Below, piece by piece: positions 1-64,000 of a DNA stretch of 64,000 bases (position 1 is its first letter; each line of letters opens with the position of its first letter). The notes below the pieces were generated by a model. That model searched no databases, was not told the DNA's origin, and saw only the letters and a list, made by a program, of their open reading frames with translations. Source of the stretch: Geosiphon pyriformis uo1 (taxonomy: Eukaryota; Fungi; Glomeromycota). The position numbers were made by a program, and so were the translations under genes. The DNA lies in assembly GCA_016748015.1 (NCBI GenBank), contig JAAOMT010000128.1:2669913-2733912 (forward strand). Reading direction: 5' to 3'.

Positions 1-413
1 GCTCATGCTTATGTAGTTAGATTGTTCTTTTCCACAAATTGTTTAAGTTATTGTAATATTTCTGGGTTAAATAATCACTTTGTTTTGTCCATATATAAGT
101 TCTGAATATTCAGATATTATCCCAAATGAAAATAGCAAAAGTTTCTTGGAAATTGTTGTGTCCATCAATTCCATGTTTCTATAATCAACTCTTAATATTG
201 GATGACTTTTGGTTGTGCTTCTATTGCCAATTTCATCTTTGTGATTATTTTGTCAATAGTGTTTTCTGTTTTTCTCTATATTTTATTTCATGTTCTCTTT
301 CTGGTGTTTTTGTATCTAATGATTTGTTAATTAATTGTAATTTCCATCTCTTGTTGTTGTATTAGTTGAAAGAATTGTTGTGTTAATAAATGGATATTGT
401 CAGTAATTTCTAT
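1..413 (-). pseudogene. Element A ORF3, unknown accessory protein, truncated by the window edge
   Basis: Manual translation IEITDNIHLLTQQFFQLIQQQEMEITINN...WTQQFPRNFCYFHLG*YLNIQNLYMDKTK*LFNPEILQ*LKQFVEKN aligns with ORF3 of B and C. Stops are TAA/TGA as expected from C>T; one frameshift. Confidence 0.75.
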
Positions 414-464
414 TTTTTGATGTTTTTTGTTGCATTTATTATGTTTTTATATTCTTTTAGTTGT

Positions 465-1847
465 TCAATTTGACATGTTGGTGTCAATGATAATAATTGG
501 TTCTAGATTTCATAAAATCTCATCTGGTTGGACTAGTATTCTCTGTACTCTTAATTGTGAAATATTACTGGTGGATGATAATACTATATAGTGATATGGT
601 TTTAGTTAATCATCATGTACTGCTTTGATTAAGATTTTGTTGTTTAACCTTAATTTATAAGCTCTATTTCTTAAAATTTCTTTTATGTAAAATGGTCTGT
701 TCTATTTGGGGTCAAATTTTCTACTCCATTGTTTTTCTGCTTTGGTATGATGTAAAAGTACTTTGTCTTCAATCTTGAATTTAACTGGTTTATCTGGTAG
801 TTGGTTATTGTGTCTTTTTTTTTGTTTTTTTTGTAACTTTTGAATGTTATCAGCTGCTTTTCATTGTTTGTTTTTTAGAGTTTTCATCAAGTCATATGTT
901 CTTTTCAACAATGTTTCTTACAAATTGTCTTTGGTTATTGGTTTTATTGGATATGTGTTGACTTCTATTTTAACTAATAATGTTGCTGTTCTACCATATA
1001 TTAATTCAAATAGTGTTGCTTGTATAGTGTCTTGCTTCATTGTCCAATAAGCAAATAATACTAATAGTATAAACAAATCTCATTTGTCTTAATTTTCTTG
1101 GCTGATTTTGGCAATTGTTTTACACAATATTCTATTGAATTTCTCGAATAATCTGTTGGTTTGTGGATGATATGATGATAATAATGGTCTTTTTATTCTA
1201 AATCTTTGACTTAATTCTACTAATGTTTTATTTACAAAGTGAGTTTTTTGGTCAGATAGTAATTCTTTTGGGCATCCGTGTCAACAAATCAAATCTTAAT
1301 AAACAAATTTGGCAATGGATTCTGCATCTGTTCTTTGAATGGCTTTTGCTTCTGGCCATTTAGTAAGATAATCTATGGCTACTGCAATATATCTGTTGCC
1401 TTTGCTGGTTATGGTTAATGATCCGACTAAGTCAATTCCAATGTGATCAAATGGTTGTCTTACTTTGATTGGTCTTAATGGTTCACTGGATCTTGTTCCT
1501 TTTTTTCTCTGACAAGCATCACAATTTTGAATGTATTAGATGATATCTGAATACATAGATGACCAATAGTATCTTTTTCTAGTTTTTTTTATGATTGCTT
1601 TTTTATAAAAATGTTCTGTTATTGAGTTTGAGTACATATTGAATAATATTGTTTCTTTTTCAGGTTCTGTAATTACTCTAGTTGGTTAATCTGGATTTTT
1701 TCTGTTTTTTCAATAAAGTATATCTTGGTAAATAATAAAGTATTTGGATTGTTGTTTAATATGGCTTCATTTTTTTGGAGATAATTTCTCCTTGAACTGT
1801 TGGGTATTAATATAGTATTAGAGTTGTTAATATTTTTGTATATTCAT
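465..1847 (-). pseudogene. Element A integrase, separate ORF
   Basis: ATG at 1847 follows the RNase H stop at 1878-1880. HHCC zinc finger, DDE core (IGIDL, DYLTKWPEA) and GPF/Y region. 1383 nt, the same length as in C. Confidence 0.85.
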
Positions 1848-1877
1848 CTTTTGTTATATTTTTGGGTTGAAATGTTT

Positions 1878-4800
1878 TTAGATTTGTCTCATTTATGATA
1901 AGCCATCAGCATTTCCATTTTTTTTCTTTTTTATAATGTACTATATAATTAAATGGTAAAAGTTTTATTTTCTATCTAGCATGACAATTATATTCAAATT
2001 TTTACTTCTGGATTGAAATCAGTTTTTTATGATTAGTGTATATGGCAAATTTTTGATTCAAGTATTTTTTCCATTTCATGACTGCTCAATAGATTGCTAA
2101 ATGTTCTAGTGCTGAAGTTCTATAGTTCCTTTCAGTTGGACTTAAGTTTTTGCTGGTGTAAGCTACTGGATGTTCTTGTTTATCCAGTTTTTTCTAAAAT
2201 AGTATAGCTCCTAATGCTTGACCAGATACATTAGTGATAATGATGAATAGTTTGCTATAATCTAGATAAATTAATATTGGGGCTTATATAAATTTTTTTT
2301 TCAGTGTGTCAAAGGCTTTTTGTTGAGTTTTAATCTATTTGTATTTGGTGTTCTTTGTTTGGAGTTGGTGTAGTGATTGAGTTATTTTAGAAAAGTTTTT
2401 GATAAAATGGCAGTAGTATTTAGTAAATCTCAAGAATGCTCTTAATTTTATAAGATTATTTGGTACTAGAAAGTTCTTAACAATCTCAATTTTATCTGGA
2501 TCTGTTTTGATACCATCTTTGCTTACAACATGCCCCAAAAACTTGAGTTCAGTTTTTTCAAAGAAACAATTGTTTGTATTTAATTTTAATTCGACTCTTC
2601 TTAGTCTTTTAAATACTTGTTGAAGATGGTGCAAATGATCATTGAATGTCTTAAAAAACATGTTGGTGTCATTTAGATATATGACTACTAATTTTTATAG
2701 CAGTTCAGTATAGATAATTTTCATGAACTGTTGAAATATTGCTGGAGCATTCATCAAGTCAAATGGCATTACTTCAAACTTAAAATTTTTTTCTTGGATT
2801 GTAAAAGCCATTTTTTCTTTATCTTTTGGTTTTATGGCTATTTGCCAATAACTATTGTCTAAGTTTAAATTTGAGAACCATTTTTTTCCTCCAAAAGCAT
2901 CAAAAAGTTCTTGGATCTTTGGAGTTAGATAACTATTTCTTTTTGTTACTTTATTAAGTTTTCAGTAATTCACACAAAAATGAATTTTTCCATTCTTTTT
3001 ATGAACTAGTACTATTGGTAATAATCATAGACTTATTGATGACTGAATTAGCCTATTGTCTAGCATTCAATTGATTTCCTGTTAGATAATTTCATAACTG
3101 GCTGGTGGTACTTGGTATGCTCTTTGCTTAATTGGCATTGCATCTCCAGTTTTTATCTGATGTTAAATAATATCCATTCTGCCAAATTTGTTCTTGCTGG
3201 CAAAGATGTCATTGAAATTGTTCAGTAATATTTTAAGCTGTATATGTTGTAGTGGATCTAAATTTTCTAAGTTTATCTGTTCCAATTGTTCTGGTTGGAG
3301 TAGATAACATTTTTCTCATCTGTATATTGTTTATAATGTGATATCTATATATTTATACAGTTGTAGAAAGTCTGAAATAGTGTTTGGTAATTGTTTTTCA
3401 ACTTCAGTGTTTAAATATTCAATGGTAGTTCTTTTTGGTATTTTTATAACATCTCTTGTTGTGTTATAGATAGAGATTTTAATATGTTTCAGACTTTTGG
3501 CTGGTATGTAAAGATTTGTAAGTCCAATCTTACTTGATTTACACATAATAATTTCTGCTTCAAAAATCTGAGCTTGATCCTTTACTCTTTTTTTTATGGC
3601 TAACATGTACTGGTTATATGGTGAAATAGAAATTGATTAACAGGTGAAGATAATTTCTCCCTTGTTAATAACTTCTTTCTCTGTTATATTGACTGGTACA
3701 TCTATTCTACTCATGGATCCGAATTCACTAATCTTTCTTGCTGTTATTCTTAATTTCTCCCTTTTTTCTACTAACACTAATTGAGCTATCTTAACTAGAG
3801 GCAGAAATATTGCCTGTGCTATTTTTTTATTTGGCTCTATAATGTAAATCTTTTCTGAATCATTTTGTAGTATTGTAATAATATTTCCTACATATTTTGC
3901 ATCAATTATTCCTTCTCTTATATTAATCTTCTTTTCCACTAGACTACTTCTTGATGCTAATTGAATCATTATTGTTGCTGGTATTTCTAGTGCTATTTTA
4001 AAATCAATACTTGTGCACAAATGGAGTTCCAATTTAATGGCATTCTTTCTTGGATATCTTAGATCAAACTTAGCATTGGTATTATGCATATGTTCTGGCA
4101 TAATACCTTCATTATTATTGCTGAACCATTTAAGTTCCTGCTTTTTGGTGAGATCAAAAAGCATGATATATTGTTCTAGATTTAAATTAGAGTTTAAATT
4201 ACTGTTATTTTTATTGCCATTTTGAATAGAGCTGGAACCATTATTTTTGTTGTCATCATTGTCAGAGTTTGAATTAAGATTGAATGGTGATTCTGATTCT
4301 AATATGCAGCTGCTAATTAGTTTTTCTTTCTCTGGAATTGTGTAGATTATATGTGATAGTAGATTGTAAATAAGATCACACTCATTACAATATTGAAAAT
4401 TACATGGAATTAAACAGTAGTCACATAATTGAGTGTTGATTTCTTCCAAACATTGTTCCTGTTTTTCTCTTGTTAGTGCCAAGTGTTGATAGTGCTTGTG
4501 AAATTTTTTGGGATTGTTCTCAACATTGCCAAAGACATCAAAAGTTGGGATGTATTCGAATTCAGAAAGGGATAATAAGTTGTTTTTAATTTCCAGTAGT
4601 TTACTGAAAGTGGTGCCTTCTACTTTTGCACTTGCTATTCTTCAGATCTCATGTTCATTATGGAGATATCCTTCCAATTGTCACAACACTTTTTTTCACA
4701 CATTGTCAATTGAAGTTTTTTTTGTATTCAGTTATTTATTAAGATAGTATATTAGCATGTTTCATCACATGTTTCTCTATGCTCAAAAATGTTATTCTAT

Positions 4801-7800
4801 ATTTCTTCATCAGGCAAAATGGTTCTACAGATAAGACAAGGTTTGTTATCTCATTTTTTTTGTCTTTTGGATCATCTAAATCATTTGAGGATACAAGGAT
4901 GACAATAAAATTTGATTGCCATTGGGTATTTTTCATTTTTATCACAGCATACACTTATTGATAACAATTTTTTGTCACAATTAATGCACACCAGTTTCAG
5001 TTGGCAATAGTTAGATGGTTGTGGTGGGGTATAGGTGTATGGAGTATAAGTTGTAGTGATTGCTGGTGCTGGCTCTTCTTTTTTTCTTTTTTCTTTTTCT
5101 TTTTTGGTTTCTTCCTCTTTACAAATTGATGTCAGCTTGTTCTGATTGTTGTCAGTCCATAATTTTTGATTGTCATTTTAGGTAAGTTCCTCTTTTTGTT
5201 TTCTCTTTTCCTTGTTGTTTCATGAAAGTATAGATGGTAGTTCATTGTGCTTGCCATTGGCTCATAAGACTTAATAGGCTTTTCAGATAGGTTTTTTTTT
5301 TCTTCTTTGAATTCTATGAGTGGTGTTGATGTTGTGTTTATCCAAAAGTGGCTGCACATGGCTGGTACACATGTATGCTAACTGTTCTGACTGAGTTGGA
5401 GCTCTTGTGTGATCCAGTTAAGTATTGTATTGGTTTTAGACAACCAATTATTACCAACTTGTGCTTGGTATTGTATTGCTTCCATTACCAAAACTTTAAT
5501 GGGAGCAATAATGCTATTGATTTCAAATAAAAAGTCATCAATTTCACTAATTGGAGTTTTGGTGGCCCCATTAGCTGTAATTATTCTGGTGCTGGCAGCA
5601 CAATCAACTTGGCAACCTAATTGGTTCATGAGTTGTCAGGTAATTATGCTGCCAGCTAATCTACTGTCTAAAATCAATTTGATAGAGTGGTCATCAACTT
5701 TGGCATTAGTGTACATTGCAGTGATAAGTCTGTTGTTAAGAGTGGCTCCACTAAATAATAGAACTAGGACAGTTTCTTTGAATTCAAAAAAAAATATGGT
5801 GGTAAAAGTTTCATCTTTGGTGCTGGTTGTGAATAGAATGTTGTTAGTAAGGGCTGCTTTTTGTGGGTTTTCTGGTTGTAGGGTAAGGCATTTTCTGGGG
5901 TGACTAAGAGACTTAAGTAGTGTTAAAAATTCAGGTTTTGGGTGTATCTGGTTCCTGAATTCTACTGGTATAATCTTAATAACTGGTTTGTTAAGCTGAG
6001 AATTGGTTGGTGAACAACTATCACTGATCTTTAGTTTTGAGTAATCTTAGATTTGGGATTTCCTAATGTCATCTGAGCTGAGTTTGGTGGCAGTGTTAGA
6101 ATTTGTTGGGGTTGATATATTATTTGTGGCTGTAATTGATAAATAACTGGTGCTAAAGTTTAATAAATAAGTGGTTGATAGATTAGTGGCTACATCACTA
6201 GTAGGTAATTCAGTTGATATAGTTCTGGATTGGGTTAATATCTTGGAGTTTGAAACTGACAATTAGAATTTTGATATTGATTTTTTAATCATTGGTTATC
6301 TATTTTTAACCTGTAGTCAATTCTTAAATGTTCTTGTTTACCACAATAATAGCAAACACACATTTTCTATTGCTATTGCTAATTGGTCAATAGTGATAAA
6401 TGCAGCTGATTTTGGAAATAATTCATGTTTTTTTGATTATTGCATTACTATGAAGATTGATAAATTGTCTGATTGCTAGTTAAGTATCTCTTTAATTTTT
6501 GATTAATAGAATTACTGAATTGTTTCAACTTAGAATCCAATTCAGATGATCTATTCATCACTAGATTGACAGCTTGGACATGATTGGCTTTGAGTTTGGC
6601 TGATTCAAAGTCTCTGGCATAGATGATGGTGGCTTGAAGATCAACTGAATATAATAGATATATGTATTAGGGAATGCTACTGTGTAGTCCATGGATAAAC
6701 TGATTCAGGATCTGGACCACTATGAAATAGTTAACATTGATGGCTTGAATTTGGCACAGATTTCTGTGGAAGCATTCTAGGTATGTAATGACTGCTTTAC
6801 TTTCTCCTTGCTTAATAGTGGTAAAGGTATTTGCTAAGTGGTTAATACTATTATTGTTACTGAAATATCTCATAAATTCCAGTTTGAATTCTTGGAAAGT
6901 TTGTGATTTAGCAGCTAAACTCTGGTACCATAAATTGGCAGTATCTTGAAAAAAATAAGAAATTGTTTAAAGGGTTCTGTTGTTGTTTCATTTATTGGCT
7001 GTGATAACTTTTTCTATGTCATTGAGTCATACTTGGGCATCGTCCTCCTTGCCAGTAAATTTCTCAATTTTAGTAATGGGTGTGTATGCCATTAGTTGTT
7101 GTTATAACAATTGTTGGAGTAGTTGTTGTGATTGTTATTGAAGTGGTACTTGTGGCTATTGAATTGGTTCAGTAATTGATTCAATTGGTGGCTGATTGAT
7201 CATGATTACTGAAAGTAAATGTTGCTGATTAATTATGTCAGGGTTTAGATCATTCTGATTTTTCAAAGTTTGAATATTCAGAGTTTGATTTTCTGGATTT
7301 TCTGAGATTAGGTTTTGGTAATTAAATTTCTAATTTTCATTTTTTTTTTCTGATTCCATCACTTCCCAAGGACTCACAGTTCCAAAATTTGGTTGAAGTG
7401 GTGGTGATTAAAATCTTAATGGTGTCAGTGATTGTGATTTAAATCTTTTAAAATAGTTACCATATGTTCTCAATAATTCTGCTTTTTTTTGTTTACTTTA
7501 AAATAAAAGTTGGACTAATGATAATTTTGCATTTAAAATAGACATGTCTGGTAATGAAATGTTGATAGTGCTTTTAGGTGTATAGTAATATGATAAGTTG
7601 GTTAGAAATTCTATTTTTGTTTTTTTCTAAGTAGGTGGTTGTATTTTTTGAAGTGTTACTGCTAGTGTTTGTAGTTTTTTTTTGCCTTTGTTTGCATAGA
7701 TAATTGGATATTTTTGTTAAGTGTGATGTTCAATTTCTCTATTGATTTCAGTAAAGATTGCTGTGAAATTATGATTTGCTGGTAGGCTGGTATTTTGAAT

Positions 7801-8004
7801 TAATTTATTGTAAAAATTTTCTTTTGTGAAGTTAGTTTCTACTGTTACTCCTAGCAAATATGAGATTCTCTTATTGATGTAGAAATTAAAAACTGATTCT
7901 GCTGATAGGTGATTGTTGGTTAATCCCAAGTGTTGACAGTAATGTTGGAATAAGAATTTGGCAAATTCTAAATGGTTTGTCCCTATTCTTTCTGATTCTG
8001 TCAC
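1878..8004 (-). pseudogene. Element A gag-protease-Cys-rich-dUTPase-RT-RNase H polyprotein, disrupted
   Basis: ORF fragments 7717-8004 and 6667-6873 (gag), 5378-5629 (aspartic protease), 3637-4482 (Cys-rich plus dUTPase), 2335-2661 (RT, LKFLGHVVS). Confidence 0.9.
3700..4110 (-). pseudogene. dUTPase domain in element A
   Basis: Degenerate trimeric dUTPase motifs AKFDL, SRSSL, GIIDAKYVG, IAQAIF and EFGS. Confidence 0.85.
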
Positions 8005-8050
8005 TTTTGGATGGTTGTTTGTTAGTGCTGGTTTTCTGTAGAATTATATT

Positions 8051-8065
8051 TCACAGGGAGCACCA
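8051..8065 (-). promoter_or_regulatory. Primer-binding site of A
   Basis: TGGTGCTCCCTGTGA, 2 nt inside the LTR end, complementary to a tRNA 3' end ...GGGAGCACCA. Identical to the PBS of C. The tRNA (elongator Met or Ile-like) was not determined. Confidence 0.85.
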
Positions 8066-8067
8066 AA

Positions 8068-8911
8068 TGTTATAGGTAATTATTTGGAATTTCAAATCAA
8101 ATAACAAACCCATAATTTGGTGCTTAATGGCTAATTTTGTTGTTAATATTTGAGAGTTGTTTGTATCTGAAGGTTTTGGTTGAGTCTTTTGTATAATAAA
8201 TAGAGATTCAATAATTGTTTTTTAGTAGTTTCTTAGAATTACAATTCCGTCAAATTTTTTTCTCAACATGGTGGCTAGTAATCCTCTTGGTAAGCTATCT
8301 TCAAATCTATGAGTTCTCTACCCTTGTTTTATGGGTCTTTTACCAGTCCCTATGACATCTGTAACTTAATGCTTAATCTTTAATTAATTAGTCAACAACA
8401 AAAAATAACAAAATAAAAAAAATAAAAAAAAATAAAAAAAATAAGCCAAGATAACAAATATTAGTATCCCATCAATAGCCATAATCAAGAGCTATTATTT
8501 CAGTATAGTTAGATATTAATTATTATTACCATAAAATGTTGATAATGGAAAGTGAATTGAAATAACAAATAATTATTTATTGATATTTGTAATGTGAAAA
8601 ATTGCTTAAATAAAATCTAAACTAAGAGATCTGTCTTTTTTACTTCTAATGCTATTGCTATATATACATAATTGAGATTTCTCAATTCCTCAATTTTTCA
8701 CATCAGAAATTCTGAAATTTCTAAAATCTTGTAATTTCTTTGAAAAGAATTCTGGAATTTTGGAATCCTGCAATTTCTCATACAAGAATCCTAAAATTTC
8801 TGGAATTCTGCAATTCCTCTAAGAGGAATCCTAGAATTTCATATTTTACTACATCTATCTCTGATTGGCTAATTTATATACTAATATTCTTTCTATATTC
8901 TATGAGTAACA
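8068..8911 (-). repeat. 5' LTR of A (844 bp)
   Basis: Minus strand begins TGTTACTCATA and ends ...ATAACA. CCAAT, TATA and R-U5 regions are homologous to the LTR of C. Confidence 0.88.
8706..8850. repeat. U3 tandem array of LTR A (~40-bp unit, ~3.5 copies, GGAAT(C/T)C(C/T)-type submotifs)
   Basis: Units such as gaattctggaattttggaatcctgcaatttctcatacaa and gaatcctaaaatttctggaattctgcaattcctctaagag. Confidence 0.75.
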
Positions 8912-9687
8912 ACAGTAAAATTGCTTAAAATATGCAAAAATTTACAAATTTTGTAATAATTTACTAAAATATAAAAAGAATTTGCTAAAATTTATAATTA
9001 ACTCTAAGAAATTTATAGAAATAATTAAAAAAAAAGTGCTAGAACTAGAAATAATATTATTTAAAGATGTATAAAAAAAGATATCTTAATATTTAATAGT
9101 CTTAAAATTAGATAACAAGTTATAAATCAAACAAAAATTCTTAAATATTTTTTTGAAATTTTATTTCAATTGAAACTAATACTTTGAAATTGACTAGCTA
9201 TTAATTTCAATATTTATTTAGTTTTTTCTTCAGATTTAAGCAGAATTTATGCAATAAAATCTTTTTTAATTTATTACAAATTATTAAAAACTTATAATTA
9301 GCAAAATATTATAGAAAAGTTGATTTTTACAACAAAATGATTGTATAATTAATTAAAAAAGTTTATAATAAAAAAATTCTATAAGAATTGATTTTTAATA
9401 CAAAATAATTATAAAAAATAATTAATACAGAATTAGTTATTTAATTATAAGCTCAATAAATAGTTTTCAAAATATAAAAAATACTTTAAAAAAAATTTAT
9501 TAGCTTATTAAAAATTTTATTACTAATATACTAACATTAAAACAACAAAAAAAATAAAAAAAATCTTTAATAATAGTACTCAAAACAACCAAAAAAATAG
9601 AATAAAATATTTTGTTTTATTTATAATGAAATTTTTCCAATAAAAAACTCTAAAATAACATTTCAAAATAAAAAAATATATGTAACA
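8912..9687 (+). repeat. Highly decayed LTR fragment related to the solo-LTR/D family; element A inserted into it
   Basis: Patches resemble the solo LTR (tttgaaattgactagcta vs tttgaaattgattagcta; aaagttgatttttacaacaaaa vs agagttgactttcacagcaaaa). Ends in tgtaaca. Confidence 0.5.
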
Positions 9688-9725
9688 AAATATGCCAATA
9701 TATAATTCTTATTAATTATTAATAG

Positions 9726-10699
9726 TATTATCAGAAATTTTTGGGCTTTTTATCTGACTGTTATTGCTTTCACTTTGCTATTAATTCTTAATTATTAAAA
9801 ACTATTAAATCTCTAATAATTAAAATTTTCTTTAAATTATAGAAAATAATTTGAACTATTGTACTTATAAATAGAATAACTAATTCTATCCCAGTTACTT
9901 ATATAGTTACTTTATAATAAAAATCAACTTTTTTTCAGAAAATACTTGTTTAAAAGCTCATTAAAAAGGTATAGTTATTTTGTTGTAAAAATTAACTCTT
10001 TTACAGAAATTTTATTTGTAAGTTATTTTAATATATATAATAAAAAATATAAAAAAATATAAAAAAAATATAAAAAAAAAAGAATTTTATTAAGAAAATT
10101 GTCTTCTGTTTAAGTTTGGAATTACTAACAATTTACTAAAATTAATAACTATTTAATTTTAAAATATTAGTTAGAATTCAGAGAATTTTAAGTAAAAATA
10201 CTTTATAAATTTTGTTGTTTTTAATGTACTTTTTATTGGAGTAATTTGTATAGATATTAAGAAAAATATTTCTAATAAAGGTAATTCTAGTTAAAATATA
10301 TTTTTTCAAAGAAAAAAGCTCTTTTTTTATACAATTTATTGTAATATTAGTCTATAAATTTGTATTTTTCTCTTTGCTATTATTTTGATGAATTAAAGAT
10401 ATATTTTAGCAAACTACAAATTATTTTTATGGACTATTAACTATTTTGGTAAACTATTAAATTATTTTATAAATTCTACAAATTTTAACAAATTCTTAAA
10501 TATTATAGAGTTTAAGATATTGTATAATTTGATTATTGTATTTGTGTATTTGTACAAATTAGATTATTAATTAAATAGTAATTTAAATAATTTAATAAGA
10601 TAATAAATAATAAATTAAATAATAATATATATTAATTAATAATAAAAATTATAAGAATAATTTTATAATAATTAATATTTCAAATTTTTACTAATAATA
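9726..10699 (-). repeat. 3' LTR of D, same family as the solo LTR at 39146-40084
   Basis: Reverse complement aligns along its length with 39146-40084 (e.g. aactcttttacagaaat, aagctc...ttatacaa, tgtacaaatt). Confidence 0.75.
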
Positions 10700-10719
10700 T
10701 AATTTTTTTTTCAAGATTA

Positions 10720-10945
10720 AGTTTTATAAAAGTCTAAATATTATCTGTAATATCTAGATAATAATCCAGTATTATCAAAGTAATTTGGTCTAAAAATTGT
10801 TAAAATTTCAGGTCTGTAAGCTTATTAATATATTGTATTTTTATTGGTTAAAGTATTAAATTTTGTAAAACATTTTTGCAAGTATTAAATAGGTTATAAA
10901 ATTTAAATACTGCTTTAAGTTTATAGCATGTATTTGTTAATCTAG
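10720..10945 (-). pseudogene. Element D ORF3 C-terminal relic
   Basis: LKAVFKFYNLFNTCKNVLQN...INKLTDLKF*QFLDQIT..ILDYYLDI aligns with B ORF3 IKAVYRIFKAFKNCHKVLL...IGQLTNLQFQNLQQQINNTVLDYYSNI. Confidence 0.6.
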
Positions 10946-13231
10946 CTGTTATTTTAAATTTATAATATTTTTAAAAATACTTCTTAAATTAATTACATTA
11001 AAAAAAACTATAACTTTAATAGTAAATAATTTTCAGAATTATCACTCTTATAAAAGAAACACAAGAAATTATTTTGGAATTTACTTATTAAATCTTTTGA
11101 AACAAGCTTTAAAAAAAACTTATTATTTATTCTTATGAATATTCTTTTAAATATCATAATACAACAAAAACTTTAACTGTATCTTAACAAAAGCAGTAAA
11201 TATATCTTTATTTATTGATATTTTTAAATCAAAAAACAGTATATCAATAGAAACTAGAACTTAATACAACTAATCTTATATTAAAAGTTATATAAAAACA
11301 AAGTTAATATTAATTTTAAAATATTTGTTGAATGTTTCAGAAAATAATTATTATAATTTATAAAAAATACTAAATTTTTGTGAAAAAAAATAAAATTTTT
11401 TGGGTATAAAATTTTTTTTATATATTTTTAAATTGAGTATTTTTTGCAATAATTTTTTTATTTTTGTTTAATGTTTTTGTATTATTTTTAAAAGGAAATA
11501 CTAAATAAATAATTTAAATGTTCAGATTTAATTGTTGTTTTATTATAACTATTGGTTCTAAATTTCGAAAAATATTTTTTGAGTTAATTAAAAAAGAATG
11601 TATACTAATTTGTAAAATTAATAGTTTTGGATTAGTTTTAAAATAATAATGTTTTAATTGATTTTTATGTACAAATTTTGCTAATATTTTGTTATTAAGT
11701 CTTAACTTATATAATCTATTTCTTAAGACTTCATAAATATAAAATGGTTTATTCTATTTATAATCAAATTTTTTACTTTACTGTTTTTTGGCTTTAGTTT
11801 TGTATAAGAAAACTTTATTTTCAACTTTAAATTTATTAATAACAAATGGCAATTTATTATTATGCTATTTTTTTTGTTGAGTTTAAGAGTGTTTAATATA
11901 AGTGGCTATAATTTGTTTTTGTTTTTTAGTATGTTAAAAAGAGTATAAGCTCTTTGTTAAAATGTTTTTTGGATGTTTTTTTTAATAATTGGTTGTACTA
12001 GATATGTTTTTACAGTAGAATTAATTGGTAATATTGTTGTTTTTTTGTAGATCAAATTGAATAGTATGTATTTTATTATATCTTGTTTTAGTGTTTTATA
12101 TGCTAATAATACTAATAGAATAAAAATATCTTATTTCTATTCAAAATTGGTTGAGACTTTGATTAATAATTTATATAATATTTAATTAAATTGTTTTATT
12201 AATTTATTTGTTTATAGATAATAAAATAATGATAAAAATTGTTTAATATTAAATTGTTCACAAATTTTTTGTATCTGATTGTTTACAAAATATGTTCTGA
12301 TTAAATAAAAGTTCACTTAAGTATTTATGTCTACAAATAATGTTTTTGTAAATAAAATTTACTATTGACTTTACATCTGCTCTATAAATAACTCTGGTTT
12401 TAAGCTATTTAGGAAAATAATTTACTATAACTATAATATAATAATTTTTTTGAATTGTAATAAATAGTAGTTCAACTAAATTAATACCAACTTTATTAAA
12501 AGATTGTCTAATTTTAATTGGATTTAAAGATTTTGTGAAGTAAGTTTCTCTTTTTTTTTAACAACTATTATATAATTTTATATATTATTAGATATTTTTT
12601 TGTATATAAAACCAAAAATAATATTCAAGTGTTTTTTAAATTATATTATCTTTTTTTAGATATGTTAATAAGAAGTCTGTATATATATTGTAAAGAATAG
12701 TTTTTTTTTATTTTATTAAACTAGTTTAAATAAGTTGTTTGGATTTTGGCAATTTCTATAATAAATTTTGTTATAGTATAAGAAATATTGTTTTGCTTAG
12801 TATTGTAATCAGTGTTTTTTACTTAAAAACCAATTTTCTGACATAATAAGAATTTTTGAATAGTTTTTGATATTGTTGTAATTTTTAGAATTTTTGTTTG
12901 TTAATTATTATTGTTAAGTTAATAGATTGTTAATGTTAATTTTAATCTTGTCTTATTTTTAAAAAACTATTTATATTAGTATGTAATTTTTTTGGTTTAT
13001 AGTAAATAATATATTTGTAATTGGCTAAAAAATTAGTTTATTAAAATTATTTTGTATTAAGTTGTGAATTTTTTTTTCTAAGTCATTTAAGACCAATATT
13101 ATCAATAATAATGTCAAATTTTTTTTTCTTTATAGATATTATTAAAAGTATTTAAGAATTCAGATAATAGCTGTTGCTTTTAATTTGGTAGATTCATATT
13201 TTTTTTCAATGAGTTTAAGAATTCTGCTAAT

Positions 13232-16200
13232 TAAAATTCCAATTGAACTAAACTAAACCAAACTTTGGGTGTTGTTCAAGTTTAGTTGAAATTATAAACC
13301 AAACTTAAACTAAATTAATTTTTCAAAGTAAGTTCAATTTGAGTTTAGCATTAAATCTTTTTAACAAGTCTGAGTTTGGTTCAAGTCTGGTTTGAAGTTT
13401 ACAAATTTGTTTAAGTTTGATAGAATTAAAAAAAAATATAACTTATATTACTTGTTTATTAATCATTACTTTGTTTAATTACTATAATCAATTAAAAAAA
13501 ATATAAAACTATGTATATATAACAACTCTACTTTCTAACTTTTTAAAATGAATTCATTGTTGATATTATTTAATGTTACTAAAAATTCAAAATTCGAAAT
13601 AACAAAATTTGATAATCTAAATAGTCCAAATATTAATATATTTGGTAAATATAGTTTTTAAAGTGAAGTATAAGACTATTTTGATAAGTTTGAATAGACA
13701 AAAAAAAAACAGCTAAATATATTTTTAAAATATGTGCATAAACCATTTTTTTGTGAAATTACAAACACTACCAAACTTTTATAATACTATTTAAAAGCTT
13801 CTTATTAAACAGTATATGTTACAATAAAAAAATATCATAAGAAAAGACAAAATATCTAAAAAAATTGCAAGTCAATTGAAAAAATGTTTTAATAGATAAG
13901 ATTGCTATTTTTTTTTATAATTTTTGCCCAATCTAACTAAAAAACTGTTCTAATCTTCTGTAATAACTGTTATTAATATTGATAATAAAAAACTTTATAA
14001 CATAATTACTATTTGGCTTATCAACTATCAATAACTATTTCTTATAATAAAATACTTAAAATTAATTAAAATATTTCAATATTAGAATCTTACTTTTCAA
14101 TCTGTTTGTGCTAATACAATTAAAAATAAAATCATGAAACTTTATGTCTTAAATAGACAAAAATTAAGAATAAGCACTATTTTTATTATAAAATGTCTTT
14201 TTTTTATTTATACTTATAATATAATAAACATACTTAAGTATTATTAAGTCCAAAATTTTTTTATATTAGATTTCTGGACATTTTACAATAACAAAGTCTT
14301 TGTTTTTATTACTATTTATTATATTAATAACAATTAAAACTTTTAATAAACAATAATTGATTTTGGATTAATAAGTAGATAATATAATAAAATAAATATT
14401 GCAAATAGATTTTTTAAAATATTAAAAAATTGTAGAATTATATTAAAAATATATACATATATTTTTATATAAATTTAGATTAATAAATAGCCAATAATAA
14501 GATCAGTATATCATATAACATATTAGTATTATCTAATACTCAAAGTTACTATAGTGCTCATATTATTAAAAATTGTGTTTTCTTAATATTAGCTTAAGTT
14601 TGTTTTTATTATTGTCTCAAAACTGAATTTTCAGCATTATTATTATTTAAGACTTAGAATTATTATAGTATTTATATCATTAAAAACTGCATTTTTTTAA
14701 TATTAACTTAAATAAATTTTATTATTGTTTTGAGCCAAATTTTTAACCAAAAAGTTTAAAAAAAAAGTTTAAAAAAAAGGTATATTTACTCTTTTTTTAT
14801 ATGAGTTTACTATTAATTTATTAATTATAACCTAATTTTTTTCAATAGCTTTTTGCTATTACTATTAATAATACTACAAATAATAATACTTTTATAAAAG
14901 AGTTAATAAGAAAATTAAAAAAAAAACATTTAATAAAACTCAGAAGATCTTTAATTTTAATGCTTTAATTATATTCTAAACTTAACAGTACAGACAATCT
15001 TAGATAAAATAAAAAATAATGTTTTTAAAATATTTGTTAAAAACCCAAACTGAATATATTTACTCAAAATTTTCTAATATAAACTTTGTATAAATTAAAG
15101 ATTAGAGAACTTAACTTTGCAATCTATATCTTGTTCTAATGTTTTAAACTCCTTGAATATGCTTGTAATACATATTAAATTAAATACTATAAACTCATTC
15201 TGGATTGTTTTATTTGGTAGAATTCTACTTATAACATAGTTAAAAATCAATTATCTTTTAAATTAGCAAGTCATTTATTTTTAATTTTGTATATTTTGAA
15301 TACAAAAATTATAAGTGTAAATTTATAGGCATTAAATACTCTTATTAATACTTATATTGACTTTTATTAATATATTATTTTATATAATTAGTGGGCTGTT
15401 TTCAATAAAATTGCTAAATTTTTTAAATTATTTAAGAATATTATAATCAAAATATTAATTAATTCAAATAATACTGTCTTTGTTGTTATTTCTCTTTTTA
15501 ATATTATTTTTAATTACATTAAAAACACAGTTAATGATAATAAATTTGATAAAGCATTATAATCTTAATTGTATTTATTTAGTTATTTATTTAACATATT
15601 TAATATTAAATTTATTACTTATTGTAATAACTAGAACAGCAAGAAGAAAGTTGATTAAATATTATTTTAAAACAAATACAACTATAATGCTTTGTATTAT
15701 ATTAGATTTAAGGAGAAAATTCTATTATTTTATAAAAAGAGAATTTTTGAATAATAATATTAATAAAACAAAAAAATTGTAAGCTATTAATTTATTTAAA
15801 AAGTTTTATTTTTCAACTTTTACATGATAAATAAATCTTTAAAATATGTACTTTCTTTAAAATAAAATATACATTGGACATTATACCAATATCAAATAAC
15901 AGTTTTTTGTTGAATAGCAATTTTAATAATACTATAATATTAATTATATGATCCATATTAGAGGCAAACTTTGACAATAATAAAGAAAAAAAACTTGACA
16001 AAATTAATTATTATATCTGTGAAAAAATAGCCAATAAAAAATGAATATAATAGTATGATAAAAAATATATTACAAAAAATATTTATCTAAATTAACATTT
16101 TATTATAATTTAATATTTAGACATATTAAACACAATTTTTTCATTTTGCATATATGACTCATAATTATTTGACAATTCAAAAATTATTTGTTGCTTTTAA

Positions 16201-16556
16201 ACAGGTTTTTTCTACAAATAAAAATATAATTACAAATATAAGATCTTGTTTAGTACTTAAAACTATAAAAACAGTATAGTATTTTTAATTATAGATACAA
16301 GAACTATTAAAAAGAAAATTAAATAATAATATAGTATAATATAATGTTTTTAATAGTCAAATCTGAATATGTTCATAAACTTTGAATTGAATTTGAACTA
16401 AACTTGTTGTATATGTTTAGGTTTAATTCAGATTTATTAATTTTAAGTCTAATTTAAGTTTATATTCAAAATTTTGCCAAATTTTTTGTTCAAGTTCAGT
16501 TTGGTTTGGTGGTTTAATTGAACTTAAATTAAATCAGACCAAATATTAGAATTCTA
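13232..16556 (+). mobile_element. hAT-superfamily DNA transposon, decayed, inserted in the RNase H of D
   Basis: TIRs taaaattccaat and tagaattctaat (reverse complement). 8-bp TSD ctgctaat (13224-13231) and ttgttaac (16557-16564) differ only by C/T. Subterminal aaacc/ggttt repeats. Confidence 0.85.
13548..16325 (+). pseudogene. hAT transposase relic (BED finger, DDE core, hATC dimerisation region)
   Basis: Relic motifs SEV*DYFDKF (~13660), DFWT (~14270), W*NSTYN (TRWNSTY-like, ~15215), KLIKYY...LCIILDLRRK (ORF 15480-15782) and an ASEQVFS-like motif (~16190). Confidence 0.75.
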
Positions 16557-19494
16557 TTGTTAACATAAACAATAATTTACATATTTTTATTGTTAAATTA
16601 AAATTTATTGATATTTCATATTTTTATTAATTAAATGATTGAGAAATTTGACAATTTCTGAAATTTTTTAATAAATTTCTAATAATAAGAAACTAATTTT
16701 ATGAATTTTTTTAATTCTGTAATATTTTAAAAAGTTTTAAAATTTTTTATAGCACTAATTGTTTCTAAATTAAATTGAATTCTATTTTTGTTAACAATAT
16801 ATTCAAAAAATATTAAGCTTATTTTTTCAAAGTGGCATTTTTTAATATTTAACTTTAATTCTGCTTTTCATAATTATTAAAAAATTTCTTACAAATAAAT
16901 AAAATAAGCTTTAAAAATTGGAAAGTAAATATTAGTGTTATCAAAATAAATAATTATTAATTGCCATAAAAATTTTTTGTATACAATATTTATAGGTTGC
17001 TAAAATTTCATTAATATATTGCAAAGTTTAAAAAGCATTATATTGAACTCATAATTTTCTTCTTAAATGGTAAAAACTGTTTTGAATTGATCTTTGAAAT
17101 CTATTTTAACTTGTTAATATTTGTTTTTTAAATTTAAAGTTAAAAAAAACTTAGCTTTTCTTAAGATATTTAGCATGTTGTTAATTTTTAAAAAAAAGTA
17201 AACATCTTTAATTATTATACTATTAAGTTGATAATAGTCTACACAAAATTGAATTTTTTTATTTTTTTTTTTTATAAAAACAATTGATAAAGCTTAAAAA
17301 TTTTTAGAAAATTAAATAAGTCTATTGGTAAATATTTATTGAACTTTTTTTTTAATAAATTAATGGCTAACAGATAAGACTTAATAAGCCTATTGGCATT
17401 TTGGTAGAGCATTTTCTGTGTAAATTTGATGTTAAACAATATTGGTTTTTCCTAAATTGTTATTATTTCTAGCAAATATATTAGTATGTTCTGCAATAAA
17501 TTGTTTTAATTGTTTTTATTGTAATAGTTTTAATAAATCTATGTTGATTTGAAAAAGTTTTTTTTTAATTAAATAGTAGTTTTTAGTAGTGGAAATAATA
17601 TTTGGGTTTAGAAAAAAAATATATCTTATAATTTTAATAAAATTAGAAACAATTTAAAAGATTTTATTTTGAAAAATATTACTATGTATAATTTTGATTT
17701 CTAAATTATTTAATAAAATAATAAAATAATTATTGGAGTTGTAAAATATAACATAGAACTTTTTTCTTTTTTTAAGAATATAAATATTTAGGATGACAAT
17801 TTCGTGTTTTGTGCAAATCTGTTTATTTGATTTAAAAATTTGTTGTGTAGTAGTTTTTGAGCAAATATAAATTTTGTAATATTCTTCAAAAGATAAAATA
17901 GTAATTGGCTAAAAAAATCAAAAAATCTAGTGAGATTTATTCTGTGTATTAAGAATTATGGTTACTGAAATTGTAAATTATTTTGTTATTTTTGCCTAAT
18001 TGTTCTCTTTGATTAACTAATTGCAAATTCGGAATATAAATTAAGGGCAAATAAATAGTTTGAACAATTTTTTTGACATGTTTAATCTTAAAGAGTTTGT
18101 CTATTTTTTTTTATAGTGTAATCGTAATATCTCTAGTGTATTCTGTATTTATAATTCTTTTTCTAATATTAATTTTTTTGTTTATTAGTAATAATTAAAA
18201 AGCAATTTATACTATTGTTTTTGGTGAAATTTTGAGAATAATTTTCAGTTTGATTTTTGTTAAAGACTTTAATTAGAAAACCAAAATATTTTTGCCAGAA
18301 TATTATAGATCATATATTTTAATAAAATCAATATTAATTATTATATTAAAAAATACAATATTATTAATATAAGCCAAAAATAAAAATTATTAAGTTTAAT
18401 AATTCAAAATTACACCAAAAGCCAGTTTTTTTTTGATTTATAATTATATTATATTATTTATACTTGTTCAATTTTGTAAAAATTCAAATCTAATTTATTG
18501 TTTATTATAAAGTAATTTAAAATAATCTTATAAAATAAATATTTTATTATATTAAATACTATATAATTTTTATTAGTAATAATTTTTTTTATATATTTGA
18601 CTATAATTAACTAAATATTTAAATTAAAAACTAATTACATATCACAAAGCTTATTTTTTTTGGCTTTAATTATAACAAATAAAATAATATTAATATTTAA
18701 ATTTATATTTATTTAAATAAATATAATTTTAGATATATTAAAACAAATTTAATATATTAATAACTTATAAATTATATGTTAAAAATGTAATTAAATTACA
18801 TTAATAATCTTAAATATTAAAAATTTTAGTTTAAAAAACATAAATAATTTCTTAATTTAAAAGTTTTTAAAATTACAAAATTAGATTTTCCTAAAAAAAA
18901 TATTTATTAAATTATATATATTATAACAACAATTATATTGTTTTTAAATTTATAACTTGTGTAAAATTTTTAAATAAACCAAACAACTTATTAGTTTTTA
19001 ATAATATAATTTTCTTAAAATTAGACTACTTTTTAAAATTTATATTTTTAATATTGTATTTTTACTTATTTTTGTTAATCTGTTTTTACAAAAAATTTAA
19101 TTAAATATTTAAAAACTATTTAAATTTATTAAAACAGAAATAGTTTTATAATTAGTATTAAAAAATTTATTTATATTTAAAGTATTGCAAATAGCTATAA
19201 TATTATAAAAAAAACAATAACAAAAATAAAATTAATAATTTTTTTAGCTTTTTATAAATTGTTTTATGCTTTTGTTTTAATAAAAAAAAATTAACCAAAT
19301 TAAAATTTAAATATTTTATAAAACTAACACTTTTTTAAAATTGTTTTTATTAAAATTTATAAATAAGTTTTTATTTATAGTTTTGGCCATAAAAAAGTTG
19401 ATTAAATTAGTTTACCTAATATATATAATCAATAATATATCAGTACAAAAACACAAAATTATAATTAAAAGTTTATATTTAAATAATAATTTAA

Positions 19495-20225
19495 TAAAGA
19501 TTTAATTAAATTAAACTAAATCAAACTTTAAATATTATTCAAGTTTAATTTAAATTATAAACCAAACCAAATTTTCAAAATAAATTCAGTTTGAATTCAA
19601 AATTAAACTTTTTTAACAAGTTTGAATTTGGTTTAGATATGATTTAAAATTTACAAATTTGTTTAAATTCAATAAAATTAAAAATATATATATTTTGTTT
19701 TATTTATTTATTTATTAATTATTATTTTGTTTAATTACTATAATCAGTAAAAAAATATATATAAAAATATATATATATAACAACTTTATTTTTTAACTTA
19801 CTAAAATAAATTTATTGTTTAATGTTATTAAAAATTTAAAATCCTAAATAATAAAATTTAATAACTTAAATAATCTAAATATTAATATTTTTAATAAATA
19901 CTAATTTTTAAAATAAGATATAAAACTATTTTAATAAGTTTAAGTAAACAAAAAAAACAGTTATATATAGTTTTAAAGTATATGTATAAATTATTTTTTT
20001 GTAAAACTATAAACACTACTAAATTTTTATTGTATTATTTAAAAACTTCTTCCTAAACAATATATATTACAATAAAAAATATCATAAAAAAAACAAAATA
20101 TTTAAAAATATTACAAATTAATCAAAAAAATATTTTAACAGATAAAATTGCTATTTTATTATAATGTTTTGGCCAATCTAACTAAGAAATTATTTTAGTT
20201 ATTTGTAATAATTATTATTGATATT
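19495..20225 (+). mobile_element. 5' fragment of a second copy of the same hAT family
   Basis: Collinear with 13232-~13985 (subterminal repeats and BED region), further AT-eroded. Confidence 0.75.
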
Positions 20226-20335
20226 AAAAAAAATTAATTTAAGTTTAAGTTTAAAATTATATTATTTATTTTTTTATGTTATTAAATAATATTATTTTGT
20301 TTAGTAAAATTGTTTATATTTTTTATATTATACAT

Positions 20336-21002
20336 TGTTATTTATAAAAAGAAAACAGATATAAAAAATAGTAGACCAATAAGTGAGTAATAGTTAGCAC
20401 ATAAGCACATTGTTCAACAATATAGAGCAATGTCAAAAATCATGGCACATTGCTTAGCAATGTGGAGTGATGTCAGAAATCATGGCACATTGCTTAGCAA
20501 TGTGGAGTGATGTTAAAAATCATGACACATTGCTCAGCAATGTGGAGCAATGTCAGAAATCATGGCACATCACTCAGCAATGTGGAGCAATGTCAAAAAG
20601 ATATGACATATTGCTCAGCAATATGAGCATTACTTGAAAAATTATAGCATATCACTTAAGAATGTGAACAATCTCATAGAACCCAAATTATGTATATATA
20701 GCAGTAGTACTAAAAGTAGAAAGTGATCAAGCAGTTAGAAACCTTTCACATCATCAATATCAATAAATAATTATTCGCCATCTTAATTCACTCTCCACTA
20801 TCAACACTTCATGTTGATAGTAATTGCTACTTAACTCCACTAGAACAATAGCTCTTGATCATGGCTATTGATGAATACTAACTTGCACATTGCCTTGGCT
20901 CATTTTTTTATTCTTCTTTTATTTTCTTTTTTTCTTTTCTTTGATTTTATTGTTGTATACTAATTGATTAAGGATTAAAGCACTGAGTAATTGACGTCAT
21001 AG
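20336..21002 (+). repeat. 5' LTR of C, first part; continues at 30477-30774 after element B
   Basis: Aligns with 39073-39145 plus 40089-40643. Confidence 0.9.
20403..20680 (+). repeat. U3 tandem array of LTR C: 7 x 40-bp units containing a 19-bp palindrome
   Basis: Unit ggcacattgctcagcaatgtggagcaatgtcagaaatcat contains CACATTGCT-N-AGCAATGTG. It lies between CCAAT (~20376) and TATA (~20694). Confidence 0.9.
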
Positions 21003-21842
21003 TGTTATGGGATGGTTTTCTTGGTATATTTTAATTGTTGATTTCCCGTTTTTAATTACAATCAGTCTTTCATGAGTTTCTCTATTTTATGTGTTGAATA
21101 TTAATGATAATGTACTGAAGATTTTCTCTTGATGTTGTGATGTAAGTCTTCTCTTTAATTTTAGTTGTCTTTGTATGTTGTGTATTCCTTCCCAAAGGCT
21201 AATCTGAAATCTACCTGCTGTCTGAGGTCTTTTCTGAGGCTATCCTTGCAATTGCCTAATGTGTTTCTTTAATTTAGAAACACAGAATGTTAATGGCCTT
21301 TTTGTGATTTCTCTAAGTATATAATAAAGCTTTTTTAATTTAATTACTAATCACATGAATAATCTTGATCAGGAATTATTCTTCCAAAGAGTTCAAAGAT
21401 AAAATGATAATTTCATTCGCTAGAGAGGGTATGTAAATTTTATTGTTAATCTTGTAATTGTGATGTTCATTTAATTTATTATTTTTATTAATTCTTTTTG
21501 AATAAGATTTTATTTAAATATTTGTTGCTTCGAGTTGAAGCTTGTTCAATTTTTCATTATTAAAACTATTGTATATATATATAATTATTGTTTTACAAAA
21601 TAATGTCTTGTAATACTCTATTTTCATTATTTCTAAATAGTGCTTGCTGCTATTGTGAAATAGTGCTTGCTGCTTTTGTACAATAGTGCTTACTGCTATT
21701 GTAAAATAGTGCTTGCTGCTATTGCACAATAGTGCTTGCTGTTATTTGTAAATCATTTCTTTTTATAAATTGTTGCTGTGCTATTTCATGATTGGTTAAT
21801 TTATATTATTTATAATTTCTATTAAATTCTTGAACTGTAACA
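21003..21842 (-). repeat. 3' LTR of B
   Basis: Direct repeat of 29637-30476 with TG...CA ends. Confidence 0.95.
21636..21750. repeat. U3 tandem array of LTR B: 5 x 23-bp units (also at 30270-30384)
   Basis: Unit aatagtgcttgctgctattgtga with inverted AATAG...CTATT ends, between CCAAT and TATA on the minus strand. Confidence 0.9.
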
Positions 21843-21857
21843 TTATCCCTTCCTTTT
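21843..21857 (-). promoter_or_regulatory. Polypurine tract of B
   Basis: AAAAGGAAGGGATAA immediately before the 3' LTR. Confidence 0.85.
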
Positions 21858-21861
21858 AAGA

Positions 21862-22526
21862 TTAAGCTTTGTCGAAATCGAAGTTAATTTCTTCATTGAT
21901 TTCTATATTACTATAATAATCTAATACTGTATTATTAATTTGTTGTTGTAAATTTTGAAATTGTAAATTGGTTAATTGTCCAATGCTATTAATTGTTATA
22001 AAATTCATAGTTGGATCTAATAGTACTTTGTGACAGTTTTTGAAAGCCTTAAAAATTCTGTAAACAGCTTTTATATGAAGTATATTGTTGGTTTTTCCAA
22101 TAAAACTTTCTAATTGTTGTATTGTTGTTTTGCTGAATACTTTGACTGAATCTTTTGAATATAATGTTTATATATTTAATTGTTTTCCCAATTGGTAATA
22201 ACAATAATTAATAGTGAATTTTTTTTTCAGCTGTCCAAATATACTTGGTGTTAATTCTGCTATGTTTATTTTTTCTGTTATCAATATATTGTCCAATGCT
22301 ATTCCTAAATTTTTAATGGTTTTGTCGATAAAACTGTTACTGTTTTTGGCAATAGTAGTATATGATACAAAACTAGGTTTCTCATTTATCGTAGAATTTA
22401 GTATCATTTTTTTTTATATAATATCTTGGAACTATTAATTGTAATTTCCAAATCTGAATTTGATTGTTGTAAGCTTTAACATAATTGTTGAGTTAACTTA
22501 CTAATGTTTTCTGAAATATATGTCAT
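21862..22526 (-). pseudogene. Element B ORF3, unknown accessory protein, ~220 aa
   Basis: MTYISENISKLTQQLC*SLQQSNSDLEITIN..., a frameshift near an A-run, then ORF 22168-22407 ...FTINYCYYQLGKQLNI*TLYSKDSVKVFSKTTIQQLESFIGKTNNILHIKAVYRIF...FDKA*. Confidence 0.8.
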
Positions 22527-22611
22527 TGTTTTAATTCCTGACTGCTTTTTGGGCTCTTTTGCATGCATTTTTATGCTTTGTTAACTGTTTCTTGGTGTAA
22601 TTTAAGATTAA

Positions 22612-23991
22612 TTATCTTTTTATATAATGTTCAATTAAAACTACTGGTTCTAAATTTCGCAGAATCTGATCTTGTAATACTAGTGGTATTTGTGTTCCAA
22701 TTCTAAGTGTTTGTGTTGTTATTACTGGTTTGTTGTAATATAATTTCAGCTGGTTGCCATGTGCTGCTTTTCTTAAAATTTTCTCATCCAGTCTTAACTT
22801 GTATGCTCCATTACCAAGTATTTCATAAATATAGAATGGTCCATTCCACTTGTAGTCAAACTTTCTACTCCATTGCTTTTCTGCTTTGGTACAATGCAAC
22901 AATACTTTGTCTCCTATTTTATAGCTAATTATATTATCTAGTAACTGGTTATCATGTCTCACTTTTTGTTGTGCTTGTGACTGTTCAATATTTTGAGCTG
23001 CTTTTCTTCTTTTGTTCTCCAAAATTTCCATTAACTTATATGTTCTTTTAAGTATTGTTTCGTGGAATGTTGTTTCTGTAATAATTTTATTTAGATAAGT
23101 TGGAATAGTAAGTTTAATTAGTAATATGGTCTTTCTTCCATAAACCAATTCAAATGGTGTAAATTGTATAGTATTTTGTTTTAATGTCTTATATGCTAAT
23201 AAAACTGCTAGTATGAACAAATCCCATTCTTTTTCATGTTCATTGCTGATTTTGGCTAATGCTTCACATAGTGTACAGTTAAATTGTTCAACTAATTCAT
23301 TTGTTTGGAGGTGGTATGGTAATGATAATCGTTGTTTAATTCCAAATTTTTGGCTGAGCTTATTTAGTGTACTGTTTACGAAATGTGTCTCTTGGTCTGA
23401 CAACAATTCTTGTGGACATCTATGGCAGCAAATTAAATCTTCATGTACAAAGTGGGCTACAGATATAGCATCAGCTGTTTAAATGGCTCTGGCTTCTGGC
23501 CATTTAGTAAAGTAATCTACTGCTACTGCAATATAACAATTGTTTCTTGCTGTTATTGGTAATGGTCTAACTAAATCAATTCCAATTCTATCAAATAGTT
23601 GTCCAACTTTTATGGGTCTTAGTGGTTCTGTTGTTTTTGTTCCTCCTTTTCATTGGCATGGGTCACAATTTTTTATTTATTGGATAATATCTGAGTGCAT
23701 TTTTGGCCAATAATAATGACTAGTTGTATGTTAAATAATTGCTTCTTTTCCAAAATGGCCTGAATGGATATCTGAGTGTATGTTAAATAAGATAGTTTCT
23801 TTTTTATTTTTGGTTATAACTTTCAATGAATTATCTAGATTTTGTTGATTCTGGTAATAAAGTATGTAGTTTTAAATAAAATAATGTTTTGATAATTTCT
23901 GAAACTTAATTAGTTCTTTTATTGGTGTGTTTTCATCTAGCTGTAGTGTTCTCAAGTATTGGCTAAGATTTTTGTAAAGGTAATTGTCCAT
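22612..23991 (-). pseudogene. Element B integrase, separate ORF
   Basis: ATG at 23991 is in a different frame from the RNase H stop (24023-24025). HHCC, DDE core and KWNGPFYI motif; no chromodomain. Confidence 0.88.
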
Positions 23992-24022
23992 TGTTTATGA
24001 ATTGGTTGTTGTTTGATGGTTT

Positions 24023-27000
24023 TTATGTGTGTTTCATTCGCGACAAACAGTCAGCATTGGCATTTTTGGTACCTTCTTTGTATTTGATGATATAATTGTA
24101 TAGTGCTAATATTTGTGACCATCTGGCATATTTTCTTTTCAGCACTTTTTTGTTATTTAATCAGACCAGACCTCTATAATCTGTGGTAATATCAAAGGGT
24201 TTGTACTATAAATATGTGTCAAAGTAAACACAACTCCAGACTACTGCTAAGTATTTCAGTTTGTGTGTTGCATAGTTTTGCTCTGCCATACTGAGACTTC
24301 TACTAGTATAAGCAATTACACGTTCTCTTCCATTATTATCTTTTTGTGAAAGAATGGCTTCAAGTCTCGTTCCAAAGGCATCTGTGGCCAAAATGAATTT
24401 CTTGTTGAAATCCAAATAGATTATTATTGGTGATTCAATAAGCTTTTGCCTAAAGTACTCAAAAGCTTTTTGCTGTGTTTTGGTCCATTCGAATTTCACA
24501 TTTTTGGATAGTAGATAATTAAGAGGTTTGGTGATGTTTGAAAATTTTTCTACAAAGCAGCAGTAGTATGATGTGAGTCCTAAAAAGCTTCTAACTTCTA
24601 AAACGTTTTGAGATACTGGAAAATTTTTTACTTTGTCTATTTTTGATGGATCTGGTTTTATTCTATCTTTTCCAACTACGTGTCCTAAAAATGCTAGCTC
24701 ATTTTTTCCAAAGAAACATTTTTTTAGATTTAGTTTAAGTCTAGTGTGTTTCAATCTCTCAAAAACTTGTTGTAAATGTTGGAGATGATCTGTGAATTTT
24801 GACGAGAAAACATTTGTATTATCCAAGTAAACAACAACAAATTGCCATAGAATTCCAGAGTAAATTACGTCCATTAGTCTTTGGAATGTCACAGGAGTGT
24901 TTGTTAATTCAAATGGCATTATATTGAACTCATAATTGCCATTTTGTGTTGTAAATGCTGTTTTGTGTCTATCTTTTGGGTCCATTTCAACCTGCCAGTA
25001 TCTACTGGTCAAGTTAAGTGTAGAAAACCATTTTGCTCCTTCAAAAACGTCAAAGATTTCGTCAATTAATGGTATTGAGTATAAGTCTTTGGTTGTTTTG
25101 CTATTTAGTTTGCAATAGTTGATGCAAAATCAAATTTTTCCATTCTTTTTCCTTACTAAAACAACTGGTGAAGACCATGGGCTTATTGATGGTTGAATTA
25201 TTCCTTTTTCCAACATGCTTTGGACTTCTTCTCTGATAAAATTATGCTCCATTGGTAGAATACAGTAAGTGCATTGTTTTTCAGGTCTGGCATCCCCAGT
25301 GGAAATTTGGTGTTAAACCAAGTTGGTTTTTCCAAATTCGCCATTTCATGAAAATATATCAGAGTATTTTAAAATTAATGCTTTTAATTGTCACTGTTGG
25401 TCCAGATCCATTGTTCTAATGTTTAATTTGGCCAATTTTTCTGGCATAAATTGATAGCATTCCAATGGTTGTTGCCAATTTATTGAAGTGAGTTCACAGT
25501 AAAGGGCGATTTCTGGGAAATTTAGAATTTCTTGTGGTGTTGATGTGTTTTCTAGCTCCGTTCCAAGATATCCCATGATGGTGTTTTCTGGAATGTATAT
25601 GAACTCTTTTGTGGTATTTGTGATAAGAATTTTTATCTATTGTGTTTTGTCAGCTGGAATAAAAAGGTTAGTAAATCCTATGAGAAACTGTTGGCAAGTT
25701 TCTGGGTAGGGCTCGAATATTAGATTTATATCTTTTATTGTTCTTTTTATTTTAATTTCTGATTTTCCATAAGGCGTGAGTGTGATTGACCACTTAATTT
25801 TAATTAATTCACCTTTTTCTTCTATTGTTTCAGTGAAATTTGCTTCAATTCTTTTTTCTGTCGATCCGAAACCAAAAATTCTTTTCATTGTTTGTATCAA
25901 TTTCTCACAATTTTCCACTGGCACAAATTTCCCAATTTTTACTAATGGTAGAAAAATTGGTTGTGCAATTTTCTCCTTAGATTTGATGATATAAGATTTT
26001 TCTGAATTGTTCTGTAGCAAAACCATCAAATTTCCAGTGTATTCAAAGTCAATTACTCCTTCTTGAACACTTATTTCTTTTTTTGCGAGGCTTGATCGTA
26101 ATGCTATTTGAACCATTATTCCTAATGGAATTTCAACTGCTATTTTTAGGTCAATTTTGGTGATGCTTCTGAGTGGTAACATTGTAGATTGGTCTTCTGG
26201 ATAACATAGATCGAATCCGGCATCAGTTAGATAGGCTCTTTCGGGTATTATTCCTAAGTGTTTATTGTCATAGTATTGGATGTTGATCATCTGTTCTAGG
26301 TCAATATAAGCTACAAATTTTTCTGACTCAGGACTGTTAGGTGAGTTTTGTTGATTTATTAATTAATTTTGAGACTGCTGATTCTCAATTTCCATTTTTT
26401 TTTCTAAGTCCCTTTTGTCTTAACACTCTTCACAGCATTGATTTTGGCATGGAATAAGACAGTTTTCGCAGAGGTAAGTGTTGATTTAAGTGAGGTATTG
26501 TTCTTGCTCTTGTCGAGTGGAACATAGTTGTTGGTAGTAGTCCTGGAATTTGTCCACTGGGTCAAACATGTTGTAGCTGGCGACTTCATCGGCTACTTTG
26601 GCTGACTCTTTCCAACATCATATTTTTTTGGTGGTTCCTCTTCTTACTTTGGCCTGTGCAGTATTGTACAACTCATCCTCGTCATGTGGGTAATGCTGCA
26701 GTCTTCTTACTGCTCTATTGAACACTGCTTCAAATGACATTCTTCCTCTTACCCAGTCACAGATGAGGATTGTGTATTGGCAAGTTGCATCACATGTCCC
26801 TCCTTTGCCTGGCATGTTAATTCAGTCGCACTCTTTTGGCAATGGTTCTTTATCCCATTTTCCATGTCTTTCTGAATAACTGTATTTTTCTTTGTTACAA
26901 CAGTTACAATAGTAATGGGTGGGGTTTCTTGGGTCTTTGTCTGGTGTGCTGCATGCAGTTATGAACAAAAGTTTCTTATTGTAAACTGAGCATTCTAGCT

Positions 27001-29578
27001 TTGATTTGCATTGCTGGTGGTTTTTTCATGGACTTATCTGGTTCTATTTGGATCTTCTTTCACTCCTCCAAGTTGGTACAGCTGGTAGTCCTGTTCTTTG
27101 GTCATCAGCCCATGAGAGCTGATAAGTTTTGATGACTGGTAGGGCTGGATTTTTTTCAAATTCAAAAGTGGGTCTTTGGTTGGTGCTGGGTTTTTGGAAA
27201 TGGCCACATGTGACTGGAATTCTGGCATGGTGGCTATTATAGCTGATAAAAAGCTTTTGGGTAGTCCAGTCTAATGTGGTGTTGGCTTTTGTTAACCAGT
27301 CATTCTCTACTAATGTTTGATATTGTGTAGCGTCCATTACTAATACTTTTGTAGGTATTATTATGCCATTAATTTCAAAAGGGAATGTGTCAATTTTGCC
27401 ATAAAGCAGCTTGGTACTTCTATCAGCTGTTATAATTTGGAATGTTGTGGCACGATCAACTTTGAAACCCAGTTGGTTTACTAGTTGAAGTGTCACAATG
27501 CTTCCGGCAGATCCACTGTCTAAGATAAGTTTAATTAGTGTGTTGTTTACTTTTGCTTCCATGTACATAGCAGTAATTGAGCATTCTTTGTCTAATGCTG
27601 CTTCACTAATAAGTTTTCTGATATATTAAGATAAGTTGGCTGGAAATTTGAGTAGTTTGTGTTTGTTTGCTGATTAGGTTTTACATGATTAGAATTTCTA
27701 GTAATAATCACGTTTTGACCTAATATTGGCTGGCTTCAAAACTCTGGATGCCAGTTTAGATTTGGAATCACTGGTTATTGCTGGTAAGTTCCTTGATTTT
27801 GGTACATAGTAAGGTATTAACATGATATTGGCATATATTGATTTCTGAGCATTTGGGGGGGGTACATAATAATTATTTTTGCATGTCTTTTGTATCATTC
27901 ACATTTGACATTGGCCAATCAAATGTTCTATGCATTTACAAAAATGGCAGGTGCGTGTTTCTGTTTTGAAGTCCTGATGCGACAAACAATTATTTTGGCT
28001 ACTACTGAATTCTTGGTTGTGTCTTTGAAGTGTTTGGTATGTGTTATTTCTTTCTGGGTCTGAGATGAGATAACTTTCCATTTTCTTAAAGAGTTTCTCC
28101 CCTAATTGTGCTACTTTTTTCTTTAAAGTTTCTGTCTTGTTATTTTTAATCACTATGTTAACTATTTGACTATGGTTAGCTTCTTTCTCAGCCGATTCAA
28201 GGGCTTTGGTAAGTGTAATAGCTTCTGATAAGGAATTAGGGTGGGCAGAATGTACTCTTCCTAAAATGCTGCTTTTTAATCCTCTAATAAATTGATTTAA
28301 AACCTGAGGATTGGTATAGTATCCTTGTTCAATCATTTCAATCTGACAGTGAATTTGATTGAATCGAGCAAGGTATTGGGTAACAGTTTCACCTGTACTT
28401 TGCTTGATAGTATTGAATTCGTTCTGCAGTTGGATTATGATGTTTGGGTCATTAAAATACTCCAAGAGTGCATTTTTGAATTCAGTAAAGCTCATGGGTT
28501 TTGTTTTCAAGCTTTGATATCATGAGTCAGCAGTGCCTTTCAGGAAGAAAGATAATATTTGGATTGCTCTTTGATCATTCCAGTTATTTGCCTGAATGAC
28601 TTTTTGTGCTTCTCTGAGCCACGTGTACATGTTTGTTTCTTCTTTCTCTCCTGAGAAATCCATTAATCGTGCAATGTATGGTGTGGTCATTTCATCATTG
28701 TTTTCTGTTGGTGGGTTTATTGGTCTAAGAAAAAGTGGGATGATATTTCCTTGAACGCCCCTAAAGGTGGCTTCTCTTATATCTGGTTCTTCCTCTTGAT
28801 CATGAGTTTCTTGGTTTCTGAACTGGCTGCTTGTTCTTGTGACTGGTCTTGTGCTTGTTTTTTCACTGGTTTCTTCGGATTCTGATTCAGACTCCTCTTC
28901 ACAGTTTTCAAACCCTGCTCTGAATTTTGGTTGAAAAAGGGGTTTTTGAAATAGTGATGAATATCTTTCTATTATTGGTATATTTCTCCAATCACATTAT
29001 TTAAGTTTATCAGTATAATTAGAAGTTCTTGGTGTTTGTAGGATTGATATGAATAATGATGCAGCTCCTAATGAGAGTTGGATTTTATTATCTGAGAAAA
29101 AATGATAAGATTTTTCTTCTGACGAATGAAGGCATTGTTTTTTTACTGATTGTATGACATTTTTCTTGGGTGTTTGGGCAGGTATTCCTAATTTTTGCTG
29201 ATTTTCTTCATGATTAATTTCTAGATTGTGGACACATTCTCTGGTGTTCTTTGTGGATATTGGGTAATTTTTGTTGGCATATTGCTCAATTTTATGATGA
29301 ATTTGAACAATAGTCATGGCTAATGCTGTTGTTTCTTTTGTAGTAAATTGAGATAATTCCTTATATAATTGATGTTTTGCGTCATTTGGTTTTTCTTCTC
29401 TTCCTATGTAATAATTTATTCTGGTGTTAATGTAATAGGTGAAGACGTTTTCAGCTAGACAACACTCTTCTGGTAATCTAAAATCACTTTGATGTTGTAA
29501 ATAAAGGGCATGGCAGAATTCAACAACAGTGAGGTTAGAAGTTTTTGTTGCCACTTTGGGTTTTCTTTTTTTTAGCAA
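24023..29578 (-). pseudogene. Element B gag-protease-Cys-rich-dUTPase-RT-RNase H polyprotein, disrupted
   Basis: Gag 27899-29578 with CHFCKCIEHLIGQC knuckle; protease LILDSGSAGS (27044-27568); dUTPase 25637-26290; RT/RH 24206-25012 (VYLDN, LATDA, IAYTSRSL). Confidence 0.92.
25850..26290 (-). pseudogene. dUTPase domain in element B
   Basis: Motifs DAGFDL, RSSLA, GVIDFEYTGNL, IAQPIF and FGFGST. Confidence 0.9.
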
Positions 29579-29617
29579 TAAATTATTGTTAATTATTAGT
29601 TTTTTTTAATTTTCTTT

Positions 29618-29634
29618 CCTCATAGGGTTCACCA
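29618..29634 (-). promoter_or_regulatory. Primer-binding site of B
   Basis: TGGTGAACCCTATGAGG, 2 nt after the 5' LTR end. Confidence 0.8.
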
Positions 29635-29636
29635 AA

Positions 29637-30476
29637 TGTTATGGGATGGTTTTCTTGGTATATTTTAATTGTTGATCTCCTGTTTTTAATTGTAATTAGT
29701 CTTTCGTGAGTTTCTCTATTTTATGTGTTGGATATTAATGATAATGTACTGAAGGTTTTCTCTTAATGTTATGATGTAAGTCTTCTCTTTAATTCTAGTT
29801 GTCTTTATATGTTGTGTATTCCTTCCCAGAGACTAATCTGAAATCTATCCACTGTCTAAGGTCTTCTCTGAGGCTATCCTTGCAATTGCTTAATGTGTTT
29901 CTCTAATCTAGAAACACAGAATGTTAATGGTCTTTTTGCAATTTCTCTAAGTATATAATAAAGCTTTTTCAATTTAATTACTAATCACGTAAATAATCTT
30001 GATCAGGGATTATTCTTCCAAAGAGTTCAAAGATGAAATGATAGTTTCATTTGTTAGAGAGAGTATGTGAATTTTATTGTTAATCTTGTAATTGTGATGT
30101 TCATTTAATTTATTATTTTTATTAATTCTTTTTGAATAAGATTTTATTTAGATATTTGTTGCTTCAAGTTGAAGCTTGTTCAATTTTTCATTATTAAAAC
30201 TATTATATATATATATAATTATTGTTTTACAAAATAATGTCTTGTAATACTCTATTTTCATTATTTCTAAATAGTGCTTGCTGCTATTGTAAAATAGTGC
30301 TTGCTGCTTTTGTACAATAGTGCTTACTGCTATTGTAAAATAGTGCTTGCTGTTATTGCACAATAGTGCTTGCTGTTATTTGTAAATCATTTCTTTTTAT
30401 AAATTATTGCTGTGCTATTTCATGATTGGCTAATTTATATTATTTATAATTCCTATTAAATTCTTGAACTGTAACA
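29637..30476 (-). repeat. 5' LTR of B
   Basis: Direct repeat of 21003-21842. Confidence 0.95.
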
Positions 30477-30774
30477 ACAGACAGCCTGGTAAAAGACCCA
30501 GAAATAAGGGTAGAATTATATATATTAACGAATAGCTTACCAGAAAGGCATGACTGCTAAAATAAACCAGCCACCAAGCTGAAAACAGAAATTGGGAAAA
30601 CAACTCAACAACCAACTATATCACTGTTGAATCTCTGTCCATTATACAAAGAACTCCACAACAAAACCTTCAGATAAAACAATACCTTCAGATATCCCCA
30701 AACATTTATATCAATTAAACACCAAGTTACAAGTTTGTTATTTGTTTTGAAACTCCAAATAATTACCTGTAACA
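30477..30774 (+). repeat. 5' LTR of C, second part (U5 end)
   Basis: Aligns with ~40640-40936 and ends in gtaaca. Confidence 0.9.
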
Positions 30775-30776
30775 TT

Positions 30777-30792
30777 TGGTGCTCCCTGTGAG
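30777..30792 (+). promoter_or_regulatory. Primer-binding site of C
   Basis: TGGTGCTCCCTGTGAG. Confidence 0.88.
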
Positions 30793-30879
30793 ATATAATC
30801 CTACAGAGAACCAGCACCAATAATACCCATCCAAACAGTAACAGAATCTGAAGAAACAAGGACAAACCATTTAGAATTT

Positions 30880-33800
30880 GTGAAATATTTATTCCAACAC
30901 TACTGTCAGCATTTAAGATTAACCAACAATCACTTATCAGCAGAATTAGCTTTCAATTTCTACGTCAATAAAAGAATCTCATATTTGTTAGGAGTACCCA
31001 TAGAAACCGACTCAGCTAGAGGAAACTTTTACAATGAATTAATCCAGAATACCAGCCTACCAGCAAATTATAATTTCATAGTAATCCTCATTAAAATTAA
31101 TAAAAAAATTAAAATTTACACTCAACAAAGATATCCAATTACCTACGCAAACAAAGACAAAAGAAAACTACAAATACCAGCAGTAACATCTCAAAGGATA
31201 CAACTATCCACTTGGAAGAAAACAAGAGTTAAATCACCAACTAATTCCTTATACCATTATACACCTAAAAGTGTCATCAATATTACATCAGCAGGTGTGA
31301 CCACATCAAATGTGACGTCAACCTTTGGATAATTTACATTTCAGAGTAAACAAAGGAAAAAAGATCTCCTAGAACCATATGGTACATATTTCAAAGAATT
31401 TAAGTCATGATCACCAATGCCATTAGGATTTTGATCTCCACTATCTCAACCAAATTTCAGAACCACGAGTTTCTGGAAAGTAACGGAATTGGAAGGAGAA
31501 CAAGAAGAAGAGAAAGAAGAATCTAAAGATCAAGAATTTACTTACCAAAACCCAATCACTGAAAACTCAGAAATTGAAACTCTGAATTTTCAAAATTTGG
31601 CAAATTCGAACAATACAAACTCCAAAACAATTAGGCAGCAAAACTTATCTTCAGTAATTGTCATCAATCAGCCACTTCAACAACTTCTCTAATAACTACA
31701 TCAACCATCTCAACAACCACAGCAGCCATTCCAACAGCCACAACAAATGGCATACACACCAATTGCCAAAATTGAGAAATTCACTAGTGAAAAGAACGAT
31801 GCCCAAGTATGGCTGAACAATATAGAAAAAGCCATTGTGGCTAATGAATGGAATGACACCAGAGCCAGAACATGGCCAACTTATGGTACCAAAGTCTGGT
31901 CAACAAACTTCAAAATTTTAATACATTTAAAACTGAGTTCTTGAAATATTTTAATAATAATAACAGCATTAACAGACTGGCAAACACTTTCACCACCATT
32001 AAACAAAAAGAAACAGAAGCAGTTACCACTTATTTAGGACACTTCCACAGGAATCTGTGCCAGATCCAAGCCATTAATACCAATTATTTCACAGTGGCCC
32101 AGATCCTAAATCAGTTTATTTGCAGATTACACAGTAGTATTTTGTAATGCATATGTCCAATGCATTTTGTCAATCTATAAGCAGCCATCACCAATGTTAG
32201 AGATTTTGAAGCAATTAAACTTGAAGCTAACTACACCCAAGCCGTTAATCTAGTAATGAATAGATTATCTGAATTGAATTCCAAATTGAAACAATTCAGT
32301 GATTCAATTAATCAGAAGCTTGAAGAGTACTTAACTGACAATCATGCAATTTATCAACCACTACAATGACGCAATAATTCTGAAAACACGAATCATTTTC
32401 AGAATCAGTCATGTCTATCATTGTCGACCAATCAACAGTGGCAACAGGAAATGTGTGTTTGCCATTATTGTGGTAAACAAGGACACCTACAAATTGATTG
32501 CCACCATTGCTTAAATAACCAATGATCAGGAAATCAATATCGAAACCCTGATCACCAGTTTCAAATTCTGAATAACTCTTCAAACTCAGAGCCATATCAT
32601 CAGAATTACTTACCTATAATGCAGTAGCCACTTTATTAACCACCAGTATATCAAATGCCAATTTATCAACCAATGACACCAGCAATTTATCAGCCACAGT
32701 CACAACCCATTTATCAACCACAGTCTCAGATAATCTATCAGTCCCAACAAATTCAAACACTGCCACAGAACTTATCTCAAAATGGAACCCAAAGGCCAAG
32801 ATTAATCCAACAAAGCTGGAGATCATTGATAGTAGTCTACCAACTGATCTCCAGTTCTTTCACACAATCAGCAAGATCTCAACAATGGAATTTGGGCACT
32901 GGGTATGCCCAAAACCCGAATTTCCAGAACTATTTAAGTCTTCTGGTTACCTTAGAAGACATGCCATCCAATAATCTGGAAACCAACCAAAAACAATCAC
33001 TCACCAGTAACATTTCACCAGCTACCATCACTGAAAACAAATCCTTAGATGCTATCTTCCCATTTCAACTTGAAAAACCGTTAACCACACCATTATTCAG
33101 TGGAGCCACTCTTGACACCAAACTGATCACTACCATGTATACTGATGCGAAAATTGATGGCCATGCCATCAAACTAATCCTAAATAGTGGATCAGCTGGC
33201 AGCATCATTACAAGACAACTCATGGACCAATTAGGTCACCAAGTTGATTGCGCTGCCAGTATTAGGATCATAACCGCCAATAGAACAACCAAGACTCCTA
33301 TTGGTAAGATTGATGACTTCTCTTTTGAAGTCAATGGTATCATTATTCTTATCAAAGTCCTAGTAATAAAAGCAACTTAATACCAAGCATTAGTTGGTAA
33401 TGACTGGTTAGTCAAGACAAACACTGTGTTCGACTGGAATATGCAAGAACTACAGCTCAGCCAGAATGGCTGACATACATATGTACCAGCCATGTGTGGC
33501 CATTTCAAGACCACCAACTCAACAACTCCACTTATTGAATTTGAGGAAGAAAAAACAAAACCTACCTGAGAAGTCTACCAAGTTTCCTGGGCCGATTTCA
33601 AACACAACAAACTGCCACCAGTACTTTTGTGGAATAACAACAGTAAAAAAAAACAGAGAGAAAAACTTACCTGGAAAGCCGACCAAGCCTGGAAAATTAA
33701 CAACAACCGGGAAGAATTAATAAACTGGGAATGGGAGGAAAACAAAAAGGAAAAAAAAAAGGGAAGAAAGAAGAACCAACACCCGATAGCAACCTCACTT

Positions 33801-36800
33801 ATAATTTCTACCCTACATCCCAATGATCTACTTATCACTGCCTAAAACTGGTATGCATTAATTGTGGCAAGAAATTGTCATTAATAGGCACTTGTTGTGG
33901 CGATAATGAAGAATACACTTTGGCAACAAAATTTTACTGTTACCCATGCATCATTGAATGCTTTGGAAGGCCAAAATGGATTGGAAAATGGGACAATGAA
34001 TCATGCTTAGCTTATGAAGAAACTCTTCTGGACGAAAGAATGTGGAATGACATTTCTGGGCGAGGAGAAATGTGCGACAAGTTGTGTTAATACACAATTC
34101 TTATAAGCAATTGAGTAAGAAAAAGAACACCTATAGACACTGCCTAGAAACAAGCTGTTAAACATCTGGATAGATGTCCACATGATGACAACAAAATCTG
34201 GTAAATGGCACTCGCCAAAATCGAAAGAGCGTCACTAGAAGAAATAAAAACAATTAAAGATAACTCACCTGAATCTATAGAACTGGACTGGGACCCAGAA
34301 CCAGTCATAAATCTCTTAAATCCAGAAAAATTCTACAAACATTATCAAAAATTAGCACTCACTAGAGAGGAACAGAAGCAATGGTTGGAAAAAATCAACA
34401 CTCGACTATGTGATTATTGTTTAATTTTCTGTGACTTTCAATATTGTAATGAGTGTAATCTCATTTACAATTCACCACCATGCATGATCTATACGATCCT
34501 AGAGGAAGATGAACCAATGAGCAGCTGTGTGTCAGAATTGGAATCAATTTTCAATCCCGATTCAAACTCTGACAATGATAACAAAAATAACAGTTCTAGC
34601 TCCATTCAGAACAACAACAATTTTAACCCAGATTCAAACTCCGATTCAAACTCTAAACAATATATTGCACTGCCCAACCTCACCAAGGAACAAGAACTGA
34701 AATGGTTCAGTGATAATAATAAAGGTATCATGCCTGAATGTGCACATAATACTGATGCAGAATTTGATTTGAAATATTTAGGGAAAAATCTCATCAAATT
34801 GGAACCACATTCACGCACTTGCATTGATCTGAAAATAGTACTGGAAATTTCAGCAACAACTATGGTTCAATTAACATCCAGAAGTAGTTTAGCAAAAAAG
34901 GGAATCAACATCAGAGGAGGAATAATTGATGCAAAATATGTAAGAAATATTTTTGCTATGCTATAAAATGACTCAGAAAAAACATATACTATAGATCTAA
35001 ATAAAAAAATAGCACAGGCAATATTCCTACCTCTGGTGAAAGTAGCTCAGCTAGTGTTAGTAGGAAACAGGAAAAAATTAAGGATCACAGTTAAAGGGAT
35101 ACAGAGATTTGAATCAACAAGTAGAATAGATATATCAGTTAATATGGTGAAGGAAAAGGTTATTGACAAAGAAGAAATTATCTCAACCTGTTAAACAATT
35201 TCTATTCCACTATATGACCAGTATATGTTAGCCATAAAAAGAGAAGTAAAGAATCAAGCTCAGTTGTTTAAAGCAGAAGCCACTATTTGCGAATCAGGAG
35301 AGATTGGACTCATTAATATCTATATATCAGCCAAGAGCCTCAAAAATATAAAAATTCCCATTTACAATACAACGGGAAATGTCATCAAAATACCAAAGAG
35401 AACCATCATTAGATATTTGACTGCTAAAGTTGAGGAGCAACCACTGAACCACATTTCAAACTTTTCACAGCTTTGTAGATATGTGGATATTACATCACAG
35501 ACTATATACAAATGAAGTAAATGTTATCTGCTCTAACCAGAACAATTGGAACAAATAAATATGGGAAATCTAGACCCACTCTAACAAATGCAACTAAAGA
35601 TATTACTCAGCAATTTCAATAACATCTTTGCAAGCAAAAATGAATTTGGCTGCACCAACATCATCCAGCATTAGATCAAAACTGGAGATGCAATGCCAAT
35701 TAAACAAAAAGTGTACAGAGTACCACTAGCCAGCTATGAGATCATTTGTTAGGAAATCAATTAGATGCTTGACAATAGGCTAATTCAGCCATCAATGAGT
35801 CCATGATTGTTACTAGTGATACTAGTCTGAAAGAAAATGGAAAAGTCCAGTTCTGTGTGGATTATCGAAAACTAAATGGAGTAACCAAAAGTAATAGCTA
35901 TCCAACTCCAAAGATTCAAGAACTATTTGATGCTTTTGGAGGAAATAAATGGTTCTCAACATTAGATCTAAACAGTGGTTACTAGCAAGTAGCCATAGAT
36001 CCAGCTGACAAAAAAAAGACAGCATTTACAACAAAAAAAGAGAACTTTGAATTTAAAGTTATGCCATTTGGCTTGATGAATGCTCTAGCAACATTCCAAT
36101 GACTCATGAAAATTGTCTATACTGAATTACTATGAAAATCAGTAGTTGTATACTTAGATAACACCAATGTGTTCTCAAAAACATTCAATGATCATTTACA
36201 TCATTTCCAACAAGTGTTTGAAAGATTAAGAAGAGCCGGATTGAAACTAAATGCAACCAAATGTTTCTTTAGAAAGACTGAGCTCAAGTTTTTGGGACAT
36301 GTGGTGAGCAAAGATAGAATTAAAACAGATCCAAACAAAATTGTGATTGTAAAAAACTTTCCAGTACCAAATAATATCACAAAATTAAGAGTATTCTTGG
36401 AATTTGCTAGATACTACTGCTGCTTTATCAAAGACTTTTCTAAAATAGCTCAACCACTACATCAGCTCCAAGCAAAAAACACCAAATATGAATGAACAGA
36501 AATACAGCAAGAAGCTTTTGATACACTAAGAAGAAAGTGTATTTAAGCTCCAGTACTGATCTATCCAGATCATAGCAAATCATTTATCATTACTACTGAT
36601 GCATCAGATCAAGCATTGGAAGCAGTACTATTACAGAAAAGACCAGATGGAAGAGAATATCCAGTAGTTTATGCCAGTAGAAGCTTAAGTCCAGCTGAAA
36701 AGAACTATGGAACACCAGTATTGGAACACTTAGCAATCTATTGGGCTGTCATCAAGTGGAGAAAATACTTAAGCCAAAAGTTTGATATATACACTGATCA

Positions 36801-36954
36801 CAAAGGATTGACTTCAATTCAGAAACAAAAATTTGGAAACAATCGCCATGTCAGATGGAAAATAGAACTCTCACCATTCAATTATACAGTACATTATAAA
36901 AAGGGAAAAGACAATGGAAATGCCAATGGTTTGTCACAAATAAGACAAATCTAA
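30880..36954 (+). pseudogene. Element C gag-protease-Cys-rich-dUTPase-RT-RNase H polyprotein, disrupted
   Basis: Gag capsid region 31747-32147; CHYCGKQGHLQIDC knuckle (~32460); protease LILNSGSAGS; dUTPase ~34730-35125; RT FCVDYRKLN and YLDN; RNase H YASRSL...TDHKGL...NANGLS. Confidence 0.92.
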
Positions 36955-36984
36955 AAACATTTCAACCCAAAAATATAACAAAAG

Positions 36985-38367
36985 ATAAATATACAAAAAT
37001 ACCAACAACTCCAACATTATTTAAATACCCAACTGTTCAAGAAGAAATTATCTCAAAAAGAACAAAAGAACATAAAACAACAATCAAAATATTTTATCAA
37101 CCATCAAAACATACTTTACCAGAAGAACAGAAGAAATCCAGATCAACCAACCAGAGTAATTACAGAACCAGAGAAAGAGACAATATTATTCAACATGCAT
37201 TCAGATCCAACAGCAGGACATTTTCATAAAAAAGCAACCATAAAAAGAACTAGAAAAAAATACTATTGGCCATTAATATATCCAGACATCATTCAATATG
37301 TCCAAAATTGTGATGCTTGCCAGAAGAGAAAAGGAACAAGACCCAGAGAACCATTGAGACCAATCAAAGTGGGACAACTATTTGATCACATTGGAATTGA
37401 CTTAGTAAGACCATTAATAATCACTAGCAGAGGCAACAAATATATCACAGTAGCCATAGACTATCTCACTAAATGGCCAGAAGCAAAAGCCATTCAAAAA
37501 GCAGATGCAGAATCCATTGCCGAATTTGTTCATCAAGATTTGATTTGTTGACATAAATGTCCAAAAGAACTACTATCAGATCAAGGAACTCATTTTGTAA
37601 ACAGAACATTGACAGAATTAAGTCAAAGATTTGGGATAAAAAGACTATTATCATCATTATACCATTCACAAACCAATGGATTAATAGAAAGATTCAATAG
37701 AACACTGTGTGAAGCAATTGCTAAGATCAGTTAAGAAAACCAGGACGAATGGGATTTGGTTATATCATTAGTATTATTTGCTTATTGGACAATGAAGCAA
37801 GACACTATACAAGCAACACTATTTGAATTAGTATACAGTAGAACAACAACATTACCAATTAAGATAGAAGTTAATACATATCCAACTGAACCAATAACAG
37901 AAGCCAATTTCTAAGAAACATTGTTGAAAAGAACATATGACTTAATGAAAACACTAGAAAACAGACGATAAAAAGCAGCTGATAATATTCAAAAGTCACA
38001 AGAGAAACAAAAAGAAAGACACAATAACCAACTACCAAATAAACCAGTTGAATTCAAGATTGGAGACAAAGTACTTTTACATCATACCAAAACAGAAAAA
38101 CAATAGAGTGGAAAATTTGACCCCAAATGGGATGGACCATTTTACATAGAAGAAATTCTTGGAAATAAAGCTTATAAATTAAGATGGGACAACAAAATCT
38201 TAGTCAAAGCAGCACATGGTGATCGACTGAAACAATATCACCAGACAGTATTATCATTCACCAATAACATTTCACAACTGAGAGTACAAAGAATACTAGT
38301 CCAACCAAATAAAATTCCATGAGATCTGGAACCAATCATAGTTATTGAACCAAACACGTCAAATTGA
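36985..38367 (+). pseudogene. Element C integrase, separate ORF; start codon mutated ATG>ATA
   Basis: H..H..C..C zinc finger (37195-37551), DDE core and KWDGPFYI. 1383 nt in one frame. Confidence 0.88.
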
Positions 38368-38422
38368 ACAAACAAAAGAGTATATAAAGACACAGTACAT
38401 GTAAAAAAAGCAACCAAGAAAA

Positions 38423-39058
38423 ATGGAAATACCAAATCATATTCACATTATAGCTTAACAACTGTTTCAAGCCTTAAATCAACAACTGTTAGACATAGAA
38501 ATTATCATTAACAACCAAACAATTTGCTATCAAAACACCAAAAAAAAGACAAAAAACACACCATATTAGTGGTTACCAAAAAACAAAAAAAACTGGACAG
38601 ATAACTTAATAGAAAAAGTAAAAAACACTTTTGGAAAAATACTTGTTATGACACCAACAGAAGAACTTACAAAGAAAAATTGGAAACAATAGACAGAACA
38701 ACTTCCAATATCATACTGCTACTACTAGTTAGATTAAAAGTTGAATATTCAGGAGTTGTATATCAACAAATCTAAGAGAATATTCAACTAAGACATAATA
38801 CAACAAATTGAAAAATTCATCGGAAAGAAAACAAATTCAATACTACATGTTAAAACAATGTATTGACTACACAGCATATTTCAGAACTATTCAGAAATAC
38901 TGTTACACTCTGACATAGAAACCATAACCATTAACCAATAGAGAAGAATGAACAATACACAAGTAGAAGATGTGAAGAACAGAGTTGAACAAACAATACT
39001 TAAAAAAAAAGTATTAGAATTAATTCAAAACAAAGATTTTAATGGAGCTCAATATTAA
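38423..39058 (+). pseudogene. Element C ORF3, unknown accessory protein, 211 aa
   Basis: One frame of 636 nt from ATG to TAA, interrupted only by transition-type stops: MEIPNHIHIIA*QLFQALNQQLLDIEIIIN...LPISYCYY*LD*KLNIQELYINKSKRIFN*DIIQQIEKFIGKKTNSILHVKTMY... Confidence 0.82.
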
Positions 39059-39072
39059 AAAAGAGGAGATAA
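39057..39072 (+). promoter_or_regulatory. Polypurine tract of C
   Basis: AAAAAAGAGGAGATAA directly before the 3' LTR. Confidence 0.85.
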
Positions 39073-40936
39073 TATTACTCATAAAAAGAAAACAGATATA
39101 GAAAATAGTAGACCAATAAGTGAGTAGTAGTTAACACATGAGCATTGTTACCAGACAAAATTAGAGATATTATTTAGCATAAAATTATCTTATAATTCCT
39201 ATCATTAATTAGCATATATTATCGTTTCAAATTATCACTTATTACATTAGCAAAATATCCGAAATTATCATTTAATTAATAACCCAATTTGTACACAACA
39301 CAAATGTAACCTAATTGTGATGATCAATCATGCAATACCCCAAACTATGTAACATTCAAAAAGTTCACTGAAATAATTAATAGTTCACTGAAAAATCTAA
39401 TAGTTCGCCGAAATGTATCTTTGATTCAGCAAAATTGTAGAAAATAGCAAAGTTCAAGTTCATAGAATAGTGTTATAACAAGTTGTATAAAAGAAGAGCT
39501 TCTTTTTTCGAGAAAATGTATCTTACTTTAGATTTATTACTTAGAACCATTCCTATACACACAAAAAGAAATAAATATTAAATAATTCGAAAAACCAAAT
39601 TCTTTAAATTATTGCACTTGGAAAATCCTCAAAAACACAACTAACAGTTTGAAATTGATTAGCTACCAATTTCAGTAGACTGTTAAAACACTTCCAGGTC
39701 TGGATCCAAAATGACTTTAACAAATCAATTCCTCATTTCTTCTTTTTCTTTCCTTTTCTTTTATTTTCTTTTCTTTTATTATCATAACAGACAAGATTTC
39801 TGTAAAAGAGTTGACTTTCACAGCAAAAGTAACTACACGCAATTTAGTAAGCTTCCAAACGAGCAATTCCTGGGAAAGAGTTGACGTTTACTACAACGTA
39901 ACTATACAAAGTAACTGGCACAGAATTGGCCATTCTACTCATAAGCCCAGCAAGTTTAAATTATAGGAGATAATTTGAAGATAAATTCAGTTACTGGAGG
40001 TTCAACCACATTCAGAAAACGTGAATTCACAGCAAACAAGCATCGACAACATTTAAGAAAAGAGACCAAAAACCTCCAGTAATAGCATATTGTTCAACAA
40101 TATAGAGCAATGTTAAAAATCATGGCATATTGTTCAGCAATATGGAGTAATATCAGAAATCATGGTACATTGCTCAGCAATGTGGAGCAATGTCAGAAAT
40201 CATGGCATATTGCTCAGCAATATGGAGCAATGTCAAGAAGATATGACATATTGCTCAGCAATATGAGCATTGCTTGAGAAATTATAGCACATCATTCGAG
40301 AATATAAGTGATCTTATAGAACTCAGATTATGTATATATAGTAGTAGTGTTAGAAGTAAAAAGAGATTAAACAGTTAGAAACCTTTTACATTACCAATAT
40401 CAATAAATAATTATTCACTATCTCAATCCACTCTCTACTATCAACACTTTATGTTAATAGTAATTGCTACTTAACTCTACTGGAACAATAGCTCTTGATC
40501 ACGGCTATTGATGGATACTAACTTGCACATTGTCTTGGCTCATTTTTTTATTCTTTTTTTTTTTTATTTTTTTTATTTTCTTTGATTTTATTGTTGTATA
40601 CTAATTAATTAAGGATTAAAGCACTGAGTAATTGATGTTATGGACAGCCTAGTAAAAGACCCAGAAATAAGAGTAGAATTATATATATTAATGGTTAGCT
40701 ATCAGAAGGGCATGACTGCCAGAATAAACTGGCCATCAAGCTGAAGACAGAAATTGGGAAAACAACTCAACAACCAACTACATTACTGTTGAATCTCTGT
40801 TCATTATACAAAAGACTCCACAACAAAACCTTCAGATAAAACAATACCTTCAGATATCCCCAAGCATTTATATCAATTGAGCACCAAGTTATGGGTTTGT
40901 TATTTGCTTTGAGACCCCAAATAATCACTTGTAACA
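39073..40936 (+). repeat. 3' LTR of C, interrupted by a solo LTR; U3 array of 6 x 40 bp at ~40085-40320
   Basis: Aligns with the split 5' LTR. Confidence 0.9.
39146..40084 (+). mobile_element. Solo LTR (939 bp) of the element-D family, inserted in the 3' LTR of C
   Basis: TGTTACC...CAGTAATA ends, 4-bp TSD gcat/gcat, absent from the 5' LTR of C. Internal ~20-bp repeats agttc(a/g)c(t/c)gaaa at 39362-39413 and TATA at ~39485. Confidence 0.88.
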
Positions 40937-41890
40937 ACATACTTATTTTTTAAATAAAACTAATTAGTAAATTATTTTAAGAACAACTATTTTGGTTTTT
41001 AATTTACTAATTTTAATAATAAAAATTTTTAAACTATTAAAATTTAAAAATAAAATACTGTTAATAATATTAGTTAAAAAGTAAAAAAACATACTTAAAT
41101 TAATTATGACTATGTTTAAATTTAAATACTAATTAAAATAGTAAAAAAAATAAAACAAACAAAAATATGATTAATTTGTAAAAAATTTTAAAAACTTAGT
41201 TTGTTAAAAGTTTTAAAAAATGCTTAAAAGTATTTAACAAATTATTTTAAGATAAAAAAAAGAAAAAAAAGAACAACAATATTAAAAAAAATTAATAATA
41301 AAAAAATTCAGAAAAAATATTATAGCAATTACTATTATAAAAAACTTAATCAAATAAAACTACTTAAGTTTATAATCTGTTATTAAAAACTATTAAACAT
41401 AAAATAATTTTTTTTTAATATATAAATAAATAAAATAAAAACAATTATTATTTAAAAGTAATTTGTAATAAAACTTTTTAAAAAAAGAAACAAAATTTTC
41501 AAAAAAATTGTATTCTAATACAAAATAATTAAAACATTTATATTTTTTACAATAAATTAAATATAGTTTAGTCTATAATAAATAAATATTATTAAATACA
41601 AAAATAGTATAATACATTAAATTTAAAACTTATTTAAATTTAAAATATAAAGTAATATAATAAATTCTAATTTCAATATTAAATAAATAATTAATATTAC
41701 ATATTTTTTTATTAATTTTCTTTAATAATATATTAAATTATATACTTTTTTTTTTTTTTTTTTTTATTAACTTTTAATGAATAAGGCCCAAAAGCCACCT
41801 ACTGCAATATATCAAACTAAGTGATCTAAACTAAGTACAAATTATGTACTTTCTATACATGACCAGTTATTTAAACTGATCAAAGCAACA

Positions 41891-44800
41891 CTATAAATCT
41901 ATCAGAACAGAAACCATACTATTCACACCAAAAAAAAAACAGCAATGTTTACAAAAACCAAAGCAGACACCAAATGTTTCAATAATTCCAAGCAACCTAA
42001 TCACTCCAGCTGAAAACATACATGACAAATCATGAGTTACAGAATACACAGAACTATCAAGTGGAATTAAACTACCTTTTTCTATTAAAGCCCTATATTT
42101 AGCTCTAACCAACCAAATATCTGTGCAGTGAATAGCATCCAATTTTTGAACAAAATTAACAATAAACTTTCTCGTGATCTTGGCATTACCCAAAATGGAC
42201 ATAGCTTTCTAAACTCAATTACTGAACATAAAGCTTTTGCCCATGGGAGTATATAATACATTATCAGATACACACAAAAAAAACACCTGTGAAACATGAA
42301 ATGAAGATAAGCCCAATTCAGACACACAATACTACTTGGCCAGATGAGATACAAAAATGCTTTTACGGGTTTCAGAGTCAAATGTACAAACAAAAAAGTG
42401 GTCAAAACTTTCCATTTCACTACAGTGCAAACACAAAACACTTGAATAAACCTTATTATACAAATGCTTCTATACAGCAACTGATAGATGGTAGTAGAGG
42501 ACCTTTAAAAAATAAGAATGCAAACTAGCCGTAGATTTACTGATAAAGCCAGCCACCATATGAGAGTCAGAGTGCCATACCAAAGCAGTATGAGACCAAT
42601 CTACATCACCAAGTAAACTGTTATCAATAACATCAAAACCAGAACCAACTTCCTAATAAGCACAATTAATAGACCTAAAAATCTTATAAGCAAAATAATG
42701 AATGTTCCCAGACATTGCCACCCCACCAGTCCTGATAAATCTTTTCTTAACCAATACAGGAAGTGCCAAATCAGAACTCACAACCAGACTGGCTAACTTA
42801 TCAGCATGCTCATTATCTATAACACCCAAATGCTCTTTAATTTTGCACCAAAAAACATCAAGCTGCTTTCTCTTAATTAAATTAACAATACCATGTTGCT
42901 CTATCTAATATTGGTTGTGAAAGTCCAAAGACACCAAAGCTGATTCAGCTACACAAGCATTCAGAGCATCCTGACTGTCTAAATAAACTACTACTAAACT
43001 GTCAGAAAGAACACATTTCAAAGCCAAAGCAATTGCCTGCAATTCTGCCATAGTTGATAATACCAATCTACTAACCCTAGCACCAATACCCAAATCTAGA
43101 TCAGGAAAGTAAGCAGCAGTACCACACTTCATCTTACATAAACCCAAATCCTTTAACAATCCATCTGTGTAAACACTAATAACTTTTATATTTGCAGAAA
43201 AGAGACATTGACCCAATTTGAAGATCTTATTTGAGCTGCAAAAACTATAGCCTGCAACCCTTTAACATGCAAATCATTAGAAATAAAAGAATGATCCAAA
43301 AAGTCACAAGCCAAAGTCAACTAATGAGAGACAGGACCCCTTGGATTAAGTTTCTTCCAATGTTAAAAGCTCTTCCAATCGAAAACCAAACCTTCTTTTT
43401 TGGTATACAACTACTCAGCAAAGACAACCCCAAATTTTTTAAGAGAAAAAAAAACATTATAAAACAAAGAAGCTCTCAGAACTGTAAATATTGGCATTTC
43501 ACCAGAAAAGTGAAACACAGAAACAGAGAGATTGTTAAGAGACATGTCATAATCCAAAAAATTATTGACTGGACTGACATACAACTTAACTGGACAACAT
43601 AGAGGGTGAATAGACGACCAACTCAGAACTTGAAGATCCAGAGACCTATGATTGAACAAACAACCAAGAACACCACTAGTATTTAAAAAACACAGCACAG
43701 AAACCACCTTGTACTCAGTCTGCAATTGCTCAAAAAATTTCAAGTCATACAAAGATGAATAGTGAAAAGCCTCATTGGGAAAGTCTCTTAGAAGTCTAGC
43801 CTTAAGTCTTAGTCCCCTCCTAATCAATATATCTCATCTTGTATACACATTCCTAGAAATAAAGCTAAACTGAGTCCTATAACTAACAATGGATTGCAAT
43901 ACAGCTAACACTAACTAAAGAAACTGTTTGTCTAATATAGCCTTTTTCAGAACCAAATTGACAAAAAACCTGATGTCTGTATACACCTTAGCCAAACTGG
44001 GTTTGAACAAATTCTCAGATAATAAATAGATGCCAAGGTACCAATGAGACTTTTTCTTGCAAGCAACTGAAATTGGCAGACCACTAATTGACAATGACAC
44101 ATCATTAATTCTTTAATTGATAGGAATGACCACAGTTTTTTTGTTATTGATAGAAATGTTATTCACCTTAAAAAATTCACTCACTGTGTTCAAAATATGC
44201 TGAGTGGCAGCTTGACTGCTACTTACCCAAATAGTATCATCAACAAATGCATCAGCAGCCAGAAATGAAGTCAAACTGCCTTGGTTTTCTATTCTACCTG
44301 TTCTAGCAACAAATTTAGTATCAATTTGGTATCCACACAAATTTTCCTGTCTCTTAACCTCACACAAAAGGAGATCGTAAAAGATCTTCCACAGCAAAAG
44401 AGAAAAAATTTCACCCTGGTTAAGACTGTCATATACCCAGTACCTATTAGTCAGATCGAAATTAGTCATAATTCAATTAACATAATTATTGTGAACAGAA
44501 CCAAAAAATCTAATAAAATGCCTGCATATTTTGATTTAGACCAAACTATTATGCAAGTGATATCAACTCACAGAGTCATAGGCTTTACACATATCTTGCA
44601 ACACAAGCCAGAGTTTATAATCTTTCTTTAAGATGTCTTTAACAACCAAACCAATGGCAAAAATAGGAGACTGAATAGTAGTGCTCTTAAGCATGGAAAA
44701 ATTGTCTCCACAAAGAATGTTGAATAGACTGTATGCTAACAAAATTCTGATAAACAACAACTTAGAAAGAATCTTACAAGCAGTTTCAATTAAAGCAATT

Positions 44801-46551
44801 AGTCTAATATTTGTTAAAACACCCTTCCATTCATAGGGCTTAGGAATCATTGACACCTAAACTTCTTTCCAACAATGAAGAACTAACTCACATACCAAAC
44901 AAATGTTTAAAAGATCCAGAAGCAAGCTTAGCACAGATCCATCACAATGTTTCCAAAGTTCATTTGAAATGCCAAACAAGTCAGCAGCTTTACTATTTGG
45001 TAAATCCTTAATCACATGTATCAAGTTATCTAAACTGATAGTATTCATTACACCAGAAAAAGCATTATTATTGACATAATCCAATGGCAGGTATTAATGC
45101 TACCACAAATCGGGAACACTCTTCAGCATGGCTTTCTTTCTTATCCAGCCCTTTATTATACCATCCACCTTACTTTTAACTTCTACTGGGTCCAAAATTA
45201 AATCATTATCAGAAACCAAATGGTCCAATACTACTTTGCAGAATGGATGTTCTAAAACACTACAGATTGTGTGGCTTTTGTTAACCACAAAATTCTCCAT
45301 TCTTCTTTCAATAGCTGATCTAATGCCTAACTCCTTGGTTTGCAACAACTCGGCAAGCTTAAAGGCACAATAAGACCTCCTTATACCATAGAGAACAGAA
45401 TAGACATTATTCAAACTTGCACCAAAGCTCATAAAATCCCGAACCACAGAAGCCCTGTCACTATCCAGAGAAACCCAGTGTCTTAAAAGAGATTTAAACC
45501 AGCCAAAGTCCATCTCATGAAAAGTCTTAACTATTTTCAAGACCAAAATCTCCAAGTTATGCAACTTGAAAGACTCCTTGGTAAACACTTTATTATAACT
45601 CTTAAATCATTTCTTTTTAAAAGCTCCATCAGCCAAAAAAATTATTACTTTGCAAACAATATTCTACATAGCATCCAGATCAGAGAAATTCCTGGCCGAC
45701 CCAAACTCATCCAAGAACATAACAGTATTGGCTGCAGTAGCATCCTTAAATTCACCCCATTTTACTTCATCTGCATTTTTGACATCAAACTTCCAATGAT
45801 TTTTATTTATCTGCTTGCATAATAAACTCAACTGGATATCAAGCAAACCACCCAAACCCACAGAAACGGAAACAACTTTGTGATTAGTATCAAAATAGTC
45901 CTCAACACCAGCCATACTACCATCTATTACAGCATTGACCAAACTTAAAGAAATGAGAATGTAATCAAGAGCTTTAGCAACACCATAAGAATTGGTCCAA
46001 GTAAGCATCTTGACAAACAAACTTCTTCTTAAAAAATTAACTAAACTTAAATCAAAACACTTTTTGAAACTAGCACACTTTTGGGCACTGTCTTCATTGA
46101 AATCACCACTTAAAATAATAAAAAAGAATTTATTCACTGCTTTTGCAATGAAAAAGTTGATTTCACCAGCCTGAGAAAACCAAACCACTGAAGAAACACC
46201 AGCATAAAGCCCCAAAATTGACACAGATAGATTATTCTTGAAGAGTAACTTGAGGGAGAGGAGTCAACCAGAAACTTTGGAAACTTTATACATATGTCTT
46301 ATCAAAGAATTGTTTATGATAATTGCAACACCAGAACCCAAATAACCAAAGTCCAAACCAGAAGTAAAAACCCGAACACTATCAAATTTATTTATAATTC
46401 ATAGACAGATTTTACCCCTCAACTTAGTCTCGGTAACAACAAAAATCAAATTGTTCATTTTTTTATGCCAATAAATTATATCATCCTGTTTTGTAAAATT
46501 ATTTATACTTCTAACATTGCATGTGGCAATCTTTCAAACTAGACTGGTTAT
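41891..46551 (-). pseudogene. LINE 1 ORF2 (APE endonuclease, RT, RNase H)
   Basis: GDFNE and LDYIL (APE); MIPKPYEW, QGEIFSLLLW and AFVDDTIW (RT); VYTDG...AELQAIALAL...YLDSQ (RNase H). Confidence 0.88.
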
Positions 46552-48320
46552 TGAGAAAAAGGTTTGGGCAATACACCACCAGCCAAAATTGAACTATCAA
46601 ATCTTGCTGTTAGACTTAGAACTGAAGCAGAAAGTCTTTCCAATATGTTTTCCAATCTTTTTACTTCAGGAGAAGCAGAAAAATCTAAAATTGCAGCAGT
46701 TACACCACTCATGGTCTTACCAGAGCCCTCTCTTGTCACTACATCACCCATCCAATTTTGTGATGAGAAAATTACTGACAGCTAACATCCAGGGCTAAGC
46801 TGAGAAACTGCTGGCATGAATGAGTCCAACTTCTTAGCCAACTCACTAATTTGTCCCATAAGGCTGGCAAGACTGCTCTCCAAAACAACAAATCTTTTTT
46901 CAACATTACTTATATCAGGAAGAGTAGGCTTTATCTCTAAAAAGGAGCCAAAATTGACCAAAACATTTCACACAGGGAGAGGAAGAAAAAATTATCCACC
47001 AGCAATCTTTACCCAAGAAACCCCACCAAAAGCAACAAGATGAGCAATTGGAGCCAAACACTTGGCATAGATGGTTGCCAACCTGCTTTTATCTATGTTT
47101 GAGAGAGATTTGTAAAAAAGTTTTTCAGAAAAAAAATTCTCACTCACAGCACAGCCCAAAAATGTATGACTCATTTTTCTATACTTAGCACATTTAGAAA
47201 AACCCAAGTGAGACCAACACAAATTTACACTCCTTAAAACTGGAGTAGTTCTCATGACAGCATTCAAGAAATTGGCTAATTTAAAACAAACAACAGCATA
47301 TCTGGTCTGAGCATATGTTTTCTCATCCACAAAACCAATTTAATTTCAGATGTTATGAGTAGTCATTCCCATTGGTAGAATATAGAGCAGCACCCTATGT
47401 TAATCTCTTGCATTCCATAATTCCTTGTCTAGATCAGCTCTGGCCACACACACAGCATTCTTTCCAATTAGGATAGACCAACAAGCTGTGACTAAATCAG
47501 CCTGTTTACTCTTACTAAATTCAACTATAGTTTTCTGCCACAAACCCACCAACTGTATCTTGATCGACACCATTACACCAAATTTGAATAGTGCAATGCA
47601 CACAGTCTCTGTTAATGTTTCAACTGGAATTTTCTTTAATACTATAGCCCAATCTGAATGTCCAAATAATTTTTTAAGATCAGTGTTCACCAAGATCTTT
47701 GCCTCTTCAGCTTTTTTAGAAGTCTGTGCCAAACTCAATTCAGAAGTAAATGTCACTCTGATGATCTCAGCAAATTTTAAGAAAGTAGAGGCCCTCCCAA
47801 AACCATTAATTTTTGAAAACAACTTTCTGATTACTTAAAGCTTCTCTTGAGAAGATTTTCCAACCATCTTGTCTAATCCAATATCCAAAGCAAAAGATTT
47901 GTGAACAGAAATATTGACCAAGTTTTTCAAAAGTAGAAGTAATTCCAACAAAGTGTCCAAAAAAACATCATTTTCATCACTGCTTAATAAAAAATTAATC
48001 TTTCCTAATGGTTTGCTTAATGCCTTTTTGGTTTTAACTCTCGAACCTGTAGGTGTTTGATTAAAATCTTCTCCAGTAAGAGCATCATCTTCACCATAAT
48101 TGAAACTGGTCTTTTCCACCACACATTTCTCCTCCATATCAATACTGTCAGACTTAGTAGTATTACCAGTCTCTGAACCCCATGAACAACTATTTCGAAC
48201 TTTAAGACCAATATTTCTACCACCAGAACCATCCTTCAAAGCACTATCTCTCCTCTTTTTTCTTGGAAGAACAGGTCTAAAGCCAACCTTAGAACCAGAA
48301 ACTCCAGCAGTCTTTTTCAT
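46548..48320 (-). pseudogene. LINE 1 ORF1
   Basis: Fragments 47835-48320, 47400-47822, 46992-47330 and 46548-46751 are homologous to ORF1 of LINE 2; degenerate CCHC knuckle. Confidence 0.8.
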
Positions 48321-49151
48321 GACAGCAATACTACAGTCAATAGTGGCTTTGTAATCAAAAATAAAGGGTTTGGATTTATCATACTGAATTGTAAAAAAAC
48401 TTTGACTTTTTTTTAAGAATTTTGGACAAAAGAGAGAAAGAAGTTTTTTAGTCTTAATTATATACAGTTATACTTATAAGTAAATTAAACAAAAGCATTT
48501 TAAGTTAATTCTTAAATAATTAAGTAATATAATTTTCAATAGTTTTAGTTATATATATAAAATTTTTTTTAATTAAAATAAAATATATTAATATTAAAAT
48601 ATTAATTTAATTTAATTTAACAAAATCAATTATAGTTTTTATTATAGCTTAATAAATTGCAATTTGATTAATATTATTTAATTAAATTTAAATAAGACTA
48701 AAATAATTGTTTTTTTAAATATATTTATAGAAATTTCTTTTATAATTACAATTTAATTTAAATATACTTTTTATTTTTTAAAATTTTTATTTTATATATT
48801 AAAATTATAGTTTTAATTAAATTTTTTTTAAAAGTAAAAATAAATCCAATAATTTTTTTTTATAATAAATAAATTAATATTTAAAACATAAAATTTTTTA
48901 ATAAGTATTTTTACAAAAAACTTTATAATTTTGAAGTTAATTCATTTTTTTTAAAGAAATAACATTAAAAAAAAAGAAATATTTTATTATTATTTATATT
49001 ATATTATTAATAAAAAATTTCTTAATAAAATTTTTCTCTTGTTAATCCTCTGATCACAATGAGAGCATAGATATTCTGAAGTATTCGCTTTTCTTCCTCC
49101 CTTTTCCTTTAGTCCCTGTTAGCTATTTCTTTTACTACACCTCTATTTGTC

Positions 49152-51098
49152 ATGATAGAACCAGTGGGCTCTTTTGCTAGTGGCTCTGAGTTGATTTTGG
49201 CTAGTTTAGGGACCCGCCAAAGTGTGAAAAGCAAGTGTGTGGATATGGTATACTCTTGAAGTGCATCCTACAAGAAGCCAAAAAAGCCTGTTGTTGGTGT
49301 TGTGGTTGACTTATCTGCTGGCCCTTTGGGCTTGAAAAATCTTGGTGGTGTTGGCATCAAGCCTGAGATATCTTGAAAAAACAAAGTTAGCAGTATTATT
49401 AGCAGTGTAAGTAATCTCTCGGACATCAAAAATATGGCGAACACAATTGCCAAGGAAACCAGTTATGCAGAATCAGGTGAAGACGATAACATGGATGAGA
49501 CAACGCCGAGAAAAATTCGCACCCAGACGTTTACGCTGGGCAACCCTCTGAAGTGGCCTTCATTTGAATGTATAAGTGATGACAATGTTGTGCTGAATCT
49601 TCCTCCTTATGTGAATATTGGGTCCAATCAGTCACTGTCACTCGGATCACGTGTCTTGAAAATACGGAACTTTAATACAACAAAATTTTTCGTGCTTGAT
49701 ATTGAGCTTTCTGCAGTGCCTGGCAAGTTAGTTAGTAATAAATTAATTTCATTAAAAAAAATCTTTTATCATGTTGATGGTTTTGGGGGAGCCTCCACTC
49801 CCTCAAAATTTCCTGGTATTATTAGATCATCTTTTATATTAGAATTTAGTTTGAATAAGGCTAGGGAAATGGCAATCTGTGAGAAAATTTTGGTTAATAA
49901 TGATGTCAAAAAAGCAAACAGCCATTCAGATTGAGAGGTGATCGTCAAGAAGATCCCAATAGATCTTTTCAGATTGACAGTGGAATCAGTTTTCTCTAAA
50001 TTTGGCAAGATTGTGTCTATCAAGATGCAGCTAATTAGTCTTTGGCAAAAGGCCCTAGTTGAATTTGAGTTGTCTGAAGTTGTCAGTTAGGTCGCTTCTA
50101 TGTGGTCTGTTTTTATGAGAAAAGATTCTGTGTGTGTGGCTTTGGCAATCAATGATAAACAAATGTGAGTATCTAGAGATCAGCATCAGACATTGCTATA
50201 TACTCTTCCAATGGGCATCACTGCCCATAATCTTTCCGATTTATTGGTATTCTATGGTGAGAAGTCTTGTTTTATTGGCCACAATTCTAGTTCATATGTT
50301 TGTGATAGGTGTGCTGTAATTTGTTTTGGTGATGAGGCATCCAAGTTGGCTGCTATTGGCACAATTCCTATTTTCAAGGGTGTAAGTTTGCGTTGGGCTG
50401 GTCTCTCTTTGGCCTGTTGTAGTCAGTGCAAACAATTTGGTCATATTTCTGTTAACTGTTTGATGGGTGGAAATTCTGGTGGTCGTGGGAGGCAGGTGGT
50501 TTCTGATCAGGATCGGGTTCATTTGGTCAGGATATATAAGAAAAAGATGGCTTCTATTGTGTGGCCAGTTTCATTTGGTGACAAGACATGGGCTCAGGTT
50601 GCTAGTGGCTCTTCTTTTCGTATGGTTCTTTTGGATACTTCTGGTGTTGGTTCAACCTCAGACATGAACTCTCTCTCAATGTCCTTTGAATCCCTCGATG
50701 TTTCTGATTTAGGCAGTTATTTGGCATCTCTGAAATGCTTCTTGGAACTTTTAACTGACCAGGTTTCTGGTATTATGAAAAAATTGAGTTTTGTTGAGTT
50801 GGTGCCCTTGGTGCCTTCTTTTTGTGTTTCCCCTTCAGATGTTTCTGTCCCTGTGGTTTCAGTTGTGAACTCAGATATGGCTCTGGATGGTAGGTTGACT
50901 TTGTTTATACCCTCTGTTTCTGGTGCTGATGTGTCTGATGCTATTTTTAGTTCGAGTGGTTCGAAGGTTCTTACCTCCAAGGTGAGTGGTCTGGAATCTA
51001 AGATGTCTGTTCTGAAAGCTTCGATTGGTTCAGTTCTGGTGAGATTGGATCTCTTGTGTTCTAGTTCTGGTTCTCATGTTCCTTCTTTATCCCAATGA
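49152..51098 (+). pseudogene. LINE 2 ORF1 (RNA-binding/gag-like, CSQCKQFGHISVNC knuckle)
   Basis: Single reading frame (ORFs 49434-49934 and 50193-51098) broken only by nonsense codons. Confidence 0.82.
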
Positions 51099-54000
51099 GC
51101 AATCTGGTTTGGAAATTTGCAATGTGCAATATTTGGGGTATCAACGTTCCTGCGAAGCAAGCAAACATTGTTTATTGGCATGTGAGTTCTGGAAATATGG
51201 TTTCTTTTGTTACTGAAACAAAGTTGAAGTCCTTTGCTGGGCCATGGATTAAGGATAAATTTGATGGAGTTCAGATTTTTACTTCTGGTTTGGATGTTGG
51301 TTATTTCAGTGCTGGTGTTGCTGTGATCATGAACAACTTTTTGGCTCGCCATGTTTCTAAGATTGAAGAGATCTCTGGTCGGGTTGTTTCTGTGTGACTT
51401 TTGTTTAAAAGCAAGCTCTCAATAACTGTGCTTGGTTTGTATGTTAGTGCTTTTTCTGGCACTTATTTTGGTCAAGCATCTGAGATTAATTTTTTCATTG
51501 CTAAGGCTGTCAATACTAGTACTTTCATTGTATTGGGTGGGGATTTTAATGAGAGCAGATCTGGAAGGAGTGCAAGTTTTAAGTTTTGCTTGGGTCTGAG
51601 TTTGGTCAATTCTTTTGCTGGCCATTATTTGGCTGGAACACCTACATAGTGCAATTCAAGAGGAGTTGAGAAGACTATTGATTACATTTTTGTTAGTGAA
51701 AACCTGTCTTCCACTGTTGCTAAACATTGGATTGGACCTGTTTCTGAATTTTTTGATATAAATCACAGTGCTGTCATAGTGTTGGTTGGCTTGGGTGAAC
51801 TTTTGAATGCTCAGTTGAATAGTTTGTGCAAACAGGCTAACAAGGATCATTGGAAGTTCAAAATTAGGGATGTGGATGTTGCTAAATGGAATAAATTTAA
51901 GGATTGTGTTTCGGATAAACTTTTGTTGATTATAGACTTTTTTTCTGAGACTAAAGCTGGTGGTAATTTAGATACTATGTGGGCGATTTTGAAGAGGGAG
52001 ATGGTTGAGTCAGCTGATGAGATGTTCGCGAGGCATTGGTTTAGTGAGTTTTAGTGCCTTAGGAATAAACATTCTTTGAAATTTTTTGGGCTCGAGCTAC
52101 TCGTTGCTAAGATTGTTAGTAAGATTGGTTCTGGTAATATGCTTGGGGTAGATTATTTTGTGAGAAAATAGTTTACTTTGGATGAGGCCAAGACTAGCAC
52201 TTTTTCTGACTTGGTCATCTTGAGTGGGGACAGTGTTGTTCTTTTCAAGCATTTGTCATCAGTTCACAAAGAATACAAAAGATCAAAAATGTTTGAGTCG
52301 AAGTTGGCAGAGGAGACTTTCATTAGGAAAGCTATAAAAAAGTACATGGAGAGCTTTGCTTCTAATAAGGGTGACATGATCTGAAGTGTTTTGGACTGGC
52401 CTTTTTGTAAGGTGGTCTTTGATCATTTGGTGATTAATGATAACTTGGTTTTGGAATCTGAGGAGATAAAGTCTAAGGTAAACGAGATCATAATAGGGTG
52501 GACGAGAGTTTGCACTATATCTTAATCATTGTTTGAATGCTGGGTTCACTAGTACATGCCATTGGATTATGTAAGGGACAATGCTTTTTCTGGTGTTATA
52601 AGAAAGATAGTTATAGAGGAGTTGCTTCTGGTGGTAGGTGGTCTGCCTGATGGTAAGGCCGCTGGCCTGTCTGGTATTCCCAATAAACTGTGGAAGCATA
52701 ACGATGAGGTGGTTCTGAGCTGTCTGTTGGTTTTGCTAAATGCTTGCTTGTCCGTTGGCAGAGTGCCTGTTTCTTAGAAAAGGGCCTGGGTGTCGATGAT
52801 TCCTAAGCCATATGATTGGGATGGTGTTCTCACAAACACTCATCTTATTGCTCTGATTGAAACTGCCAGGAAGATTCTCTCTAAGGTTCTGTCTGATCAA
52901 ATTTTTTTCGTATGTAGTAAGTTTGGTGTTCTCCATGATGACAATTTCTCTGTGTTGAAGGGCACATCTACACAATCTCTGGTGTTTGCTGTTGGGGCAG
53001 TTGTGAAGGATGCTCTTGAAAAAGATAGAGAACTTTGGCTGGTCCTGCAGAACATGTAAAAAGCATATGATTCTGTTGGGTGACATCATTTAAGGGCTAG
53101 TTTGCAGAGGATTAAAATGTGCGACAAATTCATCAGATTTTTTGATGGTATACATAAGGGTAGGTTCAACAGGATGATGACTGATTTTGGTCTTTCTGAT
53201 GAGTATTATGTTTGTGATGGTTTGGATCAGGGTGAAGTTTTCTTGCCCCTTTTGTGAAGAATTTTTTATGATTCGCTTCTGTGTGAGGTTAAAAGACATA
53301 AACAGATTTTTGGGTATTGGATAAGTTCCAAGTTTGTTTCGAAATCAGATCAAATTGAGGGCAGTGGTAGGTTGTCATTCTATTTCACAGCTGGTGCTTT
53401 TGTTGATGATACAATTTGGGTTGGGAACTGTCAAGCTGCTACTCAGAATATTTTGGACATTGCGAGTAAGTTTTTTGTTATCAATGACATTTTCATCAAC
53501 AATAAGAAGACTGTGGCCATCTCGATCAATCAAAGTGTTAAAATTGCTTCTTTGAGTATTAATGGTCTGCCTGTTTTAATAACTAAAAAGAGTGAAGCTC
53601 ATCACTATCTAGGTATTTTTTTGTCCACTGAGAGGCTTTCGAAGCCGAGTGTGGCCAAGGTGCATTCTGATGTTTGTTTCTTTGCTAATGTGGTTCTCAG
53701 GAAGGCTATCATTGATAAACAGTTCTCGTATCTGGTATCGGCTGTCTTGCAGCCTATTGTTAGCTATCACACTTAGTTCAGCTTTGTTTCATCAAATATG
53801 TATAACAAATGGGATGTGATGTTGAAGAAAGGCCTTAAGTCTAAAGCTGGTTTGTCCCGTGATTTCCCCAATAAGGCTCTGTGTCATCCATCTTTATATG
53901 GTCTGAAGTCTTTTGAGCAGGTGCAGTCTAAAGGGAAGTTGGCTGCCTTGATTTTATTTTCCAACTCTTCTGGTATTCTTGGCCAGTTGTTTGAGCACAG

Positions 54001-55786
54001 GTTTCTCGATTTGCAGATTCTAGAGTGGTCTCCTTTGAATCCTTTGCAGTTTCTTGTTAGGTTGTGTGTTAGCTCCATGAATAATTTTCTGGCAGGCGTG
54101 ATTAAGATTTTTCTGTGCAATGAGCTGTCTTTGTCGAATAGATTGCCCAATGCTTTCCATAGTCCTGGTAATTTTCATGTATCCTCTATTCTGAGGAGTT
54201 CTTTGCATTTCAATTCAGTCTATTCATTGAAGCGTTTTGGTGTGGCTTTTAGTAATAGATTGTTTGACAAGAAGGGGCATATTATGAGTTGGGCAACTTT
54301 TCGACGTTAGAAGAGGCTGGGGCCAAGGGGTCCTGTTCCTTACTGGTTTATGGTTGTGTTTGATTTTCTTTGTGGTATTGAAGCCTTGCTGGCTGGTTCT
54401 GTGAAGTCTACTTGTCTTTCTGGAGTGAGCATTTTGGATTCTAAGGAGTTTTCTGTAGTTGTTAGTAAGTTGCATAAGGTCTTATTTAACTTGTTTGAGG
54501 TTTTTATGGATGACTCATTAAAAAATTTTGGTAGTGTTGATGTTGCCAGTAGTGTGGTGGCCTTTTTTTCTGCTATTGATATGAGTATTGGCATTAGGGT
54601 TGATGGGCTGTTGTCTTCTACTATGGCCAAACTGCAAGTCATTGCTTTGTCTTTGGAGTGTGTTTCGTTTTCTTGTACAGTGATCATGTATGCTGACAGC
54701 CAAGTGGCTATTGATGCATGCATTTCTGAGATGTCATTGTCTGTGCCTGATTTCTGCTCCTTTTGTTGGTTGGAGAAATGCTGGATTTTTGATTTGGTTC
54801 ACGAAAAGGATCTTTCTGTATATTGGGTTAAGATCAAAGGACATTCTGGGATTGTTGGTAATATTAGGGCTAATACTGCTGCTGAGAATGCTGTTTTTTC
54901 TCGTTTATCTTTGCCTATCAGTGTCCAGGAGTGCTTTTTGGTTGCTAAAAATATACTGGTCTCTGGCAATACTTATTATTTTGTTCGGGATTTGTATAAA
55001 TTTGTTTGCCATGCATGGTGGGAGGCGGGATCTGGCCGTGATGTGATTCCTGGTGTGCTGATTGAGGCCATGGATTGGAATGCTACTGTTAGGGTGTGGC
55101 ATTCCAATTCACATATGCTTGCTGGTTTTATTAGTCAGAAGTCTTTTTGTCTTCGCATATATCTGATGAAAACTGTGCACTGACAGCTTCCTGTGCCAGT
55201 TAGGAAATGTTTGTATGATAAATTGTACCCTGGTGTGCTGTGCTTATTGTGTCGTGAAGTGAAATTACCAGACCATGTTTTTATGTGTTTTCATAATGTG
55301 GAGGTTCACAAAGAGGTTTTGGTCACAGTGTCTTTGGACTGGTTATCCATGGTCAGTCCTCGTGGCTCATTATCCTCTGCTGTTTTACAATCTCTTGATT
55401 GGTGTTCTTTGGACATTAGTTTGTATTCGGTTCTGTGTAAAGGGTTTGTGTTGAGGGAGTGGTGTGAAGAGGTGGTGGAAATTTTGGACAGTAAGAAGGA
55501 GGCTGTCAGTGCTGTGATTGGTTTTGTTGAGTGTTTGGTTGAGCTACATCACTCTAAAGCCTGGTTGGTGAGGTCAGCATTTAGGGTGAGAATAGAAAAG
55601 GCTGGTTTGGTTAAGGATAACAGTTTGTTTTCTGGTTTGTTTCATTGCTTGGGTTCTTTGTTGCCTGATAAGGTGGTAAGAATGCTTGGCATTGCTGGCT
55701 CTTTTGCTGTTAATTTTGGCCATTGCAGGTTTTACCTTTTTTTCTCTGGTCTGGATGGTAGTCTTAGTGTTGATATAGGTGTGTAG
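51095..55786 (+). pseudogene. LINE 2 ORF2 (APE, RT, RNase H, C-terminal CCHC)
   Basis: Ten ORF fragments all in one frame. Motifs ETKL, GGDFNE, AFVDDTIW, KIKGHSGIVGN and CLLCREVKLPDHVFMC. Confidence 0.9.
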
Positions 55787-56422
55787 TGTTGCCTTGTTTG
55801 GCCTGAGTGGCTAGCTACATGTAGAAAGTGCATGAACTGCATTTAGTTTAAGCTTCTTAGTTTGGTTCTATATATTAGATAACAGTTGGGTTTCACTTAT
55901 TAAACATATTAATAAAAAAAAATATTTATATTAAAGCTAAAAAAACTGATAAAATAATTTATTAATTTGTTAATATTAATGTATTTTGCTTTAAATATAT
56001 TTATATTAAAATTTAAGAACATTTTATTTTTATTACCAATATAATGATTAATATTACAAGCCAAAAACTTTTTATTATATTATTTATATTTGTTTTTATA
56101 TTTTAGAACTGATTTAATTTATACAAAAATAATTTAAACTTTAAATTTACTTTATTACTTAAGTATTTAATATTATTAATTAATATTTTATGTTTTTAAA
56201 CAAAACTATTGCTAATAAAATTAGAAACAATATTTTTAGTTAATTTTTTTTAATTATAGAATTATTAGTAAAGATTATTAAATTCATAATAAAAGAGTTT
56301 GTTTTTTGAGAAATAATAATAGATATAACAAAAAAAAACAAAAAACAAAAAAACTTTTTTACAAAATTTAGGCTTTTTAAAAAATTTAAGATGTACAAAA
56401 AAAAAGGTTAAAATATTTTTAC

Positions 56423-56503
56423 AATAATAATAATAATAATAATAGTAATAATAATAATAATAGTAATAATAATAATAATAATAATAGTAATAATAATAGT
56501 AAT
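56423..56503. repeat. (AAT)n microsatellite with AGT interruptions
   Basis: About 27 trinucleotide units visible directly. Confidence 0.9.
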
Positions 56504-57539
56504 TATATTAAAATTAATTTTAGTTGGTTTTTTAAAAAAAACTATAAATAAAAAAACTTATATTTAAAGCTAAAAAAAGTGCATTTTTAATAATTAAAAA
56601 TTGCTTTATGTTTTTATTATTTATAAAAACTAGCATTGTTTAACTGTTTTTACTTTTAAAAAAAGTTTTAAGTATTAAAATTATTAAAACCAATAGAAAA
56701 AAGTTGTTTTTTTATTATTTTTTGCTTTAATTGTGGTTATAAAAATGGAAGAAAGAAAATTTTCAATTGTTTTTTATAAAATATTATAATATTCAGAAAT
56801 TTGGTAAAAAACTTTTAATTTTAATATTATTATAAGTGTTAAAGTATAAATTATTTAGTTTTATTTTATAAAACTATTTTATTTTGTTTTATTAAAATAT
56901 TTAGTTTAAAAAACATTGTTTTAAACCAATTAATTAATTTGCTATGTTGTTAATAAATATTTTGCAAAACTTAATAAAAGCATTGATTTAAAGTTTAGTT
57001 TTAATTACCTTGATATTAAAGTTTTTTTAAAAAGCTCAAATAATAATTTATTTTTGAATTGTTGTAAAATATGGTAATAAAATGTTTTAAAATAATAAAA
57101 ATGGTTGAAAGTGCTATAAGTAATTTTGATTGGTTTGAATAATTAATCACATGTATGTTGATAGATTGTAAAAGAAATACACTTAATAAAGCAGAAAAAA
57201 AGTTTTATAATAAATAAAATATTATATCAAAATAAAATTTCAAAATTTACAATACATATTAATATATTTTTGGTTGCAACATTTTTTTTAATAAAAATAA
57301 CTTAAAAATAATAAGCATTGTCCGTTTTTTCTTTATGTACTCATAGAAGTAAAATAGATCAGTTTTAGCGATATTCATTGATATAGTAGGTTCTAAGCAA
57401 TTGCTGCGAGAACAATGGAAATCCACCACCAATAAAATTCAGTTGAAAGCATTTTATTATAAATATTCCGTAAAGGACTGTAAGAATTTTAATTAACTCC
57501 CTAATAGACACTTTTCCAATAGCAGTGCGCTTCTCAATC

Positions 57540-60035
57540 ATGCCGGCCATAAATTCTTCGCACTCTCCACCAGAAATCTTGGTGGTAGTGGTTGTGGATG
57601 GCACCCACTCCTTAGCCAATCATTTTGAAGTCCTGCTTGAAAGCTATCTCAAGAATATGTTGAAACAGCTCAAACAACCCATACTTATAGAAAATGAAGA
57701 AAACGCGTCTAAAGACAGGATGACCCCGACTCTTAAGTGTGGTCTAGTTGTTTTCGGGCACTATAGACCTTTTTCCGATTGTCCCGTTGAGTCTAGATAT
57801 TTCATGTCGGATTTAACCAAGTTTCAAGCACAGTTACAAGGTTTAGAATTTAAGCATGGCGGTTTGGCCAGAAATGCTGTGGCGGAGGGTTTAGTATCAG
57901 CACTCGAGATGTTTGAAACATACAACTCACGAAAAAACCCCGATAGCTTAGAACCTAAACGGCACTGTATCCTCGTTTCTAACAGTGAACCTTTGGCTGA
58001 TCTTGTACACTTTAATTTTGATGAAAAATTTGATAATTTCTCTATGGCACAAATTTGTGAAGAGATGAAAAATCAACAAATATTTCTTTCCCTCTTAACA
58101 CCTGAGGGACAGAAGACTGAGCTAGAGAACCTCATAAACATGGTAAGATTGCCTCCGTTATTGTAGTAAAAATTGCCTTATTAAGTATTTATTATTCAGG
58201 TCAATCGAAATCATGTGGAAACTAGCCAAGGCATAGACTCAGGACATTTCTTAATGTTAGCTGGAGAGATTAAGCTACCCATACCTTCAGTGAATGAAGG
58301 TTTGTCTAAATCCAAACTATAACAATGTTTAAATTCAATTCATAAAATATGCACCTTTTTATGTTTAAATGATATTTCTAATAAACTTAGTAGTGGTACA
58401 AAAACGAAAGCGGGATGAATCTTTAGAGATGGGACATGTAGTTGGCCAACCAGCATCAAAAAAGCCTTCAGTTGATTTACATGAAGGAAAGAATGAAAAA
58501 TCTGATCAGGGACTACTCGTCTCTCATTCGCTTAGACAAACCCCAAATTCTTCACCCACACTACACTCATTAAACATGAGAATAAAAAAAACCCCACTGT
58601 TAACCAGTCAAAAAATTCCACAAAATGTACAGCCTGTACGTTCTTCGCCTATTCCCCAACCTTCACCCAATATTCAAGCAACCCCACCTCTTGTATTTTC
58701 TCCAATCCCCATGAGCCCTGCACTAAATCAAAATTTACAAAGTCCACTTTTGGCAACAATTACAAGGGGAGCATCATCGACCCCATTGAACGTTGCCATG
58801 CCCGTTTCACAGCCTATTCAAAGTACACGTCCCCTTGGTTTACCTCAGACTCTACTAAGGTCACCAGAAGTGCCATGGAATTCAACCCATATAAATCAAG
58901 AATTACTTGAGAAAAATAAGGAATTAAAAGCTCAGTTTGCGCAAAGTCAGCACAAACTTGAAAAAGCTTTGGTTACGATACAGCCTTCTACAAATGGATT
59001 TTCAGGGCAATCCCCAGCCAATTTGCTTTCTGGCCAATTTTCCACGCAAAACACCATTGGCGCTCAGGTTTCAGTTAATAAGAGTCCTACACAGCTTTTC
59101 ATGCATATGGCTAATGTACAACAACAAAGGCCCAAACCTCAACAACAGCAACTCAAAAAATTATCAATTTGGAGTGGACAAATTACTTGGCAGTCAAGTG
59201 TACCTAATACAGATACCAGGCGCGAGTCACAATGTTACGTAAATGCCATTCCGGCGCAAAATTTAGACTTGTAAGTCTATTCTAGACCTATTTTGGATTA
59301 TCATTTTTGCAAACTTTAATCTTTGCTTTAAATATTTTCTTTGATTTCAGCAATCTTCACCTCTGGCCTGAGAAAATGGAGATTACCGGGATCTTCCCTA
59401 TCAAGGAAATTACTAATGATCTAAAGACCCGACAATTGCCTTTGGTTTATTTTCTTCCCACGTCCAATATCCCTGATGAAAATCAAAAATACTTTGGCAG
59501 CTTATTGACAAACTTGGACAAAAGAAAAATGGCAAGTAAAAATACGCGAATATCTTTTATACATATACATATGAGATATTCAATGGTATCGAAATGAAAA
59601 ATTATGCAGGGGGCACGCGTGCATTTTCCGAATACTCCAAATAACGGGATGGTTCTCTTCCCGAACGCCGGTCGTCTCATCGGTATTCTTTACTTAGATA
59701 AACCAATACCAGTACCAATACCAATACCAATGCCAACCCCGACAAATTTCCGTCAAACACTTCTTCAACAACAGCAACAGTCATTGCCACAATCTTCTCA
59801 GGCACAGAATCAGTCACAGCAACAAATAATGCAATCTTTCCAAACACCCATTCAGCAAATGTCGGTAAATCAACCCCAGCTAAACTTAATTTCTCCATAT
59901 ATTATTAATACCTTAGGTCAACGACCAGGTATGACTTCAAGATAAACTTTTTAATTTTTAGATATTGATTAATAACATTTATTTTTTTCTCAAATAGCGC
60001 TTTGGCAACCACAGCAGCAACAGCAACAACAATAA
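57540..60035 (+). CDS. MED25: Mediator subunit 25-like protein (VWA plus ACID/PTOV domain, Q-rich), ~706 aa; join(57540..58142,58200..58299,58391..59270,59351..59531,59610..59928,59998..60035)
   Basis: VWA motifs VVVVVDGT, GLVVF, GG...AVAEGLVSALEMF and KRHCILVSNSEP. ACID-like IWSGQITW...WPEKM...GARVHFP. The six exons splice into one frame (2121 nt). Confidence 0.82.
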
Positions 60036-60337
60036 CCCTTATTCATATACAGTTGACAAGATTTTATTTTCCATTTTATATTTATATATCGAAATTATTT
60101 TACAAGGGCAGCTTACATAAGCTGTTATATATACATACTCGATTTGGCTTGGGATAAGATCAAACAGAATAAATCTCAACGGAGGAGATTTGTTTATAGA
60201 TTCAACTTCAATCAAGAACTCACTCGTTAAGATAAATCCCTTAAAAATAGGATTATTGGCAAAAGTGCTATTATGAAAGGCACACGCAAGCAATATCAAC
60301 AATTACTTTGGCTGAAGAGTTACCAACACGGAGCACA

Positions 60338-63300
60338 TCACACGTTAAACCCTTTAATAATTAAAATAGGTGCCAATGACTGTTTTGGGACTACATCATC
60401 GCCACCTGTGTCGTGTTGTTCGGACATGACCGCACCCAGAACATCGCTACCTCGGTGGGGACGATCAGGTAGCATATTTTCTGTCCGTATATCTACCTCC
60501 AAGTCTTTATTGACCGAAGTTCTTGCCACCGTGGTAGACCTAGTTTCATCGCTGTTTATCATGGGTGGGATGACCTCTCTATTTACATTGTCTTGCTGCG
60601 GGTCACCCAATAGCTTATCAAGTTGGTCAAGAGTTTGAGTAGTGAATTTCACATCAAAAAGTTCAGTAATAAGGCGGCGAGTAGGTAGACGATATTGATA
60701 GGATGCAAGCATGTAATAAACTTTAAGAAAAGTGTCAAGTTTGGTGAAAATCTCCGGGTGTTGAACTCTTATCCTAATTTTTAAATAAAAAAAGGGTTTT
60801 TTTGGTTAATAAGCTTTTGAGATACAAGGCAAAGGGGATATTGAAAGAAAACTTAATGTTCCACTTTTGCAAACTCTTGGATCCAGTACTCGATAATATC
60901 CGATTGGTAAGATTAGTGAGAGCTCGCAAGAGATCACGTTCCACTGGAGAACTAGGCATTACTGGCCTATTTGTAGATGGTGCAGTCACAAAGCCATTAT
61001 ATGACCATTTTGGAAACTAAAAAATAAGGTCAATAATTTTAGACATTGGAATTAGGAGCATATTAATTGTCGCCTTTTCACACTTACGGATAGAAATTGC
61101 TGTGGTTTCATTGGAACACATAAACCTGTGCCTACACCGGTGTCTGGGTCATAGACACATTCCCAACCCAGTTCTTCCAATGTCTCAACTCCTTGAGCAG
61201 TTTTCCCTATCAAACCTATTACAAAAAAGCACGTTCTGTGAAGGTATTCAAAATTTTGCTAATTAATTAGAAAGAATCACGTGAAATGCTCTTAAAGATA
61301 AGAAAGATGCCTACCCTTTTAGCGAAAGAATTTCGGAATTTTCAGCTATATGAACAATATCCTTTATTATGTTCTCTTCCTCTAAGAAAGGCAAACCGCT
61401 CTTGGATGCACCAATGTTACCCTAGTTGAAGTATATTAAATAATGACTAATCAGAAGAAATATATTTTTGCCGAGTGAAATCAATTTATTTCTCTTGGCT
61501 TACCAGAGCCCAGAGGACGGATTTCAATTTTGAAACTATAGAAGAATCTCGTCTTTCCATTCCATGTTCTCTTACAAAACGGGCAAACTCTCGAAAATGA
61601 CCCCTTTCTCTTAATAGTTGACAACCTTCTTCAGTTTTTGCCAACTCGCCGTAAAAATGTGGTGGGGTCGTTCCATCAAATGTTTGCCTTTGATAAATTA
61701 GTTGTTGATTCTTCATCTGAGAGTGTTTTTATTTAAGAGCACGAGAAGAATCTGGATCAAATAAAGTTACATTTTGATATCATCCTCGTCATCCCTGCCA
61801 CTGTCCCCGCCGAGTTTTAATGCAGTTGCCAGTAATACTTCAAGTTGGGTAACATAGTACTGATTACGGCTCTGAAGAGCAAATTTTTGATTTTTTCACT
61901 AAATTGAAAATATTGGTTGTCAAGAGTTGAATTTTGCACTGTTTTTAACAGTACCTGAAACCAATCATCCATTTCCCTTTCTACGTAGTCGAATTCGGAG
62001 AGATATCGAAAACCTATTGATGTTGACAGAAACCTAAGAAGCAAGGGATTGCCAACTTCACCCAAATGATCCAAGCTAGGTCTTAGCTTCACAAGTAATT
62101 CAAGATTTTCCTTATGTTTACAAGTTTCTTCAAGGACGCGGACAGCCATTTCACAAACTTCCATAGCGGGATCATAGAGCTATTTCAAGGTGAATTTCAA
62201 AACTTCGATTTGGGTTTTTTTACTTAAACAAAAAAGTAGAATGGAAACGAACCTGAGTGATTAATAATCTAATACCCCAATCGTTAAATTTTTTGGTGGA
62301 GGTGCGCAAAATGGTGCCGAGATGCTTTGTTGCATAAAGTCTCATTTGCTTTTTGTATCAGAGAATTCGGTGAGCGAATATTTTCAATAAACTTCGGCTG
62401 TAAATAATTACCTTGTAGCCGGATGTCATTACTTTAGAGAGAATAATACGAGGATGTCCATCACTATTAATGTATTCATTTCGGGCGAATAAAAGTAATT
62501 GTTATCAGAAAATAAAAAGATTAAATTTGTAGATTCATATGCAGAGATAAATAAATCCATAACAAAAAATGAATTTGGTACATACAGGCTATAGTCCAAA
62601 CTAGTGATTATGACTTTGATTAGATCTTCACGACTTCGGAGTTCACTCAAGTGATAAAACGTATTGAAGATTTTAAACTTCTCCAACAATCTATTTAATT
62701 TTTTATTGTCTCCCAATATTTAATGACGATATCATGATCAAAAAGAAATAATATAGAAATTTAATCTACTTGCCTGACACCATCTTTGAACTTACTTAGA
62801 ACCCCTATCATAGTAAAGTATCCCGAGGTGAGAGTGTTTCCAATCCGTTCTTGAGAGAATAAAGGTTCTGATTCCACTGTACCCTTTATCTATGTGCCCA
62901 AAAGGCATAAAAACAATTTTCTTGGTTCTTTACTTCCGCGTGAGAATGATACTTGTATTGACATTCTCAAGTATAATAATGGGTTACCGGATCAAGTTGA
63001 GTCAAACCTTCAGCGATTTGTCTCAAAAATTTGTTACTCTCCAAAAACTTAATCCCATCCGTGTTTTTCAGCAGTGTTGTTATCAGCGTGCACCCTAAAC
63101 TTATAAACCGTTGAGTTTCCTAATAATCAAGAGTCTGGGTTAACAAGGTTAGAAGCTAGAAAATCATCTTAGAATAAATATTTAAATTTGCTTTAAATAC
63201 CGATTTTTTGACAATATCAGAGAAGCGACGACTTGAAGGTCGAAAAAAACCAATCAATCGCTTCAGATATTTACTTTTTATGGCTTCTTCTAACCTTCGA

Positions 63301-64000
63301 GGATTAAGTAAAGGACCTTGAAGTAACTCCATCAATGTTTCCAATTTCCATTTGGCATATTCCTTGGTATTTAAAACCTATATTTAATTATCCTCGTCAA
63401 CTTAAATCATCTATGCCCAATAAGCTTAAGTAAGAATGCTTACACATTGCGGATCATAACAAAGTAATCGAACGAAACCTGGGTATCCAAAAGCATGTTT
63501 CGAAAATGAACATCATCTATTTGAATTCCCATCGTAATCTTGACGTTCTCTACCTGCCGTGCACTTCTTCTTCGCCGGTCTTCAAGAGCTGTTGTTGCCC
63601 CCGTTTCTGCCAAATCATTCGACTGTAACCGAATTCGAGTTCTATTTAGATTATCAATGTGAGCTAGGGCCGCAGTTGCGTTATGACGCACAATTTCATC
63701 TTCAAATTTTGTTGCAAGTTTGAAAAGTTTGGGAAGTGACTGGCGAGGAATATAGATTTTCGATATTGAATAAATATAAATGATGATTTTGCTAGCCAAA
63801 AATTTGAATTCTCACTTGGATACGAATTGAACGGGATAAAGATAGCAACCGATTTGATAGCTGGAGAATTTCTCCAATAAAAAGAGTAGCTTTTCGTGCT
63901 ATCTCCTGATTTTTATCTTCAATAATTTCAATTAAGGCCTGGTGATCAATTACAAAATGAATATTATAACGACACATTGAATGAATTTCGTGAGATGGGA
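60338..64000 (-). CDS. RICTOR: RICTOR/Avo3 (TORC2 subunit) homolog, multi-exon; 5' part outside the window
   Basis: Motifs PPHFYGELAKTEEGCQLL, KLKSVLWAL, GNIGAS, TCFFVIGLI...LGWE, LLLRFLSTSIGFRYL and RRLITELFD. Short introns; no stops in exons. Confidence 0.9.

Follow-up and report, generated by a model that had tools for sequence, protein, structure and literature searches.

A post-integrase reading frame and the adjoining U3 repeat arrays in Gypsy elements of Geosiphon pyriformis: a possible regulatory cassette

Introduction

Does a protein encoded directly before the 3' LTR of a Gypsy element act on the repeat array in the U3 of that element, or do the two simply lie side by side? Elements often carry extra open reading frames after pol and before the 3' LTR, and two reports treat what these do as an open question (PMC7264820, PMC11963269). 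LTRs cover 41.2% of G. pyriformis, according to PMC11952901. In this study, we analysed a stretch of 64,000 nucleotides of G. pyriformis uo1 (contig JAAOMT010000128.1, positions 2,669,913 to 2,733,912 of the forward strand), which we call the window and whose own numbering is used throughout. An initial annotation had flagged positions 38423-40320 and proposed that a third reading frame, ORF3, regulates its element through a family-specific U3 array with which it co-evolves. In retroelement replication, the U3 of the 3' LTR is the template for the U3s of both progeny LTRs, so ORF3, the polypurine tract (PPT) and U3 would be inherited together.

Results

The window contains nested, decayed Ty3/Gypsy elements in which gag, protease, dUTPase, RT, RNase H and integrase domains were found. 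Domain order, LTRs, primer binding sites (PBS), PPTs and 4-bp target site duplications place them in Ty3/Gypsy. The Pfam matches of element B follow the Ty3/Gypsy order, with dUTPase between protease and RT; a dUTPase domain was seen at this position in A, B and C (3637-4641, 25637-26362 and 34205-34966). Element C lies on the plus strand, and both its LTRs are interrupted: element B sits in the 5' LTR, and a solo LTR of family D (39146-40084, plus strand; target duplication GCAT), foreign to the C module, sits in the 3' LTR. Read in order, the flagged span comprises ORF3 (38423-39058), the PPT, the first 73 bp of U3, the inserted D-family LTR and the 40-bp array of C. ORF3 and the C array are present as annotated, but the span is not a single module, since 935 bp of it are the inserted solo LTR. 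Contigs of run X1 connect 39139-39145 directly to the C array and skip the solo LTR; because they bridge the insertion, an uninterrupted form of the C 3' LTR exists.

On the plus strand, the PPT of C (39058-39072) is followed by the start of the 3' LTR U3 (39073-39145, CCAAT box at 39113), and the TATA box, R and U5 of this LTR, homologous to those of A, lie at 40333-40936 with the element C target duplication ACAT. The annotated kinship of A and C was borne out. The PBSs of C and A agree at all 17 nt (30775-30791, plus strand, and 8051-8067, minus strand, respectively), the TATA-R-U5 alignment showed homology, and the integrase tails match in length. A self-priming PBS was rejected, as no full complement was found in the window LTRs, and an Rfam search of 4 loci matched no family. 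The window also holds two non-LTR-like elements that are related to each other, have RNase H and face opposite ways (41900-47800, minus; 49400-55800, plus), a host gene with a Mediator Med25 VWA domain (57474-58166, E 2e-26), and a 760-bp direct repeat (78.5%; 13228-13988 and 19492-20233) in the strongly AT-rich surroundings of element D.

All 43 classified differences between the two LTRs of B (21003-21842 versus 29637-30476) were transitions, and the CpG observed/expected ratio was 0.04-0.29 in the elements versus 0.76 in the gene region at the window end. These values fit a decay of the elements driven by methylation. RIP was rejected because the transitions affect C in every context, with a loss of CpG, and are not CpA-specific.

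ORF3 had been annotated between integrase and PPT in four elements. This holds for A, B and C, but D keeps only a C-terminal remnant. ORF3 of C (38423-39058, plus strand) has 211 codons in one frame with 8 in-frame stops, and an intact homolog, P0006, is 77% identical to it over the full length. ORF3 of B (21862-22526, minus strand) carries a frameshift near the N-terminus, and relatives in the P0004 cluster are 64-69% identical to it. The A copy is cut by the window edge, which leaves its N-terminal two thirds (3-413, minus strand); as the 3' LTR of A lies outside the window, its ORF3-U3 link rests on the 5' LTR. The D remnant (10737-10940, minus strand) was found with a profile free of D (iE 4e-5) and by tblastn (E 2e-4). 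All named homologs of the window ORF3s were G. pyriformis hypothetical proteins (2, 5 and 28 matches), and ORF3 as a query found no relative among metagenome contigs. The intact copies are P0006 and five further 259-aa models in the 8-member P0004 cluster, the tails of the latter being LTR-derived.

We examined 37 G. pyriformis gene models, 17 B-like and 20 C-like. Fifteen of the 17 B-like models extend into B-type LTR sequence and reach R, not the array. Among the 20 C-like models, two enter A-type U5 and one, P0039, enters the C-type array. P0039 is an independent gene model that joins integrase, C-type ORF3 and C-type array (array match E 4e-8). The gene models are consistent with ORF3 and U3 forming a block to which U5 is not tied, P0039 being the one informative case. 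In the R region of the B LTR (21119-21274), 15 G. pyriformis models join B-like ORF3 from several different points, and these joins may be prediction artefacts or real splicing. A TATA-like motif lies 42 nt upstream of the C ORF3 ATG (38381-38388, plus strand). Such a motif occurs 45-103 nt upstream of ORF3 in C, A and B, versus 0.014-0.08 per 100 bp in internal regions; this region is homologous between A and C. The motif is a possible, weak candidate for an internal promoter.

The U3 arrays of the window were then compared. The A 5' LTR has 40-bp units made of 8-9-bp subunits (8708-8840, minus strand; 2.4-2.8 copies). The B 3' LTR has 23-bp units (21628-21753, minus strand; 5.2-5.5 copies), with a 5' LTR copy at 30262-30386. 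The 40-bp units of C, with an 8-bp-arm palindrome, are found in the 3' LTR (40085-40290, plus strand) and, as an uninterrupted copy, in the 5' LTR (20405-20629, plus strand), in 4.6-5.6 copies. The 20-bp array of family D is present within the solo LTR (39362-39414, plus strand; 2.6 copies) and, decayed, in the LTR of element D itself (10402-10473, minus strand; 3.5 copies). None of the 6 array pairs aligned above unit-shuffled controls, which confirms that the arrays are family-distinct. The U3s of A and C had been called unrelated; this is true of the arrays, but the whole U3s weakly share a 5' module (3/2000 shuffles as high). A and B have a common 5' module with 18-bp identity around the CCAAT box (0/2000 shuffles as high), and CCAAT lies at +41 to +48 in A, B and C. 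Palindromic units exceeded shuffles in C, as annotated, and also in A, but were borderline in B and absent in D. A core motif common to all four arrays was ruled out, AG(A/C)AAT being found in A and C only. The U3s of A, B, C and D had no 9-bp period (period-9 score -0.05 to 0.00), and all four are A-rich, as in ORF3-less U3s.

ORF3 had been described as fast-evolving, and a dN/dS near 1 had been named as counting against the proposal. We found that dN/dS was 0.27 for the window C-A pair despite decay and 0.03-0.22 in 6 soil ORF3 pairs, like that of integrase. Codon position 2 was the least diverged, in the order 2 < 1 < 3 in all three window ORF3 pairs. These results indicate that ORF3 is a real gene under purifying selection, and the description as fast-evolving is not supported.

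The identity of the A and C ORF3s, put at about 40% by eye, was measured as 39-44%. The annotated drop in A/C similarity is real, but it begins at about 38339, 28 bases before the integrase stop and not after it. The change-point interval from 38339 to the integrase stop (38339-38367, plus strand) is the putative recombination boundary. Between A and C there were 28 transversions in 1340 sites up to about 38339 (2%) versus 93 in 474 sites beyond it (20%). The corrected third-position transversion distance between A and C was 0.45 in ORF3, 0.04 in integrase, and 0.09 in RT and gag; between C and B, it rose only two- to three-fold in ORF3. ORF3 dS exceeded the dS of the adjacent integrase in 6/6 pairs with a defined dS (7 examined; three share members). 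From these differences, we infer that an older ancestry of the ORF3 block, acquired by recombination near the integrase end, fits better than rapid adaptive change. The apparent ORF3-U3 exchange in A/C and the link in P0039 support the claim of inheritance as a block, but co-evolution of ORF3 with the array was not significant (see below). ORF3 appears to travel with U3 as a block.

To place ORF3 among other elements, soil metagenomes were queried with a short integrase motif, which gave at least 120 related loci. An ORF of about 145 aa directly follows integrase in 31 of the 120 loci listed, and the profile was built from 14 of these 31. In many listed relatives, integrase is followed at once by the PPT without an ORF between. 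At E<=0.001 the ORF3 family comprised 441 clusters; 10 were looked up and 4 were named, from Gigaspora margarita, Rhizophagus irregularis, Cetraspora pellucida and Glomus cerebriforme. In the R. irregularis member, ORF3 is fused to integrase in the gene model. The core net charge was positive in 17/17 soil ORF3 proteins. The integrase protein and motif found no relative among viral contigs. Judged by its sequences, ORF3 is an accessory family of AM-fungal Gypsy elements, hitherto undescribed within the literature searched. No account of the family or the array was found in the freely accessible article texts that this search covered; the AM-fungal TE library accompanying PMC11952901 could already catalogue the family.

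Other genes occupy the post-integrase slot in related Gypsy elements. A NUDIX hydrolase is found there in L024 (1945-2886, E 1e-10) and an Mrr-like nuclease domain in L052 (822-1460, E 5e-8); by eye, L066 and L041 also have a NUDIX or Mrr-like gene in this slot. L059 has a 20-bp tandem array of 5.5 copies right after the integrase stop, in the place of the PPT.

In a quick integrase tree of 98 rows, the ORF3 carriers fell in one clade of 36 rows, 23 with ORF3 and 13 unknown. The window elements grouped with L035 and branched apart from the soil ORF3 carriers; a single clade of soil carriers and window elements was not rejected (p-AU 0.305, 47 rows after thinning). L035, the sister of the window elements, has a 217-aa ORF in the post-integrase slot and a 9-bp array, and this ORF matched neither of the two ORF3 profiles.

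Scorable U3s were available for 14 ORF3+ and 30 ORF3-less loci of the 120 listed. The other 76 were left out because they were too short, had no LTR start found or carried another ORF, and the U3 starts of 6 ORF3-less loci were placed by hand. A 9-bp period was present in 13/14 ORF3+ U3s versus 0/30 ORF3-less U3s. T exceeded A on the sense strand in 14/14 versus 0/30, and E-box-like sites occurred in 0/14 versus 12/30. The autocorrelation of ORF3+ U3s peaked at 9, 18 and 27 only, so that the period is strictly 9, not 3. With this period, and with no consistent start, strand or frame, a peptide-coding role of the 9-bp arrays was rejected. A tandem array of some kind was also found in 20/30 ORF3-less U3s; the presence of a U3 array does not by itself indicate ORF3. 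Since the carriers form one integrase clade, the co-occurrence of ORF3 and the 9-bp array represents one, at most two, independent events.

We also examined whether ORF3 and array co-evolve by family. The Mantel rho between ORF3 and U3 was 0.45 (p 0.018, 12 elements) and fell to 0.20 (p 0.19, 8 elements) after near-copy removal, so that co-evolution was not significant in the thinned set; that between integrase and U3 went from 0.13 to 0.01 after thinning. The correlation with U3 k-mer distance was higher for ORF3 than for integrase, but not significant after thinning. The soil arrays remain alike while their ORF3s are about 30-40% identical.

Several short motifs were noted in these elements. 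Some 20-25 nt before the PPT, a short motif beginning with GG was found repeatedly, whether or not the element has ORF3 (L002, L023, L038, L071, L035, L008 and L030; window about 39044-39052); it is possibly a cis-signal. The shared 'GAQ' tail ahead of the PPT was not accepted as a sign of protein homology, since ORF3-less elements have a similar DNA motif in front of their PPT. A GCGCAG/GCACAGTA-type motif, likely a host-factor site, was present in 12/14 ORF3+ and 18/30 ORF3-less soil U3s, and its strict form was absent from the four window U3s. Some 9-bp units in the U3s of L008 and L019 resemble the 9-base VANC21 motif reported in PMC5735166, probably by chance in AT-rich DNA.

The relation of the window ORF3s to the soil family was assessed with profiles. 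The soil profile ranked P0006 and then the window B fragment as the top two among 399 background ORFs and 1000 shuffles. With a 131-sequence profile, hhalign gave P 0.006; the B-types led (hmmsearch E 0.04-0.06) and the C-types sank into the shuffles. Position and motif order agree between the two groups, with an insertion of about 15 residues in the window type. The window ORF3s are therefore probably homologous to the soil family of about 145 aa. Their arrays have longer units, palindromic in A and C, and are not of the 9-bp T-rich type.

Window-type ORF3 had no match above cut-off in Pfam or PHROGs, and a recurring Pox_D5 match (E 0.12-2.3) was dismissed as noise. The soil family also had no Pfam match (12 soil and 50 deeper members). 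Its structure model was all-helical (pLDDT 88.5, pTM 0.83). Foldseek against PDB and BFVD gave no match at E<=0.001, and there was no sequence match in PDB; the best VIA Z was 5.8, to an importin repeat (rmsd 4.5, 88 aligned). This absence of a fold match does not show a new fold. The model of window-type ORF3 was of low confidence (pLDDT 45.5), and its fold search was uninformative. Window-type ORF3 is basic and has no transmembrane-like stretch, the highest 19-residue hydropathy being 0.44 in P0006 and 1.05 in P0004 (residues 1-199). ORF3 showed no membrane anchor and no env family match, which argues against an env-like reading.

Discussion

Our leading reading, which we hold tentatively, is that ORF3 is a U3-binding regulator in an exchangeable ORF3-PPT-U3 cassette. 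A small, basic, predicted-helical ORF3 protein, expressed from an internal TATA, would bind the repeat array in the U3 of its own element. It would recognise this array family-specifically and would switch on or de-silence its own LTR promoter. Recombination near the integrase end would swap the whole ORF3-U3 block between families and thereby produce the deep A/C split. The window lineage would then have changed both the protein and the type of site. A fuller version appears doubtful to us, in which an AM-fungal Gypsy lineage encodes a sequence-specific transcription or anti-silencing factor of an unseen all-helical fold, its U3 repeats replace host-factor sites and its cassette is swapped by recombination. 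If true, that factor and cassette would give a fungal retrotransposon a regulatory module like those of complex retroviruses.

Close behind the U3-binding regulator ranks a possible passive linkage through adjacency and copying as one block, in which ORF3 acts elsewhere (in the particle, nuclear import or integration, or on a host protein) and the arrays are host-factor enhancers or nucleosome-excluding DNA. It would account for the arrays in most ORF3-less U3s (20/30), for the host-type CCAAT module common to A, B and C, and for window arrays that are unlike the 9-bp type, and it agrees with the confinement of the ORF3-array association to one clade. The Podospora element crapaud, according to PMC10787394, also diversifies its U3 without a third ORF. 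However, adjacency leaves unexplained why a strict 9-bp array is kept across ORF3s that are about 30-40% identical, and why E-box-like sites are missing from ORF3+ U3s (0/14 versus 12/30).

ORF3 could also bind the repeats as RNA, the U3 of the 3' LTR being transcribed; a U-rich 9-nt array at the 3' end of the genomic or the ORF3 RNA would then serve export, stability or translation control in a Rev- or RegA-like manner. The strand bias of the soil arrays, T-rich on the sense strand in 14/14, suits such binding, but the window arrays are A-rich and palindromic, and the arrays lie directly upstream of the TATA box. The Atlas feature comparison gave weak matches (0.91-0.93, 127-156 shared features) with the coat protein of a closterovirus and the translation repressor of a phage, which point the same way yet fall within chance by the calibration of the tool. 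We regard RNA binding as unlikely. Least probable in our view is an interchangeable cargo slot after integrase for anti-defence or helper genes, with ORF3 acting in trans on silencing without a specific site. The NUDIX hydrolase of L024 and the Mrr-like nuclease domain of L052 occupy just this position, but the restriction of the 9-bp array to ORF3 carriers would be unaccounted for (the U3s of the NUDIX and Mrr elements were not scorable).

The ORF3 family makes the function of extra ORFs testable: its proteins are short and intact, elements occur naturally both with the gene and without it, and the 9-bp array is a candidate site that goes with the gene. Should ORF3 bind its array, retrotransposons would have a counterpart of VANC or Tas. 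Such binding could also help account for the expansion of LTRs in a methylated genome, and it would assign a function to a large family of orphan proteins in AM fungi.

The elements resemble Arabidopsis VANDAL/VANC in having an element-encoded accessory protein and non-coding tandem repeats that differ between related families, as described in PMC5735166. VANDALs, however, are DNA transposons, and VANC has DUF1985 and DUF287 and shown binding and demethylation (same source). ORF3 has 145-211 aa; Pfam found neither VANC domain in 10 Geosiphon-type, 12 soil and 50 deeper members. The host background is similarly methylated, CG methylation of TEs in Rhizophagus being described in 10.1101/2021.03.30.436303. 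The plant Retand elements (PMC11963269, PMC7264820) are Gypsy elements in which an additional ORF, TRP28, follows pol and precedes the 3' LTR, with family-specific arrays nearby; a DNA-binding regulatory role of this ORF is proposed there, unproven. The Retand ORF is antisense and its arrays are internal, whereas ORF3 is sense with arrays in U3, and no match of TRP28 to ORF3 was found. Podospora crapaud offers fungal LTR subfamilies that differ in U3 upstream of TATA, with R-U5 conserved and recombination proposed, but it is depicted with gag and pol ORFs only (PMC10787394).

Foamy virus Tas/Bel1 is likewise encoded 3' of the enzyme genes and adjoins the 3' LTR. Tas is reported to bind the LTR and an internal promoter, and ORF3 has an upstream TATA-like motif. 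Foamy viruses are retroviruses with env, however, and ORF3 showed no sequence or fold link to Tas, its own internal promoter being putative. HTLV Tax is also an element-encoded activator that acts at the 21-bp repeats in U3, and it works through host CREB. If the regulator model is right, ORF3 would work like VANC or Tas while being a member of neither.
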